62,280 bases of DNA from an uncultured Alphaproteobacteria bacterium (lineage in GTDB: Bacteria > Pseudomonadota > Alphaproteobacteria > RF32 > CAG-239). The notes under the pieces were generated by a model that was given only the letters and a program-made list of their open reading frames with translations, made no database searches and was not told the origin of the DNA. Made by a program: the position numbers and the translations under genes. This document shows, piece after piece, positions 1 to 62,280 of the stretch; the first letter of the stretch is position 1, and the number at the start of each line of letters is the position of its first letter. The DNA lies in NCBI GenBank assembly GCA_944390905.1, contig CALXRR010000001.1, positions 1-62,280 of the forward strand, in the 5' to 3' direction.

Positions 1-530
1 GTAAAGTCAGCGGCAAAACTCTGCTCGGCGTGGTTATCTACTCTAACGGCGCCTCCGGCGGCGGCTGGGTAATGACGGTTAAGCCGGTTAAGACCGATAT
101 TGCATGGGGTGGATATGGAACAAATATTTCAAGTTTGCCAGACTATACAAGTTGGAGTACCGCAGCCAAAGACTTTGATAGCTGTGGTAATACCGATAAA
201 ATAAGGGCCCAAGGTAATAGTTCAAAATATCCGGCGGCATGGGCAGCTTATAATTACCAGCCGTCAGGCACACCAACGGGCAAACGTTGGTGTCTGCCTG
301 CGGCTGGCGTAATTAATAGTTTGTACAATAATTTGTCCACTATTAATACTGCTATTAGTAAAGCAGGAGGTACTAAATTAGTAAATGATAATGAACACAT
401 TTGGTCGTCGTCTGAGTACTCTAATAACCACGCGTGGTACTTCTGTACTAATTACACGGGCGGCTTGCGCGACTACGGTAAGTACGGCTACGACCACACC
501 ACCGTTGTTCGCCCGGTGCTCGCTTTCTAG
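1..530 (+). CDS. Secreted DUF1566 (Lcl C-terminal, C-type-lectin-like) family protein, paralog 1; 5' end lies outside the window
   Basis: The frame is open from nt 3 (KVSGKTLLGVVIY...), upstream of the GTG used by the ORF track. It aligns with the C-terminal half of the 16247-17200 product (LLGVVIY, KYPAAW, W-C-LP, WSSSEYS, VRPV-AF-stop). DUF1566 is assigned from remembered family motifs (W.LP...L, WSS, VR.V). Confidence 0.8.
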   Translation, partial: KVSGKTLLGVVIYSNGASGGGWVMTVKPVKTDIAWGGYGTNISSLPDYTSWSTAAKDFDSCGNTDKIRAQGNSSKYPAAWAAYNYQPSGTPTGKRWCLPAAGVINSLYNNLSTINTAISKAGGTKLVNDNEHIWSSSEYSNNHAWYFCTNYTGGLRDYGKYGYDHTTVVRPVLAF

Positions 531-878
531 GCAAATTTTCTCCCCCTGTTGCATAGGGCTGGAGAATAGCCAACAATCCAGTGAATTGTTGGCTGATGAC
601 AGCGAAGACTTGTTGACTTGTAAGAAAGCGATAGCTAACCGAAACAAGTCTTACAAGTCGAGTGACCGAAGCGAAGTTGTTAAACCCACGGCGCAACTTA
701 TGAAGCTAGAAGTTAGAGGGAGTGAGATAATTCACAGTAGATTCTTTTATATCTCACCCACCCCATCCCTCCCTATACAACAGGGAGGGAGCTAAAGGAG
801 CCTCTGTCTAACAAGAGCAAAGATGTAAGCATCGCGAATAATTAAAAAAAGAAAGTAGTAACAACTAAATTAGGGGGG

Positions 879-895
879 CAAGCTGCCCCAGCTTG
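879..895. repeat. H-type hairpin (7-bp stem, 3-nt loop), variant caagctg-ccc-cagcttg, abutting the SD of the 908 gene
   Basis: Perfect inverted repeat read directly. It has the same architecture as the hairpins at 16097, 18063, 18361 and 61973. An overlapping alternative hairpin is ggggca-agc-tgcccc (875-889). Confidence 0.6.
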
Positions 896-907
896 AGGAG
901 AAATGAG

Positions 908-1699
908 ATGAATAAGAAATATTTATTATCCAGTGTAACGGCAGGCATCGCCCTCCTTTATGCTAATCAAGGAATGGCGCAATGTGTGAGCACACAAGAC
1001 TGCGCAACTTTGGGTTATACCGAAACCTCTTGTCCAAATGGAAATGGTGTCAAGTGTCCCTTCGGCAACAAGTGGTTCTGTGGGCGAAGCGATGAACAAT
1101 GTATGGAGTTAGCTTGTGATGAGCTGGGCTTTAAATATGATTGTGTCGGAACTAATATAGCAGGCGGGGAAGGAACTGAGTGCAATGGCAAATATGTGGC
1201 TTGTAAATGCGCTTCAGGGTACGGATGGCAAGATAGCTCTTGTCAAGAAATAGTGATGAATGGTCCTGATGGTGAAGTTTATCGATGCAATGGTTCTGTA
1301 TTGGGAGTAAAAACTGCCGATATGGACTTTTATGTTGCAATGTATGATTCTGGAAAAGTAGAGTATGATGATATTGGAAATACTACATATAGCTTCTGTG
1401 CAGATACACCCGGAGTTATTCCAACAAAAGAACAACTGCTGACAATTTATAAAAATCATGAAAGAATAAATGAATTACTATCACAATATGGTGGAGATAC
1501 ATTTGATGATGAATATTACTGGTCAAATACTTGGGCATATGAAAATTGTGTAGATTCTGTATATGATGAGGAGTGGGGATATTCATGTGTAGTGGCCGTG
1601 CAGGGTTATTATGTGGTTAATTTATTGAATGGCAATACTTCTGAATATGACGAGTATTATGCTTATTTTAAGGTACGCAGGATATTAACTAAGTTTTAG
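908..1699 (+). CDS. Secreted Cys-rich + divergent DUF1566-like protein, paralog 2
   Basis: ATG 908 is preceded by GAGGAG (895-900); the ORF-track TTG at 893 is less likely. A signal peptide is followed by AQCVSTQDCATLGYTETSCPNGNGVKCPFGNKWFC, shared with the 16247-17200 product. The C-terminal half has IPTKEQL and YYWSNT motifs. Confidence 0.8.
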   Translation: MNKKYLLSSVTAGIALLYANQGMAQCVSTQDCATLGYTETSCPNGNGVKCPFGNKWFCGRSDEQCMELACDELGFKYDCVGTNIAGGEGTECNGKYVACKCASGYGWQDSSCQEIVMNGPDGEVYRCNGSVLGVKTADMDFYVAMYDSGKVEYDDIGNTTYSFCADTPGVIPTKEQLLTIYKNHERINELLSQYGGDTFDDEYYWSNTWAYENCVDSVYDEEWGYSCVVAVQGYYVVNLLNGNTSEYDEYYAYFKVRRILTKF

Positions 1700-1818
1700 G
1701 TTTAATGAAGATTTGGGAAAAATAAATATGTTTGTAACTTATGTTTACAAAAGTTTTATTGAATCTTAAGTTTTTGGCCTTAAAATTTGGGTATTGTTGA
1801 CAGTAAAGCGAGATAAAA

Positions 1819-2943
1819 ATGAAAATCGCAAAGTTTATTATGCCCTTGGTGTTAGCCGCCGGTACAGCTAGCGCCTCTGAGACCATTCTTGATGTGGCCG
1901 GCGGAGCGCGGATGCTTTATGGATATTCGGACGTGGCGACGCGATATGAGCCCCTAAACCAAAACAACCATTATCCGGCAAGCGGTTTTTTATATTTATC
2001 CGCAGAACAGGATTTTGATAACGGCTACAGCGCCGCGCTGTATTTGGACCTTATGGCTGCTTCAGACAAAGAAATTCAGAATTTTAATAACGGTAGCTGG
2101 GGCAAAGAAATTTATGCCTCAATATCAGCGCCGTGGGGGCAATGGGTGATTGGTGAAACCTTTAATGCAGCGGTGCAGTTGGCGGTCGGAGCCCCCAGCG
2201 CAGAGCCGCTCGGGGTAAATAACTCCGATATTGTGGATTTTATCAGCAACCCAAACTGGTACCGCCGGAACTCGACTTATACAAGTTTCAAAACCTTGAA
2301 TTCAACCAATATTAATACTGACGGCGTAGCGCCAAAAATATCTTATTATACTCCGGAGTTCTATGGGACAACCGTGGGCGTAACTTATACTCCGGATACT
2401 GACAACCGGCGTGGCTTGGTAAACCGATTTGCCAAATATGCTCGCGATGATGCTTATGTGTTGGCGGCAGTAAATGAGACCGACCTTGGCTTTGCTAACT
2501 TGGCAACCTCTGTGGGGTATGGAATTTACCATAAAAATGATAAAGAGTTTAGCGCCGGTATGGCTTTGCAACGCGGAAACTGGACCGTGGGCGGAAGTTA
2601 TCGCAAGACTTATGTGGACGGCAGCGATTATGCAATTACAACCAACAGCAATGACCCCAAAGCGCCAGATTTGTTTGACAACTACCGCGAAGGCGAGGCT
2701 TGGAACTTGGGAATCGGGTATCGTTTTGGGCCGTTGCAGACGTCGTTGACCTATTTTGAGGCTAAGGCGGAAAATACCGACAACCAAGACAAGATTTTAA
2801 TGCTGGCGAATGAGTTTCAGCTCAACAAATATGTTAATATTTATGCCGCGGCAGCAAAAGTTGATTTTCGCGGCGAAAATGATGATATACGCAACAACAA
2901 TAAAGGTTATGCCTTTGTGGCCGGCGTGGGAGTTGATTTCTGA
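1819..2943 (+). CDS. Outer-membrane porin (general Gram-negative porin family)
   Basis: Signal peptide MKIAKFIMPLVLAAGTASA. Alternating G/Y/N/D-rich beta-strand pattern. C-terminal ...GVGVDF with terminal Phe. Confidence 0.75.
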   Translation: MKIAKFIMPLVLAAGTASASETILDVAGGARMLYGYSDVATRYEPLNQNNHYPASGFLYLSAEQDFDNGYSAALYLDLMAASDKEIQNFNNGSWGKEIYASISAPWGQWVIGETFNAAVQLAVGAPSAEPLGVNNSDIVDFISNPNWYRRNSTYTSFKTLNSTNINTDGVAPKISYYTPEFYGTTVGVTYTPDTDNRRGLVNRFAKYARDDAYVLAAVNETDLGFANLATSVGYGIYHKNDKEFSAGMALQRGNWTVGGSYRKTYVDGSDYAITTNSNDPKAPDLFDNYREGEAWNLGIGYRFGPLQTSLTYFEAKAENTDNQDKILMLANEFQLNKYVNIYAAAAKVDFRGENDDIRNNNKGYAFVAGVGVDF

Positions 2944-3563
2944 TGTCTAATATCTTATTGCTATCTGAAAACAAGCTGTTGGCTGATGATTTGGCCGAGC
3001 AAATCAAACTGGCAGAGCCGGAGTTTGATATATTTGGCGAAGATGACAAGACCGTGCATTTTGATATTATTATTGTTGATGAAGATACCGCCGCACTAAA
3101 AACCGCTTTGCAGCAAAAAGTGCCGGTGTTCTTTTTGACATCAGAAGATGAAGATGAGGTGCGCTTGCCGGCTAACCATATTTTCAGCAAGCCTTTTCAT
3201 CTGTGTGCTTTAATTGATGATTTGCGCGGCTGTATTAATCGTTTTGAAAACAGCAGCGATGGTTTTTTGCGCTTTAATTGCTATGAGCTCCGCCCGATAA
3301 GCAAGGAAATTATTAACCTTAACAACGGCAAAATTATTAAACTGACGGAAAAAGAAGTGGCGGTAATTAAGTACCTTTACAAAACCAAAGACCATATTGT
3401 GTCAAAAAACGAGTTGTTGCAAGAAGTGTGGGGATATAGCCCCGAGGTGTCAACCCATACGATTGAAACGCATATCTACCGCCTGCGCCAAAAGGTTGAA
3501 CAAGGTGATGAGGAATCGCTCCTGATTTTGACCGAAGAAGGCGGGTATAAGCTTAAAATCTAA
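2943..3563 (+). CDS. OmpR/PhoB-type winged-helix response regulator with atypical receiver domain
   Basis: The C-terminus (LTEKEVAVIKYL...VWGY...THTIETHIYRLRQKV...GGYKL) matches the trans_reg_C pattern. The receiver keeps D (IIIVDED), T (FLTS) and K (SKPF) but lacks the N-terminal acidic pair. The start overlaps the porin stop (TGATG). Confidence 0.75.
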   Translation: MSNILLLSENKLLADDLAEQIKLAEPEFDIFGEDDKTVHFDIIIVDEDTAALKTALQQKVPVFFLTSEDEDEVRLPANHIFSKPFHLCALIDDLRGCINRFENSSDGFLRFNCYELRPISKEIINLNNGKIIKLTEKEVAVIKYLYKTKDHIVSKNELLQEVWGYSPEVSTHTIETHIYRLRQKVEQGDEESLLILTEEGGYKLKI

Positions 3564-4359
3564 AATCAGCCATAACCGGAACATGGTCGGAGGGGCGATC
3601 CCAGGCACGTGCCTCAGTCACGATTTGGTAAGCTTGGAGGTTGTCTTTGAGTGCCGGTGTGACCCAGATGTGGTCTAAGCGGCGGCCTTTGTTGTTGGTC
3701 TGCCAATTGGGGTTGCGGTAGCTCCACCAGCTATAAAGTTTTTCCGGCTCGGGGTGAAACTCTCTGGCGATATCAATAAAATCAAGTGATTTACGCAGGC
3801 GCGACAGGCGCTCAACCTCTATGGGCGTATGGGACACTATTTTGAGCAGTTGTTTGTGGTTCCAGACGTCATTTTCACACGGGGCAACGTTGAAATCTCC
3901 GCAGATGATTTTCTTTTGTCCGGCATAGTCGCTACGATGGTTTTCCCAGTATTCGGCAATGTCATCCATAAAGGTTAGTTTATGCGCAAAGGAAAGGTTG
4001 GCTATCGGGTCGGGGATATCACCGCCGGCAGGGATATAAATGTTATCAAGCTCAATATTATTCGGCAAAAAGACGCTGATATGGCGGGCGTCTTCCTTGC
4101 CGACCCAATTATGCTTGCATTTGCCGCAGAAGGCTTGCTTGCTCAAAATCGCAACACCGTTATAGCCGGCTTGGGAGTAAAGCGCAATATGCGGGTAACC
4201 CAGCGACTTTACCTCGTCAAAAGGAAAATCCTCCGGCTTGGCTTTGACCTCTTGCAAGCAAATAATATCCGGATGATATTGCTCAACAAATTTGCGGAGA
4301 AGCTCAAGGCGAATGCGGATGGAATTGACATTCCAAGTGGCAAGGCGGATATTAGCCAT
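3553..4359 (-). CDS. xthA: Exodeoxyribonuclease III
   Basis: N-terminus ATWNVNSIRIR, CLQEVK, and C-terminal SDHVPV, typical of the ExoIII/APE family. Confidence 0.9.
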   Translation of the reverse strand: MANIRLATWNVNSIRIRLELLRKFVEQYHPDIICLQEVKAKPEDFPFDEVKSLGYPHIALYSQAGYNGVAILSKQAFCGKCKHNWVGKEDARHISVFLPNNIELDNIYIPAGGDIPDPIANLSFAHKLTFMDDIAEYWENHRSDYAGQKKIICGDFNVAPCENDVWNHKQLLKIVSHTPIEVERLSRLRKSLDFIDIAREFHPEPEKLYSWWSYRNPNWQTNNKGRRLDHIWVTPALKDNLQAYQIVTEARAWDRPSDHVPVMADFRF

Positions 4360-4362
4360 AAG

Positions 4363-4977
4363 TTACCCCCTCTTACGGTTGAAAGATTTTTTGTTGTCTT
4401 TTTCCTTGAACTTGAACAGCGACGAATCCAGCGGAATATCTTGCTCATAATTATAAAGCGAGACGCTGATTTCGGTGCCTTGTTGGTCAACCAACTTCCA
4501 CTGTTTGAGCTCAAACGGAGAATTGTTAAAAATTAAGGTTATCGGGCTGGTTTCGCCTTTGATATTATATTCTAAAACCGCCTCGGTAGTACCGGCGTCT
4601 TTATAAAAATCAACCAGTTTGATGTTGTGGCCATCGATTTTAATATCATTGGCCAAGATGAGGCTGGCCGGTACGTCATCATAATCAATATGGGTTACTT
4701 GGTCGAGCTCTTTATCATTATAAACAATAAAATTGCCATCGCCGACGATGGTAACATCAACCGGAGCGGCGTATTCCATGCGAATCTTATTGGGCTTGGC
4801 AATGTATAATTCCCCCTCTGATGTGTTGGCATTGCTGGCTATCTGCACAAAAGAGGCCTTAAGCGTCTTGATGTTGTTGAGGTAATTTTCAATCTTGGCG
4901 ATGTCTTCGGCTTTTTGGGCAAACGCTTGTGGCACAAACATTAGTAATGCGGCAATAAATGTAAATATTTTATACAT
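4363..4977 (-). CDS. lolA: Outer-membrane lipoprotein carrier protein LolA
   Basis: Signal peptide MYKIFTFIAALLMFVPQAFA, LKASFVQ motif, size about 200 aa. I chose the ATG at 4977 (AGAGG 9-13 nt upstream) rather than ORF-track 5019. Confidence 0.8.
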   Translation of the reverse strand: MYKIFTFIAALLMFVPQAFAQKAEDIAKIENYLNNIKTLKASFVQIASNANTSEGELYIAKPNKIRMEYAAPVDVTIVGDGNFIVYNDKELDQVTHIDYDDVPASLILANDIKIDGHNIKLVDFYKDAGTTEAVLEYNIKGETSPITLIFNNSPFELKQWKLVDQQGTEISVSLYNYEQDIPLDSSLFKFKEKDNKKSFNRKRG

Positions 4978-5054
4978 GGAAACACCTCTTGTTGGTTTTG
5001 ATGTATTCAATATAATCATTTTTTTGATGATGTAAAAGCAAAAATGTAAATCAC

Positions 5055-5092
5055 CAAAAAAAGAAGCTCCGAAAGGGAGATATCGGAGCTTC
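5055..5092 (-). terminator. Rho-independent terminator downstream of the methyltransferase transcription unit
   Basis: An 11-bp perfect stem, agaagctccga / tcggagcttct (5062-5072 / 5082-5092), followed on the minus strand by a T-run (A-run 5055-5062 on plus). Confidence 0.75.
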
Positions 5093-5326
5093 TGTTTACT
5101 TAATAATACGTGAAGATAAATTGTAGAAATAAAGTTTTTTTAGTCCTCAGAAAACGCTAGGAGTCTCGTTTTCGGCTTGTTAAAATACACCCGAATCCCA
5201 TGCGGATCCTCGTGTGTAGATTTATAATGCTGTGGTGTACTTACAACTTGCAGGATTAATTTAATCGTGGATTTGGACTTTACAAGAGGGGGTAGACTTT
5301 TTGATAGGTCAAGATAACTCAAATAT

Positions 5327-5340
5327 TTTAAATACAGTGT
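5327..5340 (+). repeat. 14-mer TTTAAATACAGTGT, copy 1 (supplies the last codons and stop of the methyltransferase)
   Basis: Exact match to the five other copies. On the minus strand it reads aaa cac tgt att taa = K H C I stop. Confidence 0.9.
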
Positions 5341-6284
5341 TTCATTTCTGCATTGCGGGATTTAAATACACCGTTCTCGTAGCCTTGGATGCTTTTGTCG
5401 GCTTCGGCAAGCTCTAACCGGCGCTCGGCTAAGGCAACGTATTCTTTCTCGCGCTCAATACCGATATAATGGCGGCCGAGTTTTTTGGCCACAACCGATG
5501 TGGTGCCAGAACCTAAAAACGGGTCAAAGACAACATCGCCCTCATTGCTGGAGGCTAAGATTAATTTGGCGACAAGTTTTTCAGGCTTTTGCGTGGGGTG
5601 GGAGGTGTTCTCCGGCATGGACCAGAAAGGAATGGAGATATCTGTCCAGATGTTAGACGGGTAAGTCAGGCGAACCTTGCTATCACCTTGGTCTTGCCAA
5701 TCTTTGGGAGCGCCGGTGTCATCTCGATAAGGCGCTACAACCGGCCGCAAAACCTTAACCGCATCAAGGTTGAAGGTATAATCTGCCGATTTGGTAAAAA
5801 ACCATATGTCTTCAAGGCAGTTCTTCCAGTTGTTTTGGGCGCCCCTGCCCTTTTCTCGCTCCCAAGAAATGCGGTTTTGCAGAATGAAATATTTGCCGGC
5901 GATCTCCGGAATTGAGATTGAGGTCTTCCAGTCGGAGCAGATATAAATGCTGCCGGTGGGTTTTAAGATACGGGGCAGCTTTTTGAGCCATTTATCAAGC
6001 CAGTCTTTATATTCAGCAAAATCTCGCTCCTTAAAAACACTTTTGCCAAAGACTTTGGTTAAATTATACGGTGGGTCTATCACCATTAAGTCAACACATT
6101 CATCCGGCAGGTAATCCAGCGTCTTAAGAGTATCTTGGTGAATGGTTTTATCAAGCACATAATCCAATGATGATTTAAAATTCAGCTTGATGGCGCGCTT
6201 GGCATAGGCCGAGGTTTCCCTTGGCGAAAGTTCAATGGTTTTATTGCGCGGCGCTTTGGTCATCTGTGGACTATTCTTCACCAA
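5328..6284 (-). CDS. Site-specific DNA methyltransferase, beta-class N6-adenine/N4-cytosine (N6_N4_Mtase type), no adjacent restriction gene
   Basis: DPPYN motif IV precedes FDPFLGSGTT motif I (circularly permuted beta order). Alternative start at 6263 (MTKAPRNK) would remove the 14-nt overlap with the upstream HPr gene. Confidence 0.85.
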   Translation of the reverse strand: MVKNSPQMTKAPRNKTIELSPRETSAYAKRAIKLNFKSSLDYVLDKTIHQDTLKTLDYLPDECVDLMVIDPPYNLTKVFGKSVFKERDFAEYKDWLDKWLKKLPRILKPTGSIYICSDWKTSISIPEIAGKYFILQNRISWEREKGRGAQNNWKNCLEDIWFFTKSADYTFNLDAVKVLRPVVAPYRDDTGAPKDWQDQGDSKVRLTYPSNIWTDISIPFWSMPENTSHPTQKPEKLVAKLILASSNEGDVVFDPFLGSGTTSVVAKKLGRHYIGIEREKEYVALAERRLELAEADKSIQGYENGVFKSRNAEMKHCI

Positions 6285-6552
6285 ATTTACTGTTGACTAG
6301 CAGGGTTAAGGCATCAATGGCGGCTTGCGCCTCAGGGCCGGAAGCATTGACCTTGATGGTTGTACCTTTGGCGGCGGCAAGCATCATCAGCCCCATAATG
6401 GACTGACCGCTGACTTTTTGACCGATACGCTCAACCGTAACATCGGCCTTAATATCTTCAATAGCTTTAACAAAGGCTGCCGCGGCACGGGCGTGGAGCC
6501 CTTTTTTGTTTTGAATCTCAAGTTCAACACTAATAATATTGTCTGAGGGCAT
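6271..6552 (-). CDS. ptsH: HPr-family phosphocarrier protein (HPr/NPr)
   Basis: 93 aa. GLHARAAA active-site His region. SIMGLMML motif. Confidence 0.85.
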   Translation of the reverse strand: MPSDNIISVELEIQNKKGLHARAAAAFVKAIEDIKADVTVERIGQKVSGQSIMGLMMLAAAKGTTIKVNASGPEAQAAIDALTLLVNSKFGEE

Positions 6553-6554
6553 CT

Positions 6555-6953
6555 TTAGGCTCCCAAAAGTTTGGAGGCTACATTAATATATTTTTTGCCG
6601 GCTTCCTGTGCGCCTTCGACAGCTTCTTTTAAGCTTTTGTCTTTGCGCAGAGAGGCCAGTTTAATCAGCATCGGAAGATTTATGCCGGCGATAATCTCGA
6701 CCTTGGCTTTATCCATAATGGAGATAGCCAAATTAGATGGGGTGCCGCCAAACATATCAGTCAAGACAATAGCGCCGCTACCGTTGTCTACTTCACTGAC
6801 TTTGTTTAATATCTCGCTACGGCGCATTTCCATATCATCTTCAGGACCGATGCAGACCGCTTTGACTTGGTCTTGCGGGCCGACAACGTGCTGCATAGCT
6901 GAGATGAACTCTTCGGCCAAGCGGCCATGAGTTACTAAAACCAAACCTATCAT
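6555..6953 (-). CDS. PTS EIIA component, mannose/fructose family (regulatory PTS of alphaproteobacteria)
   Basis: MIGLVLVTHG N-terminus with active-site His, LTDMFGGTP motif, 132 aa. Sits directly upstream of the HPr gene. Confidence 0.85.
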   Translation of the reverse strand: MIGLVLVTHGRLAEEFISAMQHVVGPQDQVKAVCIGPEDDMEMRRSEILNKVSEVDNGSGAIVLTDMFGGTPSNLAISIMDKAKVEIIAGINLPMLIKLASLRKDKSLKEAVEGAQEAGKKYINVASKLLGA

Positions 6954-6970
6954 TATTTACAGACCTTTCG

Positions 6971-7390
6971 TTATTTTTTGATTCCGCTGCTCCAGATTTT
7001 GACGGCGCCAAAGCTCTTAATCAGCTCTTCACGGCTCTTGGCTTTGACAATCTCATCAGCGCGGGTGCGGCGGCCGTTGATGACAATCTCTTCAACATTG
7101 TCAACCGGAACACCATAAGTGCGGTTAACCATTTTGCCCTCAAGCTCGACTATCAGCACAAACTCTGCCTCAGCCAACGGGCCTTTGGTTTCTTCGTGGA
7201 TATCCTCCAGCAAAACCGACAAACGGTCATCTCGGCGGAGTAATGCCGTCTTTTTGCCGTCATATTCCAAAACAGGATCCTTCGGGGCTCCGTCGCGGGC
7301 ATCTATAAAAATAGCCAGCTCGCCGTACTTGTTCTCAATAATCTCATAAAAATCCTGTTTTTCAATCAATGTGTAATACTGGTTTTCCAT
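6971..7390 (-). CDS. Hypothetical protein (139 aa), first gene of the EIIA(Man)-HPr unit
   Basis: Clean ORF, 17 nt upstream of the EIIA gene on the same strand. No motif I recognise. Confidence 0.6.
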   Translation of the reverse strand: MENQYYTLIEKQDFYEIIENKYGELAIFIDARDGAPKDPVLEYDGKKTALLRRDDRLSVLLEDIHEETKGPLAEAEFVLIVELEGKMVNRTYGVPVDNVEEIVINGRRTRADEIVKAKSREELIKSFGAVKIWSSGIKK

Positions 7391-7472
7391 ATTATGTGAC
7401 CTTTTTATATTGAACGCAAATTTGTTATATGTTATATCATATTTGATAATAAGTCAATTTTGAGTTAATAAA

Positions 7473-9254
7473 ATGGAAAAAACACCGCTAAAATTTCTGT
7501 GGCATTACATTAAAATTTTCAAATGGTTTTTTCTGGCGATGTTTGTGCTGTTAGCAATCGCGACAATCTGCGGGCAGCTATACCCTTTGTATTTGGCCAA
7601 AATTTATGATACTGCCGCCGGCAAGGTCGAATCGCCAACTTATTGGCAGGATATTTGGCGCTTTGCAATTATCGGCTTTGGGCTGGGCTTGGCGAAGGTT
7701 TTGTTGTTTGATGCAACTTTCTTTTTGGCGGCAAAGTTCTTTCCTGAGGCGAAAACTCTTGTGTCGCAAGATACTTTTGACCATGTAAACAGCTTGTCTA
7801 TCCGCTATTTTAATGAGGAGATGTCAGGTAGAATCGCCACCAAAGTCAACCAGCTGCAGAAAAATATTATTATGGTGTTTAATGAGATGATGCATTCGGT
7901 ATCATCTTTATTATTCCTTGGCTTTGCGGTGTTTATTATCAGCATGATGAACTTTTATTTTATGGTGGCGATGCTGGTATGGATGGCAATGATTGTGGCG
8001 GTGGCATATGTTTTGGGAAGTAAGCGCAGAGCTCTTGCTCAAGAAGTAGGCAAGCAAGAGAGTATGGTCGGCGGAATGATTGTCGACAGTCTGTCAAATT
8101 ATAGCGAAGTAAAGAGTTTTGCCAATTTTCATCTTGAAAAGCTGAACCTGCTTAAACATCTGAGAGGGCTGCGCAAAGCCGAGAGCAAAGAGCAACTGAT
8201 TAAAGCTTATATTCATTTGGCGTTGAATTTGGTGGCGGTGTTATCAATGCTCGGGTTTATGTTTTTGGCGATTTGGGTGTTCAAAAACAAATGGATTGAT
8301 ACCACGCAATTTATTTATGCCAACACGTTGTTTGCTATGTTGGCAACGATTGTGTTTGACCTGACATGGCTGTACAACAACCTTTCAAGCGTAATGGGAA
8401 ATATTCGCTCTGCCTTGGAAACGCTTTCCGTTGAGCCGGAGATTAAAGATTCATACAAGGCTAAGCCTCTGCAAACCGACAAGGCGGAGGTTGTGTTTGA
8501 CAAAGTACGCTTTGCTTATGCCGGCAAAAATCCGATTTTTAATGACTTGTCTCTGACAATCAAAGCCGGTGAGAAAGTCGGCTTGGTCGGTTCATCAGGT
8601 GCTGGAAAGTCTACTTTTGTTAAGTTAATATCGCGCTATTATGATGTGGACGGCGGAGCCATAAAAATCAACGGGATTGATATTAAAGACATAACCCAAA
8701 ATTCTTTACGCAAAAATATTGCCGTGATTCCGCAAGATATAAGCTTGTTTAATCGCTCCTTGGCGGACAATATTCGCTATGGGCGACCCAACGCATCTGA
8801 TGATGAAGTAAAAGAGGCCGCGGCAAAAGCTTCTGCCGCTTTGTTTATTGATAAAATGCCGCAAGGATACGAAACCATTGTCGGAGAGAGAGGCGTGGTG
8901 CTTTCCGGCGGAGAAAGACAGAGAATCGCCATTGCCCGCGCAATTTTGAAAAATGCACCGATTTTGATTTTTGATGAGGCGACATCAGCCCTTGACAGCA
9001 GCAGCGAAAGGCATATTCAGGAATCGCTCAAGCAATTGATGCAAAACAAAACCGTAATCGCCATTGCCCACCGCTTGTCTACCCTAAAAGAAATGGATAG
9101 AATACTGGTGTTTGACGATGGCAAAATTATTGAGCAGGGAACGCACGAAACCTTGTTGCGCCGCAAAGGAGTTTATTATAAACTATATAATATGCAGGCT
9201 GACGGGTTTATGCATAGCGGAAATACGCCATCGTCCAATCAAACTACTTTGTGA
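7473..9254 (+). CDS. ABC exporter, fused permease/ATPase (MsbA-like type I exporter)
   Basis: N-terminal six-TM-type hydrophobic half. Walker A GSSGAGKST, signature LSGGERQR, Walker B ILIFDEATSALD. Confidence 0.9.
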   Translation: MEKTPLKFLWHYIKIFKWFFLAMFVLLAIATICGQLYPLYLAKIYDTAAGKVESPTYWQDIWRFAIIGFGLGLAKVLLFDATFFLAAKFFPEAKTLVSQDTFDHVNSLSIRYFNEEMSGRIATKVNQLQKNIIMVFNEMMHSVSSLLFLGFAVFIISMMNFYFMVAMLVWMAMIVAVAYVLGSKRRALAQEVGKQESMVGGMIVDSLSNYSEVKSFANFHLEKLNLLKHLRGLRKAESKEQLIKAYIHLALNLVAVLSMLGFMFLAIWVFKNKWIDTTQFIYANTLFAMLATIVFDLTWLYNNLSSVMGNIRSALETLSVEPEIKDSYKAKPLQTDKAEVVFDKVRFAYAGKNPIFNDLSLTIKAGEKVGLVGSSGAGKSTFVKLISRYYDVDGGAIKINGIDIKDITQNSLRKNIAVIPQDISLFNRSLADNIRYGRPNASDDEVKEAAAKASAALFIDKMPQGYETIVGERGVVLSGGERQRIAIARAILKNAPILIFDEATSALDSSSERHIQESLKQLMQNKTVIAIAHRLSTLKEMDRILVFDDGKIIEQGTHETLLRRKGVYYKLYNMQADGFMHSGNTPSSNQTTL

Positions 9255-9281
9255 CAATTTTGAACTTATAAGGAGTAGTCC

Positions 9282-10781
9282 ATGCTGACATTAAAGCACC
9301 TGAAAATTAATTCTTTTAATGAAAATTTGGCTTATATGCATCGGGACTGCATAGCTTATAAAATAGATGATATTAATGCCTTGGTCAAAATCGAGGTGCA
9401 TGGCGGAATGCGAACAATCTATGCTTTTTTGCAGATTGTTGATGATGACAAAGTGGTAAAACCCGACGAATTAGCACTCAATACCGAGGCTTTTGCCCAA
9501 ATCGGGCTGCCGGAAGGGGCTAAAGTATCCATTACCCTATCAGCTCCGCCGCCAAGCCTGACCTCTATCAAACGCAAAATTGCCGGAAACATCTTAAGCG
9601 CCAGCGAATATAGTGCAATTATTGATGATATCACCAAAAAGCGTTACTCAAATATGGAAATTGCGGCGTTTTTGGTGGCGTCAGGCTCGTTTATGTCTTC
9701 ACCGGAAGTATTGTCTTTGACCGAGGCGATGATTGGCGAGCATACTCTTGATTGGAGCGGAAAAGATATGGTGGTAGACCACCATTGTTTGGGCGGCGTA
9801 CCGGGGAACAAAACTGATATTATCATTACCGCGATTGCGGCAGCTTATGGTTTGACTATGCCTAAAACCGCATCGCACTCCTTGACATCTTGCGCGGGCG
9901 TAGCAGACACGATGGGGGTGTTGACCAATGTGGATATTGATGAAAAAAAGCTGCGCCTCCTGATTGAAAAAAATAATGCCGCAATTGCAAGTTATGATGC
10001 CTTGGATATTGCGCAGGCAAGCAAGATTATCAGCGCTGTTGAACGACAAATCGGCTTTGCACAGCATGAGCATATTATCGCCTCAATCTTAGCGATAAAA
10101 ATGGCAGCAGGAGTGACGCATTTGTTGATTGATATTCCGGTGGGGCCGCGTTCCAGAATCAAAAGCTCTGCCGAGGCTATGCGCATCAGAAAACTGATGG
10201 AGTTTGTCGGGGATATGCTGTCTTTGGAGATTGATACGGTTATTACCGACGGAAGCGAGCCAATAGGCAACGGCGTTGGTGCCGTGTTGGAGGCGCGCGA
10301 CGTGATGAAAGTGCTTAAAAATGCTCCGGACGCACCGCAAGACCTGAAAGAAAAATCGTTGTTCTTGGCCGGACGAATCCTTGAGTTTGACCCCAAATTA
10401 CGCGGTGGACAAGGATATAATGTGGCGGCAGACATTTTAAATTCGGGTCAAGCTCTGGAAATGATGAATAGAATAATTATATCTCAAGGGAAAGCCCCTC
10501 AACCTCAGTTGGGAAAGCTGACCAGAGATATTATTGCCAATTCTTCGGGGGTGGTTGATGCCATTGATAATGCCAGAATTACAAAAATAGGCGTTTTGGC
10601 AGGAGCCGCTCAACATCCGGGTGCTGGTATTGATTTGTTCAAAAAAGTCGGTGATTCGGTTACTCAAGGTGAAGTGTTATACCGAATCCATGCTTGTAAT
10701 TCTTCTGATTTTGCTTTTGCCAATTCGGTGGTCGATGCTTATACGGGCTACGAAATTGCTACTTTTGACGAAGAAGGTTAA
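9282..10781 (+). CDS. Thymidine phosphorylase family protein, type 2 (long N-terminal form related to archaeal AMP phosphorylase)
   Basis: N-terminus ...NLAYMHRDC... as in the 'putative thymidine phosphorylase' family. Glycosyl-transferase-3 core (DHHCLGGVPGNKT, TSCAGVADTM). About 500 aa. Confidence 0.8.
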   Translation: MLTLKHLKINSFNENLAYMHRDCIAYKIDDINALVKIEVHGGMRTIYAFLQIVDDDKVVKPDELALNTEAFAQIGLPEGAKVSITLSAPPPSLTSIKRKIAGNILSASEYSAIIDDITKKRYSNMEIAAFLVASGSFMSSPEVLSLTEAMIGEHTLDWSGKDMVVDHHCLGGVPGNKTDIIITAIAAAYGLTMPKTASHSLTSCAGVADTMGVLTNVDIDEKKLRLLIEKNNAAIASYDALDIAQASKIISAVERQIGFAQHEHIIASILAIKMAAGVTHLLIDIPVGPRSRIKSSAEAMRIRKLMEFVGDMLSLEIDTVITDGSEPIGNGVGAVLEARDVMKVLKNAPDAPQDLKEKSLFLAGRILEFDPKLRGGQGYNVAADILNSGQALEMMNRIIISQGKAPQPQLGKLTRDIIANSSGVVDAIDNARITKIGVLAGAAQHPGAGIDLFKKVGDSVTQGEVLYRIHACNSSDFAFANSVVDAYTGYEIATFDEEG

Positions 10782-10787
10782 TACTAT

Positions 10788-11741
10788 ATGGATAAAATCA
10801 GAATTGCTGTTATCGGGGTCGGCGACAGAGGCCTCGAGCACTTGGACTGTCTGTTGTCTAAATTCAAAAATGAGGTAACTATCTCTGGAATCTTATGCTC
10901 GACACCGGAATCTACTCAAGAAAAAGCTATGGATTTAAGGCTACATCCTTTTGCTTCTTTTGAGGAAATTTCAAAGGATAATACCGATGCCGTAATTATT
11001 GCTACCAAATCTAACAAACATACTCTATTTGGGCGGATGATGCTGCAAAAAGGTTTGCCGGTATTAATTGAAAAGCCTTTTACCACCAATCTGACCGAGG
11101 CTAAAGATTTGACTTTGCTAGCTAAGCAAAAAAATACTTTTGCCATGGTGGGGCATGCCGAGCATTTTAATCCGGCTTATCAAGAGTTATGCCGGCAGGC
11201 TGTCTTTCCGTTTCGGGATTTGAAGACATATCGCTTAACCAAAGAAACTCCTCAAAAATATGATGCCAGCGTGGTGTTGGATTTGATGATTAATGAGCTT
11301 GGTATGATGCCGGTGATTGCCCCGAAGAAAAAACCCAAAATCCGTACCAAAGTTATGCGCCGTAACCACTGGCAAGATGAATTGTTTGTCGGGTTGTTGT
11401 TTAATACAGGTTGCGAGGCGGACTTGTTGGCTTGTCGACGTGCTAAAAAAGAAAAACAGCTAATGATGCTTAAAGACAGGCGATGCGACTATTGGCAAGT
11501 AGACTTTAGCAATAATACTTTGATTAAAAATGATGTTGTGGTGTTTCAGGACCAAGAAAATTCGGCCCTAAAAAACGAGCTGAGCAACTTTATTAACTCC
11601 GTACGCGGAATTGAAAAGCCGCAGACTGATGCCGAATATGCGCTTAAAGCGATGAGAATGGCGTTCAAAATCGAGGATTATAGCAGAAAAGAAGAATTAC
11701 GGATGAACAAAAATCACAAATTTCTGGTCACTTCTTTGTGA
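10788..11741 (+). CDS. Gfo/Idh/MocA-family NAD(P)-dependent oxidoreductase
   Basis: N-terminal Rossmann motif IRIAVIGVGDRG and the EKP motif (VLIEKPF). Confidence 0.7.
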   Translation: MDKIRIAVIGVGDRGLEHLDCLLSKFKNEVTISGILCSTPESTQEKAMDLRLHPFASFEEISKDNTDAVIIATKSNKHTLFGRMMLQKGLPVLIEKPFTTNLTEAKDLTLLAKQKNTFAMVGHAEHFNPAYQELCRQAVFPFRDLKTYRLTKETPQKYDASVVLDLMINELGMMPVIAPKKKPKIRTKVMRRNHWQDELFVGLLFNTGCEADLLACRRAKKEKQLMMLKDRRCDYWQVDFSNNTLIKNDVVVFQDQENSALKNELSNFINSVRGIEKPQTDAEYALKAMRMAFKIEDYSRKEELRMNKNHKFLVTSL

Positions 11742-11777
11742 TTTTTTTAGTTTTTTATAAAAAAATTGTTCCATACT

Positions 11778-11806
11778 CTTGCGGCGGTGATATATGCTCC
11801 TTATAT
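11778..11806 (+). promoter_or_regulatory. RpoH (sigma-32)-type heat-shock promoter upstream of dnaK
   Basis: CTTG (11778-11781), a 17-nt spacer, then CCTTATAT (11799-11806). This fits the remembered alphaproteobacterial consensus CTTG-N17-CCTATAT. It lies about 55 nt before the ATG. Confidence 0.55.
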
Positions 11807-11859
11807 AACGTTAATAGAGAGAGTAAAAATTTCTAAACAAACATGAGGATGTAAAAAAA

Positions 11860-13767
11860 ATGAGCAAAATTCTTGGTATTGACTTGGGTACTACAAACTC
11901 TTGCTTTGCCGTTATGGATGGCAAAGACCCGAAAGTCTTGGAAAACAGCGAAGGCGCCAGAACAACTCCGTCCATGGTTGCTTTTACTGATACTGAGCGT
12001 TTGGTCGGTGCTGCGGCTAAGCGTCAGGCTGTTACAAATCCGGAAAACACTTTGTTTGCAATCAAACGTTTAATCGGACGTCGTTTTAATTCTCCGGAAG
12101 TGGAAAAAGACAAGAAACTGGTTCCGTTCAAAATTATTGAAGGTGAAAACGGTGATGCTTGGGTTGAAGCAAAAAACCAAAAGTATGCTCCGTCACAAAT
12201 CTCGGCTTTTGTTTTGCAAAAACTCAAAGAATATGCCGAAGCTTATCTTGGTGAAAAAATCGAAAAAGCGGTTATTACCGTTCCGGCTTACTTTAATGAC
12301 TCTCAACGTCAGGCTACTAAAGATGCCGGTAAAATCGCCGGACTCGATGTTTTGCGTATTATCAACGAGCCGACTGCTGCCGCTTTGGCTTATGGTATGG
12401 ACAAGAAGACTTCAGGCACAATCGCTGTTTATGACTTGGGTGGCGGTACATTTGATATTTCAATCTTGGAAATCGGCGACGGCGTATTTGAAGTAAAATC
12501 AACCAACGGTGATACCTTCCTCGGTGGTGAAGACTTCGACCAGCGCTTGGTAAACTACTTGACCGATGAGTTCAAGAAAGAAACCGGTATCGACCTTAAA
12601 AATGACCGCTTGGCTTTGCAACGTTTGAAAGAAGCTGCCGAAAAAGCTAAAATTGAGTTGTCTTCAGCTACGCAGACCGAAATCAATCTGCCGTTTATTA
12701 CCGCTGATGCTACCGGCCCGAAACACTTGAACATGAAACTCACCAGAGCTAAGTTTGAATCTTTGGTTGATGACTTGATTGAAAAAACGGCTGAGCCTTG
12801 CCGTAAGGCTTTGGCTGATGCAGGCCTTAAAGCTAATGAAATCAGCGAGGTTATTTTGGTCGGCGGTATGACCCGTATGCCGAAAGTACAAGAAAAAGTT
12901 AAAGAAATCTTCGGTAAAGAACCGCACAAAGGTGTTAACCCTGATGAAGTTGTGGCTATGGGTGCTGCTATTCAAGGCGGTGTTTTGGTCGGCGATGTTA
13001 AAGATGTTTTGCTCTTGGATGTTACCCCGTTGTCTTTGGGTATCGAAACCTTGGGCGGCGTATTTACACGTTTGATTGACCGTAACACCACTATTCCGAC
13101 ACGCAAGTCTCAGGTATTCTCTACGGCTGAAGACGGTCAGACAGCGGTTACTATTCGCGTATTCCAAGGTGAACGTGAAATGGCTGCCGACAACAAGCTG
13201 CTCGGCCAGTTCGATTTGGTTGGTATTCCGCCTGCTCCGCGTGGTATGCCGCAGATTGAGGTTACATTCGATATTGATGCCAACGGTATCGTAAATGTAT
13301 CGGCTAAGGATAAAGCCACCAACAAAGAGCAAGCTATCAGAATTCAGGCCAGCGGCGGTTTGTCTGATGCTGATATTGAAAAGATGGTTAAAGATGCTGA
13401 GATTAATGCCGAGGCTGATAAGCGCAAGAAAGAGTTGGTTGAAGCCAAAAACCAAGCTGAGAGTTTGGTCAACTCTACTGAAAAAACGCTTAAAGAGCAT
13501 GGTGATAAAATCTCTCCGGCTGAAAAATCTGCCATTGAGACTTCTATTGGCGAGCTGAAGACGGCTATTGAGGCTGAGGATTTGACCGTAATTAAGGAAA
13601 AGACCGAAGCTTTGATGCAGGCTTCTATGAAGCTGGGTGAAGCTATGTATAAAGCTCAGCAGGCTCAGGCTCAACAAGGCGCAGCTCAAGGGCCTGATGC
13701 AGGTGCCGAGGCTGAACAGCCGAAAGATGAAAAAGTAGTTGATGCTGACTTTGAAGAAGTTAAGTAG
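11860..13767 (+). CDS. dnaK: Molecular chaperone DnaK (Hsp70)
   Basis: [17 protein letters not shown], full-length Hsp70 with acidic C-terminus. Confidence 0.98.
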
Positions 13768-13790
13768 TCAATAGCTTAAAGCATAAGAAA

Positions 13791-13825
13791 AAGAGCTTAC
13801 CTAACAAAGGTAAGCTCTTTTTTTG
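13791..13825. terminator. Bidirectional rho-independent terminator between dnaK and the convergent HAD gene
   Basis: Stem aagagcttacc / ggtaagctctt, loop taacaaa, A-run before and T-run after. Confidence 0.8.
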
Positions 13826-13831
13826 GTGTTT

Positions 13832-14677
13832 TCAAAAATGGTCCAGAACATGGTCTGCAATGATTCCGCGGTGGTGCATATATTCACCCATAGAATCTAT
13901 TGAGGTCGGCTCCATGTCATAGCGGCTTACACCGGTGTTGACTAAGGCTGTCTTGATGCCGGCGTTAATTCCGCCCAAAATATCGGTTTCCAGCGCGTCA
14001 CCGACCATCAGAATTTGCTCTTGCGGGGCATCAATATCTCGCAAGGCTAAATTAAACAATCGCTTATCAGGCTTGCCAAAGTATTCAACCTTGCCTCCGT
14101 GGCTCTTAATGTATTCGGCGATGCTGCCGGCGCGCAGAACCATTTGCGTATGCCCGCAAGTATGGCTTTTGCGATCAGCGTTGACACAAATGCATGGCTT
14201 GCGTAAGGCTAGGATTTGATTGAGTTCGCCTTCAAAAGGAGAAAGTCCGTAGACCTCTTTCCAGTGGCCGCAACTGAACAAAAACGGGTTGCCGATATAC
14301 ACAAAATCAGCCGACACATGGCGCGGAACAAACGTATATTTGCTATCAGCAAACAAGCCCTCGTCCAGATGTCCGATAACTGAATATTTGAGCTTCTGGC
14401 TGTCGTGGCTGAAAATTTGGTGTGCCAAATCCCCAGAGGTTACAAAGCGATGATAATGTTTGCCTGCAAACAAGCCCTTATTTTTATAAATCTCGGCAAC
14501 TCGCGGGGAAAGTTGCGGATAATTTGATAAGATAATGACTGTTTTACCGGCTTTTACCAAATGCTGCAATGTATCCAACGCATTGGGATAAAAGCTGTTG
14601 CCGTCCCAGATTGTTCCGAACAAATCAATCAAAAAAACTTCATAATTCTGACTGATACTTAATAAATTTGTTTCCAT
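13832..14677 (-). CDS. HAD-superfamily hydrolase, subfamily IIA
   Basis: METNLL... start at 14677. FLIDLFGTIWDG motif I variant. GDALETD motif near the C-terminus. The ORF-track extension to 15187 runs antisense into dnaJ and is rejected. Confidence 0.8.
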   Translation of the reverse strand: METNLLSISQNYEVFLIDLFGTIWDGNSFYPNALDTLQHLVKAGKTVIILSNYPQLSPRVAEIYKNKGLFAGKHYHRFVTSGDLAHQIFSHDSQKLKYSVIGHLDEGLFADSKYTFVPRHVSADFVYIGNPFLFSCGHWKEVYGLSPFEGELNQILALRKPCICVNADRKSHTCGHTQMVLRAGSIAEYIKSHGGKVEYFGKPDKRLFNLALRDIDAPQEQILMVGDALETDILGGINAGIKTALVNTGVSRYDMEPTSIDSMGEYMHHRGIIADHVLDHF

Positions 14678-14776
14678 AATATATATTTTAATAATAAAAC
14701 CATGGGCTCGCTTGTAGCATAATATGTATAAAATGTCTAGTTTTTTATTAGATTTTGGATTTTTTGTGATTTTGGG

Positions 14777-14806
14777 CTTGCGTTTTAGCTCAAAACAACC
14801 TAAATA
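14777..14806 (+). promoter_or_regulatory. Possible RpoH-type promoter upstream of dnaJ
   Basis: CTTG (14777-14780), an 18-nt spacer, then CCTAAATA (14799-14806). A weaker match than the dnaK promoter. Confidence 0.3.
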
Positions 14807-14848
14807 AAGCCTAGGATTTGTTGAATCATTGGATAAAGATGTGACGTT

Positions 14849-15994
14849 ATGGCTACTGAAACCGACTATTATGAACTGCTGGAAGTGTCTAAAACCGCCA
14901 GCGGGGAAGAAATTAAAAAAGCTTATAGAAAATTGGCGATGAAATATCATCCGGACAGAAACCCCGGTGATAAAGAGGCTGAAAATAAATTCAAAGCTAT
15001 TAATCAGGCTTATGACGTGTTGAAAGACCCTCAAAAACGCGCCGCTTATGATAGGTATGGGCATCAGGCTTTTGCTAACGGCGGTATGGGCGGCGGAAAT
15101 CCATTCAATGGTTTTGACTTTAATTTCGGCGGCGGGTTCTCGGATATTTTCAGTGATATTTTCTCTGATTTTATGGGCGGCGGACAACGCAGCTCAGCTC
15201 AAAACTATGCGCAGGACGGCGCGGATTTGCGATATAATCTGGAGATTACGCTGGAAGAGGCATTCAGCGGCGTAGAAAAAGAAATTAAAATCCCGACTAC
15301 CGTGCCTTGTGAAGACTGCAACGGGCATGGCACCGCTGACGGAAAAGAGGCTCCGATTTGTCCGCATTGCAAAGGCAGAGGCAAAATCAGAACTCAACAC
15401 GGATTTATGATTATGGAGACAACCTGCCCCAATTGTCATGGTGAAGGGCGCGTGGTTAAAAATGCCTGCAAAAAGTGCCATGGCGAAGGGGTTATCCATA
15501 GCGAAAAAGTGCTTAAGGTTAAAATTCCGGCCGGCGTGGAAGATAATACCCGTATGAGGATTGCCGGTGAAGGACAAAGCGGTATCAGAGGCGGCGAAAA
15601 CGGCGATTTGTATGTGTTTATATCCGTCAAAGAGCATGAGTTGTTTATGCGCGACGGAGCTAACTTGTATGTAAAAGTGCCGATTTCGATGACTTGTGCA
15701 GCTTTGGGCGGAAAAATCGAAATTCCGGATATTAACGGTGAAAAGATTGAGGTTGAAGTGCCGGCCGGTACCCAGACCGACCAGCAAAAACGCTTGAGCG
15801 GACAAGGTATGACGGTTTTGCGCTCGGCCAAGCGCGGTGATTTGTTTGTGAAATTCAGAGTAGAAACCCCGACCAACCTGACCCAACGCCAGAAAGAGCT
15901 GCTGGAAGAGTTTCGTAATATCAGCAAAGATGAAAACTGCCAGCCCGAGGCTAAAAGTTTTTTTGATAAAATTAAAGACCTGTTTGCGGCTTAA
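14849..15994 (+). CDS. dnaJ: Molecular chaperone DnaJ
   Basis: J-domain with HPD, a G/F-rich region, and four CxxCxG zinc-finger repeats. Confidence 0.97.
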
Positions 15995-16000
15995 AGACAA

Positions 16001-16039
16001 TAAACCCCGAGAATACTTGAAAAGTTCTTCGGGGTTTAT
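16001..16039 (+). terminator. Terminator-like hairpin after dnaJ
   Basis: taaaccccga ... tcggggttta arms (10 bp) around a long loop, followed by a T-rich stretch. Confidence 0.5.
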
Positions 16040-16060
16040 TGTATGTATAACACTATCCTT

Positions 16061-16096
16061 GCCCCTGTTGAGAATCTAGAAAGCAAACACAGGACG
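16061..16096 (-). pseudogene. Relic of a DUF1566-family gene: last 6 codons plus stop (RPVFAF*) and 15-nt 3' flank only
   Basis: The minus strand reads cgt cct gtg ttt gct ttc tag followed by attctcaacaggggc. The 18-mer gcccctgttgagaatcta (16061-16078) is identical to 62048-62065, which is the stop plus flank of the 62063-62280 paralog. Confidence 0.7.
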
Positions 16097-16168
16097 GAAG
16101 CGGGTGCCGCTTCACCCACTAGGTTAGTTGTTACTTGTTCTGCGTTTTAATTAGTCGCGATGCTTGCA
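16096..16168. repeat. A-type composite repeat (H hairpin gaagcgg-gtg-ccgcttc plus about 55-nt tail), copy in 'forward' orientation
   Basis: 26/26 identity with 61972-61997. About 70% identity by eye to the reverse complement of 18011-18082 and 18310-18380. Confidence 0.75.
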
Positions 16169-16193
16169 TGGTGTCGGTGTTGAGTTCTTGACA

Positions 16194-16228
16194 CTGGATC
16201 CCCGGGACAAGCCCGAGGATGACAGTGC
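16194..16228. repeat. B-type hairpin repeat (..ggatccccgggacaagcccgaggatgacagtgc..)
   Basis: Imperfect 9-bp stem atccccggg / cccgaggat. Related copies are at 17697-17730 (inverted) and 18182-18223. It resembles the '...DPR.KPEDD...' pseudo-ORF palindromes I remember as common in alphaproteobacterial intergenic DNA. Confidence 0.6.
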
Positions 16229-16246
16229 CGGTAGAGGGATAAAAAC

Positions 16247-17200
16247 CTAGAAAGCCATGACCGGACGGACGGAGGTGCTGTAGTAGCTGGAGGCCTTATC
16301 GTTAGTGCCAATATCAAACAAATCCCCCGTAGTGGCGCCGAACTCCCACACGCGGTCACTGGAGTACTCAGATGAAGACCAAACGTTCTCATAATAATAA
16401 CTTCCATTGTTGTATACCTTTCCTAGGATTGTTCCTCCAGCAATGCAAATACCGGCATTGACTTTGGCAAAATTGGTGGAATTATTGATGTTATTTAATA
16501 AGCCACTTGAAGGTAGGCACCAGCTTTTACCGCTTGGGGTGCCTGTTGGTTTATAATTCTTAGCTACCCATGCCGCCGGATATTTTGAACTACTGCCATA
16601 TGCGGTAATAATATCAGTATTGGTACAGCTGGCTTGTATATCTGTCGGAGTTGAAGTATAGTTAGTAAGCCTCGGAATATCTTTAGATTCCGTAGACCAC
16701 ATGGTGCCTACGCCTACCTGAACCGGCTTAACCGCTATAATCCAGCCGTTTTGTCCAGCGGATTTTTCATAAATAACCACACCCAGCAGGGTTTTAGAGC
16801 TTAATCTATCTTGTGAGCAAGTGCCGTCACTGTAATACAAAGCACCGATGACGCAGTTCGCGGTGCCATCTTCACATTGTTGAGACGAATCGTTCCAGGC
16901 GTAACCGGATGCGCAGGTGCAGGAGGTATATTTACCATTACAAGCCTTACTGCCGCCACCGGTTTGGTTGGAGCCGGTGCAGGTGAGCGTAAAACCAAGG
17001 TCATTACAGATTTCTGACTCGGATTTGAAGCATGCCCATTTGTTGCCAAACGGGCATTTGACGCCAGAGCCGCCGGAGCAAGAGGTTTCGGTATAGCCTA
17101 AAGTTGCGCAGTCTTGAGTGGCGACGCACTGGGCAAAAGTTAAATTTGGGATTAAGGACAGAGATGTCCCGATAAGTAGAAAAAGTTTAGTATTAGTCAT
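16247..17200 (-). CDS. Secreted Cys-rich + DUF1566 family protein, paralog 3 (complete, 317 aa)
   Basis: Signal peptide, then AQCVATQDCATLGYTETSCSGGSGVKCPFGNKWAC. A further Cys-rich spacer, then the DUF1566-type domain (KYPAAW, SWCLPSSG, VWSSSEYS, VRPVMAF-stop). Confidence 0.85.
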   Translation of the reverse strand: MTNTKLFLLIGTSLSLIPNLTFAQCVATQDCATLGYTETSCSGGSGVKCPFGNKWACFKSESEICNDLGFTLTCTGSNQTGGGSKACNGKYTSCTCASGYAWNDSSQQCEDGTANCVIGALYYSDGTCSQDRLSSKTLLGVVIYEKSAGQNGWIIAVKPVQVGVGTMWSTESKDIPRLTNYTSTPTDIQASCTNTDIITAYGSSSKYPAAWVAKNYKPTGTPSGKSWCLPSSGLLNNINNSTNFAKVNAGICIAGGTILGKVYNNGSYYYENVWSSSEYSSDRVWEFGATTGDLFDIGTNDKASSYYSTSVRPVMAF

Positions 17201-17204
17201 TTCA

Positions 17205-17272
17205 CAACACCCTTTGTCTTAGTAGTTAAAAACAACGTCCACTCTTTGATGACAAAGGGCGGACGGGTGTTG
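17205..17272 (-). promoter_or_regulatory. 5'-leader hairpin that pairs the SD region of the 16247-17200 gene with an upstream anti-SD
   Basis: In the mRNA sense, ccctttgtc pairs with gacaaaggg, which contains the AAGGG SD 9 nt before the AUG, and caaca pairs with tgttg. An alternative register uses gggtgttg / caacaccc. Read directly from the sequence. Confidence 0.45.
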
Positions 17273-17696
17273 CAAACCGTAGAGATATTTACGGCCCGGC
17301 ATTTTCAAGCCAAGGCTCTTATAGTACCGGCACCCGCCCCAAGAGGCATATAAGCACCGGTAATCATTATTTTAAGTCGTTATACCTAAACGACTATATC
17401 TCCAAAAGGGTTTGCACGCCCTGACGGACAAACTTTGCCCGCTAATCAAAATTCTAGCATAACAGAGCTTAAAAATCAATGAATAAGTCTTGAGAGTTAG
17501 AAATATCTTGAAATGGCGGCGGTATTGGGTGTTATTTGACTAATTTTGTCCAGTGTTTTTTGGGGAGGTAGGGGTAAAGGGATGAGTAAAAAGGAAGTTA
17601 GGGGATGGAATGGAAGAGTATAGAAGGAGGCGGAGCGGGGATGGAAGTTAGTCGGTATTGGGTTTGGTGGAGTGGAGTAGAATAAAAAATATTATC

Positions 17697-17730
17697 AACT
17701 GTCATGTTCGGGCTTGACCCGGACATCTAA
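17697..17730. repeat. B-type hairpin repeat, inverted copy
   Basis: atgttcggg-cttga-cccggacat, a 9-bp stem with one G-T pair. Confidence 0.6.
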
Positions 17731-17740
17731 ACGCTGGTTT

Positions 17741-17823
17741 GAGTTAGAGTTTGTTAGTAGTTTAGGCTCCGGCATAGCCGGAGGCACAAGCTCTACCAGC
17801 TTGTGTTGGATGGTTTTTTATAA
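17741..17823. repeat. Composite repeat, diverged A-tail plus R1 double hairpin
   Basis: 17767-17805 (ctccggcatagccggaggcacaagctctaccagcttgtg) is 39/39 identical to 18079-18117. It contains the hairpins ctccggc-ata-gccggag and cacaagct-ctacc-agcttgtg. Confidence 0.8.
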
Positions 17824-18010
17824 GGTAAGTTGTGAGATAAAGATTGTGTGTTTAATTTAGGTAAGATAATCTATCGCGTCTAATTTTGTCCAAGAGACTA
17901 AGAGATGAAGAGAAGAAAGAGGGTAATAGGAAAGTTAAAGATAATATTTAGAAACAAAATCCCGACCCTCTCAACAGCTAAACTGGGTGGAGTTCAACGG
18001 CCTCGGGAGT

Positions 18011-18134
18011 GAGCAACGCGACTACTTGAAACATGGGATAAGTAACAGCTAAGTTAGGGGATGAAGCTGGCACAGCTTCTCCGGCATAGCCGGAGGCACA
18101 AGCTCTACCAGCTTGTGGTGGATGGTTTTTATAA
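18011..18134. repeat. Composite repeat: A-tail + H hairpin (gaagctg-gca-cagcttc) + R1 double hairpin (most complete copy)
   Basis: 18018-18056 is 39/39 identical to 18316-18354. The H hairpin is at 18063-18079 and R1 at 18079-18117. Confidence 0.85.
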
Positions 18135-18181
18135 TGGTATAATCTTAGGATTAAACATGGATACTTTATCTAAATTAAGCA

Positions 18182-18223
18182 TAGATCCTGGGGCGCGCTG
18201 CGCTTGTCCGAGGATGACAGTGC
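18182..18223. repeat. B-type repeat, partial/diverged copy
   Basis: It shares ..gtccgaggatgacagtgc with 16211-16228; the 5' half is diverged. Confidence 0.5.
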
Positions 18224-18309
18224 AAGATGATAGGCAGGCGGCAATATCTAAGCAACGCGATTTTCTGGGCACGAAACAAACCACAGCTAACCTAGGGCTC
18301 CACGAGCAT

Positions 18310-18380
18310 CGTGGAGCGACTACTTGAAACATGGGATAAGTAACAGCTAAGTTAAGAAGTGAAGCTGGCACAGCTTCTTG
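18310..18380. repeat. Composite repeat: A-tail + H hairpin (second tandem-like copy)
   Basis: Identical 39-mer plus the identical 18-mer gaagctggcacagcttct (18361-18378), preceded by the hairpin ctccacga-gca-tcgtggag (18298-18316). Confidence 0.85.
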
Positions 18381-18446
18381 CGCAGGAGAGGAGGGTAATT
18401 TTGGGAGGTGGGGTTGCGGCAAGAAAAATTGTGTCGTTTAGCCTAA

Positions 18447-19514
18447 TTATGCTTGCTCTTTTTTGGATTTGAGCTGGCCGCAGGCTGCCAGGATATCTTG
18501 TCCGCGGGGGACGCGTATCGGTGCGGCAAAGCGGTTCTTTTGCAGTTCTTTAGAAAAAGCGATAATCCGGCTCTTGGGGCTCGGCTCATAAGCACACCCC
18601 GGCCATGGGTTAAACGCTATCAAGTTGAACTTGGCATTAATCTTAAACTTGCGCATCAAGTCTATCAGCTCGTGGGCATCAGCCAGAGAATCATTAAAAT
18701 CTTTAAGCATAAGGTATTCAAAAGTAACAAAATGACTGCCGTCAAGTTGTTGATACTCATGACAAGCGGTCAAAACTTCCTCTAACGGGTAGCGCTTGTT
18801 AATAGGCATAATCTGTGAGCGTTTCTCATTATTGGGGGCATGCAGGCTGATTGCCAGTTTGACGCCGGTGGCTTGAATCATCGGCACAATATTGGGAGCT
18901 ATCCCTGATGTAGACAAAGTGATGCGACGTTTGGAAATGGCTATACCATCGCCGTCGGTCAAAATCTTGAGGGCTTTGATGACGTTGTCCATATTATGCA
19001 GAGGCTCACCCATGCCCATAACCACGATATTGGAAAGGTAGCGGGTTTCGTCTTTGGGTGATGGCCATTCATGATAAGCATCGCGAGCGGCCATAAACTG
19101 ACCGACAATCTCTCCGGCGGTCAAGTTGCGGGTGATTTTTTGGCTGCCGGTATGACAGAATTTGCACCCAACCGCGCAGCCCACCTGTGTGGAAATACAG
19201 ACGGCGCCGCGGTCTTCTTCCGGAATATAAACCGTCTCGATACGCTGGCCGTCGGGAAACTCAAACAACCACTTGTGGGTTTTGTCAGCAGAAATCTGTT
19301 CGGTTATGATTTTGGGGCGAGTAATTGAACAGTGTTCCTCAAGCTTGGCGCGGAAGTCTTTGGAGAGGCTGCTCATTTGCGCAAAATCAGTTGCGCCGTG
19401 GTAATAGAGCCACTGCCACAATTGTTTGGCGCGGAAAGGTTTTTCACCCAAATCAGCAATAAAAGATGAAAGCTCCTCTTTGCTCAAGCCGATGAGTTCT
19501 ACTTTATCAGTCAT
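18447..19514 (-). CDS. rlmN: 23S rRNA/tRNA (adenine-C2)-methyltransferase RlmN (radical SAM)
   Basis: CAVGCKFCHTG radical-SAM cluster motif, GMGEP, C-terminal ACGQL. Start set to the ATG at 19514 (MTDKVELIG), 4 nt after the upstream stop. Confidence 0.92.
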   Translation of the reverse strand: MTDKVELIGLSKEELSSFIADLGEKPFRAKQLWQWLYYHGATDFAQMSSLSKDFRAKLEEHCSITRPKIITEQISADKTHKWLFEFPDGQRIETVYIPEEDRGAVCISTQVGCAVGCKFCHTGSQKITRNLTAGEIVGQFMAARDAYHEWPSPKDETRYLSNIVVMGMGEPLHNMDNVIKALKILTDGDGIAISKRRITLSTSGIAPNIVPMIQATGVKLAISLHAPNNEKRSQIMPINKRYPLEEVLTACHEYQQLDGSHFVTFEYLMLKDFNDSLADAHELIDLMRKFKINAKFNLIAFNPWPGCAYEPSPKSRIIAFSKELQKNRFAAPIRVPRGQDILAACGQLKSKKEQA

Positions 19515-19518
19515 GGGG

Positions 19519-20046
19519 TTACTTTCGGCCGCACTTGGCGTTGATGGCCTTATAAGCACTCATAAAGCCGCTCAGCGAATAAGTATCCTTAGTTTCGGTA
19601 CCTTTAGAAGACACGCCGCGGACTATCATTCTTTGACCTTTTTTCATGGCGTCAACAAGCTCTTTGTCGGCAGTCTCATTAACCGCCCAAGCTTTATCTC
19701 CGTCGGTGAAAATGTCACTAATCGTTTGGGTGCCGATTTTGACCTGAACTTTGGCTCCGGGTTTATAATTATAACCAGCGACAAAGTTGACCACGTCAAA
19801 GCTATGTTCTGAGGGGCGATGTGTCACTACAACGTAAATATCTCCACGCTTGGTATATTTGCCCTCGTCCTTTTTGGGAGTGGAGGCTATATAACAAATG
19901 CGGCCTTGGCTGTCATCAGCATAGTAGGCTACCCAATCGCGATATTCGCCTATTAACTGAGGGCCTTTGGGTGCAGAAGACTCTGCCGCAGTGGCGCATA
20001 AACTCAAAACCAGACTTGATAAAAATATATATTTTGCTTTTAACAT
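19519..20046 (-). CDS. Invasion-associated locus B (IalB)-family periplasmic protein
   Basis: Signal peptide MLKAKYIFLSSLVLSLCATAAES. Conserved W.AY...C.I and SL.GF..A pattern of the IalB family. Confidence 0.75.
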   Translation of the reverse strand: MLKAKYIFLSSLVLSLCATAAESSAPKGPQLIGEYRDWVAYYADDSQGRICYIASTPKKDEGKYTKRGDIYVVVTHRPSEHSFDVVNFVAGYNYKPGAKVQVKIGTQTISDIFTDGDKAWAVNETADKELVDAMKKGQRMIVRGVSSKGTETKDTYSLSGFMSAYKAINAKCGRK

Positions 20047-20145
20047 TACAGAATACCCACAAATCAAATTTACTTTTGTTAAATTGTAATTGAAATATCT
20101 ATAAAAAATGTTAATTTCTAATCAAATATTTTGGATTTGGTAAAA

Positions 20146-21390
20146 ATGATTAGAGACTGTTATATAGATATTAATAAACTGGTTAAAGATAAAAGTATAT
20201 TTAAACTGTTTCGCGCGGTGGAAAACCATGGCGGAACTTTGCGCTTTGTCGGCGGGGCTGTCCGCGATGTGATTGCTAAACTGCCGGAACATAACTTTGA
20301 CCTTGACTTGGCTACCGATTTGTCACCGGAAGAAGTGGTGGAAGCCTGCGAAGAAAAAAACCTCAAAACCGTGCCTATTGGGCTGAAATTTGGTACTGTT
20401 GGTGTCGTTATCGGTGATAAAGTGGTCGAAGTGACATCTTTACGAAGAGATGTGGTTACTGATGGGCGACATGCCGAAGTAGAGTTTACATCTGACTGGG
20501 AGGCTGATGCTTCAAGGCGCGACTTGACTATCAACGCCGTATATGCCGACGAAAAAGGAAATGTGTTCGATTATTATAACGGAATCGATGATATTGAAAA
20601 CGGGCGCGTAAGGTTTATCGGCAATGCTTTACAGCGAATCCATGAAGATTATTTGCGAGTACTGAGGTTCTTCCGCTTTTATTCAATATTTGGAAGAGGC
20701 GAGATTGACAACAAGGCTTTGCAGGCTTGTATGGAGTGCCGTGAAGAGCTCCAGCAATTGGCTATTGAGAGAATCCGTGATGAAATGAGCAAGTTGGTGA
20801 TGACGCCCAAGGCGGTCGAAACCCTTAAAATTATGTTTGATAACGGCATTTTGGAATATATCTTGCCGACGGCAAAGCATTTGGACTGTTTGGCTTTTTT
20901 GATTGAATTGATACAAAAGCACAATATTGCCCCTGATGCTATGCGGCGCTTGTTTGTAATGTATGATCCTGATGAAAAACTCGCCGAAAACTTGTCTGCT
21001 CGTTTGAAATTCAGCAAAAAACAGCGCGAAATGTTTATTCGTTGGGCGGTAAGGAATCCGGAGTTATCAGAGTTTGTTGACCATAAAGGCCTGCGAAAGC
21101 TGTTATATACTTATGGAAAAGAGTTTTGCTTTAACAAACTATTGTTGATTTGTGCGTTAAATAAGCATGAACCGGAAAACTTTGATGAAATTGTAAAAAG
21201 CATTAACAACTGGCAAATTCCAGAGTTTTCAATCAAAGGAAAGCATATTTTAGAATTGGGAATCGAAGACAATCGCAAAATCGGAGCTATCTTGGGCAAG
21301 CTTGAAGAGATGTGGATTGAAAGCGATTTTAAGCTGTCGGAAAAAGAGTTATTAGTTTTAGCCAAAGATATGGTTGTTTCTGCGGCCTAA
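20146..21390 (+). CDS. cca: tRNA nucleotidyltransferase (CCA-adding enzyme) / poly(A) polymerase family
   Basis: GGAVRD, DLDLAT, RRDLTINA head-domain motifs. ATG 20146 is preferred over TTG 20131. Confidence 0.8.
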   Translation: MIRDCYIDINKLVKDKSIFKLFRAVENHGGTLRFVGGAVRDVIAKLPEHNFDLDLATDLSPEEVVEACEEKNLKTVPIGLKFGTVGVVIGDKVVEVTSLRRDVVTDGRHAEVEFTSDWEADASRRDLTINAVYADEKGNVFDYYNGIDDIENGRVRFIGNALQRIHEDYLRVLRFFRFYSIFGRGEIDNKALQACMECREELQQLAIERIRDEMSKLVMTPKAVETLKIMFDNGILEYILPTAKHLDCLAFLIELIQKHNIAPDAMRRLFVMYDPDEKLAENLSARLKFSKKQREMFIRWAVRNPELSEFVDHKGLRKLLYTYGKEFCFNKLLLICALNKHEPENFDEIVKSINNWQIPEFSIKGKHILELGIEDNRKIGAILGKLEEMWIESDFKLSEKELLVLAKDMVVSAA

Positions 21391-21737
21391 AAAGCGTTAG
21401 GAATATGGCGCAAGCGGAACGGAAACGCGAACAAAACCGCATCAAAGCGGATGTCGTAGTGTTGATAGATTTGATGTTTGGCTAAAAAATTGGCGGCAGC
21501 AGTGCGAATCCGTTTTTGCTGAGCGGGGCTGATGGCATAAGCGGCAGAGGTGATATCTTTACGTTGTTTGACCTCAACAAAGGCCAGAGTATTGCCCCTG
21601 ACGGCGATAAAATCTATCTCTCCGGCGGTGGTGCCGCGGCCGGTGATGTAATTGTGAGCTAGAATCCTCCAGCCATGCAGTCTGAAATACCAGCGCGCGG
21701 CTAATTCAGCCAGATGTCCGCTAAGATTGTGCTGCAT
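21387..21737 (-). CDS. yraN: YraN-family (UPF0102) endonuclease-like protein
   Basis: GEIDFIA...VEVK motif, about 116 aa. Adjacent to rsmI, as in many proteobacteria. Confidence 0.85.
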   Translation of the reverse strand: MQHNLSGHLAELAARWYFRLHGWRILAHNYITGRGTTAGEIDFIAVRGNTLAFVEVKQRKDITSAAYAISPAQQKRIRTAAANFLAKHQIYQHYDIRFDAVLFAFPFRLRHIPNAF

Positions 21738-22578
21738 TTTTTAATTCATCTTTGATTTTGAGAGCTTTTTCGTAGACTTCGTTTTTATTAACGCCATAGA
21801 GTTCGACGATTTCTTTAACCGAGGTTTTGAGGTTTTGCCTTAAAAGTTTTTCGCGGAGAAGAGAATCCAAATCTATATCAGCATTCTTTTCTTCAGCGGC
21901 GGGCGGAGCAACCATAAAAACCATTTCGCCTTTGGGTTCTTGCGCGGAAAAATGCTCTATCAGCTCAGCGGCACTGCCAAGGCGGCTTTCTTCATACATT
22001 TTACTAATCTCGCGGCAGACACACATCTCTCTGTTGCCAAAAACAGCCGATGCTGCGGTAAGTGTTTTGATTATGCGGTTGGCGGTTTCATAAAACACGA
22101 GTGTGGCGTCGATATTTTTGAGTGAGGAAAACAGCTCCTCGCGGGCTTTATCCTTATTGGGAACAAAGCCTGAAAACATAAACTTATTGGTTGGCAAGCC
22201 GGAAAGCTGTAAGGCGCAGATTAAGGCGCAGCAACCGGGCAAAACCGTAACATAAATACCTTGTTCGCGGCAGCGGCGAATCAGCTTATATCCGGGGTCG
22301 GAGATTAACGGTGAGCCGGCGTCGCTGATTAAGGCTATGGATTTGCCCTCCTCAGATATCAGGCGAATCAGCTTATCGGCCTCTTTATCCTCATTATAAT
22401 TTTGGTAACAAATAAATTGCTTTTGAAGGCTCAAGCCTAAAAGTGTAAATAATTTTTTGCTTACCCTAGTATCTTCACAGGCGATAATATCCGCAGAAGA
22501 CAAGACTTCTTGCGCGCGGGGAGAAATATCTCCGAGGTTGCCTATCGGGGTGGCGACTATATATAATCCGTTTTGCAT
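21721..22578 (-). CDS. rsmI: 16S rRNA (cytidine1402-2'-O)-methyltransferase RsmI
   Basis: LYIVATPIGNLGDIS N-terminus, CEDTR motif, tetrapyrrole-methylase fold size. Confidence 0.92.
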   Translation of the reverse strand: MQNGLYIVATPIGNLGDISPRAQEVLSSADIIACEDTRVSKKLFTLLGLSLQKQFICYQNYNEDKEADKLIRLISEEGKSIALISDAGSPLISDPGYKLIRRCREQGIYVTVLPGCCALICALQLSGLPTNKFMFSGFVPNKDKAREELFSSLKNIDATLVFYETANRIIKTLTAASAVFGNREMCVCREISKMYEESRLGSAAELIEHFSAQEPKGEMVFMVAPPAAEEKNADIDLDSLLREKLLRQNLKTSVKEIVELYGVNKNEVYEKALKIKDELKNAAQS

Positions 22579-22650
22579 TAGTTATTTCTTTACTTTGTTG
22601 GTGTTTTATTCTAAATCATATAAATAGAAGTTTATTTCAGTCGGGATAAA

Positions 22651-24138
22651 ATGCAAGTGCTAAAAAAATATTTGTTATTCTTATGCTGTTTGTGGATGGG
22701 TGGATGCCAGTCCTCAAACCAACCGAGAAATTTGTCGGTTTCGGACTTTAATCAAGAAGCTTATGACGCTTTGTCTTTAACTGAATCAAACACTGAAATA
22801 CAAGACGGTAATTTTAGGGTCGGTATGCTGTTGCCGTTGACCGGACAAGCTGCAACCTATGGGCAGGGACTTAAAAATGCGGCATTGCTGGCTTTGGATG
22901 ATGTTAAAACCGATAATTTAGTCTTGCAGTTCTACGACACAAAAAGTACCCCCAGCGGGGCTAGAATCGCCGCAGAAAATGCTATTGCGCAAAATGCTCA
23001 AATGATTATCGGACCTTTGATGAGCTCTTCAGTACAAGCTATTGAAGATGAGACAACTTATCGAGAAATTCCGGTAGTGGCTTTTTCAACCGATGCTTCC
23101 GTATTAAGGCCGCAAGTTTATACTCTGGGGTTGTTGGTGCAAGAGCAGGTAAACCGTATCATGGCTTATGCCATAAGCCGCGGAAAGCAAAAATTTGCCC
23201 TACTGCTGCCTGATGATGAAACCGGTATGGCTATTGCCAAGGCTGCGGTGCGTACATCAATCAAATATAACGCAAATATTACCAAAATTGCTTTTTATAC
23301 TCCTGGTACTACTGATTTTTCGGCTTCGGTTAAAGCTTTGGTGGATTATGACAAACGCAGCGCGAGACTGGCAAAAGTCAGAAGTTCGTTGCAAGCTATG
23401 AAAGGCAACGCCAGTGCTCAAAAAGCTTTGAAAAGAATCGAAAGATTGCAGGCTTTGGGCGATGTGGATTTTGACGCTGTAATTATTCCGGAATCCGGTG
23501 CCAGACTGAAATCGGCTTTGGCGATGTTTGGGTATTATGACGTATATTCTCCGCAGGTGCGTTTCCTTGGAACAAGCGTATGGGAAAATACAGACCTTAG
23601 CCGAGAAACAATGGCTTATGGCTCATGGTATCCGGCTTTATCAAGAGCTCACAGTGCTTATTTTGCCAATAAATATACCGAAACATTCGGTGAAAAGCCG
23701 GCCAGCATCTATTCTTTGTCTTATGATGCGGTGGCACTGGCTTCAGCTATTGCAAGAAAGCAAAACGCAAATATTGAAAGCATGATTACATCAAGCGACG
23801 GGTATATCGGCATTAACGGCGTGTTCAGAATCTTTGCTAATGGGACTAATGAGCATAGCCTTGAGGTGCTGGAAGTCAGCAACGGTGGGACTAAAATCGT
23901 CTCTGAAGCGCCCAAACGATTTGATGCTCCTTTTTACGGAGTTGACCCTAACAGCGAAATCGTTCTTTATGACGGATATCATGCTCCGGAGATATATGGC
24001 AAAAACCAAGAAGCCGTCCAAATTGCTATCTATGGCAGAGTGCTGGATTATCAATACATGCCGGTAGAATATTCCGGAAAAAGCGAATTTGAAATTGTGC
24101 GCGATGCCTTAAAACAGCATAATGTGGTGCTGCCATAG
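22651..24138 (+). CDS. LpoA-like penicillin-binding-protein activator / periplasmic-binding-fold lipoprotein
   Basis: Lipobox-like ...WMGGC. Type-I periplasmic binding fold pattern. Divergent from rsmI-yraN, matching the conserved rsmI/lpoA/yraN neighbourhood. Confidence 0.65.
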   Translation: MQVLKKYLLFLCCLWMGGCQSSNQPRNLSVSDFNQEAYDALSLTESNTEIQDGNFRVGMLLPLTGQAATYGQGLKNAALLALDDVKTDNLVLQFYDTKSTPSGARIAAENAIAQNAQMIIGPLMSSSVQAIEDETTYREIPVVAFSTDASVLRPQVYTLGLLVQEQVNRIMAYAISRGKQKFALLLPDDETGMAIAKAAVRTSIKYNANITKIAFYTPGTTDFSASVKALVDYDKRSARLAKVRSSLQAMKGNASAQKALKRIERLQALGDVDFDAVIIPESGARLKSALAMFGYYDVYSPQVRFLGTSVWENTDLSRETMAYGSWYPALSRAHSAYFANKYTETFGEKPASIYSLSYDAVALASAIARKQNANIESMITSSDGYIGINGVFRIFANGTNEHSLEVLEVSNGGTKIVSEAPKRFDAPFYGVDPNSEIVLYDGYHAPEIYGKNQEAVQIAIYGRVLDYQYMPVEYSGKSEFEIVRDALKQHNVVLP

Positions 24139-24199
24139 TAAATAATTTGCGATATTCATAATTTTTTCCTTGAAAAAGGGGACTTTTTCGGGAATATTA

Positions 24200-24296
24200 G
24201 AGAGGGAGGACGTCGGGTTAGTCGGTCGCCAATCCGGTCAGGTTCGGAAGAAAGCAGCCGTAACGATGCGGATTAAGGTCGATGCTCCTCCTCTCT
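24200..24296 (+). ncRNA. ffs: Signal recognition particle RNA (4.5S RNA)
   Basis: ggtcaggttcggaagaaagcagcc matches the conserved SRP domain IV sequence. The closing stem is agagggaggacgtcg / cgatgctcctcctctct, followed by a T-run. It is located upstream of dnaX, as is usual. Confidence 0.85.
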
Positions 24297-24327
24297 TTTT
24301 GATTGGTTCTGGTTGGTTTTAGAAAAA

Positions 24328-26076
24328 ATGGCTCAAGAGAATAACAGCGATAATCAATATGTGGTTTTGGCACGAAAGTATCGTCCGCAGAATTTTGATG
24401 ATTTGGTCGGGCAAGATGCTTTGGTGCAGACATTAACCAATGCCATTAATAACAACCGTTTGCACCATGCTTATATTTTGACGGGAATCCGCGGTGTGGG
24501 CAAGACTACCACCGCCAGAATTATTGCCAAAGCTCTGAACTGCACCGGCTTGGACGGTAAAGGCGGGCCGACCGTTCACCCTTGCGGTGTGTGCGAAAAC
24601 TGCAAAGCTATTACTGCCGGACGCCATATTGATGTGATGGAGCTTGATGCTGCATCGCGTACGGGTATTGATGATATCAGAGAGATTTTGGATGGGGTAC
24701 GCTATAAGCCAACTAACGCCCGCTACAAAATATATATCATCGACGAAGTCCACATGCTCTCCAAAAGTGCGTTTAATGCTTTGCTCAAAACTCTGGAAGA
24801 ACCCCCTTCTCATGTGAAGTTTATTTTTGCAACCACCGAAATTCGCAAAGTACCGGTAACGATTTTGTCTCGCTGTCAGAGGTTTGATTTGCAGCGAATT
24901 TCAGTTGATGATTTGGTCGGGTTGTTCAAAAAAATTTTGGGTAATGAAAATATTAAGACTGATGATGAAGCCTTGCAGATGATTGCTAAAGCGGCTGAAG
25001 GTTCTGCTCGCGACGGAGAATCAATGCTTGACCAAGCGATATCGCTCGGCGGCGGCGTGGTCAAAGTCGATGTCGTCAAAAACATGATTGGCTTAGCTGA
25101 CCGAACACAGACTTTTGAGCTGTTTGAACAGTTGACTTCAGGAAATATGGATAAAGTCATTACTCTATTGCAAGAGCAATATAAAAACGGGGCTAATCCA
25201 TATCAGATTTTGCAAGATTTGGTCAGCGCTACTCATTTGGTGGCCAAAACCAGAATTATTCCAAACTCTATTGAGGCTCCAAGTGTGGCTGAAGAAGAGC
25301 GCATTTTTGCCAAGAAGATGGCCGCGGTGGTTCCGGTTGCAGTACTGTCTAAAATGTGGCAGATGATGCTCAAAGGCTTAAATGAGCTGCAGATTGCTCC
25401 GGTACAGATTGACGCTCTGGAAATGATTTTAATCCGTATTGCTTATGCGGCCAACTTGCCGACGCCGTATGAAATTTTAAATGACGTAAAAAAAAACTCT
25501 AATTTAACGGCTGTTGCCGGTGCTCGCCCCCTGCCCCAAGTAAATGCTACAGGTGCTGGCTCTAAACCGGCTGAAAGCAACCTTGCTCAACCCGAAGATA
25601 CGGAGGGTGGCAAACAATCCAGCAATTTTTTTAACAAACCGGAGGACTTAATCCAGTATTTGGAAGGGTGCCGCCAGTTGTTGATGGTATATTCACTCAA
25701 AAACGATGTGGCGTTTGAGGATTTTCAAAACGGAGCCATCAAAATCAGTGTGTCGGAAAAAATTAATCCTGACTTTATTATGAACCTGCATAAAATTTTG
25801 CTGGACGCTACCGGAAAAAACTGGAAAATAGAAATTGTTAAAGGGAAACTCGGCCAGACATTGTTCCAAAAAGAAAATGCCAAAGTCGAGGAAGACAAAA
25901 AAAGTATTATGGAATACCCCTTAGTGAAGGCGATTATGGCTGAATTCAAAGGGGCTAAAATTGAGACAATTACCCGCAAAATTATGGAAAGTGATGACGA
26001 TGAGGAAGAGGTTTCCTTTGAACATAGCGGAGATGATACTGGTTTAATTTTTGATGAGGATAAAGACGATGCTTAA
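24328..26076 (+). CDS. dnaX: DNA polymerase III subunit tau (and probably gamma)
   Basis: GIRGVGKTT Walker A, CxxCxxC zinc module, DEVHMLS, SRCQRF. ATG 24328 (MAQENN) is preferred over TTG 24313. Confidence 0.95.
   Translation: MAQENNSDNQYVVLARKYRPQNFDDLVGQDALVQTLTNAINNNRLHHAYILTGIRGVGKTTTARIIAKALNCTGLDGKGGPTVHPCGVCENCKAITAGRHIDVMELDAASRTGIDDIREILDGVRYKPTNARYKIYIIDEVHMLSKSAFNALLKTLEEPPSHVKFIFATTEIRKVPVTILSRCQRFDLQRISVDDLVGLFKKILGNENIKTDDEALQMIAKAAEGSARDGESMLDQAISLGGGVVKVDVVKNMIGLADRTQTFELFEQLTSGNMDKVITLLQEQYKNGANPYQILQDLVSATHLVAKTRIIPNSIEAPSVAEEERIFAKKMAAVVPVAVLSKMWQMMLKGLNELQIAPVQIDALEMILIRIAYAANLPTPYEILNDVKKNSNLTAVAGARPLPQVNATGAGSKPAESNLAQPEDTEGGKQSSNFFNKPEDLIQYLEGCRQLLMVYSLKNDVAFEDFQNGAIKISVSEKINPDFIMNLHKILLDATGKNWKIEIVKGKLGQTLFQKENAKVEEDKKSIMEYPLVKAIMAEFKGAKIETITRKIMESDDDEEEVSFEHSGDDTGLIFDEDKDDA
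25488..25507 (+). other. A9 slippery run in dnaX with nearby stops in both alternative frames (candidate gamma-producing recoding/transcriptional-slippage site)
   Basis: A-run at 25488-25496. The -1 frame reads aaa ctc taa (stop at 25500-25502). The +1 frame reads act cta att taa (stop at 25505-25507). Confidence 0.5.
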
Positions 26077-26389
26077 TATTCAAGGAATTATGAAACAAGC
26101 TCAAGCCATGCAGAAAAAAATGGAAGATATGCAAAATCAGCTTGCTCAGCAAGAAGTTGAAGGCTCCAGCGGCGGTGGTATGGTCAAAGTGACCCTTAAC
26201 GGTAAATTTGAAATGAAAAAGCTGGAAATTGATAAGTCTTTAGTGGTGGCTGATGAAGCTGACATCTTAGAAGACTTAATCGTGGCCGCACATAATGATG
26301 CCAAAAATAAAGTTGAAGCAATGATGAGTGACGGTATGAAAAATGTGACCGGCGGTATGAATATCCCCGGATTGAAACTTCCTTTCTAG
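26069..26389 (+). CDS. ybaB: Nucleoid-associated protein YbaB/EbfC
   Basis: MKQAQAMQKKM...GGG.V.V..NG motif. The start ATG overlaps the dnaX stop (ATGCTTAA). Confidence 0.9.
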   Translation: MLNIQGIMKQAQAMQKKMEDMQNQLAQQEVEGSSGGGMVKVTLNGKFEMKKLEIDKSLVVADEADILEDLIVAAHNDAKNKVEAMMSDGMKNVTGGMNIPGLKLPF

Positions 26390-26403
26390 AGGGCTGAAAA
26401 AAA

Positions 26404-26997
26404 GTGGCCGGAAAAGATATTGAAAAACTGGTAAAACTAGTGGCTAAACTCCCAGCGCTCGGAACGCGATCTTCTCGGAGAATCGTGTTGCAGCTACTGA
26501 AAAAAAGAGAAACGCTGTTTTTGCCTTTGATTGAGGCGATGCGCGAAGTGGCAGAAAATGTTAAAACTTGCGAAATCTGCGGCAATTTTGACACCGAATC
26601 ACCCTGCCCGATTTGTGCCTCAGAAACCCGCGATCCATCAACCATTTGCGTGGTGCAAGATGTGGCTGATTTGTGGGCAATGGAGCGCGTGGCAATGTTC
26701 AAAGGAAAATATCATGTCTTGGGTGGTATTTTGTCTGCTTTGGATGGCGTGTCTCCGGAAGACTTAAATATCGAAAAGCTGTTTACACGTATTGAGCGCG
26801 ACGGTATCAAAGAGGTGATTCTGGCGCTGCCGGCGACTATTGACGGACAAATTACTGCTAACTATTTGATTCAAAAGCTCAAAAATTTTAATATTAAAGT
26901 ATCTACTTTGGCGCAGGGGATTCCTGTCGGAGCTGAACTGGATTATATGGACGAAGGAACAATCCAACTCGCGCTTAATTCTCGAAAGGTGTTGTAA
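26404..26997 (+). CDS. recR: Recombination protein RecR
   Basis: LPALGTRSSRR helix-hairpin-helix, C4 zinc finger (CEICGN...CPIC), Toprim domain. Confidence 0.95.
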   Translation: MAGKDIEKLVKLVAKLPALGTRSSRRIVLQLLKKRETLFLPLIEAMREVAENVKTCEICGNFDTESPCPICASETRDPSTICVVQDVADLWAMERVAMFKGKYHVLGGILSALDGVSPEDLNIEKLFTRIERDGIKEVILALPATIDGQITANYLIQKLKNFNIKVSTLAQGIPVGAELDYMDEGTIQLALNSRKVL

Positions 26998-27770
26998 TGA
27001 AAAGTTATGATATCATATTGCCATTGGGGACTTATTGTGCGGCTTCTTACCATTTAAGGCACAATAATTTGCAAGTAGAGTCTTATCCTTTGGATTGGGT
27101 TATAATCGGAAATGTTAAAATCGGAGCTGAAATTATAGCTAACGATTTTAAAGACTTTTTTGTTAAAGAGCGGCTGGTGCGTAAAGATGGTGAAAGCGGT
27201 AATCACATTCCTTATGTGCAGAAGCCTGAAAACTATTCGTTCTTTCATTGCATAGATAAAGATTTGCCTTTTGATGAGGCCTGCGCTAAGGCTAAAGCGA
27301 TGTTTGACCGTAGAATTAAACGGCTGTATGAAAATGTCGGAAAAGCTAAAAATGTGCTGTTTTTATCTGCTCATAATCAACCGTTTAAAGAGCAAGATGC
27401 TATTGATGCTCTGGATATATTGGAAAAGAAATTCCCCGGAAAAAATATCGATCTAATCGTTGTTGATTGCAAAGATAATTATAAAGGTGTTGAAACTGTA
27501 CGTATTAATAATCATATTGATTTGATAAAAATGGAATTCCATACCGGAAAAGATATTTATTCTGATAAACAAGAGGAATTTACTCAAATCTTAAGTGATA
27601 GAAGATTGGGATCAGCTTGGCAAAGAATGGGGCGCAAGTGGAATAATGCTACATTCAAAATCAAACGATTTGTTGTAAACACATTATGCTGTCTTATCCC
27701 AAATAAAAAATGGCGCAAGTCTATTCGTCGTAAGTTTGATGTTTCGACGCAGATGTTTGAACGCAAATAG
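26997..27770 (+). CDS. DUF1796-like protein (putative papain-like cysteine peptidase family), copy 1, with basic CC-IP-K-R tail
   Basis: The N-terminus LPLGTYCAASYHLR...SYPLDWV matches my memory of the DUF1796 signature (.LG..C......L.....YPFDW). The ATG overlaps the recR stop (TAATG). Confidence 0.6.
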   Translation: MKSYDIILPLGTYCAASYHLRHNNLQVESYPLDWVIIGNVKIGAEIIANDFKDFFVKERLVRKDGESGNHIPYVQKPENYSFFHCIDKDLPFDEACAKAKAMFDRRIKRLYENVGKAKNVLFLSAHNQPFKEQDAIDALDILEKKFPGKNIDLIVVDCKDNYKGVETVRINNHIDLIKMEFHTGKDIYSDKQEEFTQILSDRRLGSAWQRMGRKWNNATFKIKRFVVNTLCCLIPNKKWRKSIRRKFDVSTQMFERK

Positions 27771-27778
27771 AGGTAAAA

Positions 27779-28555
27779 ATGAAAAAATATGACTTGTTTA
27801 TACCTTTAGGGTGTTTTTGCCTGCCATCGCATTCTTTACGAATGAGCAAACTGCAGTTTGTGTCTTATCCATTTGATTGGGTCGGATGTGATGATGTGAC
27901 CAAGTTTATTGATTATATGGATAATCATTTTCAAGGATTCTTCCAAAAAGAGAATCTTGAATTGGTCGGGGATGTTATCGGCAACCATATAAGCTATAAA
28001 GATACCAAAAACGGCTTGTTGTTTCCGCATTGTATGGATAAGGATTTGCCTTTTGATGAGGCTTATGACAAAGCCAGAGCTACTTTTGACCGAAGAATTG
28101 AGCGTTTGTACCAAAATATTGCTCAGGCGAAGAAAATTTTGTTTTTCAACGTATGCTACAAAACATATAAACAGCATGATTTGACTGACTTGCTGGATAG
28201 GCTGCGGAAGATGTTTCCAGACAAAGATATCAGCTTGTTAAGAGTGAATTTGTCGCCTGATTTTGGTGATAAGGTAGAGTATAACGAAGTTAGTCCGGAT
28301 ATTTTGGTGTATAATGTAAATTATGATATGGATAAAAATATTTATACCGACCGAGATACCGAGATGGCGCAGATTATGGCTGACTTTAGGATGCGCCCAA
28401 GTAAAAAGGCTGTTGAATATAAGTTAAATGAGGTTGGATTCGCCATTAAGCGTTTTTTGGTAAATTGCTTGTGCTGTTTGGTGCCGATAAAGAGAATCCG
28501 CCATAAAATAAGGAAGAAATTTAATATTTCAACCAAGTTCTTTGACAAAAACTAA
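27779..28555 (+). CDS. DUF1796-like protein, copy 2 (tandem paralog)
   Basis: Collinear with copy 1 (IPLGCFCLPSHSLR...SYPFDWV, CMDKDLPFDEAY.KA.A.FDRRI.RLY). AGAGG lies before the ATG, 8 nt after the copy 1 stop. Confidence 0.6.
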   Translation: MKKYDLFIPLGCFCLPSHSLRMSKLQFVSYPFDWVGCDDVTKFIDYMDNHFQGFFQKENLELVGDVIGNHISYKDTKNGLLFPHCMDKDLPFDEAYDKARATFDRRIERLYQNIAQAKKILFFNVCYKTYKQHDLTDLLDRLRKMFPDKDISLLRVNLSPDFGDKVEYNEVSPDILVYNVNYDMDKNIYTDRDTEMAQIMADFRMRPSKKAVEYKLNEVGFAIKRFLVNCLCCLVPIKRIRHKIRKKFNISTKFFDKN

Positions 28556-28789
28556 ATATTATATACAAAAGTGTAGACAATTTTTTGAAAATTCCTCTTT
28601 ACTTTATCTTAAATTTGTGGTATTAGTATAACTATACTATGGAGTTATCCATAGTTGTACCTGAGAAGGTACGGGGCTGTCGTAAGCCTCTCATATTGAG
28701 TCCGGTGTTGGATATAACATCGTCAAATTGTCTATACAAATTTTGTAGAGGCATGATTATATCCTCCTTTGATTGTGTGACGCGTCCAC

Positions 28790-28900
28790 GGTCGGGGAGC
28801 CGCAAGTATATGTTCAGAAACAGTGTCTGGCAATTGGGGACATAGGTTTTAAAAATTTGCGGAATCATCTGACTCAATATGATTTACGAACTCTCCGACC
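28790..28900 (+). promoter_or_regulatory. Structured leader: hand-folded three-way junction (P1 28790-99/28891-900; P2 28800-05/28857-62; P3 28863-68/28879-84)
   Basis: All pairings were read directly. P1 is 10 bp with one G-U. P2 and P3 abut each other and P1 without linker nucleotides. No known riboswitch consensus recognised. Confidence 0.35.
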
Positions 28901-28922
28901 ACCTTCTTACGGTGGTTTTTTT
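28898..28922 (+). terminator. Intrinsic terminator 28 nt upstream of the 28950 start codon (attenuator, or 3' end of an upstream sRNA)
   Basis: accacc-ttcttac-ggtggt followed by TTTTTT A TTTT. The 5' arm shares 3 nt with the 3' strand of P1. Confidence 0.6.
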
Positions 28923-28949
28923 ATTTTAGATAAATTTAGGAGATGTGTG

Positions 28950-31064
28950 ATGAGTACACAAGAAGAAAAAGAAATTATTAATAAATGGAAAGAAGAAATA
29001 GCCTATTATGAAGAGCGTAATAATCTTTCTGAGCGATGGGGACTGCTTTCAGATATGGTTCTTGATGCAGAAGATTATCCTGAAATTGCCAGAGAGTTGT
29101 CAACAATGTATTTAAACGCGATTGACAAGCTTGATGCCAAAGAGCGCAATCATATGTTTAAAGAAAATTTTTATAAAACAAGATCATTAGGCAGATTAGA
29201 TTATAGAATCTTTGATGATGTGTTGAAATTTGCTGATGAAAGAAAGATTCCGTTGCATATTAATCTTCAGGATCCTGTTCGATATGACTTCATACGAGAT
29301 AGCCTTTTTCAGGCGATGGAGAGAGGTATAGTATCACCAAAACTTTTGATGAAGAATGTATTCTATGATAATTTAGATGTAATGGCTTTTTGTGTAGCTA
29401 AAGACCCTTCTTTGGTAGAAGACTTTTTGAAAGCTGATAAGGCCGTTAAAGAAGATAAAGACCAATATAGAAGATATACATACGATTCTGAAGCTTTGTA
29501 TCAATTATCAACACAATTGGATAAGCTACCGGAAAAAATGACTCCGTGGTTGGTTGATGAAATTAGAAAATTTAATAGTGGGGATCTTGATGAATACATA
29601 CCTAAAACATTTTTTAATATTGTTCGTAACGATGTTAAATATATGACTGAATATCAAAAAGGTGGTTATAAGCTCTTAAACAATAAAGATGCAGAGTTTG
29701 TGGCTAAAATTTATGAAGATTTGCAAAACAGAGTTCCGGATACTTTGACTGAAAAAGATGTCAAGAAAAACAGACCGATAAGCTCTTTGACTAAAGAGGA
29801 ACAAGAATTATCTAAAGCCTGTAAAAAACTGTTACAAAGTTATGAAGGCAAAAAAGCTCTGAAAGTCAAATTGGCTAAACAATATCCAATGAGTGCTGAG
29901 GCTATTCGTGTGGGCAAAGATGATTATATCAGTATGTGCATCAATAATCTGGAAAATCCGGAAAAAGAAAATATCCGTTCAATTTTGAATCGATTGGAAG
30001 CAATAGGAGCCAAAACTTATGAGGACTTTGCCGATGCGGTTGATTTCGTACATAGAAGAGATATGTGCCGAAAGGTTTGTCGTGATTTTAAAAAGGCTCA
30101 ATATGAAAAGCATCAACAAAACCTTGGTGATGATAATTTTGTCTTTTTCCTTGATGATGATCAGTTGTCTTATGGTATGGCAGAAGCCGGTATTAAAGAT
30201 AAAAAAACGGCAGAAAAAGTCGTGGATATGTTTGTTAATTTAAACGACAGACCGGAAACTTATGGTTCTTCTTTAAATCGTTTTTATCCAAAAGATTTGA
30301 AAGATGCGGTTGACGTGGAAGAGTGGATGTATCCGATAATCAAGCATGCTGTATACAGCGAAGTTGTTAATCCTAGCCGCTTGGGCGGAGGCCAAGAGTT
30401 GTTTGCCGCTTGCAAGGCCTGGAAAATCAATCCCAGAATGCCTAAGGCTATTGCCGAACAAGTTGGTGAAATGTCTTTGGCTAAGCGTATGGTTGCCGGT
30501 GCCATTGTTGATGATATGGGAAGAGAGCAAGTTAGACTTCGGTACATAGATGTACCTCGTCTTCAACCTGATTATTGGCTGAGCGAAAATCCTTTATACT
30601 TTCCTAGAATGAACCACAAAAAAGAGCTGATTCCGGAGTTCTGGAAAGAAATGTCTAAGGCTCAGGAGATGTCTTTCGGTGAGGCGATGAAGACTTATAT
30701 CCCCGATACGCCGATTAACCGCAAACGTTTTGTAGCGGCGATGTTGGAAGAAATGGGCGTCGAAAACACCGAGGCTAAGTATCAGCAGACATACAAAAAC
30801 TTGGAAGAAAACGGTAAGTTTGAGGAATTTTTGGCTTCTGACTCAAAAGAACAGAGACGGGAAAGAGTAGAAAGAATCAAACAAAACAAAGCTAAAGTTC
30901 AAGAAAACTCAACCAAGAAGAAATCTATCCGAGAGGCTATTCGCGAACGCTTGGCTAAGAAAAACATTATTCCGGAAACAGGTGCTTTTGGCGAAGGCCA
31001 TAAGATTACCACCAACAAGGATATGTCTCAATTTAAGGCTTTTGTGGATGAAAAATCTCGCTAA
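28950..31064 (+). CDS. Orphan 704-aa hydrophilic protein, no recognisable domain (effector-like)
   Basis: ATG 28950 has AGGAG 7 nt upstream. The ORF-track start at 28773 would read through the terminator. The protein is Lys/Glu-rich with no signal peptide or TM segment. The DNA is visibly more AT-rich than its neighbours. Confidence 0.75.
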   Translation: MSTQEEKEIINKWKEEIAYYEERNNLSERWGLLSDMVLDAEDYPEIARELSTMYLNAIDKLDAKERNHMFKENFYKTRSLGRLDYRIFDDVLKFADERKIPLHINLQDPVRYDFIRDSLFQAMERGIVSPKLLMKNVFYDNLDVMAFCVAKDPSLVEDFLKADKAVKEDKDQYRRYTYDSEALYQLSTQLDKLPEKMTPWLVDEIRKFNSGDLDEYIPKTFFNIVRNDVKYMTEYQKGGYKLLNNKDAEFVAKIYEDLQNRVPDTLTEKDVKKNRPISSLTKEEQELSKACKKLLQSYEGKKALKVKLAKQYPMSAEAIRVGKDDYISMCINNLENPEKENIRSILNRLEAIGAKTYEDFADAVDFVHRRDMCRKVCRDFKKAQYEKHQQNLGDDNFVFFLDDDQLSYGMAEAGIKDKKTAEKVVDMFVNLNDRPETYGSSLNRFYPKDLKDAVDVEEWMYPIIKHAVYSEVVNPSRLGGGQELFAACKAWKINPRMPKAIAEQVGEMSLAKRMVAGAIVDDMGREQVRLRYIDVPRLQPDYWLSENPLYFPRMNHKKELIPEFWKEMSKAQEMSFGEAMKTYIPDTPINRKRFVAAMLEEMGVENTEAKYQQTYKNLEENGKFEEFLASDSKEQRRERVERIKQNKAKVQENSTKKKSIREAIRERLAKKNIIPETGAFGEGHKITTNKDMSQFKAFVDEKSR

Positions 31065-31075
31065 GCTTTAAGCCA

Positions 31076-31113
31076 AAAACAAAAAAACCGGAGCTAACAA
31101 CTCCGGTTTTTTT
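31076..31113. terminator. Bidirectional rho-independent terminator between the orphan gene and cvpA
   Basis: A-run, then ccggag-ctaacaa-ctccgg, then T-run. Confidence 0.85.
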
Positions 31114-31117
31114 GTGG

Positions 31118-31867
31118 TTACTCGATATTTTCTATCAAGCGGTCAAGGTTGGCGCGTTCGTTGTTGTTATAGCCGTCAAAATTCTTTTCAGGCTGCTTGG
31201 CCGCTTTAGGATGCGATTTTTTGACCGCTGGCTGTGCTAATTTTTCAAAAAGGATATCCGAATCAGTTTTGCCGGACTTCTTCTCTGTGGTCGTTTTTTG
31301 CGCCTTAGAATCGGTCGGCTGCTCGGCGGCGTCATCGTCTTTGAAAAACTCGGAGTTTTGAGTCTTGTCTTTTATCTTATCTAAGGTCGCCTCCGGTATT
31401 AGATTTTCTATCGGTTTAGCAAAGCTGCCGGCCAAATTAAAGTATTTGGAATCCTTAAATAATGGTGACTGCTTCTCAGGCGGGACTATCCAGCTTACCA
31501 AAATATAAAACAGTATTATCAGCAAAAAAGCGCGGACAATTCCAAAAAACAGCCCTAACATTCTATCAAGCCCGCTGAGCTTGCTGGTGCGGATTTTGCC
31601 AACAAGCTTGGCTGTCATTAATATCCAGCAGACCAAAAAAACTATCAATATAATTAATGAGGTTAATATGCCGGCAACCGTCCCGTTGGATACAAAATTC
31701 ATCATGAAGGGATTGAACACCGGAAGCAGATAAATTATTGCCACACAGCCTAAAACCCAGCCCACAATTGATAATACCTCTTTCATTAAGCCGCGGCTAA
31801 CCGCAATTAAGGCTGAAATGCCGATGACGATTAATATTGCAATGTCCAGATTGTTTAACTGGTGCAT
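31118..31867 (-). CDS. cvpA: CvpA-family membrane protein (colicin V production protein) with charged C-terminal extension
   Basis: Four hydrophobic segments and an N-terminus LDIAILIVIGISALIAVSRG typical of CvpA. Downstream of radA, as in many alphaproteobacteria. Confidence 0.8.
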   Translation of the reverse strand: MHQLNNLDIAILIVIGISALIAVSRGLMKEVLSIVGWVLGCVAIIYLLPVFNPFMMNFVSNGTVAGILTSLIILIVFLVCWILMTAKLVGKIRTSKLSGLDRMLGLFFGIVRAFLLIILFYILVSWIVPPEKQSPLFKDSKYFNLAGSFAKPIENLIPEATLDKIKDKTQNSEFFKDDDAAEQPTDSKAQKTTTEKKSGKTDSDILFEKLAQPAVKKSHPKAAKQPEKNFDGYNNNERANLDRLIENIE

Positions 31868-31878
31868 TTTAACTCTCC

Positions 31879-33252
31879 TTAATTAAACCAATTTACCAGT
31901 CGTTGAACATTCCCTATCTCGTATATCGACATATCGGGAATGCTGTGATTCTTGTCTTTCTTAAACAGATTGGCCGGCATTATCGCGCTCTTGAAGCCCA
32001 GCTTGTGAGCCTCTTTAAGCCTTGCGTTGCCCTGACTTACCGCGCGAATCTCTCCGGACAAACCTATCTCGCCAAAAATTACCGTATCAGCCGGAAGGGG
32101 CTTGTTGGTCATTGATGAGATGACAGCCATCGCAACAGCCAAGTCGGCCGCAGGTTCTGTTATTTTTAGGCCGCCGGCGATGTTCAAGTAAATATCCTGC
32201 GAGCTCAAGTTCATGCCGCAGCGAGCCTCCAAAACCGCCAAGACCATCGACAAGCGGTTGCTGTCCCAGCCGACAACCGCACGCTTGGGGCTGGCATAGC
32301 TGGTGGGGCAGACCAAAGCCTGAATTTCAACCAAAACCGGACGCGAGCCCTCGATGCCGGCAAAAACACAACTGCCCGAAACATTACCTTGTCTTTCTGC
32401 CAAGAATAAAGCGGAGGGGTTTTCAACCTCTACCAGGCCTTGGTCCTGCATCTCAAAAACGCCGATTTCATCAGTGGCACCGTAACGGTTTTTAACTGCA
32501 CGCAAAATGCGGAAATGATGCCCGCGTTCGCCCTCAAAATAAAGAACGGTGTCAACCATATGCTCCAAAACCCTTGGGCCGGCAATGGCTCCTTGTTTGG
32601 TTACATGGCCAACCAAAAACAGCGTAAAGCCTTTGCGCTTGGCCAGCTTGATGAGCTCATAGGCACAGGCTCTGACTTGGGCAACACTGCCGGGGGTGGA
32701 TTCAACCTCATCAAGGTACATGGTTTGGATGGAATCGATAATCACCACCGCGGCCTTGGATTTTTCTAAACTTGCTATAATATCTTTGACCTCGGTTGCG
32801 CTGGCTAAGTGAACAGGTGTTTGCTCTAGCTTAAGTCGTTTGGCGCGAATCCGCACTTGGTCGATGGCCTCTTCTCCGGAGATGTAGTAACACTCGGGTT
32901 TATCCGGCAGAGACGATATACTGGCACTGACTTGCAAAAGCAATGTGGATTTGCCGATGCCGGGGTCGCCACCAACCAAGATAACTGAACCGGGGACCAA
33001 GCCGCCGCCGCAGACGCGGTCAAGTTCTTTGATATTGGTATGCAAGCGAGTGAGCGCCGTTTCTTCTCCGGTGAGGCCGACAAACTCTATTTCTTTGCCT
33101 TTTTTGCGAGGGGCAATATTGGAGAACCCCTCTCCGCCAACCTGCTCTTCAACGATGGTGTTCCACTCGCCGCAAGCATCACACTTGCCTTGCCACTTGG
33201 GATAAACAGCTCCGCAGTTTTGGCAGGCAAACTCCGTAACCTTTTTTGCCAA
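31879..33252 (-). CDS. radA: DNA repair protein RadA/Sms
   Basis: N-terminal C4 zinc finger, GDPGIGKST Walker A, KNRYG motif, Lon-like C-terminal domain. Confidence 0.95.
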   Translation of the reverse strand: MAKKVTEFACQNCGAVYPKWQGKCDACGEWNTIVEEQVGGEGFSNIAPRKKGKEIEFVGLTGEETALTRLHTNIKELDRVCGGGLVPGSVILVGGDPGIGKSTLLLQVSASISSLPDKPECYYISGEEAIDQVRIRAKRLKLEQTPVHLASATEVKDIIASLEKSKAAVVIIDSIQTMYLDEVESTPGSVAQVRACAYELIKLAKRKGFTLFLVGHVTKQGAIAGPRVLEHMVDTVLYFEGERGHHFRILRAVKNRYGATDEIGVFEMQDQGLVEVENPSALFLAERQGNVSGSCVFAGIEGSRPVLVEIQALVCPTSYASPKRAVVGWDSNRLSMVLAVLEARCGMNLSSQDIYLNIAGGLKITEPAADLAVAMAVISSMTNKPLPADTVIFGEIGLSGEIRAVSQGNARLKEAHKLGFKSAIMPANLFKKDKNHSIPDMSIYEIGNVQRLVNWFN

Positions 33253-33255
33253 GGC

Positions 33256-34020
33256 TTAGACCTCCACTTTTATCGGCCCTTGCGAGCTGCCGTTGATGAA
33301 TTGTTTGACGTATGGATTATCAGTCTTTTCAAGCTCTTTAACCGTACCCTGCCAGATGATTTTGCCCTTGTAAAGCATGGCTATTCTATCAGCGATTTTG
33401 CGGGCGGAAGCCATGTCGTGCGTAATTGTCAAAGCTGTGGCTCCCAAGCCGCGAGCAGATTCAATAATCAAATCATTAATCACATCTGCCATTATCGGGT
33501 CAAGTCCGGTGGTCGGCTCATCAAAAAAGATTATCTCAGGTTTGGTGGCTATGGCGCGGGCTAAGCTGACGCGCTTTTGCATACCGCCGGAAATCTCGCT
33601 CGGGTATAAATCTGCCACATCGGGAGCCAGTCCAACTTGGCGCAAAACTCGAACTGCCTCGGTTTTGGCTTGTTTGCGCGGCATTTTTTGGTTTTCTAAC
33701 AGACCAAAAGCAACATTTTCCCACACGGTTAAACTGTCAAACAAGGCTCCGCCCTGAAACAGCATGCCCATCTTGGAATGCAGAGCATCTTGAGTGCGGC
33801 GGTCGGCTCCGACGGTTTCTTCCCCGTCAATTTCGATAGAGCCGCTGTCCGGCGTCAATAGACCTTGAATGCATTTTATCAAGACTGATTTGCCGGTGCC
33901 GGAACCACCGATTACAACCAATGATTCGCCCTTGTTGAGCTCTAAATCTATACCATCAAGAACTACCTTTTTGCCAAAGGCTTTGTGAAGATTGCTGATT
34001 TTTATTTTTACTTCTGACAT
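33256..34020 (-). CDS. mlaF: ABC transporter ATP-binding protein MlaF-type
   Basis: GGSGTGKSV, SGGMQKR, IIFFDEPTTGLD. Adjacent to the MlaE-type permease. Confidence 0.85.
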   Translation of the reverse strand: MSEVKIKISNLHKAFGKKVVLDGIDLELNKGESLVVIGGSGTGKSVLIKCIQGLLTPDSGSIEIDGEETVGADRRTQDALHSKMGMLFQGGALFDSLTVWENVAFGLLENQKMPRKQAKTEAVRVLRQVGLAPDVADLYPSEISGGMQKRVSLARAIATKPEIIFFDEPTTGLDPIMADVINDLIIESARGLGATALTITHDMASARKIADRIAMLYKGKIIWQGTVKELEKTDNPYVKQFINGSSQGPIKVEV

Positions 34021-34038
34021 TTGTTATCTCCGCGCCGG

Positions 34039-34827
34039 CTATTTTGCAAAAAACAGTTCGGTAAGAATGTAGTTGAATACCAAAATCAAGATTGAGGCAG
34101 AGACAACCGCATTGGTCGTGGCCTCACCTACGCCTTGAGCTCCGCCCTTAGATTTATAGCCGTTATAGCAGCCCATCAAAGTAATGATAAAACCAAATAC
34201 CGAGGCTTTAACAAGGCCGGAGATGATGTCAATGGCTTCCATATTCTGCAGAGTGGAATTGATGTAGTTGGCCGGATTAAAGCCCAGCTTATAAACGCAG
34301 ATTACATAACCGCCGAAAATACCTATGATATCACCGATAAACACTAACAGCGGCAGAACGATAATACCGGCAATAATGCGCGGAGCTACCAAATATTTGA
34401 ACGGGTTGGTGGAAAGCGTAACCAAAGCATCAATTTGCTCGGTAACACGCATAGTACCGATTTCAGCGGCCATGGCAGCACCAATACGGCCGGCAACCAT
34501 TAAGCCTGATAACACCGGTGCCAGCTCTCGGGTAACCGAAATCAGAACAACCGAAGCAACTGAGCTCTCAGCTCCGAAACGGGCAAAGCCGGTATAACTT
34601 TGCAAGGCGATAACCATACCGGCAAAAATGGTGGTTAAACCTACAACCGGCAGAGAATAAAAGCCGATGTCCAAAAATTGGCGGCCTAAAAGTTTTAGGT
34701 AAAAAGGTGGAGTGATGCAATTGTAAAGCGAGCGGGCGATAAACAAGGTTAAATCACCGAAACGGGCTATAAACTTAACCAGCGGCTTGCCCAATGCCCG
34801 CAAAAAGTTTTGAATATAAGTCAACAT
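34039..34827 (-). CDS. mlaE: ABC transporter permease MlaE-type
   Basis: About 260-aa polytopic protein with the ELAPVL and MRVTEQIDAL motifs of the MlaE family. Confidence 0.85.
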   Translation of the reverse strand: MLTYIQNFLRALGKPLVKFIARFGDLTLFIARSLYNCITPPFYLKLLGRQFLDIGFYSLPVVGLTTIFAGMVIALQSYTGFARFGAESSVASVVLISVTRELAPVLSGLMVAGRIGAAMAAEIGTMRVTEQIDALVTLSTNPFKYLVAPRIIAGIIVLPLLVFIGDIIGIFGGYVICVYKLGFNPANYINSTLQNMEAIDIISGLVKASVFGFIITLMGCYNGYKSKGGAQGVGEATTNAVVSASILILVFNYILTELFFAK

Positions 34828-34889
34828 GGCCTTGTTATTCCTTATCTTTGGTACAAAAATCTGATTGCAGTGTAGGCCAAATGCTTTAA

Positions 34890-35312
34890 TTAATCAAGCA
34901 AACTCTCTGTTTTTATAACAATCTTATCAATGGCGGAGGTCTCAAAAGGATAAAGTTTGAGCAAAGGTATGGGGCAACCGCCCAAATCATAAAATTTATT
35001 TTCGGGCAAGCGCTCAACCTCGCTTGGAGTTTTTACCAACTCAACGACCAGAGAAACTTTAACTCTTTTTGCATGCGGAAAATTGCAGATGCCAACCCCC
35101 CTCACCTCTAGTTTGCCAGCGATACTCTTGGGGCAAGAGGCAAATGCTCTCTGGTTGCTTATTTCAATATCTGTACGGTCATCGGCAACCAAAACAGCCC
35201 CGCAATGACGAATCAGCCGCAGAGCTAAGTCTGACTTGCCGGCCCCAGGTGCACCCATCAGCAAAACGCCGCGGCCGTTTAAACTGATGCAAGTGGTGTG
35301 AATATTCATCAT
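34890..35312 (-). CDS. hprK: Short HPr kinase/phosphorylase (C-terminal catalytic domain only, alphaproteobacterial type)
   Basis: GVLLMGAPGAGKSDLALRLI P-loop and LEVRGVGI motif. 140 aa. Confidence 0.85.
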   Translation of the reverse strand: MMNIHTTCISLNGRGVLLMGAPGAGKSDLALRLIRHCGAVLVADDRTDIEISNQRAFASCPKSIAGKLEVRGVGICNFPHAKRVKVSLVVELVKTPSEVERLPENKFYDLGGCPIPLLKLYPFETSAIDKIVIKTESLLD

Positions 35313-35770
35313 TGGCAGAATTCCTTAGACAAGCGCTCGGCTAAGCTAGGAGAAGAAGTTTGGATATTAATATTCCGCCCTGCTCCTTGCGGCGTGATGG
35401 TAATACGCGCGCAACTTTTGGGCAGGTAACCACCCATTTTATCAGGCCACTCTATCAGGCTGACGCCCTCGTAAAGAGCTTCTTCCATGCCGAGTTCAAA
35501 AATCTCTTCAGCGGATTTGAGGCGGTATAAATCAAAGTGATAAATGCAGAAATCAGGCGCATCATAAAGCTGGACCAGCGTAAAAGTCGGGCTGGGGACA
35601 TCAACATCTCCACACGCTGATTGGATAAAGGCTCGAGCCAAAACGCTTTTGCCCATACCCAAAGTACCAAACAAGGCAAAGCAATCACCTTGTTGGGCTA
35701 TATGTGATAATTTTGCCCCTAGAGCAGTGGTTTCAGCCTCTGAAGTGGTATAAATATCAATATTAAACAT
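35309..35770 (-). CDS. tsaE: tRNA t6A37 biosynthesis ATPase TsaE
   Basis: GTLGMGKSVLAR, SPTFTL and HFDLYR motifs. Confidence 0.9.
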   Translation of the reverse strand: MFNIDIYTTSEAETTALGAKLSHIAQQGDCFALFGTLGMGKSVLARAFIQSACGDVDVPSPTFTLVQLYDAPDFCIYHFDLYRLKSAEEIFELGMEEALYEGVSLIEWPDKMGGYLPKSCARITITPQGAGRNINIQTSSPSLAERLSKEFCQ

Positions 35771-36686
35771 CTAACAATCTCTTCTTTTTGCGGGTGGGGG
35801 CTTTGATAATTTTTATATCCGGCTGCTGCGCCTGTTGGGCTCGCCAATCCCACGGCATATAAAATTTGCCTTCCCATAGGCCTCGATGCTGCAGTTGGGC
35901 TTCTTGTTCATAAGGAACATATATGTCCGTATATTTAAGATATGCTACTGCCCAGCCGGCATTAACCAATGCCGCGCCTAAGTCATAGTCTCCTAATGTA
36001 CAAGTGCCGACCATATTGCCATGATCGTCTTGCTGCATAATTCGGCACTCAAGAGTATAACCATTTATCCAGCTCCGTAGCCAGTTGCCGGCAGCTAAGC
36101 CGCATTTATATGACCGTCCTTGCGAGTTGGCGCACATTTGGTTGCTCTCGGGGGCATCAATACCATACAAACGTAAGTATTTGCCGTTGAATTTTAAGGT
36201 ATCGCCATTGATGACTTGAGCTTCACCATAAATAACAGGAAACTCTTCAGGATTAACCTGTACTGAGGCTCCGGAAACATTAAAATAATTCATAAACTGG
36301 GAAACAGCACCCTCTTCTTCCGGAATAATGTTATCTCCGAAGTTTTCTGTCGGGCTGAACGGATTTTGCGGATTGGAACGATTGGTCGGTGTGGCTTGTC
36401 CCATAAAATTGCGCAAATTGTTGCCGACATTGCTTATTCCGCCGCGAAAACCACCTATAGCATAAATGATAAAAGCTATGATGCCGAAGATAAGCATGAT
36501 TGAGGGTATACACCCCATGGCTCTCCAAGCAACCCTCGTGAACATATATAAAATTATCAAACCGGCGATGAGCCCGACAAAACCTCCGCCTTGAAGCAAA
36601 AGGCTGTTGCTTTGGGTGCCGGCGCCGCCCCAAAGAATGAGCACAAAGGCAGCAATACCCAGCAGAACTTTTTTCAAAAACATCAT
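35763..36686 (-). CDS. Membrane-anchored staphylococcal-nuclease (thermonuclease)-like protein
   Basis: N-terminal TM segments. SNase core GDT...LRLYGIDAPE ... RGLW. Confidence 0.75.
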   Translation of the reverse strand: MMFLKKVLLGIAAFVLILWGGAGTQSNSLLLQGGGFVGLIAGLIILYMFTRVAWRAMGCIPSIMLIFGIIAFIIYAIGGFRGGISNVGNNLRNFMGQATPTNRSNPQNPFSPTENFGDNIIPEEEGAVSQFMNYFNVSGASVQVNPEEFPVIYGEAQVINGDTLKFNGKYLRLYGIDAPESNQMCANSQGRSYKCGLAAGNWLRSWINGYTLECRIMQQDDHGNMVGTCTLGDYDLGAALVNAGWAVAYLKYTDIYVPYEQEAQLQHRGLWEGKFYMPWDWRAQQAQQPDIKIIKAPTRKKKRLLDV

Positions 36687-36749
36687 GAGCGGTATTCCTC
36701 AATAATTAAATTTATGCACACAGGTTAGCGCCATTGGGTAAATATATGG

Positions 36750-37346
36750 TTACTCCAGATATTTTTTATAACCTTCAACGGTAATCCACTCAATAGGAGA
36801 GCCGTGTTGATAATAACTGCCTGATTGTTCCAGTCTTTGATATTCTGATTTATCCCTCCAGCCTATAATCTTGGCCGGATTGCCGCCGACAATGGCGCAC
36901 TCAGGTACAGACTTGGTAACAACAGAACCGGCCGCAACTATGGCTCCATCATCAATACGTACCCCGCTTAAAATAATACAATCAGTTCCTAACCAAACAT
37001 TTTTGCCAATGCTTACCGCTTGTTTTATGCCGATATTATCAAAAGGAAGTCCTTGGGCTCCGTGGTAATGGTGGTTGGTGGTAAGAATAGTATTGTTGCG
37101 GCTGACGGCGGTGTTGTCGCCTATACTTACGCCACCTTCGGCAAAAATCTCTACACCTTTACCGATATAAACATTTTTGCCTAAATGCATTTGCTCCGGA
37201 CTATGCAACATGGCTCCGCGGCAGACTTTTTGCTCAGGGTATTGCGGAAGGTACAAAAACTCATGTTGGTATTTTTGACGGAGCTTTTTGCGGACAGATT
37301 TGAACGGTATTAAATTGATTAAAAATTTTTTGAGTTTAATGGGCAT
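36750..37346 (-). CDS. Hexapeptide-repeat (LbH) sugar O-acetyltransferase
   Basis: Repeating [LIV]G hexapeptides and ..GGNPAK.. near the C-terminus. The N-terminal tail is FLINLIPFKSVRKKLRQKY. Confidence 0.8.
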   Translation of the reverse strand: MPIKLKKFLINLIPFKSVRKKLRQKYQHEFLYLPQYPEQKVCRGAMLHSPEQMHLGKNVYIGKGVEIFAEGGVSIGDNTAVSRNNTILTTNHHYHGAQGLPFDNIGIKQAVSIGKNVWLGTDCIILSGVRIDDGAIVAAGSVVTKSVPECAIVGGNPAKIIGWRDKSEYQRLEQSGSYYQHGSPIEWITVEGYKKYLE

Positions 37347-37358
37347 TGGAAGTTCCTT

Positions 37359-38312
37359 CTACTTTATCCAAGTTCTGACTCTTTTGCGCAAAGAGCGGGG
37401 GTAAGTAAACCACAGCAAGACCTTGACAAAGGGACGCAAAATGCCTTTGAAAACCCTTATCAAACGGCGGCGCAAAAACTCTCCGCCAAAGCCGGATTTG
37501 TTGATAAAGTAAACATACTGCGGGTCAGGAAAGATACGGTTCCAGACTTTGACAACGCGGCCGGCATAGTGGATAATTGATGGTTTTTTGACGGCAGAAA
37601 AAAGCTCGTGGTCATTGTAAACCAATGACAGCCACTTATACTCGGGTGACTTTTTGCCATCGTAATAAAGACCTTCAAGCACGCAATATTCAAACGGAAC
37701 AGCTCCGATTTTATCACAGCCTAAGTTTAAGACATCAAGGTCATACATTTTGATACGGGGGCCGAAGTCTTTTAAAACCTGCAAGAACTTGGCGGTCATA
37801 TTATCATCTCGCATTTTGCGCAGATTGACCAGCATAAACCCCGGCATATAAATATATTCATTTTTATTTTCAGGAAAATGCTCGTGAATCTGCTTGGGAG
37901 CAGAGCTGCGCTCAGCTATAATACCGCTCCAATAGACACCTTCAATATCCGTGCTATAAATTTCAGCCATATCACGCTTAAACAAGACGTCAACATCTGA
38001 CCAAATAACCTTATCATAGTCGGGTATAAAATCTTGAATAATCAGGCGGTAATAGGTGGCAATGCCGCTCCATCCGGTTGGAGCATCCTTAAAATAATCA
38101 TCCGGAATATGCACCCAATGCAGAGCGAATCCGTCGTAGGTGTTTTTTAAGGCCTCAATTTTGGCTTTGGCTGCATCGCTAAGGCCGGAGTTAAAGATAA
38201 AAATATCATAAAAAGTATGGGCATCGCGGCTCTCTAAAAGCGAGCTAATTGCCACACCGGCCGGTAAGGCATAGTTGTCATCAAAAGCAAAGACTATCGG
38301 TATTTTTTTCAT
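37359..38312 (-). CDS. Glycosyltransferase family 8 (LPS/glycan alpha-hexosyltransferase type)
   Basis: IPIVFAFDDNYALPAGVAISSLL N-terminus and a DxD (WSDVDVLF). About 317 aa. Confidence 0.8.
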   Translation of the reverse strand: MKKIPIVFAFDDNYALPAGVAISSLLESRDAHTFYDIFIFNSGLSDAAKAKIEALKNTYDGFALHWVHIPDDYFKDAPTGWSGIATYYRLIIQDFIPDYDKVIWSDVDVLFKRDMAEIYSTDIEGVYWSGIIAERSSAPKQIHEHFPENKNEYIYMPGFMLVNLRKMRDDNMTAKFLQVLKDFGPRIKMYDLDVLNLGCDKIGAVPFEYCVLEGLYYDGKKSPEYKWLSLVYNDHELFSAVKKPSIIHYAGRVVKVWNRIFPDPQYVYFINKSGFGGEFLRRRLIRVFKGILRPFVKVLLWFTYPRSLRKRVRTWIK

Positions 38313-39508
38313 TAATTATCTTTCATTACATCAGCTATGGTTTGGGCTAAGTTTTGTTGTGACTTGGCGGCAACTTGGGCTGCGTGTTGGCGCAAGTGGG
38401 ATAACTTGGATTGGTAAGTGTCTTTATCCATAGCGATAGCCTCTTTCATGGCTTGGTAGAGCGCATCGCCTTGGTAAGTTACGCTGTCTTGGTCACTAAA
38501 GCCATAGATATCAGCAAAAGTTGATTCTATCAGCATTGGCTTGTTTAACCCTAAAGAAAGCTGCTTGGAACCGGTAGTGGTGCCGTCTTTATAAGCGTCT
38601 TGGGCTTTGCTTTCAGGGTCAAGCAGTGCCAAAAGAAAGTCGCTTTCCATACAATTTTTATACATATCAGGAAAGTTTAAGCGCCCTAATTTGCTAATAT
38701 GCGATTGCAATTCCGGCGGGATATCCATACCGCCGGAGCCAATAACCACAACCTCAAAATTGTGCTCGCCTTCGTCAATCAGCTTTTTTATAGAATCCAA
38801 AAGCTGGGTGCAGTTGCGGGTGTTGGGCGAGAGACGACCTATCATCACAAAGCGGGTTTTGGGATTTTTGATATGTTCTTTGACTTCACCAAAATAAATC
38901 GGGCAGAGGAGCTTGGCTTTGTTTTCAGCTAAAGGAAACTCATTCAATACAAAAAGGCGCTTGCCGATATAGCGCTTTTTTTCATTATAAGCCAGAAGGT
39001 TGCGGCAGTTGTGATAGATGCAGAGGCTGCCATACTTGGACTTGGGATCAAAACCCAGATAATCATAGTAACGCTCTTTGGTCTCTTGATAGTCAAAAGA
39101 GGAGATGAACACAAAGTCGTATTCCTGTACCTTGGGGCTTTTTAAGACTGATTTAATACGCCATTTTTGCAGAGGGTAAATGTTGGGCAATTCTGATTTT
39201 TTGAACAAGGCAAACGGGTTTTCTTCATAGTTGCCAATACGCATAATCACATCAACGTTGTAGCCCAAGTCCTGCCAATATTTGACAAAGCCGGGGACGA
39301 CCTCGCCGTGATAGTTGTTGGGCTCAATGACCAAAACGCTCTTAGCGGCGACTTTGTGAGTCAAAAATTCTTGGTAAAAATGATTATATTTCAAATAGTT
39401 AGCACGTATTTTAGACCAATCTAGCTCTTTGAGCGAGGCAATAGCTTTTTTGCGGGGACGGCGAAAAGGAATCCAGCAACAGAGCAATTGGGCAAGATGT
39501 TTTTTCAT
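38312..39508 (-). CDS. Putative glycosyltransferase (unclassified; GT-B-like C-terminal half)
   Basis: In an operon with the GT8 and acetyltransferase genes (1-nt overlap). N-terminal tail LLCCWIPFRRPRKK. RFVMIGRLS...VVVIGSGG pattern. Family not recognised. Confidence 0.5.
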   Translation of the reverse strand: MKKHLAQLLCCWIPFRRPRKKAIASLKELDWSKIRANYLKYNHFYQEFLTHKVAAKSVLVIEPNNYHGEVVPGFVKYWQDLGYNVDVIMRIGNYEENPFALFKKSELPNIYPLQKWRIKSVLKSPKVQEYDFVFISSFDYQETKERYYDYLGFDPKSKYGSLCIYHNCRNLLAYNEKKRYIGKRLFVLNEFPLAENKAKLLCPIYFGEVKEHIKNPKTRFVMIGRLSPNTRNCTQLLDSIKKLIDEGEHNFEVVVIGSGGMDIPPELQSHISKLGRLNFPDMYKNCMESDFLLALLDPESKAQDAYKDGTTTGSKQLSLGLNKPMLIESTFADIYGFSDQDSVTYQGDALYQAMKEAIAMDKDTYQSKLSHLRQHAAQVAAKSQQNLAQTIADVMKDN

Positions 39509-39601
39509 GGCTCACCTCTTAGTAAAGTGGATAGATAATATCTATTTGTAACAGACAAAATGCTTAAGGTCAATAAACTAAAAAATCTATGCAAGACTCA
39601 T

Positions 39602-39628
39602 AAAAAAAAGAACGCCGAAGCGCTCTTT
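39602..39628 (-). terminator. Rho-independent terminator after the small Cys-rich gene
   Basis: Minus strand agagcgc-ttcg-gcgttct (one G-U pair) followed by T8. Confidence 0.75.
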
Positions 39629-39654
39629 AGTATGAATGAGGTATAAAAACAACC

Positions 39655-39885
39655 TTATTTTTTGCTGTAGCAATGGCAGTGGCAGATGCCGTCACGCTCG
39701 ATATCGCTGCGGCAGAGCTCGGAAATGCAATAACGGGCTGAATTGCTGCTGTCACAAGGGCAACGCTGCCATTCACCCTCGCCAAACATTTTGGTTTTGG
39801 CACGGGCTACTTTTTCAATATTTTCAGTCGGAGTATAACCGGCAGCTTTGCATTTTTGCATCATATTTTCTAAAATATCAGTCAT
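39655..39885 (-). CDS. Small Cys-rich protein resembling the ferredoxin-thioredoxin reductase catalytic (beta) chain
   Basis: CPC ... C ... C ... CHCHC spacing recalls the FTR catalytic-subunit pattern CPC..CPC..CHC. 76 aa. Confidence 0.4.
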   Translation of the reverse strand: MTDILENMMQKCKAAGYTPTENIEKVARAKTKMFGEGEWQRCPCDSSNSARYCISELCRSDIERDGICHCHCYSKK

Positions 39886-39896
39886 TTAAGTTTCCT

Positions 39897-40916
39897 TTAG
39901 TCTATTATCTTCATGGTGAATTTTTCAGAATCACCATTTGCGGTTTTTAAGGGTTCTACTTCTGCGGAAGAAGTAAATCCGGCGAATGAGTTATTTTTAC
40001 GTTTTTGTTCCAAAATGTCAATAATCATATCAAGTTCAGCAACAGAACCGTATTGCAAAACAACTTTGCCGCCACCCTGTTTGTTGGGTGAAATGCTGAT
40101 TCTGAGACCTAAAGATTTTTTTAAGTCTTTTTCAATATCAGCAATGTCGGAATCTTTTTCAAGCTTGGCTGGTTTGCTCTGAGTGCCGTTTTTGAGCTTG
40201 TTGACAAGGTCTTCAACCTGACGGACGTTTAAGTCTTTTTTGATAATCAGTTGAGCAAGTTCTTCAGCGTTTTCTAAACCTACAAGATTGCGGGCATGGC
40301 CGGCTGACAATTTGCCCTCTTTTACCAGATTTTGCACAGATTCCGGCAGGCTTAACAAACGCAAAGTATTGGCTATGTGGCTGCGTGATTTGCCGATGAT
40401 TTGTGATAAGGCTTCTTGAGTATGAGAAAACTCATCAATCAAGCGCTGCAAGCCTTCGGCCTCTTCAATGGCGGAAAGGTTCTCGCGCAAGAGGTTTTCA
40501 ACCAAAGCAACCTCTAGGACTTCCTTGTCATCCATATCTTTAATAATGACCGGAACCTCTGACAAGCCGGCAAGCTTGGAAGCACGCAAACGACGTTCTC
40601 CGGCTATCAGCTCATAACCTGAAGATACCTTACGTACCAACAAAGGCTGCAAGACGCCCTTCTCTTGAATAGAAGCAGAGAGAGCTTTTAAGGCTTCTTC
40701 ATCAAACTCGGTACGCGGCTGATAGGGGCTGGGTGCAATCTGGTTGATGTCTACTTTAAGTGTTGAAGCAGCTGGTGTTGTTGTGCTTTCTGCCTGTGGG
40801 GCAGGGGTATCATTTAAGGCGGCGTTCAAATCCAAATCATCATCACCGAGCAAAGCGCTAAGACCGCGCCCTAAGCTCTTATGTTTGCCGTGATTGTGAT
40901 TATCGTTTTCTGACAT
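39897..40916 (-). CDS. parB: Chromosome partitioning protein ParB
   Basis: GLSALLG, QPRTEFDEEAL..L..SI...G.LQPL.VR, GERR box, HTH region. Confidence 0.95.
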   Translation of the reverse strand: MSENDNHNHGKHKSLGRGLSALLGDDDLDLNAALNDTPAPQAESTTTPAASTLKVDINQIAPSPYQPRTEFDEEALKALSASIQEKGVLQPLLVRKVSSGYELIAGERRLRASKLAGLSEVPVIIKDMDDKEVLEVALVENLLRENLSAIEEAEGLQRLIDEFSHTQEALSQIIGKSRSHIANTLRLLSLPESVQNLVKEGKLSAGHARNLVGLENAEELAQLIIKKDLNVRQVEDLVNKLKNGTQSKPAKLEKDSDIADIEKDLKKSLGLRISISPNKQGGGKVVLQYGSVAELDMIIDILEQKRKNNSFAGFTSSAEVEPLKTANGDSEKFTMKIID

Positions 40917-40941
40917 TAGTTTTTCCTTATTACAAACGTGG

Positions 40942-41721
40942 TTAGCAAGCTAGTAATTCTTTTTCTCTTTTTAAGACCTCTCCGGTGAGGCTGATATAAG
41001 CCTGTGAACCGGGGCATTTGAAGTCATAAATCAATACCGGTTTGCCGTGAGAAGGAGCCTCAGAAATACGGACGTTGCGCGGGATTACGGTTTGATAAAC
41101 CTTTTTGCCGAAAAAGCTGCGCACATCGTCTTCAACCATTTGGCTTAAGTTGTTGCGCTTATCATACATGGTTAAAACCACTCCCTGCAAATCAAGCGTC
41201 GGGTTAAACTTCTTTTTGATGATATTAATATTGCGGATTAAGTCGGTGACACCTTCAAGCGCCAAAAATTCACACTGCAGCGGAACAATAACCGAGTTGG
41301 CCGCAACCAAGGCATTGATAGTAACAAGGCTTAAAGACGGCGGGCAATCAATCAAAATATAATCGTAATTAACCGCATAGTTAGTAATGGCCTTTTTGAG
41401 GGCGAATTCTCGCTCCGGCATATCAACCAATTCAACCTCAGCCCCGGCAAGGTCAGCTGATGCCGGAATAATCGAGAAATTAGGAATCTCGGTCCAGACA
41501 ATAGCCTCGGTCAATTTGCAAGCCCCAACCAAAACTTCATAAGAAGAATACATACGCCCTTTCTTTTCAATCCCCATTGAGGTAGTGGCATTGCCTTGAG
41601 GATCTAAATCAATAACCAAAACTTTTTTTCCGGTGGCAGCCATAGCCGTGGCAACATTGACCGTGGTCGTGGTTTTGCCGACTCCACCTTTACGATTAGC
41701 TATCGCAATTATTCTGGGCAT
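40942..41721 (-). CDS. parA: Chromosome partitioning ATPase ParA/Soj
   Basis: Deviant Walker A NRKGGVGKTTT, DLDPQGNAT. Confidence 0.95.
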   Translation of the reverse strand: MPRIIAIANRKGGVGKTTTTVNVATAMAATGKKVLVIDLDPQGNATTSMGIEKKGRMYSSYEVLVGACKLTEAIVWTEIPNFSIIPASADLAGAEVELVDMPEREFALKKAITNYAVNYDYILIDCPPSLSLVTINALVAANSVIVPLQCEFLALEGVTDLIRNINIIKKKFNPTLDLQGVVLTMYDKRNNLSQMVEDDVRSFFGKKVYQTVIPRNVRISEAPSHGKPVLIYDFKCPGSQAYISLTGEVLKREKELLAC

Positions 41722-42347
41722 TAGTTTCTCCTTTTTAATGATAAATCAGTTATAACTAAAACAACTCCTTCGGCGCTCGATTCACTCGGATAAACATCAT
41801 AACTAAAATTCCAGTGTTGTTGAGCGGCGGAAAGTTCTTCTTGATATTTTTTGCCTTTGGGGAAAATACACTTGGTTCCTTTATGGCAAAATTTGAAAGC
41901 GTATTTAAGCAAGTCATCTAACGAGCTCATGGCACGAGAGGTGATGACATCGGCTTTTTGAGCGGGCAGGTTTTCAATGCGGTCATTTAAGACTTCAACA
42001 TTATTAAGCCCGAGTTCAGAAGCAACGGCGTTTAAATACAGTGTTTTCTTTTTGATACTTTCAACTAATTTGATTTTTAAATACGGTGTTCTGGTTTGCA
42101 AAACAACCGCCAAAACCAACCCCGGGAAACCTGCTCCGGAGCCGAAATCATACATTAATTTTGCAGTATCGGGAATAAATTTAAGTAATTGCAATGAATC
42201 TAAAAAATGACGATTCCAAGCATCAGGCAATGATGCATTGCTTACTAAATTAAACTTATTTTGCCATTCGTTAAGAAGGCGCTCATAAGTCTTTAGCTTT
42301 GACAATGTTTCACGTGAAACAGAATATTTTTCAATTAAATTTTCCAT
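41721..42347 (-). CDS. rsmG: 16S rRNA (guanine527-N7)-methyltransferase RsmG (GidB)
   Basis: VSRETL, DFGSGAGFPGL SAM motif. Conserved gidA-gidB-parAB order. Confidence 0.93.
   Translation of the reverse strand: MENLIEKYSVSRETLSKLKTYERLLNEWQNKFNLVSNASLPDAWNRHFLDSLQLLKFIPDTAKLMYDFGSGAGFPGLVLAVVLQTRTPYLKIKLVESIKKKTLYLNAVASELGLNNVEVLNDRIENLPAQKADVITSRAMSSLDDLLKYAFKFCHKGTKCIFPKGKKYQEELSAAQQHWNFSYDVYPSESSAEGVVLVITDLSLKRRN
42031..42044 (+). repeat. 14-mer TTTAAATACAGTGT, copy 2 (inside rsmG; read as K-T-L-Y-L-N)
   Basis: Exact match. Confidence 0.9.
42306..42321. promoter_or_regulatory. parS centromere site (TGTTTCACGTGAAACA), inside the rsmG 5' end
   Basis: Perfect 16-bp palindrome identical to the canonical parS consensus. 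It encodes VSRET. Confidence 0.9.
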
Positions 42348-42472
42348 AGAAATATTTATATAAATTTTCTAGGGATTTTAAAACTATTTTTCACGAGTTA
42401 TGAACATCAAAATACATGCAAATAATATATTTTAAATTCAACAACTTAAACATTGTTTCTTGAATCTTTTGA

Positions 42473-43309
42473 TTAAATTTTTATTTCAGGTTTATATCGG
42501 TTTTTATAATTGATAGATTGGAGCAAGTTTTCAGCTAGGTCAAAACAATAAGCAATATGTTCAACCGTATGAGCATCATCACTAACAATCAGCGGAACTT
42601 GACGATTGTTTAACTCTTCAATCATCCAAAGGTGAGGGTGCTGCTCGCCAACTTTGCGCCAGCCGCTGGTGTTTAGCTCATAAGGCTGATTATATTCGGC
42701 AAGGGTATCGATTACTTTGCGCTTCCAGACATCCCATTTGGGCTCAACTCCAAGGTTAAACAGTTTGCAGACATCTAAATGAGCTATAAAGTCAAAATAT
42801 CCGCTCTGGATAGATTCGATAATGTTTTGCCAATAGTTAACCATAAGTTCTTCAACCATAGAGGATGAACAATTTGATTCTTTCAGGTGATACAAGTTCA
42901 AAACCAAACTTTCATCTGCAGTGCGGATGCAGTGAGTCGAACCAATCAAATAATCAGGCTTGGCAGCCGAAATGATTTCTTCAAAGTCATCACGCCAACG
43001 ACGGGAAGGAAAAAAATCTACCTCAAAACCGGCATAGACTTTTATCGGCGCGGTTTGGGCTTTTTCTTTAATATCATTAACAACGGCGGTCATTATCTCT
43101 TTGTTTTTTTGCTTGTCAGCATGGAACATTTTATCATTTTTTTGAGCCTCAGAGCTGGTATGCATATTGGGGTGGTATATCAGGTGGTTGGAGATACCTA
43201 ATTCTGTATATCCGGCCTTATAGGCAGCATCAATCATCTCGGATACAGAGTTGTGACCGTCAAACAAACCAAAGCTGTTGGTATGTGTATGGTAAGAAAA
43301 AGTTTGCAT
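42473..43309 (-). CDS. PHP-domain phosphoesterase (histidinol-phosphatase HisJ-like family)
   Basis: YHTHT N-terminus with later conserved H/D residues (GSTHC, IAHLD, SDDAH). Confidence 0.7.
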   Translation of the reverse strand: MQTFSYHTHTNSFGLFDGHNSVSEMIDAAYKAGYTELGISNHLIYHPNMHTSSEAQKNDKMFHADKQKNKEIMTAVVNDIKEKAQTAPIKVYAGFEVDFFPSRRWRDDFEEIISAAKPDYLIGSTHCIRTADESLVLNLYHLKESNCSSSMVEELMVNYWQNIIESIQSGYFDFIAHLDVCKLFNLGVEPKWDVWKRKVIDTLAEYNQPYELNTSGWRKVGEQHPHLWMIEELNNRQVPLIVSDDAHTVEHIAYCFDLAENLLQSINYKNRYKPEIKI

Positions 43310-43337
43310 TAAATCCTCCTGATTACAGGAGGACAGA

Positions 43338-43961
43338 TTACTTAGAAATGCTTAAAATTTCATAAATATCGCGTTGGCATTTTTCATCAAAATATGATTT
43401 TAGGTCATATAATTGTTGGAGGATATGAGCTTGCGCCTCGGGGGTGGTGTTATAGCGCTTGGCAATATCGGCCAGACGATCTTCAAAACTACAAATACGC
43501 CCTTTATTATTAAGCATATCAATCATAGCGATTAGTTTATCATAATCGTTAAAGGTAAAGTCTTTCATTATCTCGCGGCTTTCAGCGAGGTAATCCTTAA
43601 AATGGATATAATCTTCATCTTTGAAGTCAGGAGTATAAAAACTATGAGTCATACAAACCTGAGCAATTTCATCATACCCCAAAGACTTCATATAACGATA
43701 GCCGACAATGCCATGGAAGATGTTTTCGTTCCATTCATCAATCATGCGGCCGCAATCGTGGAGCAGCCCCATGGCATAAGCCTTGCGCCACTCCAGAGTT
43801 TTGGTCTTTTTTGCCAGAGCCTCGGCAATCTTGGCAACCAGACGGCAATGAGCACGAAATGAGGGTTCCATATTGCCAACAAAAGGGTGCTGGGTGGCAT
43901 TACGGACTTCAATGACTTTTTCAAAAATCTGTTCAGCTTCGGCAATAGTCGGAAAACTCAT
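43338..43961 (-). CDS. HD-domain metal-dependent phosphohydrolase
   Basis: H...LLHDCGR motif. About 207 aa. Confidence 0.7.
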   Translation of the reverse strand: MSFPTIAEAEQIFEKVIEVRNATQHPFVGNMEPSFRAHCRLVAKIAEALAKKTKTLEWRKAYAMGLLHDCGRMIDEWNENIFHGIVGYRYMKSLGYDEIAQVCMTHSFYTPDFKDEDYIHFKDYLAESREIMKDFTFNDYDKLIAMIDMLNNKGRICSFEDRLADIAKRYNTTPEAQAHILQQLYDLKSYFDEKCQRDIYEILSISK

Positions 43962-43990
43962 AATAGAACCTCTTTAAATATAATAAGCAG

Positions 43991-44004
43991 TTTAAATACA
44001 GTGT
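43991..44004 (+). repeat. 14-mer TTTAAATACAGTGT, copy 3 (immediately 3' of the mnmG stop)
   Basis: Exact match. It abuts the stop-codon complement at 44005-44007. Confidence 0.9.
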
Positions 44005-45861
44005 TTAAGCTTTTTTGATAAAGCCTAAAATGGCAGCAATAGCGGCCGGAGTAACCCCTGGGATACGAGAGGCCTCACCAATGGTTGACGGTTTGACTTT
44101 GGTTAGTTTTTGAACCATCTCTCGCGACAAGCCACCGATGTGACTATAATCTATATCATCACGGATTTTTAATTTCTCATCTTTTTTGAAGACTTCAATA
44201 TCTGCCTCTTGGCGTTTGATATAACCGGAATAACGAGCCTCAATTTCAAGCTGCTCAAAAATATCATCAGGCATAGATGCCAGCTCCGGCCAAAAATGGT
44301 TGATTGTTTCACGTGAAACAGAATCATATGACATTAAATTATATGCCGTGCGTTTGGTGCCGTTCTGCTTTACTTTTAAACCTATGTTTTCAATATCAGC
44401 GTGCTTGGTGCTGAGCTCTTGAGTAAGAGTGCGGTACTTGTCCAGAGCAGCTTTTTTAGCTTTAAATACAGTGTATCGTTCATCACCAACAACGCCAATA
44501 TCGTGCCCTTTTTCAGTCAGGCGCAAGTCGGCATTATCAGCTCGCAATAATAATCTGTATTCAGAGCGAGAAGTAAACATACGGTATGGCTCATCGACCC
44601 CTTTGGTGATTAAGTCATCAATCATTACACCGATATAGGCCTCACTACGGTCAATGACAAACTCTTGACCGTCGCCTTTGGCTTTAAGCGCGGCATTGAT
44701 GCCGGCAACAACACCTTGGGCAGCGGCTTCTTCATAACCGGTAGTGCCGTTGATTTGTCCGGCCAAGAAAAGTCCGGGGGCTTTTTTGAGCTCCAAGCAA
44801 TGGTTGAGCTCTTGCGGGTCAACATAGTCATATTCTATGGCATAAGCATAGCGCAGAATTTTGACGTTCTCCAGACCTTCCATGGTATGAATAAAAGCTT
44901 CTTGAACATCTGCCGGCAGAGATGTCGATATACCATTAGGGTAGACAACATCGGTATTATAACCTTCAGGCTCAAGAAAAATTTGGTGACTGTCACGATC
45001 AGGAAACTTAACAAGTTTATCTTCAATACTAGGGCAATAGCGGGGGCCGATGCCTTTAATTAAACCAGAGAAGAGGGCGCATTTTTCAAAGTTATCACGA
45101 ATAATTTGATGGGTGCGCAAATTGGTACGAGTTACACCGCACTGAATTTGCGGCTGAGGCAGGCTTTCAGTCAGAAAAGAAAAAGGTATCGGATTAGCAT
45201 CACCGTCTTGTTTGGGCAAGATATCCCAATTGATGGTTTTGCTGCTTAAACGTGCCGGCGTGCCGGTTTTTAAGCGGCCGACTTTTAAGCCTAAATCGTT
45301 TAAATACGGTGTTATACCTGTACAACTAACATCATTAACACGGCCGCCGATAGTGGCTTGATGTCCGGTAAACATTACACCATTCAAAAATGTACCGGAG
45401 GTTAAAACAACTGCCTTAGATTTGATGGTTGAGCCATCAGCCAAAATGACTCCACAGACCTTATTATGTTCAATCAGCAGTCCTTCAACCGCAGCCTCAA
45501 TCAAAGTCAAATTGGGTTGAGCTTGCAGGGCTTCAAGCATATAATGGCGATAAAGTTCTCGGTCAGCTTGAGCACGAGGGCCTCGAACAGCCGGTCCTTT
45601 AGAGGCATTAAGCATACGAAACTGTATACCGGCTTTATCAATAACACGTCCCATTAAGCCGTCAAGGGCATCAATTTCACGCACAAGGTGGCCTTTGCCC
45701 AAGCCGCCAATAGCCGGATTGCATGACATTTCACCAATGGTGGATAGTTTATGGGTAACCAGAGCGGTTTTGGCTCCCATACGGGCTGACGCAGCGCAAG
45801 CCTCACAGCCGGCATGACCGCCGCCAACAACGATTACATCAAAATCTTGATTGTTATTCAT
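44005..45861 (-). CDS. mnmG: tRNA uridine-5-carboxymethylaminomethyl synthesis enzyme MnmG (GidA)
   Basis: [17 protein letters not shown] motif. Full-length GidA pattern. Confidence 0.97.
44305..44320. promoter_or_regulatory. parS centromere site (TGTTTCACGTGAAACA), inside mnmG
   Basis: Second perfect copy. It encodes VSRET within [10 protein letters not shown]. Confidence 0.9.
44461..44474 (+). repeat. 14-mer TTTAAATACAGTGT, copy 4 (inside mnmG; read as Y-T-V-F-K)
   Basis: Exact match. Confidence 0.9.
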
Positions 45862-45974
45862 TTCTCATAAAGCCTTTATTGATTTTGTATCAGGTTTTAC
45901 AACAGCTTGCGCCTGATTGCAAGTCTTATTTTGGCAATAGGAGGTTGATTTTAAACGATTTTTATTTAAACAAG

Positions 45975-45988
45975 TTTAAATACATCGT
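45975..45988 (+). repeat. Degenerate copy of the 14-mer (TTTAAATACATCGT, 12/14), mnmE-mnmG spacer
   Basis: Same strand, 29 nt upstream of copy 5. Confidence 0.5.
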
Positions 45989-46016
45989 TCAAATAGAGCA
46001 TAAAAACAAAACAAAG

Positions 46017-46030
46017 TTTAAATACAGTGT
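46017..46030 (+). repeat. 14-mer TTTAAATACAGTGT, copy 5 (abutting/overlapping the mnmE stop)
   Basis: Exact match. The last T is the first nt of the stop-codon complement (46030-46032). Confidence 0.9.
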
Positions 46031-47373
46031 TATTTGCCTATACAGAAACTACCGAAGATTTTATCTAAGATTTCATCAACCTCTATGCGGCCGGTGATTT
46101 TACCGATTTCTCTGGCAGCTAAGCGGATATCCTCAGCGGAAAGCTCTATCTCTTTATCAAGGTTAAACAGTTTTAAGGAGGTGAGGGCAGAGGACAAAGC
46201 TTCACGATAACGAGCACGGGTTATCAGAATATTAGAGTTAGAAGTAAACTTGTCACTGATAATATTGCCAATAGTGCTAAGCAAGCTATCAATACCTTGT
46301 TGGTGTTTGGCAGAAATAACCAAATTGCCAGCCGAAAGTAAAGATGAACATTGCTCAGCGGTAAGGTTGTCACTCTTATTAGCAACGTACAACATTTTAT
46401 TATGGAATGTTTTAGCAATATTATCAAACACTTGAACGGTGTCTTGTGAGGCATCATACAAACAAATCAGTAAATCAGCGTCTTGGATTTTTTGATAAGC
46501 TATCTCAACCCCTTGGCGCTCAATGGCTTCCTCGGTTTCACGAATGCCGGCGGTGTCGGTAATAATCACCGGATAACCATTCAAATCAAGGTGGATATCA
46601 ATAGCGTCTCGGGTAGTGCCGGCAATATCTGAGACAATTACGACATCACGCTTGGCTATGGCATTAAGCAAGCTGGACTTGCCGGCATTGGGGCGGCCGA
46701 CAATAACAACCCGAAAACCTTCACGCAATCTTTCTCCGATATTATCTGAGGCAAGGTGGTGTTCTATGGATTGGCGAAGTTTAAATACAGTGTTATTGAT
46801 ATCAGCAACAACGGTTTCAGGTATCTCTTCATCCGGAAAATCAATATAAGCCTCAAGATGAGCCATAATGTTAACCAGCTGCTCGCGCCATTCTTCATAC
46901 AGATTTTTTAAGCTGCCTTCCATTTGGCGCAGGGCATATTTTTGCTGGGCTTGGGTTTCAGCATCAATCAAATCAGCCAGACCCTCAGCCTCGGTTAAGT
47001 CCATCTTATGATTATAAAAGGCTCGTTTGGAAAATTCTCCGGCCTCGGCCATGCGAAAATCAGGAATCCGGCTCAGATTGTCCAGAACACTCGAAATCAC
47101 GGCGCGGGAGCCATGGGTATGCAGCTCGATGATATCCTCTCCGGTGAACGAATTTGGCCCCTTAAAATATAACAATAGGCATTTATCTAAGGTATCAACT
47201 CCGGAAAGTGATTTTAAATCAAGGAAATAGGCATAGCGGGCCTTGAGCTTGGAAGTGTCAAGCTTGGTCATTTGACGCACGACATCCAACGCCTTGCTGC
47301 CGGAAATGCGAATCACCGCTACTCCCGATTTGCCCAAAACGGTTGAAAGTGCATAAATGGTCTTGTTATCCAT
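46030..47373 (-). CDS. mnmE: tRNA modification GTPase MnmE (TrmE)
   Basis: GRPNAGKSSLLN G1 motif, DTAGIR G3 motif, C-terminal FCIGK. Confidence 0.97.
   Translation of the reverse strand: MDNKTIYALSTVLGKSGVAVIRISGSKALDVVRQMTKLDTSKLKARYAYFLDLKSLSGVDTLDKCLLLYFKGPNSFTGEDIIELHTHGSRAVISSVLDNLSRIPDFRMAEAGEFSKRAFYNHKMDLTEAEGLADLIDAETQAQQKYALRQMEGSLKNLYEEWREQLVNIMAHLEAYIDFPDEEIPETVVADINNTVFKLRQSIEHHLASDNIGERLREGFRVVIVGRPNAGKSSLLNAIAKRDVVIVSDIAGTTRDAIDIHLDLNGYPVIITDTAGIRETEEAIERQGVEIAYQKIQDADLLICLYDASQDTVQVFDNIAKTFHNKMLYVANKSDNLTAEQCSSLLSAGNLVISAKHQQGIDSLLSTIGNIISDKFTSNSNILITRARYREALSSALTSLKLFNLDKEIELSAEDIRLAAREIGKITGRIEVDEILDKIFGSFCIGK
46780..46793 (+). repeat. 14-mer TTTAAATACAGTGT, copy 6 (inside mnmE; read as N-T-V-F-K)
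   Basis: Exact match. Confidence 0.9.
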
Positions 47374-47574
47374 AATACCTATCCTTAAAAAATTTTTTAT
47401 TGCATGACTAAGGTATAGTAAACTTCAAAATTTTATGCAAGTTTTAAAAATCGCGTTTTTAGGGACTCTACAGCGCTTGTTTATCTAAAGTTAACCAAAC
47501 TATCATAGACTGAGCTAAATTCGCTTGTACGGGCTTTATACGGACTCGATTTTTTTCTAGTTTGGATTGTAAAA

Positions 47575-48249
47575 ATGAATAAAAATATTTATAAGTTGAT
47601 TATATGGGATTTTGACGGCGTAATCGCCGACTCTGAAAAAATTTGGTTGGAGAATCGAAAAAACTTTTTTCGTGACCGTTTGGGGGTGAACTGGGATTTT
47701 GAGGAAGTTAATCGGCTGTTCGGCGGGCAAGCTGACAAAACCAAAAGAGATACTCTCCTCAAAATGGGATACCCGACCGATGATAAGTTTTGGGGAGACG
47801 TGCTCCAAATTGATACGCAATATATGGAAAAACACGGCTTGGAAGTAATGCCGGGGGTGATGGATATTTTGAAAAATAACCACATAAAACAATGTATTGC
47901 TACCGGCGGAATTTTAAGCAAAACCTTGCTGAAGCTGAAAGCGATTAATTTTGGTAACATAATCCCTAAAGAACATATTTTTACTGTGGACTTGGTAGAA
48001 AAAGGAAAGCCGGAGCCGGATTTGTTTTTATATGCCGCCAAAGCTATGGGTGAAAAACCTGAAAATGCTGTGGTGATTGAGGACTCTATTGCCGGTATGA
48101 CTGCCGGACTAAAGGCAAAAATGACCGTCATTGCCTTCCTTGGTGCAAAAATGTACCAAAATCATGATTATATTAATAAGGTGAAAAAACTCGGTGTGGC
48201 CAAGATTTGCTTTGATATGCAAGAGGTAAAGCAATTTTTGCAAATTTAA
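47575..48249 (+). CDS. HAD-superfamily hydrolase, subfamily IA (phosphatase / beta-phosphoglucomutase-like)
   Basis: IIWDFDGVIADSE motif I. KGKPEPD and IEDSIAGM motifs. Confidence 0.8.
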   Translation: MNKNIYKLIIWDFDGVIADSEKIWLENRKNFFRDRLGVNWDFEEVNRLFGGQADKTKRDTLLKMGYPTDDKFWGDVLQIDTQYMEKHGLEVMPGVMDILKNNHIKQCIATGGILSKTLLKLKAINFGNIIPKEHIFTVDLVEKGKPEPDLFLYAAKAMGEKPENAVVIEDSIAGMTAGLKAKMTVIAFLGAKMYQNHDYINKVKKLGVAKICFDMQEVKQFLQI

Positions 48250-48325
48250 TATTTGACAAAAAGGTTTGTTGTCTATATGCTACTCACCATTATTTTATTT
48301 TTATAACTTATAATTTTTTTATATT

Positions 48326-48970
48326 ATGATGGATACCAGAAAAATTGCTGCAATTTATAATGGCGGCGTGCAAGCTTATCGGGAAATGTTGGATATTTTG
48401 GAATCTGTACAATTAATCCAAGATGTTGAATTACGAGACAATTATTTGTGCGTTGATCATTCAGCTGAAAACATGATTAAAAGTGCTCACAAGATTTTTG
48501 TTAAGGAGTTTCCGGAAAGTTTTGCGGAATGTATTAATAGTGATGTCTTTGATATTGAGGCTTTTTATAAGCTGATTGATGAAAATCATGAGATTATTGC
48601 ATGCTGTGAAGACAAGTTTTTTGATTTTGTTAAACAACATGTGGAGACTAATGTCGGCGGCTTGAAACATACTTTGATGTTTAATTGGAATTGGACATCT
48701 ATCTATGGTGCTTTAAGTTGTGAGCAAATAAAAGAGTATGTTAAAGAAACAAAATCTCCGGCTTTTGAAAAAATGGTGCTGGCTATTGCTCGGCATATTG
48801 ATTTGATTCAGGCTCAAAAGCAGCAGATGGCGATTTTATTCTTCAAAAATGCAGCGGAGTTTGATTATCCTAACTTTAAAGAAAGAATAATTGAAGATTT
48901 GCAGAAAAATCAGTCTTTTGAAGCTTGGATAAACGAGGCTATTGAAACCTTAAAAAAAGGAGAAGTTTAA
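48326..48970 (+). CDS. Hypothetical protein (214 aa)
   Basis: Clean ORF with its own terminator. No recognisable motif. Confidence 0.6.
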   Translation: MMDTRKIAAIYNGGVQAYREMLDILESVQLIQDVELRDNYLCVDHSAENMIKSAHKIFVKEFPESFAECINSDVFDIEAFYKLIDENHEIIACCEDKFFDFVKQHVETNVGGLKHTLMFNWNWTSIYGALSCEQIKEYVKETKSPAFEKMVLAIARHIDLIQAQKQQMAILFFKNAAEFDYPNFKERIIEDLQKNQSFEAWINEAIETLKKGEV

Positions 48971-48988
48971 CACTTCTCCTTTTTTTTA
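48959..48988 (+). terminator. Rho-independent terminator (the stop codon lies in the loop)
   Basis: ggagaagt-ttaac-acttctcc followed by a T-run. Confidence 0.75.
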
Positions 48989-48998
48989 TTTATTATAC

Positions 48999-50252
48999 TT
49001 AACTATTCATATTATTGAAAAAGTCGTGGTTGTCTTTGGAGACCTTTAACTTATCAAGCAAAAATTCCATACCGTCGGTCATGCCCATCTGCATCAGGAC
49101 GCGACGCAAAACCCACATCTTGGATAAGGTTTGACGGTCAACCAAAAGCTCTTCTTTACGTGTACCGGAACGGGTAATATCAATGGTAGGAAATAGTCTT
49201 TTATCAACCAATTTTCTATCCAAAATGATTTCAGAGTTGCCGGTACCTTTGAATTCTTCAAAAATAACTTCATCCATGCGTGAACCGGTATCAATCAAAG
49301 CAGTGGCAATAATCGTCAAAGAGCCGCCTTCTTCAACATTGCGGGCTGCACCCAACAAACGTTTGGGGCGTTGGAGAGCATTGGCGTCAACACCTCCGGT
49401 CAAAACCTTGCCTGAAGAGGGGATGACGGCATTGTAAGCACGGCCTAAACGAGTGATGGAATCGAGCAAAATAACAACGTCTTTTTTGGTTTCAACCAAG
49501 CGCTTGGCCTTTTCAACTACCATTTCGGCTACTTGAACATGGCGAGCGGCCGGCTCATCAAAGGTAGATGAGATAACCTCGCCTTTAACCGAACGAGTCA
49601 TGTCGGTTACTTCTTCAGGACGCTCATCAATCAGCAGAACCATGAGGTAAACCTCGGGGTGATTAGCTGCAATCGCATGAGCAATATTTTGCAGCATAAC
49701 TGTTTTACCGGTGCGCGGCGGCGCTACTATCAGACCTCGTTGGCCTTTACCTTGCGGGGCTATTAAATCTATGACACGAGTAGTATAATCTTTTTCACCG
49801 CAGATAATATCAAAGTTAAGCTTTTGAGTTGGATACAACGGTGTAAGGTTGTCAAAATTAACTCTGAGTTTGGATTTTTCAGGGTCTTCAAAGTTAATAC
49901 GATTGATTTTGGTTAGTGCAAAATAACGCTCGTTATCTTTGGGAGCGCGGATTTCGCCTTCGACAGTGTCTCCAGTGCGAAGACCATATTTTTTGACTTG
50001 TTGCGGAGAAACATATATATCATCCGGACTGGCCAAATAATTGGACTCCGTTGAACGCAAAAAACCAAAACCGTCGGGTAAAACTTCAATAGTGCCGTCA
50101 CCTAATATTACTTCATCATCTGAGGCGACTTTTTTTAATATGGCAAAAATCAGGTCCTGAACACGCATGGAAGATGCGTCTTCAATGCCGAGTTCTTCAG
50201 CTTGGGTAAGCAAGGCCTTGGGAGATTTTTGCTTGAGCTCTTGTAAATGCAT
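48999..50252 (-). CDS. rho: Transcription termination factor Rho
   Basis: N-terminal Rho_N, cold-shock-like RNA-binding domain, PPRTGKT Walker A, full length. Confidence 0.97.
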
Positions 50253-50388
50253 TAATTAACCTTATATTTGTGATTATTTATTTAAGAATGAATTGTTTGG
50301 CAGGGATGATGATATTGAATATTGTCCCTTGTTGATTTGTTTATAGGATTTAAATTGGAAAGAGTCAATTGTTTGTTTTGATGAAAGG

Positions 50389-50397
50389 TTATGCACA
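50389..50397. promoter_or_regulatory. DnaA-box-like 9-mer TTATGCACA (1 mismatch)
   Basis: Compared with TTATCCACA. Confidence 0.4.
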
Positions 50398-50462
50398 GAC
50401 CGACCTGCCCTATCATTTAAATTTTAAAATTTTAGTAGTGATTTGTATATGCCTGTGAGTTA

Positions 50463-50471
50463 TGTGGATAA
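50463..50471. promoter_or_regulatory. Perfect DnaA box (TGTGGATAA = complement of TTATCCACA)
   Basis: Exact 9/9 match. Confidence 0.6.
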
Positions 50472-50487
50472 GTTTTAAAAGGCTCTC

Positions 50488-50502
50488 TTAATACGCTGTT
50501 AA
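50488..50502. promoter_or_regulatory. CtrA-type box TTAA-N7-TTAA
   Basis: ttaa tacgctg ttaa read directly, 17 nt from the perfect DnaA box. Confidence 0.4.
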
Positions 50503-50714
50503 TATTTTTTTAACGAATCGATGTCTAAATTTAAAGAAATTAACAAAATGTAAATTTTTCTGTCGAGTCAGGCCTTGTAAAGGACTATTTTTAGCGACTC
50601 TAAAAAAAATTTTTTAAACGCTGAAACCGAATCTGTATAAGGCTTGTGGGTAAGTCTGTAGAATAAATTTTACATTACGTGGATTAATTTGTATAAATGT
50701 CTAAAAATGATGAG

Positions 50715-50723
50715 TTATACACA
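50715..50723. promoter_or_regulatory. DnaA-box-like 9-mer TTATACACA (1 mismatch)
   Basis: Compared with TTATCCACA. Confidence 0.35.
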
Positions 50724-50778
50724 GAATGAAGAGAATTTGTGCATAAGTATCGTAACTCTTTGTTTTGAGGATGGTTTT

Positions 50779-51360
50779 ATGAAAATTGTAGCAATTACGG
50801 GCTCTATCGGATGTGGTAAAACAACTTTATCTAAGCAGGCTAGGTCTTTAGGTATGGTTGTCTTTGATGTCGATGGATGGGTGAGGCGTTTGTATAATAA
50901 AAAAGGATTTATTAAGGTGGTCGCAAAGGCTTTTCCGGAAGTTAAAAACGGTGAGGGAATCGATAAACGAAAGTTGAGAAATGTCGTTTTTAATCATCCT
51001 CTGGAGCTTAAAAAGCTTGAGGCGCTTATCCACCCATTCTTGAAAGATAATTTACGCTCAATTATTCGCAAAAATGCAAAACGTCAGGGAATCGCTTTTA
51101 TTGATGTGGCGTTGTTGTTTGAAATGGGATGGAATAAATATTGTGATGCGGTGATTGTCGCTGATGTCGATTATGAAATTCAGAAAAAAAGAGTGATGGA
51201 ACGTGATAATGTTTCTGCTGAGGATTTTGAAAAAATTAATCGCGTGCAGATGTCTAATCAGCAAAAAAAGTTGATGGCCGATGTGGTGGTGGATACTAAT
51301 AAACCAATAAATGTGCTGCGCGCAGAAATGGCTGAAATTATAAATGAGTTGGGGTGTTAA
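50779..51360 (+). CDS. coaE: Dephospho-CoA kinase
   Basis: MKIVAITGSIGCGKTT P-loop start with GAGGA 7 nt upstream. The ORF-track start at 50689 is unlikely. Confidence 0.9.
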   Translation: MKIVAITGSIGCGKTTLSKQARSLGMVVFDVDGWVRRLYNKKGFIKVVAKAFPEVKNGEGIDKRKLRNVVFNHPLELKKLEALIHPFLKDNLRSIIRKNAKRQGIAFIDVALLFEMGWNKYCDAVIVADVDYEIQKKRVMERDNVSAEDFEKINRVQMSNQQKKLMADVVVDTNKPINVLRAEMAEIINELGC

Positions 51361-51369
51361 AAAAAAGTT

Positions 51370-52074
51370 ATGGTAAACCAGATTAGAGAGATTGTATTTG
51401 ATACGGAAACAACCGGTTTTCATCCGGAAGAGGGCGATAAATTAGTGGAAATCGGTGCTGTGGAGCTGATTAATCATCTGCCGACGGGGGTGACTTATCA
51501 TCAATATATAAACCCTGAGCGCGAAGTGCCTGAAGATGCGTTTAAAATCCATGGTTTGAGCTATGATTATTTGAAAGATTTTCCGACTTTTAAGGAAGTG
51601 GCTCAAGGTTGGGTTGACTTTGTAGGCGACGGTATTTTGGTGGCTCATAATGCTTCGTTTGATATGAAGTTTATCAACTTTGAGCTCAAAGGACAGGGGT
51701 ATGAAGAGTATCCTTGGGAGAGGGTGGTCGATACTCTGGAAATCGCCCGCAAAAAATTCCCCGGATCAAGAGTGAATCTTGATGCTTTGTGTAAGCGTTT
51801 TGGCGTTGATAATACGGCACGTACTTTGCACGGTGCTTTGCTTGATGCTCAGTTGTTGGCTGAAGTATATTTGGAGCTGTTGGGCGGGCAAGAACCTTCA
51901 ATGTTGATGGATGAAAAGCCGGTGGAACATCATCATGTGGAAGCTATGGTTGCTAAAGGTGATGAGAATCGAAAGTTTAGACCGGCGCGAGATTTTCCGT
52001 TAACTGAAGAAGAGATAGCCGCACATGAAGAGTTTATTTCAACTAAATTGACTAATGCTTTGTGGAAAGCTTAG
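51370..52074 (+). CDS. dnaQ: DNA polymerase III subunit epsilon (3'-5' exonuclease)
   Basis: Exo I IVFDTETTG, Exo II VAHNASFD, Exo III HGALLDA. Confidence 0.95.
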   Translation: MVNQIREIVFDTETTGFHPEEGDKLVEIGAVELINHLPTGVTYHQYINPEREVPEDAFKIHGLSYDYLKDFPTFKEVAQGWVDFVGDGILVAHNASFDMKFINFELKGQGYEEYPWERVVDTLEIARKKFPGSRVNLDALCKRFGVDNTARTLHGALLDAQLLAEVYLELLGGQEPSMLMDEKPVEHHHVEAMVAKGDENRKFRPARDFPLTEEEIAAHEEFISTKLTNALWKA

Positions 52075-52625
52075 CCTCTTTTGCGGCGAAGCAAAATATA
52101 TAATGCACCGTTGCCGCCTTTGGCTTCTGACGGATGTTTATAAGCTAATATCAAAGGGCGGATTTCCGGTGAATTTAGCCAGTTGGGTACGGCTATCTTT
52201 AATATGCCACGAGCTGCAAAGATATCATCGTCTTGATGTGGATTTATGCCCTTGCCGGTAATGATTATTATGCAGCGTTTATTGGCGGCGTAAGATTGTT
52301 TAACGAAATTTATTACTTTGGTATAGGCTTCTTTTTCGGTGTTGCCGTGGAGGTCTAATACGGCTTCAACCTTAAACTCTTCTCGTTTGAATTTTTTGGC
52401 GGTTTGGTTGTCGATGTTAGCGGTGGAATCGATGACCAATTCAGTGCTGATTGATTTTAGTTCTGATGCTGAAATATGTGTATCTGATGGTTGGTCTATA
52501 ATTAAAGGAGCGGTTATCGGTTCAGGATAATCTTTGGGTAGTTTTTGCACATCTTTGATAGATTCTTCCCACTCGGTGAGGTCATATTCAGGCTGTTTTA
52601 GGTTCAGTTTCTGCAGGTGTTTCAT
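52071..52625 (-). CDS. Smr-domain protein
   Basis: LDLHG...IIITGKG...L Smr motifs in the C-terminal half. Confidence 0.8.
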   Translation of the reverse strand: MKHLQKLNLKQPEYDLTEWEESIKDVQKLPKDYPEPITAPLIIDQPSDTHISASELKSISTELVIDSTANIDNQTAKKFKREEFKVEAVLDLHGNTEKEAYTKVINFVKQSYAANKRCIIIITGKGINPHQDDDIFAARGILKIAVPNWLNSPEIRPLILAYKHPSEAKGGNGALYILLRRKRG

Positions 52626-53112
52626 TGCTAGATGATTCCGGTTGGTTATTGTTGTCGGTCATGTAATGCGAATAATGTTTGATGATGAAGTCTTTCCACT
52701 CACCGTCAGGGGCGGCGCAACCTTGTTTTTTGTTATTTGAGGATACTAAAACGATGCCTCCGTGCTGCCATAAAGTTTGGCAATGTTGGTAATCGCTGGT
52801 TAGGTATTGTTTGGTGCGCTCTAGCAAATGGTGATGGAGTTTCTTTTGATAATAAGAGGTGTGGAGCATTAATAGTCCGACGATAACTAAGAGCCCAAAG
52901 ATAACATTAAAGCATAGGATTATCAGTAGTCCGAGCAGGGTGTAACCAAGAATGGGAAGAAGGTTTTCCCAAGGGTTGTAAACCGGTGAACCGGGGCGAT
53001 TGATTTGGCTGCAATCAAGATATAGTTGCAAATCGTTATTATCAAGGGCTCGGGTCAGAGCTTTGTATATTAATTGGTCTGCTTTATTGGGCGGAGTTAT
53101 TTTGGCTGTCAT
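52588..53112 (-). CDS. Hypothetical membrane protein (174 aa)
   Basis: It has a central hydrophobic stretch long enough for one or two TM segments. It overlaps both neighbouring genes (mltA and smr) on the same strand. Confidence 0.55.
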   Translation of the reverse strand: MTAKITPPNKADQLIYKALTRALDNNDLQLYLDCSQINRPGSPVYNPWENLLPILGYTLLGLLIILCFNVIFGLLVIVGLLMLHTSYYQKKLHHHLLERTKQYLTSDYQHCQTLWQHGGIVLVSSNNKKQGCAAPDGEWKDFIIKHYSHYMTDNNNQPESSSNETPAETEPKTA

Positions 53113-54274
53113 TAGTGGTCTCCAAATAGGTATGAGGTAAGAATATATAATATCTTCCTTTTGAGTTCATTTTGCCGGCTTTTTCCAAGACTTCATCTGC
53201 TCCGGAGCCCCAGAAGTAATCTCCGCGGACACAGCCTTTGATGGCGCTGCCGATGTCTTGAGCTACGACGAGTTTTTGCAAGGGTTCTTTATCAGGGCCG
53301 GTGGTGTCAAGCCATAATAAACTGCCGAGAGGTATGTAGCTGCGGTCTACGGCCAAACTACGGCCGGCATGGAGCGGAACCCCGTGTGCTCCGAGCGGAC
53401 CTTCGGTGTTGAGAAGGCGATGAAAAATAAAACGGTCGTTTTCATGGTAAATTTCATCAGCTTTGTCAGGGTTGTTTTGAAGCCATTTTTTGATGTGTGA
53501 CATTGAGGCTTTTCCAGGTTTGAGTAATCCTTTGGAAAGGAGAATCGAGCCAATGCCTTTGAATGGATGTCCGTTATTGTCGGCGTAACCTACGCGAACT
53601 TTGCGCCCGTCATCAAGAGTGGCAACTGCCGAGCCCTGAATTTGCATTATGTTTATATCTATTTTACTGTCGGCCCAGAGAATAACCGGAGCGTTAATTG
53701 GTTGAGAATCGATTTGTTGCCGAGTGTAATAAGGTACGAGTTTTTGGTTTTCAACTCTGCCGACATAGCGTTTGCTGGGAGCTGAAGCGTCAAAATCGTG
53801 CGGGTTGAACTCTATCAGGTCAAAAGGTTTGCCGTAAACAGGGTATTGATATGGTCCGTGTTTGGTTAGAGAGGCGTTAAGTGATGATTCATAATAAGAG
53901 GTGAATTTGCCTTCAGCTGAGCCCTGGCAACTGACTTGATAAGGAGTGAAATGTTCTTGAATAAAGTTGCGAAATTCTTCAGTGTTTTGGGGTTGGAGGT
54001 TGATGAAATCGCGGCAGATATTTTGGTAAACAGATGTTGAAATCTTAGCTTTGGAATTAGAAAGGTATTCCGTATTTTCGTTTAAAATACGGAGGCAAGA
54101 ATCGTTAAAAGGGGCAATTGCCAAAGCTAAATTGTCATTCTGCCAGTTAGGGAGAGCGTCAAATGATACGGCGGTAAACTCTATTTCCGGTTGAGGCAGA
54201 GTTTGCGGAGTTTGTTGCTCTTCACAGGCGACAAGAGATAAAATAAGACTGAGATGTAAAAGTTTTTTTATCAT
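53084..54274 (-). CDS. mltA: Membrane-bound lytic murein transglycosylase A
   Basis: Lipoprotein-like N-terminus (LVAC). MltA and 3D domain pattern (SLAVD...IPLG, AQDTG-like QDIGSAIKG). Confidence 0.85.
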   Translation of the reverse strand: MIKKLLHLSLILSLVACEEQQTPQTLPQPEIEFTAVSFDALPNWQNDNLALAIAPFNDSCLRILNENTEYLSNSKAKISTSVYQNICRDFINLQPQNTEEFRNFIQEHFTPYQVSCQGSAEGKFTSYYESSLNASLTKHGPYQYPVYGKPFDLIEFNPHDFDASAPSKRYVGRVENQKLVPYYTRQQIDSQPINAPVILWADSKIDINIMQIQGSAVATLDDGRKVRVGYADNNGHPFKGIGSILLSKGLLKPGKASMSHIKKWLQNNPDKADEIYHENDRFIFHRLLNTEGPLGAHGVPLHAGRSLAVDRSYIPLGSLLWLDTTGPDKEPLQKLVVAQDIGSAIKGCVRGDYFWGSGADEVLEKAGKMNSKGRYYIFLPHTYLETTNDSQNNSAQ

Positions 54275-54942
54275 GATTTTTTAGTAGATGTTAGCAGCCA
54301 GTTGGGGCTGGTGGAGGTTAAAGCTTTTTCAAAAGTCCAGATATCGGTGATGTTTTGGATATATTGTTCATCTCCTTCAATGACTTCACCTTCTTTGTTT
54401 TTGAGGATATTGACCTGTTCGGAAATAAATTTGACCGTGATGGTGATAGTGTCATCAGGAGAGATTTGAGCATGGGTGATTTCGGCTTCATCGAATCCGA
54501 TAATATCGGTTTCAGCGGTAATGCCTTCAGCTTGGCGTTGTTCAATGACTTGTTTGAACTTTTTAGCCAAATCTTTAGATACCAGCATTTCAAGAGTTTC
54601 GGTATCACCTTGGCTGAATGATGAGACTATCATTTCAAAGGCTTTTTTGGCGCTGTCTAAAAATTTGTTGCGGTTGAAATTGGGAATCTTGGTTAAAACT
54701 TTGTCGGTCTCACTGGCTGATTCAGGTAGAATTTCTGTGTTTTCTTCAGGATGAGATGGCGATGGTGTTGTATCAGCCTTTTTTACGATTATATCAATGA
54801 TTTTGGCGGCTTTTTCTTCAGCGATTTTCTTTTCAGTCTCGGTGGGGCGTGTGCCTAAAATGCTGTAAAGCTTGTGGAACAGAAAAAGTATTACCAGAAG
54901 CAAAATAATGATATCTACGTATTGCGACATAGTTTTCCTCAA
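54271..54942 (-). CDS. Tim44-like domain protein
   Basis: N-terminal TM segment. The C-terminal Tim44-like domain ends ..IWTFEK......PNWLL. The conserved neighbourhood with secB and mltA is as in alphaproteobacteria. Confidence 0.8.
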   Translation of the reverse strand: MRKTMSQYVDIIILLLVILFLFHKLYSILGTRPTETEKKIAEEKAAKIIDIIVKKADTTPSPSHPEENTEILPESASETDKVLTKIPNFNRNKFLDSAKKAFEMIVSSFSQGDTETLEMLVSKDLAKKFKQVIEQRQAEGITAETDIIGFDEAEITHAQISPDDTITITVKFISEQVNILKNKEGEVIEGDEQYIQNITDIWTFEKALTSTSPNWLLTSTKKS

Positions 54943-55010
54943 ATAGTTGGTTGTCAGTATATTCTTTGTATTATATAGCGTTTTTTGCTTTGATTATCAA
55001 CTATAATTAT

Positions 55011-55038
55011 TTGACCTTTGAGCATATTTGGGTATAAT
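55011..55038 (+). promoter_or_regulatory. Near-consensus sigma-70 promoter for secB (TTGACC-N16-TATAAT)
   Basis: Read directly. The -10 element ends 34 nt before the ATG. Confidence 0.55.
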
Positions 55039-55071
55039 GTGGTTAATTTTTTAATTTAAGGAGATGTTTTG

Positions 55072-55581
55072 ATGAGTGACGATAATGTTAAAACCGCTAA
55101 TGATAATCCGGATCAAGATAATAACAATCAGCAACAGCAGCCGCCGATTGTTATTCATACGCAATATATCAAAGATTTGTCTTTAGAGATTCCTCATGCA
55201 CCGGAAGTATTTAGAAATCTTAATCAGGCGCCGGCGGTAAATATTCATGTTGATGTAAATGCTAACCATATGCATGAAAACTTTTTTAATGTTGAACTGC
55301 GTATTGCCATGGATGGTGATTTGATTGATGAGAAACTGTTTATTTTGGAGATGAAATACGCCGCGGTGGTATCTTTGAATATTCCGCAGGAACATGTTGA
55401 GCCGGTATTGTTGGTTGAAATTCCGAGAATGCTTTTCCCATTTGCTCGCAGTATTGTGACTAATGCTTTGGTGGATGGCGGGCTGCCTCCGTTTATGCTG
55501 AATCCGATTGATTTTATGGCGATGTACCAGAATCGAAAAGCTCAGCCTCAGGCTCAGGAAAGACCGGTACAACCGGAATAA
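55072..55581 (+). CDS. secB: Protein-export chaperone SecB
   Basis: QYIKDLSLE.P and LLVE.PR.LFPFAR motifs. AAGGAG lies upstream. Confidence 0.93.
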   Translation: MSDDNVKTANDNPDQDNNNQQQQPPIVIHTQYIKDLSLEIPHAPEVFRNLNQAPAVNIHVDVNANHMHENFFNVELRIAMDGDLIDEKLFILEMKYAAVVSLNIPQEHVEPVLLVEIPRMLFPFARSIVTNALVDGGLPPFMLNPIDFMAMYQNRKAQPQAQERPVQPE

Positions 55582-55604
55582 TCCATATAAAAATAATAAA
55601 TGAT

Positions 55605-55631
55605 AAAAGGAGCTTTTTTAGCTCCTTTTTT
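55605..55631. terminator. Bidirectional terminator between secB and xerD (overlaps the xerD stop)
   Basis: aaaaggagct-tttt(t)-agctcctttt flanked by A and T runs. Confidence 0.6.
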
Positions 55632-56523
55632 GGTGTAAGGGGTGGTTTTGCAATACGGTTTTGATGAGACTGTCATCAATGATATGGGTATAAATTTCAG
55701 TAGTGGAGATACTGCTGTGCCCAAGCATTTGTTGAACAGCGCGAAGGTCAGCGTGGTTGTTGAGCAAATGAGTGGCAAAAGAGTGGCGCAAAGTATGTGG
55801 TGAAATTTTTGATGGAGAAATACCGCAGCGAGCGGCAAGCTCTTTTAGGTCTTTATAAAAGGCGTCGCGGGTAAAGTGGCCAGAGCGGCTGCGGGAGGGA
55901 AAAAGCCATTGCGATTTGCGGCCGCGTTTGAGAAAGTTGTCTCTAAAATCAAGATAAACCAAAATGCTTTCAATGGCAGAGGAGGCTATAGGAATCAGGC
56001 GTTCTTTGCTGCCTTTGCCGCGGATGAGGATTTGTTTGCGCTCAAAATTAATGCAGTTTTCCGGCAGGGTAACAAGCTCAGAAACACGGAGACCGCAGGC
56101 ATACATAAGTTCTATCATAACGGACATTCTTTGCCAGCGAATCTCAGAGCTGTTGCGAGAGGTGTCTATGAGTTGTTTTATCTCTTCAGCCGAAAGGTAT
56201 TTAGGTAAAGGTTTTTGTTGCTTGGGTGATAAGATATTGCCGGTCGGGAGGGTGGAAATATCTTTTTCAGAATAAAGGAATTTGAAGTATTCTCTCAAGG
56301 TTGAGATTTTACGGGCAATGCTTTTGGCGGCGAATCCGTCAGCTGAAAGGCTTTTGATGAAAGCGGAGATGTCGGCTTTGGTGATATCTGAAGGTGATGA
56401 TTTGGGGCAGTTGGCCCAAAATTGTTCCAGGTCTCGGCGGTAAGCCTGCAAGGTGTTGTCTGAAGCACCACGCTCGGCCGACATCATTTCTAAAAAGTCT
56501 TCAATTTGCTCGCCGGATGACAT
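55618..56523 (-). CDS. xerD: Tyrosine site-specific recombinase XerD (XerC/D family)
   Basis: R...HxLRHSFATHLL...LGHSSISTTEIYTH catalytic motifs. Divergent from aroK, as is common in alphaproteobacteria. Confidence 0.9.
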   Translation of the reverse strand: MSSGEQIEDFLEMMSAERGASDNTLQAYRRDLEQFWANCPKSSPSDITKADISAFIKSLSADGFAAKSIARKISTLREYFKFLYSEKDISTLPTGNILSPKQQKPLPKYLSAEEIKQLIDTSRNSSEIRWQRMSVMIELMYACGLRVSELVTLPENCINFERKQILIRGKGSKERLIPIASSAIESILVYLDFRDNFLKRGRKSQWLFPSRSRSGHFTRDAFYKDLKELAARCGISPSKISPHTLRHSFATHLLNNHADLRAVQQMLGHSSISTTEIYTHIIDDSLIKTVLQNHPLHQKRS

Positions 56524-56666
56524 TAGTTGTCCAAAAAGCTGTTGTCTAAGGTTTGTTCAACATGCTCTTGTTTTATCGGGGCTTCGTGTGATGCTACAAA
56601 AAGCAGCAATGCTAAAAATGCGATTAAGCCGATATAAATCCATAAATTTGATTTTTTCTGTCTCAT
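56523..56666 (-). CDS. Small single-TM protein (47 aa) translationally coupled to xerD (TAATG)
   Basis: MRQKKSNLWIYIGLIAFLALLLFVASHEAPIKQEHVEQTLDNSFLDN. Below the ORF-track size cut-off. AAGG lies about 9 nt upstream of the ATG. Confidence 0.4.
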   Translation of the reverse strand: MRQKKSNLWIYIGLIAFLALLLFVASHEAPIKQEHVEQTLDNSFLDN

Positions 56667-56764
56667 CTTTTATGCCTTTTTAAAAAAGTCTATTGCTAAA
56701 TCAGGAATCTGTTTATATATTTAGCATAAATATTTTGAAAGAACCATAAAAAAATAAAAAAGTG

Positions 56765-57307
56765 ATGATAAAAAAGAATAATAAAATAATTCTGCTTGTC
56801 GGTTTGATGGGCAGCGGTAAAACCAGTGTCGGGAGACGCCTGGCTAAAAAGCTGAACCTGCCTTTTGTGGATGGGGACCAAGAGATTGAAAAAGCGGCAG
56901 GATTGTCGTTGATTGATGTGTTGAAATGTTTTGGCGAAGAAGAATATCGCGCCGGAGAAGCTCGCGTAATGAAGCGATTGTTGCAAGGCGAGCCTTGTGT
57001 ATTAGCCTCCGGCGGAGGGTCTTTTGTTGCGGAGCAGACCAGAAAGTTGGCTAAAGAGCATGCTATTACGGTTTGGTTGAAAGCTGATGTTAATGTGCTC
57101 TATAACCGCACGGCCGGACGCAAGCATCGCCCTTTTTTGGAAGGTGATGACTCCCATTTGCGCAACAAATTAGAGGAATATATCAAAGAGGAATATCCCT
57201 TTTATTCAGAAGCAGACATTGTCGTCGAGACCAAGGAAGAGGCAGTGGAAAATACTGTGTTGCGTGTAATCGAAGCCCTAAATAAAGTTTACTCTGTGGT
57301 CGATTAG
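56765..57307 (+). CDS. aroK: Shikimate kinase
   Basis: LVGLMGSGKTSVGR P-loop, DGD, GGG motifs. Confidence 0.9.
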   Translation: MIKKNNKIILLVGLMGSGKTSVGRRLAKKLNLPFVDGDQEIEKAAGLSLIDVLKCFGEEEYRAGEARVMKRLLQGEPCVLASGGGSFVAEQTRKLAKEHAITVWLKADVNVLYNRTAGRKHRPFLEGDDSHLRNKLEEYIKEEYPFYSEADIVVETKEEAVENTVLRVIEALNKVYSVVD

Positions 57308-57422
57308 TACAGATTTTGCGAGTTAAAGAAATGCTCACGTACTTTTTTAACTCAGGAATCTAGGCTCGCGGTGGTTGCGGTTGCTCCCTTGCTTGCCAAG
57401 ATTTTCTGAGATGTTACAGATG

Positions 57423-57446
57423 AAAAAGCAACGTCGGTTGCTTTTT
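57423..57446. terminator. Terminator-like hairpin in the aroK-downstream spacer
   Basis: aaaaagcaac-gtcg-gttgcttttt, a 10-bp stem with A/T runs built into the arms. Confidence 0.4.
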
Positions 57447-57609
57447 CACTTAGCCATTGCTGCGGTACTTTTGCTCTTGACGCCTACTATTCAACTCATT
57501 AAACATACTTTCTTGACCTGAGAACTTGATTGTGCGTTGTAATTTTTCCGGTCAGAAAAATGTTGTATCTAACGCACTCTTTACAGTTTTCTGTTTACTC
57601 TGTGTTTGT

Positions 57610-57637
57610 AAAAAAAAAGCCCGCGGTTTAGCGGGCT
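57610..57637 (-). terminator. Rho-independent terminator of the ADP-dependent kinase gene
   Basis: Minus strand agcccgc-taaacc-gcgggct followed by T9. Confidence 0.8.
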
Positions 57638-57656
57638 TGGTTAGTTTGGGTTCCGG

Positions 57657-59054
57657 TTAGCGTGCGCCGACCAGTGATATGGACGAGATGGTGTCACCCA
57701 TGCCGACTAAGGTTACCGGTTTTTCTACCAGAATCGTCGGAATGGCGATAACATCGTGGCCGTCAACTTCTGCAATGCCGGTGCTCAAAAGTTCAGGCTT
57801 ATGCAAGTGTTCAGCCAAATCTTTGAGCTCGTTTAAGCCAACGTCTGATACCTTTTGACCTTGAGCCCAGAGCAGGTTTTTGGAATCATTAATACTACCG
57901 GTGCCGGCTTTGCCTGCCGCAACAGTGGCGGCTAACATCATACCGCGGAGGTTGGCTTCAGGCGTGATTTTGAATCCTTTGTCCTGAATGGTGATATAAA
58001 GTCCGAACATGTGAAGCTGAATACGCGGGGCTTTGATATGTTTTTTGATGTTCATTAAAGCATCAAACATATTGATACTGTGAGTATCTTGGTTGCATTT
58101 TTCAGCCAAATCTTCAAAGTCGGTAACTTCCAAAATATCAATTGCTTCACGCTCGTTAATACCTATCGAATCGACAATCGGGGCGATTTTTTTGATGATG
58201 GCTTTGCGGACGGCAATATCTTGAGTAGATGCAATTTCAAGGTGGACGAGGTCGCCGTTATGTTTCCATTGTTGGATAATCGGGATTACGTCATCTTGCA
58301 GTTTGACGCCGTTGTTGCGCTCGGTCAAAGCATGAAAACCTGACAGTACGATGTAGTCAACCGGCTCTGTGGAGAGTTGTTCGATAAAATGTTTATCCAT
58401 AACCAAGTGGAGGTTCAGAGGATCATAAGTGGCAATAAAACGATTAGACTTGGGGCAAGTGAAGGTTTGGCCGTCAATGGTGACGCTGTCGCCTTTGTCA
58501 AACTCCAGAATCCAGTGAATCAGTGGAATATCAACCTCACGATTAATACTATATGCCGGTTGAGCGCGGCCGTGTTCATCAAACGAAAGCAGGTTATCAA
58601 GCTTTAAGAACTGTTGAGCCTGAAGCTCCGGCAGAGAGTTGGTGTGAGCATAGACTTTTTGCACGCCGGTGACAGCCAAAGCATTAGCCACAATGCCGCC
58701 TTGACCGCCCATTTGCAAGCGGTCGTAGCCCAAGTTTTCAACCATCCAGTCATAAACCAATTTGTCTTCGGTGAGCCATTCTTCAGCTATGCCGCGGCTA
58801 AAGCATCTGAACAAGCCTTTGAGGACATCATCGGCATTTTCGAGCTTGGTGCGAGTGATGTTTTGCAGGTCTGATAATGAAAGGCCGAGTTTGGCGGCTA
58901 AGTCGGCAATTTTGCTGCCTTTGATTTTTAAGACTGCGTCGACGTTGGTATTAAATGCCGTAGCGACGGATTTTACTTGTTGCATATTTTGCAGGCTTTG
59001 CGGTACGGTTTTGAACTTTTCAAGCCAGATGTTTTTTAGTTCTTCGTTATTCAT
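57657..59054 (-). CDS. ADP-dependent sugar kinase family (ADP-dependent glucokinase/phosphofructokinase type)
   Basis: N-terminal AFNTNVDAV and C-terminal VGMGDTISS motifs, as remembered for the archaeal/eukaryotic ADP-GK/PFK family. About 465 aa. Confidence 0.7.
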   Translation of the reverse strand: MNNEELKNIWLEKFKTVPQSLQNMQQVKSVATAFNTNVDAVLKIKGSKIADLAAKLGLSLSDLQNITRTKLENADDVLKGLFRCFSRGIAEEWLTEDKLVYDWMVENLGYDRLQMGGQGGIVANALAVTGVQKVYAHTNSLPELQAQQFLKLDNLLSFDEHGRAQPAYSINREVDIPLIHWILEFDKGDSVTIDGQTFTCPKSNRFIATYDPLNLHLVMDKHFIEQLSTEPVDYIVLSGFHALTERNNGVKLQDDVIPIIQQWKHNGDLVHLEIASTQDIAVRKAIIKKIAPIVDSIGINEREAIDILEVTDFEDLAEKCNQDTHSINMFDALMNIKKHIKAPRIQLHMFGLYITIQDKGFKITPEANLRGMMLAATVAAGKAGTGSINDSKNLLWAQGQKVSDVGLNELKDLAEHLHKPELLSTGIAEVDGHDVIAIPTILVEKPVTLVGMGDTISSISLVGAR

Positions 59055-59066
59055 AGAATCCTCTTA

Positions 59067-60185
59067 TTATTGGTTAAGATTATTATTTTCAGGGTGGACA
59101 TAATTGAGTTTCATCAGAGCCAGTGAATAGGTCGAGATTTGGCCGATGGCTTGGTGAAATGCCGTATATTCGGAAGCGGCATTAATCCAGTTGTCAAGCT
59201 CCGGATATTCTTGACGCAAGGCTTGGTTTTCGGGCTGGGTAAGAATCGATAATGCAGCTGAAAACTCTTGTTTATCGACATCATTTTTAGCAGACAGCAT
59301 GGTATCCGGTTGTTGGGGAACATCAGCCTCGGCTTGGTCGGTGCGCTTGACGCTGACGTATTCGCTAAGTTTCATGTTGAGGCGTTCTTTCCAGTCTTTG
59401 CTGGCGATGGCTTTGTCTTGCTCGGCTTTGCTTATGGTATTATAAAGGTTATCAAAATCTGCCGTAAGGCTTGCAGCGGAGGGAAGCCGGCGATGAGCAA
59501 AACGCAATATCTCGCTGATGGGGGCTTGTAAATCAGGTTCGGAATTGACAAGTTGTGACAATACTTCAGCCTCGTAAGGGAAGGTATTGCCGCGAGCAGA
59601 TGCATCTTTTATCATCATTACGGTAGTGAGAATTAGTGCCCCTTGGTCTGAGATTTTGGCCATGTTATCAAGTCTTTGTTCAAGCTTGTCAAGGCGGTTG
59701 ACGAGCCCTAAAACAGTGGCGGAATCGGCCTTGGCATCAAGCAAGGCGAGGTTTTGTTTTTCAAAATTGGTTAGGCGCTCGTTGAGTTGAGCTATTTCGG
59801 CCGAAGGAGCGGCCTCAACAGCAGGTTCGGCTTGATTCAAGCGGCGTTCGAGTTCGCTTAAGCGATTGTTGAGCCGGCGCAGGCGTGATATTTGTTCATC
59901 ATCTTGGCTTTGCGGTGCCGAAACAGATGTGGGTTGGCTAAAGCGGCCTACGATATTGTAGACTATTTCAGGGCGGAGCCAGAGATATCCGATGACAAGC
60001 AGAAATATTGCCCATAAAATGATGCGGGCAAAAATCAGCCCCAAGCGGCGTGATGATGTCGGGTGGGAGGTCGGGTCAGAGGTCGGTGCCGGTGTGGATG
60101 CAGGTAGGGCGGAGGTTGGCTCTTTGTCGGAGGAGGCGGATTTGTTTTTTGACATTGAAAAATCCTTTACAATATTACTTGGCAT
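59067..60185 (-). CDS. Membrane-anchored coiled-coil protein, possible alphaproteobacterial Mic60 (mitofilin)-like protein
   Basis: S/T/P-rich N-terminus, one TM segment (LGLIFARIILWAIFLLVIGYLWL), a long heptad-like region, and a C-terminal conserved-looking block. Divergent from tsaD. Confidence 0.4.
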   Translation of the reverse strand: MPSNIVKDFSMSKNKSASSDKEPTSALPASTPAPTSDPTSHPTSSRRLGLIFARIILWAIFLLVIGYLWLRPEIVYNIVGRFSQPTSVSAPQSQDDEQISRLRRLNNRLSELERRLNQAEPAVEAAPSAEIAQLNERLTNFEKQNLALLDAKADSATVLGLVNRLDKLEQRLDNMAKISDQGALILTTVMMIKDASARGNTFPYEAEVLSQLVNSEPDLQAPISEILRFAHRRLPSAASLTADFDNLYNTISKAEQDKAIASKDWKERLNMKLSEYVSVKRTDQAEADVPQQPDTMLSAKNDVDKQEFSAALSILTQPENQALRQEYPELDNWINAASEYTAFHQAIGQISTYSLALMKLNYVHPENNNLNQ

Positions 60186-60255
60186 ATAAAAATTTATAGT
60201 GTATATAATCTTAAATAATTATAAAAAAAGCAATAAGATATTTGGAATAATACTG

Positions 60256-61332
60256 ATGATTGTTTTAGGAATCGAAAGCAGTTGTGATGAAACCGCCGCC
60301 GCCGTGGTGAATGATAAGCATGAGATTTTGGGCGAAAGCGTATTGTCACAGGAAGAGCATAAAAAATATGGCGGCGTGGTGCCGGAAATTGCCGCACGCG
60401 CACATTTGGAGCATATTGATGAGATTATTGAACTGGCATTGAAAAAAGCCGGCGTATCTTTGCAGGATATTGATGCGGTGGCGGCTTCAAGCGGGCCGGG
60501 GCTGATTGGCGGAGTGGTCGTTGGGGTAATGGCTGCCAAAGCAATAGCCTTGGCTTTGGACAAGCCGTTTGTGGCCGTAAACCATTTGGAAGGGCATGCT
60601 TTGACCGCGCGATTGACTGCCGGTGTTGAATATCCGTTTTTGTTGTTGTTAGTCTCCGGTGGGCATTGTCAGATTTTGATTGTCAAAAATGTCGGCGATT
60701 ATCAGCGACTGGGGACAACCATTGATGACGCTGCAGGTGAGGCTTTTGATAAAGTGGCAAAAATGCTCGGGCTGGGATACCCCGGAGGGCCGATGATTGA
60801 AAAATTGGCGGCGCAGGGTGATGAAAATCGCTTTAGTTTGCCGCGGCCGCTGCAAAATTCAGGCGACTGTAATTTGTCTTTTTCAGGATTAAAAACCGCA
60901 GTGCGCAAAATAATCGAATCATATGCGCCGGACGGAATGGTGGAGCATGCTATTTTGCCAAAGCAAGATGTGGCTGATGTTTGCGCTTGTTTTCAGAAAG
61001 CGGCGACCGAATGTTTGTTGATGAAGCTGGAAAAAGCAATCAAGATTTTTAAGGAAAAATACCCCGAGGCTGAAGATTTGGTGGTTGCCGGAGGTGTGGC
61101 CGCGAATACTTATTTGCGGGAATCGATGGAGCGTTTGGCTAAGCGGTATAATATGACTTTTGCGGCGCCTCCGGTTCGCTTTTGTACCGACAATGGTGTG
61201 ATGATTGCTTGGGCCGGACTGGAGCGCTTTAAAAATGGATATACCAATAGTTTGGACTTTAAGCCTCGTCCGCGTTGGCCTTTAGATGAAAATGCACCCA
61301 AAGCGGTTGGTGCCGGAGGAGTTAAAGCATAA
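60256..61332 (+). CDS. tsaD: tRNA N6-adenosine threonylcarbamoyltransferase TsaD
   Basis: VLGIESSCDETAAAV, HLEGH, GGVAAN motifs. ATG 60256 is preferred over ORF-track 60199. Confidence 0.95.
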   Translation: MIVLGIESSCDETAAAVVNDKHEILGESVLSQEEHKKYGGVVPEIAARAHLEHIDEIIELALKKAGVSLQDIDAVAASSGPGLIGGVVVGVMAAKAIALALDKPFVAVNHLEGHALTARLTAGVEYPFLLLLVSGGHCQILIVKNVGDYQRLGTTIDDAAGEAFDKVAKMLGLGYPGGPMIEKLAAQGDENRFSLPRPLQNSGDCNLSFSGLKTAVRKIIESYAPDGMVEHAILPKQDVADVCACFQKAATECLLMKLEKAIKIFKEKYPEAEDLVVAGGVAANTYLRESMERLAKRYNMTFAAPPVRFCTDNGVMIAWAGLERFKNGYTNSLDFKPRPRWPLDENAPKAVGAGGVKA

Positions 61333-61964
61333 TGCGGAAAAAAGCCGAAATCTTAGAGATTATGCGCTGTTTTGAGCAAAATGACCCGAATCCGCGTTGT
61401 GAGCTGAACTTTAGCAATGCTTATACGCTGCTGGTGGCGGTAGTATTGTCAGCGCAGTCAACAGATAAAGGTGTCAATAAGGCGACGGAAGAGTTGTTCA
61501 AAGTGGCAGATACACCCCAAAAAATGCTGGCTTTGAGTGAGGATAAGCTCAAAGAATATATCAAGACCATTGGCTTATATAACAACAAAGCCAAAAACAT
61601 TATGCTCTTGAGTAAAGAATTGGTGGAAAAATTTGGCGGAGAGGTGCCGGAGAATCGTGAAGATTTGCAGAGTTTGGCCGGCGTGGGGCGTAAGACGGCT
61701 AACGTGGTGCTGAATGTGTGGTTTGGCAAACCGGCGTTGGCGGTGGATACGCATGTGTTGCGCTTGGCACAGCGCTTGGAGTTGAGTGATGGTAAAACAC
61801 CGCTGGAGGTGGAGCAAGATTTGCTCAAGGTATTGCCCGAAGAATATGTTAAGCGGGCGAATCACTGGCTGGTGTTGTTTGGGCGCTATGTGTGCAAGGC
61901 GCAAAAGCCGGAATGTGAAAAGTGTTTTTTGCGGAATTGGTGTAATTGTGCAGACAAACGCTAG
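61332..61964 (+). CDS. nth: Endonuclease III
   Basis: HhH-GPD (LAGVGRKTANVVL), catalytic D, C-terminal 4Fe-4S cluster C..6..C..C..5..C. Confidence 0.93.
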   Translation: MRKKAEILEIMRCFEQNDPNPRCELNFSNAYTLLVAVVLSAQSTDKGVNKATEELFKVADTPQKMLALSEDKLKEYIKTIGLYNNKAKNIMLLSKELVEKFGGEVPENREDLQSLAGVGRKTANVVLNVWFGKPALAVDTHVLRLAQRLELSDGKTPLEVEQDLLKVLPEEYVKRANHWLVLFGRYVCKAQKPECEKCFLRNWCNCADKR

Positions 61965-61971
61965 TCTAGCT

Positions 61972-62010
61972 GGAAGCGGGTGCCGCTTCACCCACTAACC
62001 TAGCTGTTGA
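61972..62010. repeat. A-type repeat, partial copy (H hairpin gaagcgg-gtg-ccgcttc plus start of tail)
   Basis: 26/26 identity with 16096-16121. Confidence 0.8.
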
Positions 62011-62015
62011 TGGAT

Positions 62016-62053
62016 AGGGGCAGAGAAACGAACTGCGTTCGTACCGTGCCCCT
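62016..62053 (-). terminator. Nested hairpin 10 nt downstream of the paralog-4 stop (terminator-like, no clear U-run)
   Basis: The outer stem is aggggca / tgcccct. It encloses the inner hairpin acgaac-tgc-gttcgt. Confidence 0.4.
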
Positions 62054-62062
62054 GTTGAGAAT

Positions 62063-62280
62063 CTAAAAAGCGAGCACCGGGCGAACGGAGCGGCTGCTGT
62101 TGTAGTAGTCCTTATAGTAGTCGCCCATACCGAACGAACCACTCGTACCGGCGCCGAAGCCCCACGCGCCGTCGTCGGAGTACTCAGACGACGACCAAAC
62201 GTACTCATAGGAAGAAGAGGTACCAAATCCTATTTTTTTACCTCCGGCAGTGGTGATGCCGGCGTTGACTTTGGCGAAAT
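62063..62280 (-). CDS. DUF1566 family protein, paralog 4; only the C-terminal 72 codons are in the window
   Basis: Not in the ORF track because it has no in-window start. The minus strand reads ...AKVNAGITTAGGKKIGFGTSSSYEYVWSSSEYSDDGAWGFGAGTSGSFGMGDYYKDYYNSSRSVRPVLAF-stop (stop complement at 62063-62065). Confidence 0.8.
   Translation of the reverse strand, partial: FAKVNAGITTAGGKKIGFGTSSSYEYVWSSSEYSDDGAWGFGAGTSGSFGMGDYYKDYYNSSRSVRPVLAF

Follow-up and report, generated by a model that had tools for sequence, protein, structure and literature searches.

The 62,280-nucleotide stretch of DNA analyzed here (hereafter, the window) raises the question of how members of one gene family that are strongly diverged over much of their length come to share islands of near-perfect nucleotide identity. 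The window holds four related genes, m1 to m4, and a tblastn search found no fifth member within its 62 kb. Two of these are partial, their 5′ ends being cut by the window edges: m1 (positions 3–530, forward strand; feature entry 1..530), the translation of which covers a C-terminal lectin-like domain and a variable region (VR), and m4 (62063–62280, reverse strand), recognized from the ORF listing and its translation. The other two are complete: m2 (908–1699, forward strand), a paralogue with an m3-like signal peptide and Cys-rich module and a diverged DUF1566-like C-terminus, and m3 (16247–17200, reverse strand), which translates into 317 amino acids and has 1266 homologues. While m1 and m3 are 47% identical, m2 and m3 share their signal peptide and the module AQCV(S/A)TQDCATLGYTETSC..G.GVKCPFGNKW.C. 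A degenerate VR 3′ end with stop codon and downstream sequence (16057–16111, reverse strand; repeat D5) forms a relic that matches 62044–62098 at 76%, and the relic unit is present as two tandem copies in the strain represented by L080. The ORF listing, translations and repeat search are in agreement with the original prediction of four members and one short relic, of which two (m2 and m3) have the signal peptide and Cys module in common, and they reproduce the identity patches it described, namely 36/38 positions between 995–1032 and the reverse complement of 17079–17116, and 22/22 between 400–421 and the reverse complement of 62178–62199.

These genes belong to a very large family of paralogues in uncultured gut Alphaproteobacteria, in which a MAG has dozens of such loci. 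Its proteins start with a Sec signal peptide (...A|QC), followed by a Cys-rich module that spans ~100 amino acids and has no known fold, and by a putative C-terminal DUF1566 / C-type-lectin-like binding domain. Repeated hairpin elements accompany the genes: one copy of an intergenic element adjoins family genes at 823–896 (strand unassigned; repeats I3 and D2), and a double-hairpin element lies 3′ of m4 at 61972–62062 (reverse strand; repeats D5 and D15; DNA fold z = −4.5), the same unit as in the surroundings of the relic. Rfam and tRNA scans of the window returned an SRP RNA only, and nothing tied to the family. For the exact Nth and porin neighbor proteins, the contigs retrieved stop at or before the family genes.

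We consider it highly probable that m1, m3 and m4, as members of a family of recombining paralogues, are remote targets of a diversity-generating retroelement (DGR), a system already known to hypermutate genes by means of a reverse transcriptase, with the last ~135 nt of each gene as the VR. In all three genes, this VR-like region consists of invariant scaffold codons interleaved with hypervariable NNY codons. The VR of m1 (393–527, forward strand), which we denote "type 2", reads ...WSSSEYS xxx AW x FCT ... K ... VVRPVLAF, has NNY variable codons, and aligns without gaps to a template repeat (TR) from L102. The "type 1" VR of m3 (16250–16390, reverse strand) reads WSSSEYS xxx (A/V)W x F x A x T .... 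K xxxxxxx SVRPVMAF, with 18/19 hypervariable codons of the form NNY and one GAG codon at a hypervariable column, and that of m4 (62066–62206, reverse strand), also of type 1, has NNY at 17/17. The scaffold codons and 3′ end of m4 are identical to those of the L002 member, which sits in an unrelated context. The near-invariance noted for the last 8 codons applies to m1, m3 and m4, where they encode (S/V)VRPV(L/M)AF, but not to m2, which ends in VRRILTKF, has A/T-ending codons as well as E, K and Q codons, lacks an IMH, and is a paralogue outside the DGR signature.

The 19 hypervariable columns were chosen on independent grounds, by their entropy among 119 homologues. Residues at these columns are dominated by Y, N, D, S and G and fit the 15 amino acids reachable from AAY, save for the 73 of 2222 (3.3%) that are K, E, Q, M or W. 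At the DNA level, NNY accounts for 163 of 171 hypervariable codons in ten members and for 60% of the codons in the rest of these genes (Fisher p = 1.5e-25), a test that is partly circular because the ten members were selected for a low count of A-ending VR codons. The third base is, in addition, column-specific across MAG species: with few exceptions, columns 23, 34 and 39 use T and the remaining hypervariable columns use C, and the corresponding column score was reached by 0 of 20000 permutations; a column-fixed third base cannot come from selection at the protein level. A Y-versus-R third-base test over the whole VR of the window members, scaffold codons included, is weakly significant (p = 0.048), and becomes decisive once confined to the independently defined hypervariable columns. 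Because the variation is interleaved codon by codon, with NNY codons and a column-specific third base, the C-terminal patches, WSSSEYS and the last 8 codons, are very unlikely to be gene-conversion tracts, and their codon pattern reads as the signature of templated adenine mutagenesis by a DGR. We note that some family members in other MAGs (such as those at L008, L013, L015 and L016) show ordinary codon usage in the VR.

The sequence following the variable codons has the layout of a DGR target, with the VR at the 3′ end of the ORF, a GC-rich IMH common to the TR, and a hairpin 8–25 nt past the stop codon; m3 deviates in its IMH. The invariant GC-rich end of the m1 VR, GTT CGC CCG GTG CTC GCT TTC, together with its stop codon, occupies 504–530 (forward strand); both m1 and m4 terminate in this IMH-like GTTCGCCCGGTGCTCGCTTT, one base off the TR ends in L090 and L102. 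GC-rich hairpins follow 8–65 nt 3′ of the m1 stop codon (538–594, forward strand; DNA fold z = −3.6), and such hairpins 3′ of stop codons could also be plain terminators. The m3 gene may be inactive as a DGR target, given 5 bases in its 3′ end that do not match the consensus IMH and a VR shared unchanged by two strains. Close alleles differ mostly where the VR is: between m1 and P0064, 87/89 residues directly upstream of the VR are identical and the VR has diverged, and the differences between m4 and P0103 are almost confined to hypervariable positions.

The remainder of the gene behaves differently. The first 356 nt of m3 contain 31 mismatches to its orthologue in another strain (L080), and the other 598 nt contain 2; the flanks diverge by 1.35%, and the VR is identical in both strains. 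The divergent tract, which covers the signal peptide and Cys-rich module (16845–17200, reverse strand), is thus sharply unlike its surroundings, and this is the between-strain mosaicism that the original prediction had proposed to look for. Among 120 homologues, 19 of 21 pairs of block alleles occur in all four combinations, and two homologues (P0043 and P0048) are chimeric. The mosaic m3 orthologue and the free reassortment of blocks argue that recombination in the N-terminal two-thirds of these genes is real. The m2 identity island QDCATLGYTETSC (995–1032, forward strand), identical to m3 at 36/38 positions, matches the window's m3 at 8/10 sites where m3 departs from its L080 orthologue (m3 coding positions 83–143). 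Taken as a pair, the island is not significant (permutation p ~0.1 for clustering of identical synonymous codons) and is mostly accounted for by amino-acid identity, such that the claim of identity beyond chance holds, by a wide margin, for the C-terminal patches and not for this island alone. Segmental recombination, likewise predicted, fits the N-terminal two-thirds but not the C-terminal patchwork, to which the alternative suggestion of a DNA-level constraint applies loosely, because the constraint would be imposed by the template repeat.

Complete cassettes for this family are found in related gut Alphaproteobacteria. A predicted TR peptide, used as query, retrieved P0121, an ORF between bAvd and RVT_1 genes in L090 and L091. 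In these relatives, the cassette order is a family-member target, bAvd, 2–5 tandem TRs and the reverse transcriptase (RT), with bAvd and RVT_1 confirmed by Pfam, and the RT carries the motifs IGNLTSQIFANFYL and YVDD. The L090 cassette has three tandem TRs, and the target next to it is itself a family member that shares the N-terminal module; TRc differs from the VR of that target at ~20 positions, all of them TR adenines. In L092, 20/20 TR–VR mismatches fall at TR adenines, with none elsewhere. The cassette lies beside ligA and infC, a conserved locus, at five loci (L090, L091, L092, L098 and L101), whereas L096 has the same Avd, TR array, RT and pair of genes downstream of the RT, and neither ligA nor infC; L097 is a 1.9-kb RT fragment. 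Such cassettes are common in this clade, and one of them, in L101, contains a frameshifted RT (P0200). TRs of the m1 type were also found (P0249 and P0252). TR2 of L102, a homologous but non-cognate TR, aligns with the m1 VR over 129 nt, gap-free and in register, with mismatches at 17/39 adenine versus 17/90 non-adenine positions (p = 0.005).

Searches closer to the window members gave no cassette. The 62-kb window has no RT, Avd or TR, and 0.94 Mb of sequence around family members in other MAGs likewise yielded none (for the RT, by an RT-motif regular expression and by phmmer with the BPP-1 Brt). BLASTN with a hypothetical TR over the window and family-flanking DNA returned VRs only, and no A-rich copy. 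No cognate type-1 TR for m3 and m4 was found among the called ORFs, none of which matched, or in the several cassettes and one TR-only fragment recovered by six RT- or TR-guided look-ups. TR DNA patterns gave nothing, or chance matches in a phage structural gene, in viral contigs, and nothing in the JGI metagenomes, which are an unsuitable place for this search because they contain only 5 family loci.

Taking these observations together, we propose that a chromosomal cassette elsewhere in the genome, comprising Avd, several tandem TRs and an RT, would transcribe a TR. The RT would then copy this TR with misincorporation opposite adenines, and TR codons AAC and AAT would therefore turn into NNC and NNT. 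The resulting cDNA would replace the VR of any gene with a matching GC-rich, IMH-like 3′ end and a downstream hairpin, and the cassette would thus reach dispersed targets in trans. The perfectly identical islands at the C-terminus would then be non-adenine TR positions and the IMH, standing among scrambled codons, and the remainder of the gene would diversify separately, by homologous recombination among paralogues and strains, into a block mosaic. On this model, the genome from which the window derives presumably carries such a cassette, m1 and m4 are probably still undergoing diversification, and the proteins would be surface-exposed or secreted ligand binders, in line with the predicted large, dispersed, secreted and variable family with a probable role in ligand binding, which our data support. 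A more elaborate version, which we put forward only tentatively and regard as rather less likely than not to hold in full, is that a chromosomal DGR with a tandem array of non-identical TRs serves dozens of dispersed secreted paralogues, that targets switch between TRs, and that homologous recombination independently shuffles the N-terminal modules. If this is true, TR switching would account for the two VR length classes seen at m1-type genes, and hypermutation and recombination together would make up a two-tier diversification of the surface or secreted binding repertoire of a gut alphaproteobacterial lineage about which little is known.

The reading of the C-terminus is where other explanations have to be weighed. 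Gene conversion or cassette-type recombination among paralogues could in principle generate all of the identity patches, the C-terminal ones included; the strain mosaic in m3, the chimeric homologues, the 19/21 block pairs that fail the four-gamete test, and the repeated hairpin elements and relic 3′ ends that adjoin the genes would all be expected from such exchange. At the C-terminus, however, variable and constant codons alternate one by one instead of forming blocks, and the variable codons are NNY, with a third base that depends on the column. The family has a true TR/RT system whose mismatches fall at adenines only, and the m2/m3 island by itself is not significant. We regard recombination as the sole cause as very improbable: the codon pattern refutes it for the C-terminus, and it stands for the N-terminal part. 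Still more remote is the possibility that ordinary diversifying selection acts on the exposed residues of the binding site while the scaffold is under purifying selection, and that no mutation is templated. Binding surfaces rich in Y, S, G, D and N are known in other binders, and scaffold and exposed residues alternate in the β-strands of the AF2 model of m3, but selection of this kind cannot hold a synonymous third base constant within a column across species when the first two bases differ, nor can it keep NNR codons from encoding G, A, T, S, V and R, and the NNY pattern with its column-fixed third base contradicts it to the point that we give it almost no weight.

An explanation closer to our own is that the VRs are fossils, written by a DGR in an ancestor or donor, with no active cassette at present and only point mutation and recombination acting since. 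The window without RT or TR, the m3 VR that is unchanged between two strains, the drift in the 3′ end and several scaffold codons of m3, the ordinary codon usage in L008, L013, L015 and L016, and the frameshifted P0200 of L101 are all consistent with decay. On the other hand, m1 and m4 retain an intact IMH-like end at most one base from the TR ends, m4 has NNY at all 17 of its hypervariable codons without decay, close alleles diverge mainly in the VR, there are hundreds of homologues each with a different VR, and cassettes are common in the clade. We therefore judge fossil VRs to be unlikely, albeit the most plausible of these three alternatives, and favor m1, m3 and m4 as remote targets of a chromosomal DGR.

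If so, the family would be a natural case for how hypermutation and recombination combine. What appeared as patchwork identity then becomes a specific, testable mechanism, in which the islands are the template-fixed positions of a retroelement-written VR. DGR targets would, furthermore, be recognizable by codon structure alone, from NNY codons, a third base set by the column and a conserved GC-rich end, in a sequence that does not include the retroelement itself. Tandem TR arrays, together with a very large mosaic target family, would offer a useful natural case of how one RT chooses among templates and among remote targets, and a hypervariable secreted binding repertoire provides a lead to how uncultured gut Alphaproteobacteria interact with the host, phage or neighboring cells.

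Known systems provide partial parallels. The Legionella pneumophila DGR target LdtA belongs to category "d", the CLec2 / DUF1566-type targets (Wu et al. 2018, PMC5758913). As in that system, the DGR here would be chromosomal rather than phage-borne, and the VR, at the very C-terminal end of a DUF1566-like secreted protein, carries the motif WSS(S/T)E...AW...K...VRPV and has a GC-rich end followed by a hairpin. Unlike LdtA, which has a lipoprotein signal, the present family combines a novel Cys-rich module with a Sec signal of the SPase I type, and unlike the Legionella DGR it has many dispersed targets, 2–5 tandem TRs in related cassettes, and a window without a cassette. The Treponema denticola DGR (TvpA) likewise uses one chromosomal RT/TR for several non-adjacent paralogous targets, with the VR within a C-type-lectin-type fold; TvpA has an FGE-sulfatase-type lectin fold, and the present family is much larger and recombines extensively in its N-terminal part. 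With Mtd/Brt/TR of Bordetella phage BPP-1 it would share the inferred mechanism: the TR has AAY codons, mismatches are specific to adenines, the VR 3′ end bears an IMH, and Avd serves as an accessory protein. The BPP-1 DGR differs in that it resides in a phage and has one TR and one target, which is adjacent. For the N-terminal two-thirds only, Neisseria pilE/pilS and Borrelia vlsE are comparable in that multi-residue block alleles reassort among copies and conserved flanking segments could guide exchange; in contrast to those systems, there is no sign of one expression site with silent cassettes, and each copy seen is a complete gene that encodes a signal peptide of its own.

Finally, the DUF1566 label and the C-type-lectin-like fold expected from the original prediction find indirect support. 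The sole direct Pfam match in the window is that of m1 to Lcl_C (PF07603, formerly DUF1566), at 15.4 bits and E = 0.023, below the gathering threshold of 34.9 bits, and m2, m3 and m4 have no match to it; the L101 target, at 17.3 bits, is likewise below threshold. In the AF2 model of m3, residues 111–317 have an average pLDDT of 70–92 per 10-residue block. Against the PDB, the best and sole significant match of this model is 4EPS (E = 1.4e-4 over 263 columns), with 16% sequence identity and a query-normalized TM-score of 0.44, and a solved Lcl_C structure (8q4e) gives no significant match (E = 0.23). The 4EPS entry is BACOVA_04982, a fimbrial-type protein of Bacteroides ovatus that differs in its N-terminal architecture, and has served as the model structure for DUF1566-type DGR targets, being linked also to TvpA (PMC4159848). 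Support for the fold comes from this match and from TR-encoding ORFs: precomputed database annotation places PF07603 on TR–RT fusion ORFs, and as a weak match on one L096 TR ORF.

The window holds four related genes of a secreted lectin-like family, as originally predicted and as confirmed by ORFs and translation, tblastn and repeat comparison. Two are complete ORFs, m2 (908–1699, plus strand) and m3 (16247–17200, minus strand, 317 aa), and two, m1 (3–530, plus strand) and m4 (62063–62280, minus strand), have their 5' ends truncated by the window edges. The accompanying relic (16057–16111) is a degenerate copy of the gene 3' end with ~20 nt of downstream sequence (repeat D5), and tblastn across the window returned no fifth member. 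Window positions 1 and 62280 thus both lie inside family genes, with the C-terminal variable regions inside the window and the N-terminal parts outside; other assemblies likewise break at these genes, which suggests that the conserved N-terminal modules act as repeats at which assembly breaks off. The two islands of identity between members were reproduced exactly, at 36/38 (995–1032 against 17079–17116) and 22/22 (400–421 against 62178–62199).

The C-terminal patchwork in m1, m3 and m4 is very probably the variable region (VR) of a diversity-generating retroelement (DGR). In an alignment of 25 homologues, invariant and hypervariable residues alternate singly over the last ~45 codons, and where m1, m3 and m4 are aligned by codon, the variable positions read NNC or NNT, with fixed scaffold codons (TGG, TTC, GCG, AAG, GTT CGC CCG...) between them. 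Hypervariable columns were set independently by amino-acid entropy over 119 homologues; in these 19 columns Y, N, D, S and G predominate, and K, E, Q, M and W, the residues beyond reach of AAY through adenine changes, make up 73 of 2222 residues. NNY codons occupy 17/17 of these positions in m4 and 18/19 in m3. Pooling ten members gives 163/171, compared to 60% in the remainder of the same genes (p = 1.5e-25), a value that is partly circular because the ten were chosen for few A-ending VR codons; the m3 and m4 counts are independent of that selection. The third base is, furthermore, column-specific across members from different MAG species, being T at columns 23, 34 and 39 and, with few exceptions, C at the remaining hypervariable columns, and the observed score was reached by none of 20000 permutations. 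m2 lacks both the NNY pattern and the GC-rich 3' end (IMH) that VRs have in common with their template repeats (TRs), and carries no DGR signature.

Gene conversion had been proposed as a possible origin of the identity patches, and at the C-terminus this is not borne out. With the third base fixed while the first two are scrambled, neither conversion tracts nor protein-level selection can be the source, and both are ruled out by these fixed synonymous positions; AAT/AAC template codons combined with adenine-specific misincorporation yield exactly such a pattern. The 22/22 island (TTTGGTCGTCGTCTGAGTACTC, WSSSEY) is scaffold at the VR 5' end. The near-invariance of the last eight codons holds for m1, m3 and m4, where they encode (S/V)VRPV(L/M)AF, and fails for m2, where the octapeptide is missing; these codons are the GC-rich, IMH-like VR 3' end, containing the 14-mer CGCCCGGTGCTCGC.

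The N-terminal part of the gene gives a different result, as mosaic recombination is observed there. Comparing m3 with its orthologue in strain L080, 31 mismatches fall in the first 356 nt and 2 in the other 598 nt, with flanks differing by 1.35%. At coding positions 83–143, m2 matches the window's m3 at 8/10 of the sites where m3 and L080 differ, and the alternative haplotype is common to L080 and family member P0021. Plain chimeras occur among 120 homologues: in P0043 the m2 N-terminus is followed by an m3-type body, and P0048 has the first 126 aa of P0001 ahead of a different body. Multi-residue block alleles at seven positions occur in all four combinations in 19/21 pairs. Recombination thus stands for the N-terminal part through the L080 mosaic, the chimeras and the block reassortment, but not through the m2/m3 island by itself: clustering of identical synonymous codons between m2 and m3 is not significant (p ~ 0.1), and the 36/38 identity is mostly explained by amino-acid conservation. 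We note also that P0108, a homologue from outside the window, carries YPAAWAAKNYKEGGKTWCLPSG in duplicate inside its lectin-like domain, the result either of misassembly or of recombination.

No reverse transcriptase (RT), accessory protein (Avd) or TR was found in the window or in 0.94 Mb around family members elsewhere. A protein database was queried with the peptide a TR should encode, composed from the VRs, and the one match was P0121, a 74-aa ORF (...WSSSENSNNNAWNLCVNETQGLNNNNKNNNNQYVRPVLAF...) lying between Pfam-checked bAvd and RVT_1 genes in loci L090 and L091. L090 carries three tandem, non-identical TRs (9728–10500) and an RT with the DGR motifs IGNLTSQIFANFYL and YVDD, and Avd is directly preceded by a gene of the family that has the same N-terminal module (QC.AT.DC..LGY...C..G.G.KCPFG..W.C). 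The VR of this target differs from TRc at ~20 positions, all of them TR adenines, with all other bases matching through the stop codon; in L092, 20/20 TR/VR mismatches are at adenines. These are true DGR cassettes with family members as adjacent targets. Querying with the RT returned 6177 relatives, some labelled Alphaproteobacteria MAG reverse transcriptases.

The same cassette adjoins ligA and infC in L090, L091, L092, L098 and L101. L096 shares the Avd, TR array, RT and two downstream genes, with ligA/infC absent from the stretch fetched, and L097 is a 1.9-kb fragment with the RT and two TRs. In these cassettes of related Alphaproteobacteria, TR arrays comprise 2–5 copies (L101 6590–7232; L102 1–586), with five in L096 (4750–6020, on a 701-kb contig), and each tandem TR is preceded by a conserved leader of its own (peptide-frame motif F(F/L)IKKG(L/R)PTA...) and followed by its own tail. 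The DGR-adjacent target is always directly preceded by a second secreted, Cys-rich protein, ~300 aa long and unmatched in Pfam (L090 7150–8085; L101 3306–4205), and the terminus of this protein, ...CPFDTTYKFCM, resembles the family's N-terminal CPFGNKW.C motif. The L101 RT (P0200, 7267–8283) is frameshifted immediately after YGRYV, and may reflect either DGR inactivation in that strain or an assembly error.

The window's VRs fall into two types. No type-1 TR (AW x F x A x T SGSF x M xxxx K x7 SVRPVLAF), the template that m3 and m4 should have, is present among the recovered cassette TRs. The m1 VR is of the second type (AW x FCT ... K ... VVRPVLAF), and phmmer with P0121 across the library recovered TR ORFs that match this type exactly (P0249, P0252 and P0258). 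L102 TR2 aligns to the m1 VR without gaps over 129 nt, with mismatches at 17/39 adenines compared to 17/90 other positions (p = 0.005), a pattern that fits a homologous TR of another strain. Close alleles behave as expected of DGR targets: m1 and P0064 share 87/89 residues directly upstream of divergent VRs, whose length difference matches two distinct TRs of the L102/P0249 kind, and differences between m4 and P0103 are almost confined to hypervariable positions. We infer that the genome of the window carries a cassette of its own, probably one with several TRs, and that m1 and m4 are likely live targets. The m3 VR is unchanged in a second strain with 1.35% flank divergence, and its 3' end carries five changes relative to consensus, both of which count against current m3 activity.

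GC-rich hairpins lie 8–25 nt past the m1 and m4 stop codons (z = -3.6 and -4.5, respectively), with a weaker one past m3 (z = -1.8). A ~110-nt unit found after family genes (window 16057–16169 and 61972–62062; L080 1142–1400) consists of a double hairpin followed by a degenerate VR 3' end copy with stop codon; L080 has two in tandem where the window has one and a different insert. Unequal crossing-over at IMH-like ends and aberrant homing are possible origins. The 1.25 kb upstream of m3 (17200–18450) has no ORF of at least 100 aa and is packed with repeated hairpin elements (D2, 18018–18080 and 18316–18378; D8, 17767–17827 and 18079–18139), with a related copy at 834–896. Independent assemblies of the m3 locus (L001, L080) stop just upstream of m3.

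All 1266 database relatives of m3 are metagenome or MAG entries lacking a name and a Pfam domain. A scan of species-representative genomes identifies uncultured gut Alphaproteobacteria as hosts, with dozens of loci in each of two MAGs combining a common signal peptide and Cys-rich module with often different C-termini. For the predicted DUF1566 membership, the Pfam Lcl_C (DUF1566) match is sub-threshold (E = 0.023) and confined to m1. In the AF2 model of m3, residues 1–94 are unstructured and residues 111–317 have a mean pLDDT of 70–92 per 10-residue block; among PDB entries, 4EPS alone matches significantly (E = 1.4e-4), a structure that served as the model for DUF1566-type DGR targets in a published survey and was found similar to the TvpA variable region (PMC4159848). 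Family proteins would be exported binders, with the signal peptide and A↓QC cleavage site read directly off the sequence.

In human microbiomes DUF1566 is the commonest domain of DGR targets (PMC4159848). Targets of the DUF1566 type (CLec2, category 'd'), such as Legionella LdtA, are a recognised class, and remote targets are known in Treponema and other chromosomal DGRs (PMC5758913), so that the window's family belongs to a recognised kind of system. Seemingly less usual are the tandem arrays of 2–5 TRs that differ from one another, the large size of the target family and its mosaicism, and a novel N-terminal module rich in Cys, all of which lie outside the window or exceed what it can show.

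Elsewhere in the window, the 15-mer TTTAAATACAGTGTT occurs nine times with at most one mismatch (0.03 expected), at 5327, 29102, 42031, 42076, 43991, 44461, 45299, 46017 and 46780, eight copies being on the plus strand. Seven copies cluster within 42–47 kb. Several of the nine lie at or just beyond the 3' ends of minus-strand ORFs, and the 15-mer may act as a regulatory or uptake-type motif. The bacterial small SRP RNA at 24202–24297 (Rfam RF00169, 60.9 bits) is an ordinary housekeeping feature.

What the first reader, a model, noticed from the sequence alone, without database searches (positions are those of the whole stretch)
18063..18117. Hairpin family with compensatory base changes (7-bp stem, 3-nt loop)
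Three sequence variants keep the same architecture:
- caagctg-ccc-cagcttg at 879-895.
- gaagctg-gca-cagcttc at 18063-18079 and 18361-18377.
- gaagcgg-gtg-ccgcttc at 16097-16113 and 61973-61989.

Position 1 changes from C:G to G:C, and position 6 from T:A to G:C, each with the matching change in the partner arm. A related longer hairpin, cacaagct-ctacc-agcttgtg, shares the AAGCT...AGCTT core. Covariation means the structure is what is conserved, whether as a DNA cruciform or hairpin or as an RNA stem. REP-like elements and homing or recombination targets behave this way.
Basis: seen in the sequence. Interest (0 to 1): 0.6.

Follow-up and report, generated by a model that had tools for sequence, protein, structure and literature searches.

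The report
Hairpin-capped mosaic repeats beside DGR targets
The small hairpin is the end-cap of a roughly 70-base repeated DNA unit that one group of uncultured gut Alphaproteobacteria carries in up to about 140 copies, mostly flanking a hypervariable secreted-protein gene family; it behaves like the known REP/NIME type of intergenic repeat but fits no described family and has no dedicated enzyme in sight.

Summary
All five hairpins sit at the stated coordinates, and none is expected by chance.

**What it is.** The hairpin is the 3' cap of a 65-80 nt unit with a conserved 5' module (..GCCCCTATC..CAACAGCTA-NNN-TAGKGGGT). The genome holds 138 exact hairpins. Relatives hold 4-71 in six congeners and none in eight.

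**Structure.** Stem positions 1, 2, 4, 6 and 7 covary across species and genera, and 98.9% of cells pair. Sequence is conserved too: three stem pairs and the GGGT head.

**Context.**
- 59 of 70 hairpin-bearing intergenic regions adjoin one paralog family: DUF1566-type targets of a diversity-generating retroelement (DGR).
- The cap points away from the gene on either side.
- Units form head-to-tail mosaics with CGTC-type REPs, relic gene ends and half-hairpins.

**Enzymes.** The assembly (90% complete) has no RAYT, IS110, TnpB or integron integrase, only XerC/XerD-like recombinases and the DGR reverse transcriptase.

**Verdict.** This is a new REP/NIME-like mosaic repeat family, spread and homogenised with the paralogs' flanks. 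The role of the hairpin is unproven. The DGR itself was noted earlier in this scan.

The parts
828..895 (+). Repeat unit (AGCATCGCG..AATTAAAA..TAACAACTAAATTAGGGGGG) capped by hairpin CAAGCTG-CCC-CAGCTTG (879-895). It lies 341 nt downstream of target gene 3..530. Its 3' arm overlaps the TTG start that the mechanical ORF list gives at 893 for the next target gene (893..1699); an ATG follows at about 907.
16097..16164 (-). Repeat unit capped by hairpin GAAGCGG-CAC-CCGCTTC (16097-16113), in the 3' flank of DGR-target gene 16247..17200(-). The motif begins 126 nt after the stop.
16076..16096 (-). Relic last codons plus stop of another family member (CGTCCTGTGTTTGCTTTCTAG), fused directly to the foot of the hairpin.
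   Evidence: The same hairpin-to-relic junction recurs on C15, C19, C20, C46 and C47, and in congener G004.
16194..16228 (-). CGTC/TGTC-tagged REP (TGTC-ATCCTCGGG-CTTGT-CCCGGGGAT-CCA) between the stop codon and the unit.
   Evidence: Matched to the family description in PMC3733652.
18012..18079 (+). Repeat unit (AGCAACGCGAC..TAACAGCTAAGTTAGGGGAT) capped by hairpin GAAGCTG-GCA-CAGCTTC (18063-18079). It sits upstream of target gene 16247..17200(-) and points away from it.
18079..18117 (+). Two further hairpins of the type III unit: CTCCGGC-ATA-GCCGGAG (18079-18095) and CACAAGCT-CTACC-AGCTTGTG (18097-18117). An identical pair lies at 17767-17805.
   Evidence: Elsewhere the CACA(A/G)GCT family shows its own compensatory A:T to G:C change.
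18300..18377 (+). Sister hairpin CCACGA-GCA-TCGTGG (18300-18314), followed by a second unit capped by GAAGCTG-GCA-CAGCTTC (18361-18377).
61973..62049 (-). Complete unit in the 3' flank of the partial target gene at the window end (stop at 62064-62066). It comprises GGGGCAC, the inner hairpin CGAAC-GCA-GTTCG (62029-62041), TGCCCCTATC, CAACAGCTAGGTTAGTGGGT, and the cap GAAGCGG-CAC-CCGCTTC (61973-61989). It abuts the stop of nth (61332..61964).
   Evidence: Identical in two other metagenome assemblies.

Best explanation
**What it is.** The hairpin is the terminal cap of a lineage-specific, REP-like intergenic repeat unit of about 65-80 nt. The unit runs: GGCAC start; a short, often GCA-looped inner palindrome; one of three interchangeable middle blocks; CAACAGCTA-NNN-TAG/GAT-GGGT; then the 7-bp/3-nt hairpin.

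**How it is arranged.** Units sit head-to-tail in NIME/BIME-like mosaics together with CGTC-type REPs. They lie mainly in the flanks of the roughly 45-100 paralogous DUF1566-type DGR-target genes, with the cap always pointing away from the gene.

**How it spreads (inferred).** Units spread and are homogenised together with those gene flanks, by duplication and by gene conversion or microhomology recombination. No enzyme of their own is involved. Orphan units in ordinary intergenic sites are remnants of lost or rearranged paralogs.

**What the hairpin does (inferred).** It forms in single-stranded nucleic acid and is kept by selection and/or by palindrome-templated correction. It lies inside the transcribed 3' region, between stop codon and terminator. 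Its most likely cellular effect is therefore that of other REPs: a 3'-proximal stem-loop on the mRNA, and a hot spot for DNA rearrangement.

**Shown versus inferred.**
- Shown: anatomy, copy numbers, distribution, covariation, gene association, and lack of a transposase in the assembly.
- Inferred: mode of spread and cellular role.
For: **Family and unit**
- The five window copies share a conserved 5' flank. Seventy-four oriented genome copies show the full unit.
- There are 103 copies of TAGKGGGT plus hairpin and 138 bare hairpins, against 0 for the reversed controls.
- RNAalifold on 30 diverse units predicts only the terminal hairpin as a shared structure.

**Structure kept**
- 98.9% of cells pair, and 4 of 7 pairs have changes on both sides. 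Shuffled and slid controls are far lower.
- A census anchored on the 5' module alone finds it followed by quite different perfect palindromes: SAAGCTG, GAAGCGG, CCACGG, CCACGA, GCGGGG and CCACCG, mostly with 3-nt loops.
- Among fuzzy matches, 139 copies are perfect, 23 have one mismatch, and 41 have two, of which about 18 are expected background.

**Distribution**
- The family is clade-restricted, with species-specific loops: GCA, CGC, CCC or CCT.
- Weaker relatives exist in other genera.

**Gene association**
- 59 of 70 hairpin-bearing intergenic regions adjoin a family gene, although only 135 of 883 regions do so (odds ratio 52).
- Orientation is polar: 42 copies 3'-direct, 22 5'-inverted, 3 5'-direct, 0 3'-inverted.

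**Mosaic joints**
- Relic gene ends and half-hairpins sit at the hairpin foot or loop, and junctions recur at CCGG/CCGGCAC.
- In 39 of 97 cases the repeat array ends at a hairpin foot, next to unique DNA.

**Turnover at orthologous sites**
- The recG and ftsI 3' flanks carry units with different hairpins in G000, G013 and G014. Some relatives have a converging family gene there instead.

**No dedicated enzyme**
- No Y1, IS110 or TnpB was found, and the only tyrosine recombinases are XerC- and XerD-like.

**Match to the known class**
- REPs lie mostly downstream of ORFs, and the CGTC super-family lacks a dedicated transposase (PMC3733652).
Against: - Transcription of the units and any effect on mRNA is therefore untested.
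- The assembly is 90% complete and has 74 contigs that break in these repeats, so a single-copy enzyme gene could be missing.
- No clean 'empty site' was recovered. Other strains were near-identical, and the relatives' loci were rearranged. Independent transposition of units is therefore not excluded.
- Strict conservation of the GGGT head and of stem pairs 3, 5 and 7 looks like a protein or enzyme recognition site, which a purely passive repeat would not need.
- The paralogs share descent, so the gene-association statistic overstates independence.
Confidence: 0.58

Rival explanations
1. DGR target-site accessory. The hairpin, or the whole unit, is the cis element that lets the single DGR (RT, Avd and TR on contig C61) recognise its many remote targets. 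It would be the counterpart of the hairpin/cruciform downstream of VR in the Bordetella phage BPP-1 DGR.
For: - A complete DGR is present: a VR-bearing target, avd, three TR copies and RT.
- At least 45 paralogs end in the same IMH-like sequence, CCGGTGCTCGCTTTCTAG.
- In 42 copies the hairpin lies downstream of such a gene in the sense orientation, at stereotyped distances: the motif starts 63-71 or 124-126 nt after the stop.
- Published DGR hairpins have 7-10 bp stems whose structure, not sequence, matters (PMC3240598).
Against: - Published hairpins have 4-nt GRNA loops and lie 4-34 bp after VR. Here the loop is 3 nt, differs between species (GCA, CCC, CCT, CGC), and sits about 73 or 132 nt after the stop.
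- Five congeners keep the orthologous RT but have no such hairpin. Their targets are followed by ordinary terminators.
- The target next to the DGR on C61 carries a different hairpin 27 nt after its stop.
- About a third of copies lie upstream of genes in inverted orientation, or at non-target sites.
- More proximal hairpins (the inner CGAAC-GCA-GTTCG stem, or the CGTC REP) fit the published position better.
Confidence: 0.1
2. The unit is primarily an RNA element: a 3'-UTR stem-loop with a conserved single-stranded leader. It would serve as an mRNA stabiliser, a processing or protein-binding site, or a U-tract-less terminator for the paralog family, selected at the RNA level.
For: - Units lie between the stop codon and a canonical terminator in several loci, so they are probably transcribed.
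- Most copies have the sense orientation of the upstream gene.
- The conserved 5' module is strand-specific.
- REPs in general are thought to act as RNA (PMC3733652).
Against: - Stems are almost purely Watson-Crick. Only 2 of 455 cells are G:U, which is unusual for an RNA helix.
- 22 copies sit upstream of genes in inverted orientation.
- Breakpoints of DNA rearrangements coincide with the loop and foot.
- No U-tract follows the hairpin.
- Whole-unit folds are not better than shuffles in 3 of 4 cases.
- No Rfam family matches.
Confidence: 0.17
3. The units are the ends of a mobile gene cassette. Outward-facing hairpin caps on both sides of a DGR-target gene would mark the termini of a cassette moved by an unidentified (or host Xer / DGR RT) activity. 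This would explain the expansion of the family to dozens of loci.
For: - Polarity is strict: the cap points away from the gene on both sides, 64 versus 3.
- The same two configurations are seen in G001, G007 and G008.
- In 39 of 97 cases homology stops at the hairpin foot.
- Family genes occupy different intergenic sites in close relatives, for example beside recG or ftsI.
- The hairpin-bearing genomes mostly have the larger families, 70-101 matches against 14-56. G004 is the exception, with 4 hairpins and 17 matches.
Against: - No transposase or integron integrase is present.
- The 5' and 3' caps belong to different subfamilies: GAAGCTG at the 5' side versus CAAGCTG or GAAGCGG at the 3' side.
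- No target-site duplication or empty site was found.
- Only about 14 of roughly 45 genes have a 5' copy.
- Shared descent of the paralogs with their flanks explains the polarity equally well.
Confidence: 0.1
4. The palindrome is a double-stranded binding site (7-3-7 inverted repeat) for a dimeric DNA-binding protein such as a regulator or nucleoid protein. The symmetric changes would then reflect half-site symmetry, not hairpin formation.
For: - The inverted repeat is perfect, with a fixed 3-bp spacer.
- Positions 3, 5 and 7 and the flanking GGGT are invariant in the 65-sequence alignment.
- Loop bases vary freely.
Against: - At least seven different half-site sequences would need as many specificities.
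- The same 5' module is followed by unrelated palindromes.
- Copies lie mostly at gene 3' ends, not at promoters.
- The conserved flank is on one side only.
Confidence: 0.05

Closest known systems
REP sequences, especially the CGTC-tagged super-family of Alphaproteobacteria (Di Nocera et al. 2013, PMC3733652)
   Same: - Short, high-copy extragenic palindromes.
- An unpaired conserved head on one side.
- Mostly just downstream of ORFs and between convergent or unidirectional genes.
- Species-specific variants.
- The CGTC class likewise has no dedicated transposase.
- Genuine CGTC-type REPs (TGTC-ATCCTCGGG-N5-CCCGGGGAT-CCA) are interleaved with the units here.
   Different: - The head is GGGT/GGAT, not GTAG or CGTC.
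- The stem is 7 bp with a 3-nt loop, against 8-9 bp with 4-5 nt loops for CGTC REPs.
- The hairpin is welded to a conserved 50-60 nt 5' module.
- Units are head-to-tail, not head-to-head dimers.
- There is an extreme bias towards one paralog family.
Neisseria intergenic mosaic elements (NIMEs: RS units bounded by dRS3 repeats). Compared from my own knowledge; one search confirms only that dRS3 = CGTC-1 REP.
   Same: - Arrays of 50-150 nt repeat units punctuated by short palindromic repeats.
- Concentrated next to genes for variable surface or secreted proteins.
- Proposed to promote recombination among them.
   Different: - Different sequences.
- Here the punctuating hairpin is part of each unit.
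- The neighbouring genes are varied by a DGR, not by transformation-driven recombination.
- No phage or transposase is known to target the hairpin.
E. coli BIMEs / REP-RAYT 'REPtrons' (PMC8266576, PMC3479197)
   Same: - Mosaic combinations of palindromic units with other short motifs.
- A hairpin plus a conserved 5' motif is the kind of substrate a HUH Y1 enzyme recognises on single-stranded DNA.
- Repeats and lineage co-vary.
   Different: - No RAYT was found in G000, G013, G001 or G007.
- The Y1 genes found in four other congeners include ordinary IS200 copies with their own, unrelated hairpins.
- There is no GTAG motif.
- BIME REPs alternate in orientation, whereas these units do not.
DGR target hairpin/cruciform (Guo et al. 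2011, PMC3240598)
   Same: A GC-containing stem of about 7 bp downstream of a variable region, where stem structure rather than sequence is what is kept.
   Different: - The loop size and sequence rule (4-nt GRNA) is not met.
- The distance rule (4-34 bp) is not met.
- The hairpin is present at many non-target sites.
- It is absent from congeners that keep the DGR.

Membership tests
REP (GTAG/CGTC-tagged palindromic repeats) | Small (20-40 bp) palindromic repeat, high copy number, extragenic | tested here: met
   A 17-nt palindrome (21 nt with its head). There are 138 exact copies in 1.63 Mb. Of 145 relaxed-pattern copies, 120 lie outside crude gene calls; the other 25 fall mostly in short, probably spurious ORFs or at ORF ends.
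REP (GTAG/CGTC-tagged palindromic repeats) | Unpaired GTAG or CGTC tag at one end | tested here: not met
   The head is GGGT (GGAT in some relatives). Neither strand has GTAG or CGTC next to the stem (definition).
REP (GTAG/CGTC-tagged palindromic repeats) | Located mainly downstream of ORFs, between convergent or unidirectional genes | tested here: met
   42 copies are 3'-direct to a family gene. Others abut the stops of recG, ftsI and nth.
REP/RAYT REPtron | Cognate single-copy Y1 (RAYT/TnpA-REP) gene flanked by the REPs | tested here: not met
   No PF01797 match in G000 (90% complete), G013, G001 or G007. Three of the four Y1 hits (G014, G006, G004) were inspected and are IS200-type genes flanked by their own CCGGC-stem hairpins, not by this family; the fourth (G008, partial) was not inspected.
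BIME/NIME-type mosaic element | Clusters in which palindromic units are combined with other conserved short motifs in variable order | tested here: met
   Units, CGTC REPs, CCACG/GCGGGG/CCACCG hairpins, half-hairpins and relic gene ends occur in varying combinations. Examples are tandem 66- and 115-nt units and four tandem units of about 290 nt.
BIME/NIME-type mosaic element | BIME: successive REPs alternate in orientation | tested here: not met
   Units within an array are head-to-tail.
DGR target hairpin/cruciform | 7-10 bp GC-rich stem with a 4-nt GRNA loop on the sense strand | tested here: not met
   The stem is 7 bp with 4-5 G:C pairs, and the loop is 3 nt. The loop is GCA in G000 but CCC, CCT or CGC in relatives (rule).
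DGR target hairpin/cruciform | Lies 4-34 bp downstream of VR/IMH | tested here: not met
   The hairpin starts about 73 or 132 nt after the stop. The preceding motif starts at 63-71 or 124-126 nt.
Integron attC / gene cassette | Integron integrase and attC with R''/R' core sites (GTTRRRY) | tested here: not met
   The only tyrosine recombinases score best as XerC and XerD, and integron-integrase models score far below their cut-offs. No GTTRRRY core is present; the closest sequence is GTTAGGG (sequence).
Intrinsic (Rho-independent) terminator | GC-rich hairpin immediately followed by a T-run | tested here: not met
   The hairpin is followed by C/G-rich or unique sequence. Where present, a separate canonical terminator lies further downstream.
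Any Rfam RNA family | Match at or above the family's gathering score | tested here: not met
   The only gathering-score hit in the window is the SRP RNA. In 15900-18500 nothing overlaps a hairpin, even at E up to 5.

The most novel reading that the evidence does not exclude
The outward-facing hairpin-capped units are the cis-acting ends of a transposase-less mobile cassette that carries a DGR-target gene. The cassette would be moved or copied by a host activity such as replication-fork template switching at the hairpin, Xer, or the DGR reverse transcriptase. The repeat family would then be the vehicle that seeds new hypervariable genes around the chromosome.
Probability: 0.1. Interest if true: 0.75.

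Novelty: new variant of a known kind. Interest (0 to 1): 0.42.

Why it matters
- **New REP-like family.** REP-like repeats are common, but how those without a RAYT spread, and what they do, is still open. This family offers an unusually clean case:
  - a small genome with no transposases in the assembly;
  - a hairpin kept through at least five compensated stem positions across genera;
  - species-specific homogenisation;
  - a near-exclusive link to one gene family.
- **Link to a diversifying gene family.** That gene family is diversified by a DGR with dozens of remote targets.
  - If the units help duplicate, recombine or express those genes, they are part of how an uncultured gut lineage builds a large variable surface or secreted repertoire.
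  - If they do not, the family is still a useful marker for strain typing, and a known cause of assembly breaks in these MAGs.

Tried and rejected
- **RAYT/HUH partner.** PF01797 is absent from G000. Congener hits are IS200 copies with unrelated ends. Rejected.
- **Other mobile-element enzymes.** No IS110. TnpB gives only a sub-threshold 23-bit hit. The tyrosine recombinases are XerC- and XerD-like, not IntI.
- **Rfam.** No family covers the hairpins. The only nearby weak hit (sRNA-Xcc1, below threshold) lies in a gene leader.
- **Plasmid collection.** No similarity for 17950-18400.
- **Whole-unit RNA structure.** RNAalifold finds only the terminal hairpin. Single-sequence folds are mostly no better than shuffles.
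- **Sigma-54 promoter reading of TGGCAC-N-TTGC in the loop region.** Rejected by eye: the GG-to-GC spacing is 8, not 10.
- **GNA-triloop idea for the GCA loop.** Dropped, because relatives use CCC, CCT or CGC loops.
- **Empty-site hunting.**
  - Other strains' contigs are identical or break in the repeat.
  - The tolB and recG loci of relatives are rearranged beyond the terminator.
  - No precise insertion boundary or target-site duplication was obtained.
- **Earlier-findings search by sequence.** It found nothing similar elsewhere in the scan.

Full report
**1.

None is expected in dinucleotide-preserving shuffles. The longer hairpin CACAAGCT-CTACC-AGCTTGTG is at 18097-18117, with a twin at 17785-17805. 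As DNA the hairpins fold at -6 to -7.5 kcal/mol.

**2. The hairpin is the end of a longer unit**

- Aligning the five copies, with 16097 and 61973 reverse-complemented, shows a conserved 5' flank, AACA.CTA...TA..., running into the stem.
- Across the whole genome (1.63 Mb, 74 contigs, 43% G+C), 74 oriented copies share this architecture:
  - a GGCAC start;
  - a short inner palindrome, often CGAAC-GCA-GTTCG or GCGA-GCA-TCGC;
  - one of three middle blocks (CCTCYTTGCCCCTATC.., AATTAAAAC..AACAAG.., TTGGCAC..AGCAAGC);
  - CAACAGCTA-NNN-TAG(G/T)GGGT;
  - then the hairpin.
- Tandem copies show a unit length of about 66 nt. With a relic gene end included the period is 115 nt.
- The motif TAGKGGGT plus hairpin occurs 103 times (reversed control 0). 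The bare hairpin occurs 138 times.
- RNAalifold on 30 diverse units from several species predicts only the terminal 7-bp hairpin as a shared structure.

**3. Covariation is real and broader than reported**

- Within this genome the three variants are amplified subfamilies: CAAGCTG-GCA 41 copies, GAAGCTG-GCA 29, GAAGCGG-CAC 23. By themselves they represent only two compensatory events.
- Relatives add independent events:
  - CAAACGG-CGC-CCGTTTG and CGACCTG-CCT-CAGGTCG in G013 and G014;
  - CAAACTG-GCC-CAGTTTG and CAAACGC-CCT-GCGTTTG in other genera.
- On an ungapped alignment of 65 distinct sequences:
  - 98.9% of stem cells pair;
  - 4 of 7 pairs change on both sides;
  - no shuffle of 500 reaches the observed covariation score;
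  - sliding the partner columns drops pairing to 25-51%.
- That sample was picked with a pattern that allowed but did not force complementarity.
- A census anchored only on the 5' module is free of that bias. It shows the module followed by unrelated perfect palindromes: SAAGCTG 36, GAAGCGG 16, CCACGG-GCA-CCGTGG 13, GCGGGG-GCT-CCCCGC 8, CCACGA-GCA-TCGTGG 7, CCACCG-CCT-CGGTGG 3.
- In a fuzzy census, 139 copies are perfect, 23 have one stem mismatch and 41 have two. About 18 of those 41 are chance background and several more are half-hairpin junctions.
- Two caveats:
  - Stem pairs 3, 5 and 7 never vary in that alignment and the GGGT head is nearly constant (third base A in some copies), so sequence is conserved as well as structure. 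One copy from another genus does change pair 7.
  - From general knowledge, perfect palindromes can also be maintained by templated (quasi-palindrome) correction, not only by selection. Either way the hairpin must form.
- Only 2 of 455 cells are G:U. This leans towards a DNA-level constraint, though weakly.

**4. Distribution**

- Within the genus the hairpin count is: G000 138, G013 71, G014 46, G008 23, G001 13, G007 11, G004 4, and 0 in eight other species.
- Of the congeners in which the DGR reverse transcriptase was found, the hairpin-bearing ones have the copies most similar to G000's (70-81% identity, against 61-67% for the hairpin-free ones). No RT was found in the G014 assembly. I infer that the hairpin-bearing genomes form a subclade.
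- Dominant loops are species-specific: GCA in G000; CGC/CCT in G013; CCC/CGC in G014; CCC/CCT in G001, G007 and G008.
- A covariance model built from the alignment finds strong hits only in this genus. It finds low-copy, divergent relatives in three other genera of the family.
- At orthologous sites:
  - The recG 3' flank carries units in G000, G013 and G014, each with that species' own hairpin type. G001, G008 and G012 carry none.
  - The ftsI 3' flank carries units in G000 and G014 only.
  - G001 and G013 have a converging family gene beside ftsI.
- This points to turnover and within-genome homogenisation. It also suggests that orphan units are what is left when a paralog is lost or moved.

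**5. Context: a DGR-target gene family**

- The genome has one reverse transcriptase. It belongs to a complete DGR on contig C61: a VR-bearing gene, avd, three TR copies ending ..GTTCGCCCGGTGCTCGCTTTTTTG, then RT. An earlier follow-up in this scan had already called the family DGR-diversified (e1-3695953). I confirmed the element independently.
- At least 45 full-length paralogs end in the matching ..CCGGTGCTCGCTTTCTAG.
- A BLASTP search finds 98 family ORFs. Every congener has 14-101 matches.
- Of 883 intergenic regions, 135 adjoin a family gene. Those 135 hold 59 of the 70 regions that contain a hairpin (odds ratio 52). The paralogs are not independent, so this overstates significance.
- Polarity is strict:
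  - 42 hairpins lie 3' of a family gene in the same orientation;
  - 22 lie 5' in inverted orientation;
  - 3 lie 5' direct;
  - none lies 3' inverted.
- The 3' copies are at stereotyped distances. The motif starts 63-71 nt after the stop, or 124-126 nt when a CGTC-type REP is intercalated.
- Subfamilies are position-specific. GAAGCTG makes up 20 of the 22 5'-inverted copies, while CAAGCTG and GAAGCGG dominate at the 3' side.
- The same two configurations appear in G001, G007 and G008.

**6. Marks of rearrangement**

- Several hairpins are followed directly by the last 18-21 nt of another family gene (..GCTTC-CGG-CCGGTGCTCGCTTTCTAG). One is in the window at 16076-16096, and one is in congener G004.
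- 'Half-hairpins' (loop plus 3' arm, GGCACAGCTTG/C) follow other hairpins or repeat in tandem.
- Inverted units are spliced into a gene leader at GTGCCGG.
- The intercalated REP is bracketed by CCGGCAC direct repeats.
- In 39 of 97 cases the DNA just beyond the hairpin foot is unique, while the DNA before it is repeated in 94 of 97.
- The hairpin's loop and foot are therefore preferred joints.

**7. What it is not**

- It is not a terminator, because no T-run follows it. Canonical terminators lie further downstream.
- It matches no Rfam family.
- It is not a RAYT-linked REP. No Y1 gene is found in G000, G013, G001 or G007. The inspected hits in G014, G006 and G004 are IS200-type genes with different hairpins at their ends.
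- It is not an integron attC. The two tyrosine recombinases are XerC- and XerD-like.
- No IS110 or TnpB is present.
- It does not fit the published DGR hairpin. The loop size and sequence rule and the 4-34 bp distance rule both fail. Five congeners keep the DGR without the hairpin.

**8. Comparison with known elements**

- The interleaved B-type palindrome (TGTC/CGTC, ATCCTCGGG, 5-nt loop, CCCGGGGAT, CCA) fits the CGTC-tagged REP super-family of Alphaproteobacteria. That family 'apparently lacks a dedicated transposase' and includes the Neisseria dRS3 repeat.
- The focal hairpin has neither the GTAG nor the CGTC tag, and has a shorter stem and loop. It is therefore a distinct REP-like family.
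- Its arrangement is mosaic arrays next to variable secreted-protein genes. From my own knowledge this most resembles Neisseria NIMEs, followed by E. coli BIMEs and pneumococcal BOX elements.

**9. Verdict**

- The finding is a genuine, lineage-specific REP-like mosaic repeat whose terminal hairpin is under a structural constraint.
- Its spread is best explained by co-duplication and gene conversion with the flanks of the DGR-target paralogs. Its cellular role is unproven: an mRNA 3' stem-loop and/or a recombination joint.
- A dedicated enzyme, a DGR-accessory role and a cassette-end role remain possible but are not favoured.

Noticed in passing
G000 contig C61:4044-7663 (outside the window): A complete DGR. 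The order is: target VR ending at about 7467(-), avd at 6175-6567(-), three tandem TR copies in two sequence variants (about 6090-5950, 5790-5680, 5490-5390), then RT at 4044-5378(-). Together with at least 45 remote targets this is an unusually large DGR regulon.
   Followed up: partly
window 17201-17470 (-): A conserved leader of about 250 nt (type A) lies upstream of many family genes, behind a TTGATT-N17-TATGCT-like promoter. It gives a weak Rfam sRNA-Xcc1 match at 17253-17339(-), 31.9 bits against a gathering score of 53. A second conserved leader (type B, about 190 nt) serves other paralogs. Both are candidate cis-regulatory RNAs.
   Followed up: no
window 16194-16228, 17697-17730, 18182-18223: The B-type palindromes fit the CGTC/TGTC-tagged REP super-family: a 9-bp stem starting AT, a 5-nt loop and a CCA tail. 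The genome has 37 strict copies. In target 3' flanks they are bracketed by CCGGCAC direct repeats.
   Followed up: partly
window 18120-18140 (+): The three-hairpin 'type III' unit is followed by GGTTTTTATAATGGTATAATC, which contains an extended -10-like TGGTATAAT. The same block recurs in four tandem units of about 290 nt on contig C10:14300-15370. It could drive a small transcript.
   Followed up: no
window 17555-17680, 17881-17950, 18381-18420 (+): Purine-rich, nearly C-free G-tract blocks lie upstream of family genes. Their C-rich complement precedes the CTAGACAAAATTAGCC motif of type B promoters in many paralogs.
   Followed up: no
G000 C43:9290-9400, C4:28100-28160; G014 L015: Another dispersed repeat: the terminator AAGGCTCGTC-N4-6-GACGAGCCTTT followed by (A/C)TATGGAATCTAAGAGTTTGAT...
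   Followed up: no
G000 C61:7395-7440 (-): The hairpin after the DGR-adjacent target (CAGCTTCGC-TCCA-GCGAAGCTG, followed by a T-run) contains the same 7-mers as the focal hairpin, CAGCTTC and GAAGCTG, in swapped order. A similar hairpin follows a target in congener G012. This may hint at the family's origin.
   Followed up: no
G014:C38:150-830 and G006:C12 (loci L097, L096): Near-identical IS200 copies sit in two congeners at different loci, which suggests recent transfer. They are unrelated to the hairpin family.
   Followed up: partly
window 55618-56523 (-) and G000 C53:8690-9637 (-): The only tyrosine recombinases in the assembly score as XerD-like and XerC-like. Apart from the DGR, the genome appears almost free of mobile-element enzymes.
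   Followed up: partly

Follow-up and report, generated by a model that had tools for sequence, protein, structure and literature searches.

A recR–cvpA slot probably filled at three different times and a putative attenuator-type leader RNA in an uncultured alphaproteobacterium

How did a block of accessory genes come to lie between recR and cvpA, and what could control their expression? In the window analysed here (the whole 62,280-nt stretch of DNA), the gene order is recR, DUF1796 copy a, copy b, a 704-aa gene and cvpA (Table 1), and the features described in the initial annotation are all where it had placed them: the ATG of copy a overlaps the recR stop (TAATG), 8 bases separate the copy a stop from the copy b ATG, a spacer of 394 bp (28556-28949) follows copy b and a bidirectional terminator, 100% conserved in strain L073, closes the 704-aa gene. 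The block is also, as described, accessory and AT-richer than its surroundings, with a GC content of 0.351 in copy a, 0.366 in copy b and 0.359 in the first 1.65 kb of the 704-aa gene (0.35-0.37) versus 0.434 in dnaX-recR and 0.481 in cvpA-radA-ABC (0.43-0.48). A tRNA search found none anywhere in the window and no integrase or recombinase domain was detected among the three ORFs of the slot, which speaks against an integrase-mediated genomic island. We consider it probable, judging from sequence, that a slot filled in three layers and an attenuator-type leader RNA together explain the locus. The spacer had been a side detail of the initial annotation, but its leader RNA is the main finding here.

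Table 1. Features of the recR–cvpA interval; positions are those of the window.
Feature	Position	Strand	Remarks
recR	26404..26997	+	Pfam RecR_HhH, RecR_ZnF, Toprim_4, RecR_C; closes the conserved ffs-dnaX-ybaB-recR unit
DUF1796 copy a, 257 aa	26997..27770	+	PF08795, E 9.7e-12; start overlaps the recR stop
DUF1796 copy b, 258 aa	27779..28555	+	PF08795, E 1.2e-14
Leader promoter	28598..28626	+	-35 TTTACT 28598-28603, 17-nt spacer, extended -10 TGgTATTAG 28618-28626
Structured leader RNA, ~293 nt	28630..28922	+	Covariance model, covariation counts, without Rfam match
Intrinsic terminator, 3' end of leader RNA	28897..28927	+	GACCACC-TTCTTAC-GGTGGTT + T run
Shine-Dalgarno AGGAG of the 704-aa gene	28938..28942	+	~15 nt past the terminator's first T run (ends 28922)
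704-aa orphan gene (big704)	28950..31064	+	23 homologues, none named or with a domain
Bidirectional terminator, common to the 704-aa gene and cvpA	31079..31115	both	17-bp stem, T runs on both strands
cvpA, conserved right border of the slot	31118..31867	-	PF02674, E 5.7e-26

The slot was compared across 15 genomes of the genus, each a species (G000-G014, G000 being the genome under study); recR itself was present in all 26 relatives searched. Seven genomes (G002, G003, G005, G006, G009, G010 and G012) have an empty slot, with about 40 bp from recR to cvpA, six (G001, G004, G007, G008, G011 and G013) carry a single DUF1796 gene after recR and only two, G000 and G014, carry the pair. In 8 of the 15 species the start of copy a overlaps the recR stop or lies directly against it: orthologues with 53-81% identity lie directly past recR in G001, G004, G007, G008, G011 and G014, the match in G013 being a DUF1796 Pfam match directly past recR at a contig end, and the start geometry is TAATG, TGATG, ATGA or TAAATG in all DUF1796 bearers. 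The DUF1796 tree agrees with the species tree, the empty-slot genomes forming one clade plus G010, and four of these genomes (G003, G005, G009 and G010) are devoid of DUF1796 altogether. Copy b, a tandem paralog that has diverged to ~42% identity with copy a, is restricted to G000, G014 and close metagenome strains; L073 and L074 have the same pair. The cassette formed by the leader RNA and the 704-aa gene is half-deleted in G014, the closest relative, and occurs in other contexts (typA-pfkB, gyrA, ligA). Homologues of the 704-aa gene lie 284 kb from recR in G011 and on other contigs in G005 and G012, and the leader RNA travels with the gene at other loci.

We conclude that the recR-cvpA interval is a slot that gained accessory genes at three different times, rather than the site of the single AT-rich insertion initially described. 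Copy a is old in the genus and no recent arrival; within the slot, only the cassette is recent and mobile. The possibility of an ancestral arrangement, which the initial annotation had raised against its own proposal, applies in part, through copy a, found at the same position in 8 of 15 species. One recent, horizontally acquired AT-rich island delivering a peptidase pair and a host-targeted effector would fit the GC contrast and the empty slot of seven genomes of the genus, and yet we find it very unlikely: copy a is found precisely here, its start coupled in the same way, in 8 of 15 species and has diverged in step with the species tree, and the three parts differ in distribution. We propose that the interval, bordered by convergent genes, is a recombination-tolerant slot that was filled in three steps: (i), one DUF1796 gene would have been appended to the recR operon early in the history of the genus, to be inherited vertically since then, lost in one clade and translated in a manner coupled to recR (as the genus tree has an uncertain root, early gain followed by loss is not fully separable from later gain); (ii), copy b would have been gained as a divergent tandem paralog in the lineage of G000 and, (iii), the youngest layer would be a self-contained cassette comprising a sigma-70 promoter, the 293-nt leader with its terminator, an RBS and the 704-aa gene.

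The assignment of the tandem pair to DUF1796 was borne out by profile search, copy a scoring 45.4 bits and copy b 54.9 bits against a gathering score of 23 for PF08795 ("putative papain-like cysteine peptidase"). Both slot proteins harbour the N-terminal G-x-x-C ... (F/L)DW block and a later His, and residues G11, C14, S17, R21, D33, W34, H84 and R105-R109 are invariant in 15 aligned DUF1796 sequences. The invariant C14 and H84 could form a catalytic dyad, which is necessary, not sufficient, for a clan CA peptidase. The papain-like fold that had been suggested was not confirmed: with an AF2 model of good quality (pLDDT 88.2, pTM 0.81), the top Foldseek match in the PDB was the MnmE G domain (E 0.01, TM 0.28), there was no clan-CA peptidase among the 50 PDB matches listed, which also counts against the peptidase pair of a single island, and a DUF1796 profile search of PDB sequences returned no match. 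The family is hardly mentioned in the literature searched, where we found no experimental function for it. Unlike the curated description, the slot proteins carry a basic amphipathic C-terminal tail common to glycan-pathway transferases, its motif being found also in the LbH transferase encoded at 36750-37346.

Elsewhere in the family, DUF1796 genes neighbour genes for GT2 glycosyltransferases (8), hexapeptide transferases (6), DegT and GtrA; the recR-linked copy itself is without glycan-gene neighbours. Because the neighbours of the paralogs are glycan genes, the data suggest that DUF1796 proteins may be surface-glycan enzymes, and copy a would then be a Cys/His enzyme acting on surface glycan, not on protein or DNA. 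This neighbourhood points to glycan chemistry at the surface rather than to recombination. A functional tie of the pair to RecR, in DNA repair or recombination, would account for the translational coupling, with coupled starts kept in 8 species; it appears highly improbable given that 7 species of the same genus have no gene at this position, 4 of them lacking any DUF1796, that other DUF1796 copies are located in glycan-synthesis clusters and that the tail motif is common to an LbH transferase.

The 704-aa gene is a fast-diverging orphan and the cargo of the leader RNA. The longest ORF, from TTG 28773, would encode 763 aa but runs through the terminator, while an AGGAG lies 8 nt ahead of the ATG at 28950, where every homologue starts with MSTQE. 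As first noted, the protein is an orphan: Pfam, NCBIfam, PADLOC and PHROG gave no significant match. It is rich in Lys (10.9%) and Glu (9.8%), without hydrophobic segment (maximum Kyte-Doolittle value of 1.07 over a 19-residue window) and without detectable signal peptide or TM segment, and its AF2 model (pLDDT 78.7) is all helix with no fold match in the PDB. Codons 1-550 are hypervariable between near-identical strains, and residues ~400-650 form a conserved module; the C-terminus is conserved as well and basic, and leader-led cargo proteins end in basic residues. These basic ends, suggestive at most, and a VirB4-like ORF in the genome (G000:C2:34414-34944) would fit the effector proposed with the single island, against which stands the lack of any signal peptide, secretion domain or effector family match; taken together, the results speak neither for nor against a host-targeted effector. 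The genome also encodes TolC-type proteins and three autotransporters, and TssC was not found in it.

The structure noticed in the spacer proved to be a covarying RNA of ~293 nt within the 394 bp. It combines a variable hairpin at the 5' end and the P2 hairpin with a multi-helix core, closed by long-range helices, and with the terminator hairpin at the 3' end, and its nucleotide identity is still ~80% where the proteins encoded next to it are unrelated or share only 39% identity. In 43 diverse copies analysed with a covariance model of the family, 96.4% of cells are paired (38-46% when partners are slid), 54 of 85 pairs show compensatory change and none of 500 shuffles reached the observed covariation values, the alignment being fitted to the structure of the model and favouring that structure to this extent. 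Among Rfam 15 models, only SRP RNA reached its gathering score in the window; in the spacer the best match was sRNA-Xcc1, an integron-borne RNA with a weak, non-significant resemblance to the 3' domain (22.7 bits versus 53, E 0.16), and distant copies had no Rfam match either. On this sequence evidence, the leader RNA is a new family, absent from Rfam. Its promoter is conserved in the alignments of RNA copies: 36 of 43 have such a promoter ending no more than 12 nt before the RNA begins, versus 0-6 of 43 in shifted control windows.

At the other end, the hairpin at 28897-28917, followed by the T run, is the first plus-strand terminator past recR, and its stem is 97% paired with 3 compensated pairs. 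The 5' arm and loop of this terminator hardly vary and are a complement of the P2 loop (28662-28667); the loop-loop complementarity scores 4.31 versus 3.34 +/- 0.14, and 0 of 5000 permutations reached the observed score. Alternative local helices are 98-99% paired with compensations, the GGUCGGGGAG/CUCUCCGACC helix showing an A-U to U-A compensation in the distant copies L168 and L172. There are thus two mutually exclusive helix sets that involve the 5' arm of the terminator, each at least 96% paired with compensations, although the sequence behind several of the alternative helices is almost invariant and these are, for this reason, compatible with the data rather than proven. The locus has a covarying domain, a terminator between this domain and a co-oriented ORF and exclusive pairings involving the terminator, as is the case in attenuators.

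We infer that the leader RNA, lying between its own promoter and terminator, probably controls read-through into the 704-aa gene, and propose to read it as a riboswitch-like attenuator adopting two conserved, mutually exclusive folds. In the first, the terminator hairpin would form and transcription would stop at ~28922. In the second, the terminator would be blocked by two pairings, that of GGUCGGGGAG with CUCUCCGACC and that of the P2 loop and its 3' arm with the 5' arm and loop of the terminator, and RNA polymerase would read into the cargo gene, the choice between folds being made by some signal.

The RNA family is widespread: of 151 genomes sampled from the bacterial family, 127 carry it, with 1-12 copies per genome and ~439 matches in all. 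A co-oriented ORF starts -2 to 166 nt (mostly 5-40 nt) from the RNA end in 47 of 48 copies; in most of the 47 other copies the layout is the RNA end, a gap of 5-40 nt, then an RBS and a start, which usually leaves no room for a second promoter. Short core versions found in other Alphaproteobacteria are without a terminator and place an anti-SD ACUCCCC opposite the cargo RBS GGGGAG. These data bear on another reading, that the 293-nt RNA is a stand-alone small RNA acting in trans with a constitutive terminator, the downstream gene being expressed by leakage or not at all and its adjacency being a by-product of cassette structure. The RNA comes with a promoter of its own and with a strong terminator, occurs in several copies per genome and seems to integrate the terminator hairpin into its fold by loop-loop pairing, as many small RNAs do. 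We nevertheless consider a trans-acting role unlikely, in view of the ORF with an RBS close to the RNA end in nearly every copy, of the cis design of the short versions and of conserved exclusive helices that include the terminator's 5' arm.

The leader RNAs precede genes for autotransporters, lipoproteins, glycosyltransferases, secreted nucleases, defence-type nucleases and helicases and orphans, mostly as single genes and not long operons. The cargo has no single common function; it is accessory and AT-rich, and many genes encode surface structures. A functionally mixed cargo is unusual for a metabolite riboswitch.

Accessory surface-structure genes form the kind of regulon on which RfaH/ops, UpxY, LoaP and EAR act, and like these systems and put the leader stands ahead of horizontally acquired or surface genes with a terminator to overcome. 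The leader could thus be a processive-antitermination RNA of the put/EAR kind, binding the transcribing polymerase to resist its own and downstream (Rho-dependent) terminators and to let AT-rich foreign cargo be expressed; the nature of the cargo and the terminator directly 3' of the RNA agree with this. We judge it quite unlikely: the cargo is mostly single genes, the leader has 2-4 times the size of put or EAR, being a 293-nt folded RNA where the known systems use an 8-12-nt DNA signal or a 70-120-nt two-hairpin RNA, and its switch-like alternative pairings are not needed by put/EAR. The genomes are also without a second NusG-family gene, which excludes the RfaH/LoaP/UpxY variant and not put/EAR. 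Of 140 genomes with a NusG N-terminal domain match, 139 had a single one and one had two, in RNA-bearing and RNA-free genera alike, so no specialised NusG paralog on which an RfaH-, LoaP- or UpxY-dependent leader would rely was seen in leader-bearing genomes.

The attenuator that we favour most resembles the junction-type riboswitches (lysine RF00168, cobalamin and T-box leaders), with which it shares a 200-300-nt 5' leader, multi-helix junctions, strong covariation, an intrinsic terminator just ahead of the RBS, exclusive pairings with the terminator's 5' arm and several copies per genome. It differs from them in matching no Rfam model by sequence or structure, in the complementarity between a hairpin loop and the terminator loop, foreign to those classes, and in its heterogeneous accessory genes, which do not belong to one pathway. 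The c-di-GMP riboswitches (GEMM-I/II) control adhesin, pilus, exopolysaccharide and nuclease genes and occur in many copies per genome; the leader is likewise multicopy and found ahead of adhesin-like autotransporters, glycosyltransferases, secreted nucleases and many hypotheticals, but does not match the GEMM models. Both specific candidates for the signal, a NusG-paralog factor and c-di-GMP, failed. For the latter, one genus (g11) has the RNA in 10 of 12 genomes, with up to 9 copies, and GGDEF in 1 of 12, which makes c-di-GMP an unlikely signal; in four others (g2, g9, g33 and g35) the leader RNA is absent and GGDEF is present.

Like integron cassettes, the leader is a conserved non-coding element that travels with variable single genes; here, however, there is neither integrase nor attC, and the element sits 5' of the gene as a predicted transcribed, structured RNA with a promoter. 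Near-identical strains show sharp differences inside the cargo, the leader and the 3' gene end being conserved. It is tempting to speculate, as a possibility that falls short of probable, that the leader represents a new orphan riboswitch class of Alphaproteobacteria, with a ~290-nt form in gut lineages (1-12 per genome) and a ~150-nt anti-SD core elsewhere, which would sense some cellular or environmental signal and co-regulate accessory envelope, secreted-nuclease, defence-type and orphan genes, the leader and the 3' gene end serving as recombination anchors. If so, these two conserved ends would let strains swap cargo alleles.

The recR-cvpA interval, which holds two tandem DUF1796 genes (copies a and b), a folded leader RNA of about 293 nt and the gene of a 704-aa protein, is a three-layer accessory slot. 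The initial annotation had read it as one AT-rich insertion, and each element that it listed was found in the window: the ORFs, the domain matches, the junctions (TAATG overlaps the recR stop with the ATG of copy a, and 8 nt separate the stop of copy a from the start of copy b), a 17-bp bidirectional terminator behind the 704-aa gene, and a GC content of 0.35-0.37 in both DUF1796 genes and the first 1.65 kb of the 704-aa gene, against 0.43 upstream and 0.48 downstream. No tRNA was found in the window. The accessory nature of the block stood, but a single insertion is ruled out by synteny.

Features of the recR-cvpA slot and of its leader RNA (window coordinates)
Feature	Sequence or pairing	Position	Strand	Basis
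recR		26404-26997	+	ORF
DUF1796 copy a		26997-27770	+	ORF; PF08795 above threshold
DUF1796 copy b		27779-28555	+	ORF; PF08795 above threshold
Leader promoter, -35	TTTACT	28598-28603	+	sequence
Leader promoter, extended -10	TGgTATTAG	28618-28626	+	sequence
Leader RNA		28630-28922	+	covariance model + covariation
Local helix, P2 hairpin	GUACC/GGUAC			
P2 loop	UGAGAA	28662-28667		
Local helix, P3 hairpin	GGGGCU/AGCCUC			
Local helix, hairpin		28864-28883		
Local helix	GGUCGGGGAG with CUCUCCGACC	28790-28799 with 28891-28900		
Also 5' partner of GGUCGGGGAG	CCUUUGAU	~28765-28772		
Local helix, terminator	GACCACC-TTCTTAC-GGTGGTT + T run	28897-28927	+	terminator call
Terminator loop	UUCUUAC	28904-28910		
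AGGAG		28938-28942	+	sequence; ATG 28950 follows
704-aa gene		28950 (ATG)-31064	+	ORF
cvpA		31118-31867	opposite to recR	ORF
P2 loop / terminator loop, leader copy L142	UGAAAA / UUUUCAUAA			
P2 loop / terminator loop, leader copy L114	UUUUUUA / UUAUAAAAA			
P2 loop / terminator loop, leader copy L104	UAAAUAAAAAA / UUAUUUAUUUAA			

For this comparison, recR, DUF1796 and the 704-aa protein were located in 14 further species from the genus (G001-G014) and the region was excised. The slot is empty in seven of them (G002, G003, G005, G006, G009, G010 and G012), with recR and cvpA about 40 bp apart, and six of these seven genomes form one clade in a RecR+RadA+ABC tree. A single copy-a orthologue (53-58% identity) lies directly 3' of recR in G001, G004, G007, G008 and G011, G013 has a DUF1796 gene directly after recR at a contig end (Pfam match only), and G014, the closest relative (RecR 98% identical), carries both copies at 81-82% identity. 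In every occupied case, the DUF1796 start overlaps or abuts the recR stop (TAATG, TGATG, ATGA or TAAATG). Because this position and start geometry are shared and the DUF1796 tree agrees with the grouping of the species, copy a appears to be a long-standing gene of the genus that was passed on vertically. Copy b, which has a long branch, occurs only in the genome of the window (G000), G014 and near-identical metagenome strains. The slot is also a hot spot, because G001, G007 and G008 carry a different accessory gene there, encoding a Cys-rich secreted protein of 273-328 aa (L060:2198-3019 in G001; L063:2120-3106 in G007). The locus illustrates that an 'island' may be built up of layers that differ greatly in age. 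Two minor observations concern these layers: the Cys-rich protein of the three species resembles the first ORF on contig C27 of G000, and a single 258-aa DUF1796 protein of a related strain (P0028), which matches copy a over its N-terminal ~95 residues and copy b over the remainder, looks like a recombinant in which the tandem pair collapsed into one hybrid gene.

The DUF1796 pair had been proposed to have a papain-like peptidase fold. The AF2 model of the protein (pLDDT 88.2, pTM 0.81) gave no significant Foldseek match in the PDB and no papain-like peptidase among the 50 hits listed, a profile search against PDB sequences gave no match, and a literature search found no functional study of DUF1796. 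Alignment identified invariant residues including G11, C14, S17, R21, D33, W34, H84 and R105-R109. In related genomes, DUF1796 genes distant from recR have as neighbours GT2 glycosyltransferases (8), hexapeptide transferases (6), DegT, GT92 and GtrA, and the C-terminal tail CC-L-[IV]-P-x-K-[KR]-x-R-[KH]-x-I-R-[RK]-K-F also occurs at the N-terminus of the LbH transferase encoded at 36750-37346. From these neighbours and the common tail, we infer that DUF1796 is a putative membrane-proximal enzyme of surface-glycan modification: the gene context points to glycan chemistry, whereas the name points to a peptidase. With such a role, the context would also imply that the coupling to recR serves expression rather than function.

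The spacer between copy b and the 704-aa gene encodes the leader RNA. A promoter such as that of the window stands at the RNA start in 36 of 43 copies, against 0-6 of 43 in shifted controls, and a co-oriented ORF follows the leader in 47 of 48 copies, its start lying -2 to 166 nt (mostly 5-40 nt) from the RNA end. The leader terminator is the first plus-strand terminator after recR, and therefore read-through from the recR operon would stop there too. Just upstream of the -35 box lies an A/T palindrome, TTTTGTCAAAA (ATTTTTTGAAAAT in the window, 28580-28596), found some 47 nt ahead of the RNA start at L077, L079, L081, L083 and L085, loci of the leader sub-family nearest the window copy; a transcription-factor site and an UP element are both possible readings of it. 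A coding spacer, either as a 68-aa ORF (28639-28845) or as a TTG-initiated extension of the downstream gene to 763 aa, was rejected in view of non-triplet indels, whole-hairpin differences between copies and covarying pairs. The true start of the 704-aa gene is the ATG at 28950, with AGGAG 8 nt upstream, and MSTQE opens all homologues.

The leader accompanies the 704-aa gene from one locus to another. About 340 nt upstream of the 704-aa homologues are ~80% identical at the nucleotide level across genomic contexts while the proteins fall to 39% identity, and pattern scan and alignments found the same element ahead of proteins lacking any detectable resemblance to the 704-aa protein. Only two stretches came out of the metagenome pattern scan, and one was a false positive. 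With a covariance model built from 12 copies, counting full-length matches, the leader was found in 127 of 151 sampled genomes of the family, at 1-12 copies each (~439 matches); an order-level BLAST search found it in 199 of 283 genomes, and full-length copies outside the family occur in a few other alphaproteobacterial families. G000 itself has a second full copy (C27:6073-6337) ahead of a 1040-aa autotransporter (PF03797, E 1.8e-54; region C27:6073-9495) and a degenerate 3' fragment ahead of a 139-aa lipoprotein (G000:C16:9396-9928). RNAalifold on 12 copies predicted 85 pairs, 28 of them compensated; over 43 diverse copies, 96.4% of cells were paired, against 38-46% when the partners were slid, and both sides had changed at 54 of the 85 pairs, values reached by none of 500 shuffles. 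Rfam held no relevant family at gathering or permissive thresholds, for the window and distant copies alike. On this comparative evidence, the leader, the most significant part of the slot, belongs to a new and widespread family of leader RNAs that covariation supports, present in more than 80% of the sampled genomes of a gut alphaproteobacterial family in hundreds of copies; structured RNA classes of about 300 nt and so widespread are rarely found new. The 3' domain (28790-28908) gave a sub-threshold match to sRNA-Xcc1, an integron-borne sRNA (RF02221, 22.7 bits vs 53, E 0.16), probably due only to the GGNCGGGG...CCCCGNCC closing helix.

The predicted structure contains two competing sets of helices. 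In the model fold, long-range helices join 28673-28707 on the 5' side with 28866-28895 on the 3' side and show abundant compensation; for example, AUAUUGAGUC/GACUCAAUAU turns into AUAUGAUG/CAUCAUAU and AUGUACUG/CAGUACAU in other copies. A second, local set, which draws partly on the same bases, is 98-99% paired and also shows compensations. RNAalifold picked the long-range helices over P3 and the local hairpins, but both sets are conserved and both were retained as alternative folds. Within the local set, the GGUCGGGGAG/CUCUCCGACC helix, in which an A-U to U-A compensation is seen in the distant copies L168 and L172, competes with a well-supported hairpin, CCCCGA(Y)...(R)UCGGGG, and its 3' strand overlaps the 5' arm of the terminator. 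In addition, the P2 and terminator loops are complementary and change in concert: the best complementary run averages 4.31, vs 3.34 +/- 0.14 after reassignment of the loops among sequences (0 of 5000). Pairing of the two loops, together with the adjacent GGU/ACC, could yield a longer duplex that would remove the terminator 5' arm. These helices are the ingredients of a terminator/antiterminator switch, and we infer that the leader most likely works as one. The proposal lends itself to direct testing, because the helices that would switch are already identified.

The genes behind the leader (its cargo) encode autotransporters and lipoproteins, GT2, RgpF and Caps_synth glycosyltransferases and a cytidylyltransferase, secreted SNase and RNase T-type nucleases, PD-(D/E)XK nucleases, a DEAD/ResIII helicase, a WYL protein, a CorA-associated DHH hydrolase (PADLOC family) and several families of large hydrophilic orphans. 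If the leader is a riboswitch or a protein-controlled attenuator, it defines the principal regulon of accessory genes of the surface, secreted and defence types in a large set of uncultured bacteria from the gut. A specialised NusG paralog of the RfaH/LoaP type was rejected as partner, each genome having one NusG with or without the leader. Cyclic di-GMP is an unlikely signal: genus g11 has the leader but almost no GGDEF genes, and leader-free genera (g2, g9, g33 and g35) have GGDEF. Core versions of about 150 nt precede small lipoprotein genes in the GC-richer genomes of other Alphaproteobacteria (L164-L170). They have no terminator; instead, a conserved ACUCCCC lies opposite the lipoprotein gene's GGGGAG ribosome-binding site, to which the conserved AACUCCCC is complementary. 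This arrangement argues for cis regulation and suggests a translational expression platform in those lineages.

The 704-aa protein, which the initial annotation had likened to an effector, has no hydrophobic segment, is rich in K (10.9%) and E (9.8%), and had no significant match in Pfam, NCBIfam, PADLOC or PHROG; the latter two returned nothing for the two DUF1796 proteins either. In the G000 genome, a VirB4-like gene, TolC and autotransporters were found, but TssC was not. AF2 models the 704-aa protein as all helix (pLDDT 78.7), with no significant neighbour in a PDB fold search (best E 0.16). The 23 homologues are all metagenomic, and none is named or has a domain; in their alignment, the N-terminal third is variable and ~330-704 is rich in invariant positions. 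A profile search of 1.8 billion representatives returned 79 proteins, and the module ~400-650 recurs within proteins of 1,500-1,800 aa (P0055, P0058, P0061 and P0064); in two of these, a weak match to GNAT acetyltransferases lies close to the C-terminus. Homologues occupy the same locus in close strains, the typA/pfkB interval in G011 and for P0013, and a site adjoining ligA for P0023. In comparison with a strain that is 97-100% identical in the flanks and the leader, positions 28954-30600 of the 704-aa gene show 55-83% nucleotide identity and its last 460 nt show 93-95%. Such a divergent core between a conserved leader and a conserved 3' end indicates either allele replacement by recombination anchored in these two segments or strong diversifying selection. 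A diversity-generating retroelement was rejected as the cause, since the divergence extends over 1.6 kb at 17-45% and most loci have no reverse transcriptase (RT); a bAvd + RT pair adjoins one 704-aa homologue. In G014 (L053:2650-3400 = G014:C11:23824-24574), leader positions 1-192 run directly into codon ~408 of the 704-aa gene, of whose protein only two fragments are left; the cassette is evidently decaying there. On two metagenome or MAG contigs (L071:5637-7573; L084, oriented, 54-1370), a bAvd + reverse-transcriptase pair of the diversity-generating-retroelement type lies directly upstream of a leader-led gene adjoining ligA, and L071 bears a further leader copy at 1069-1328.
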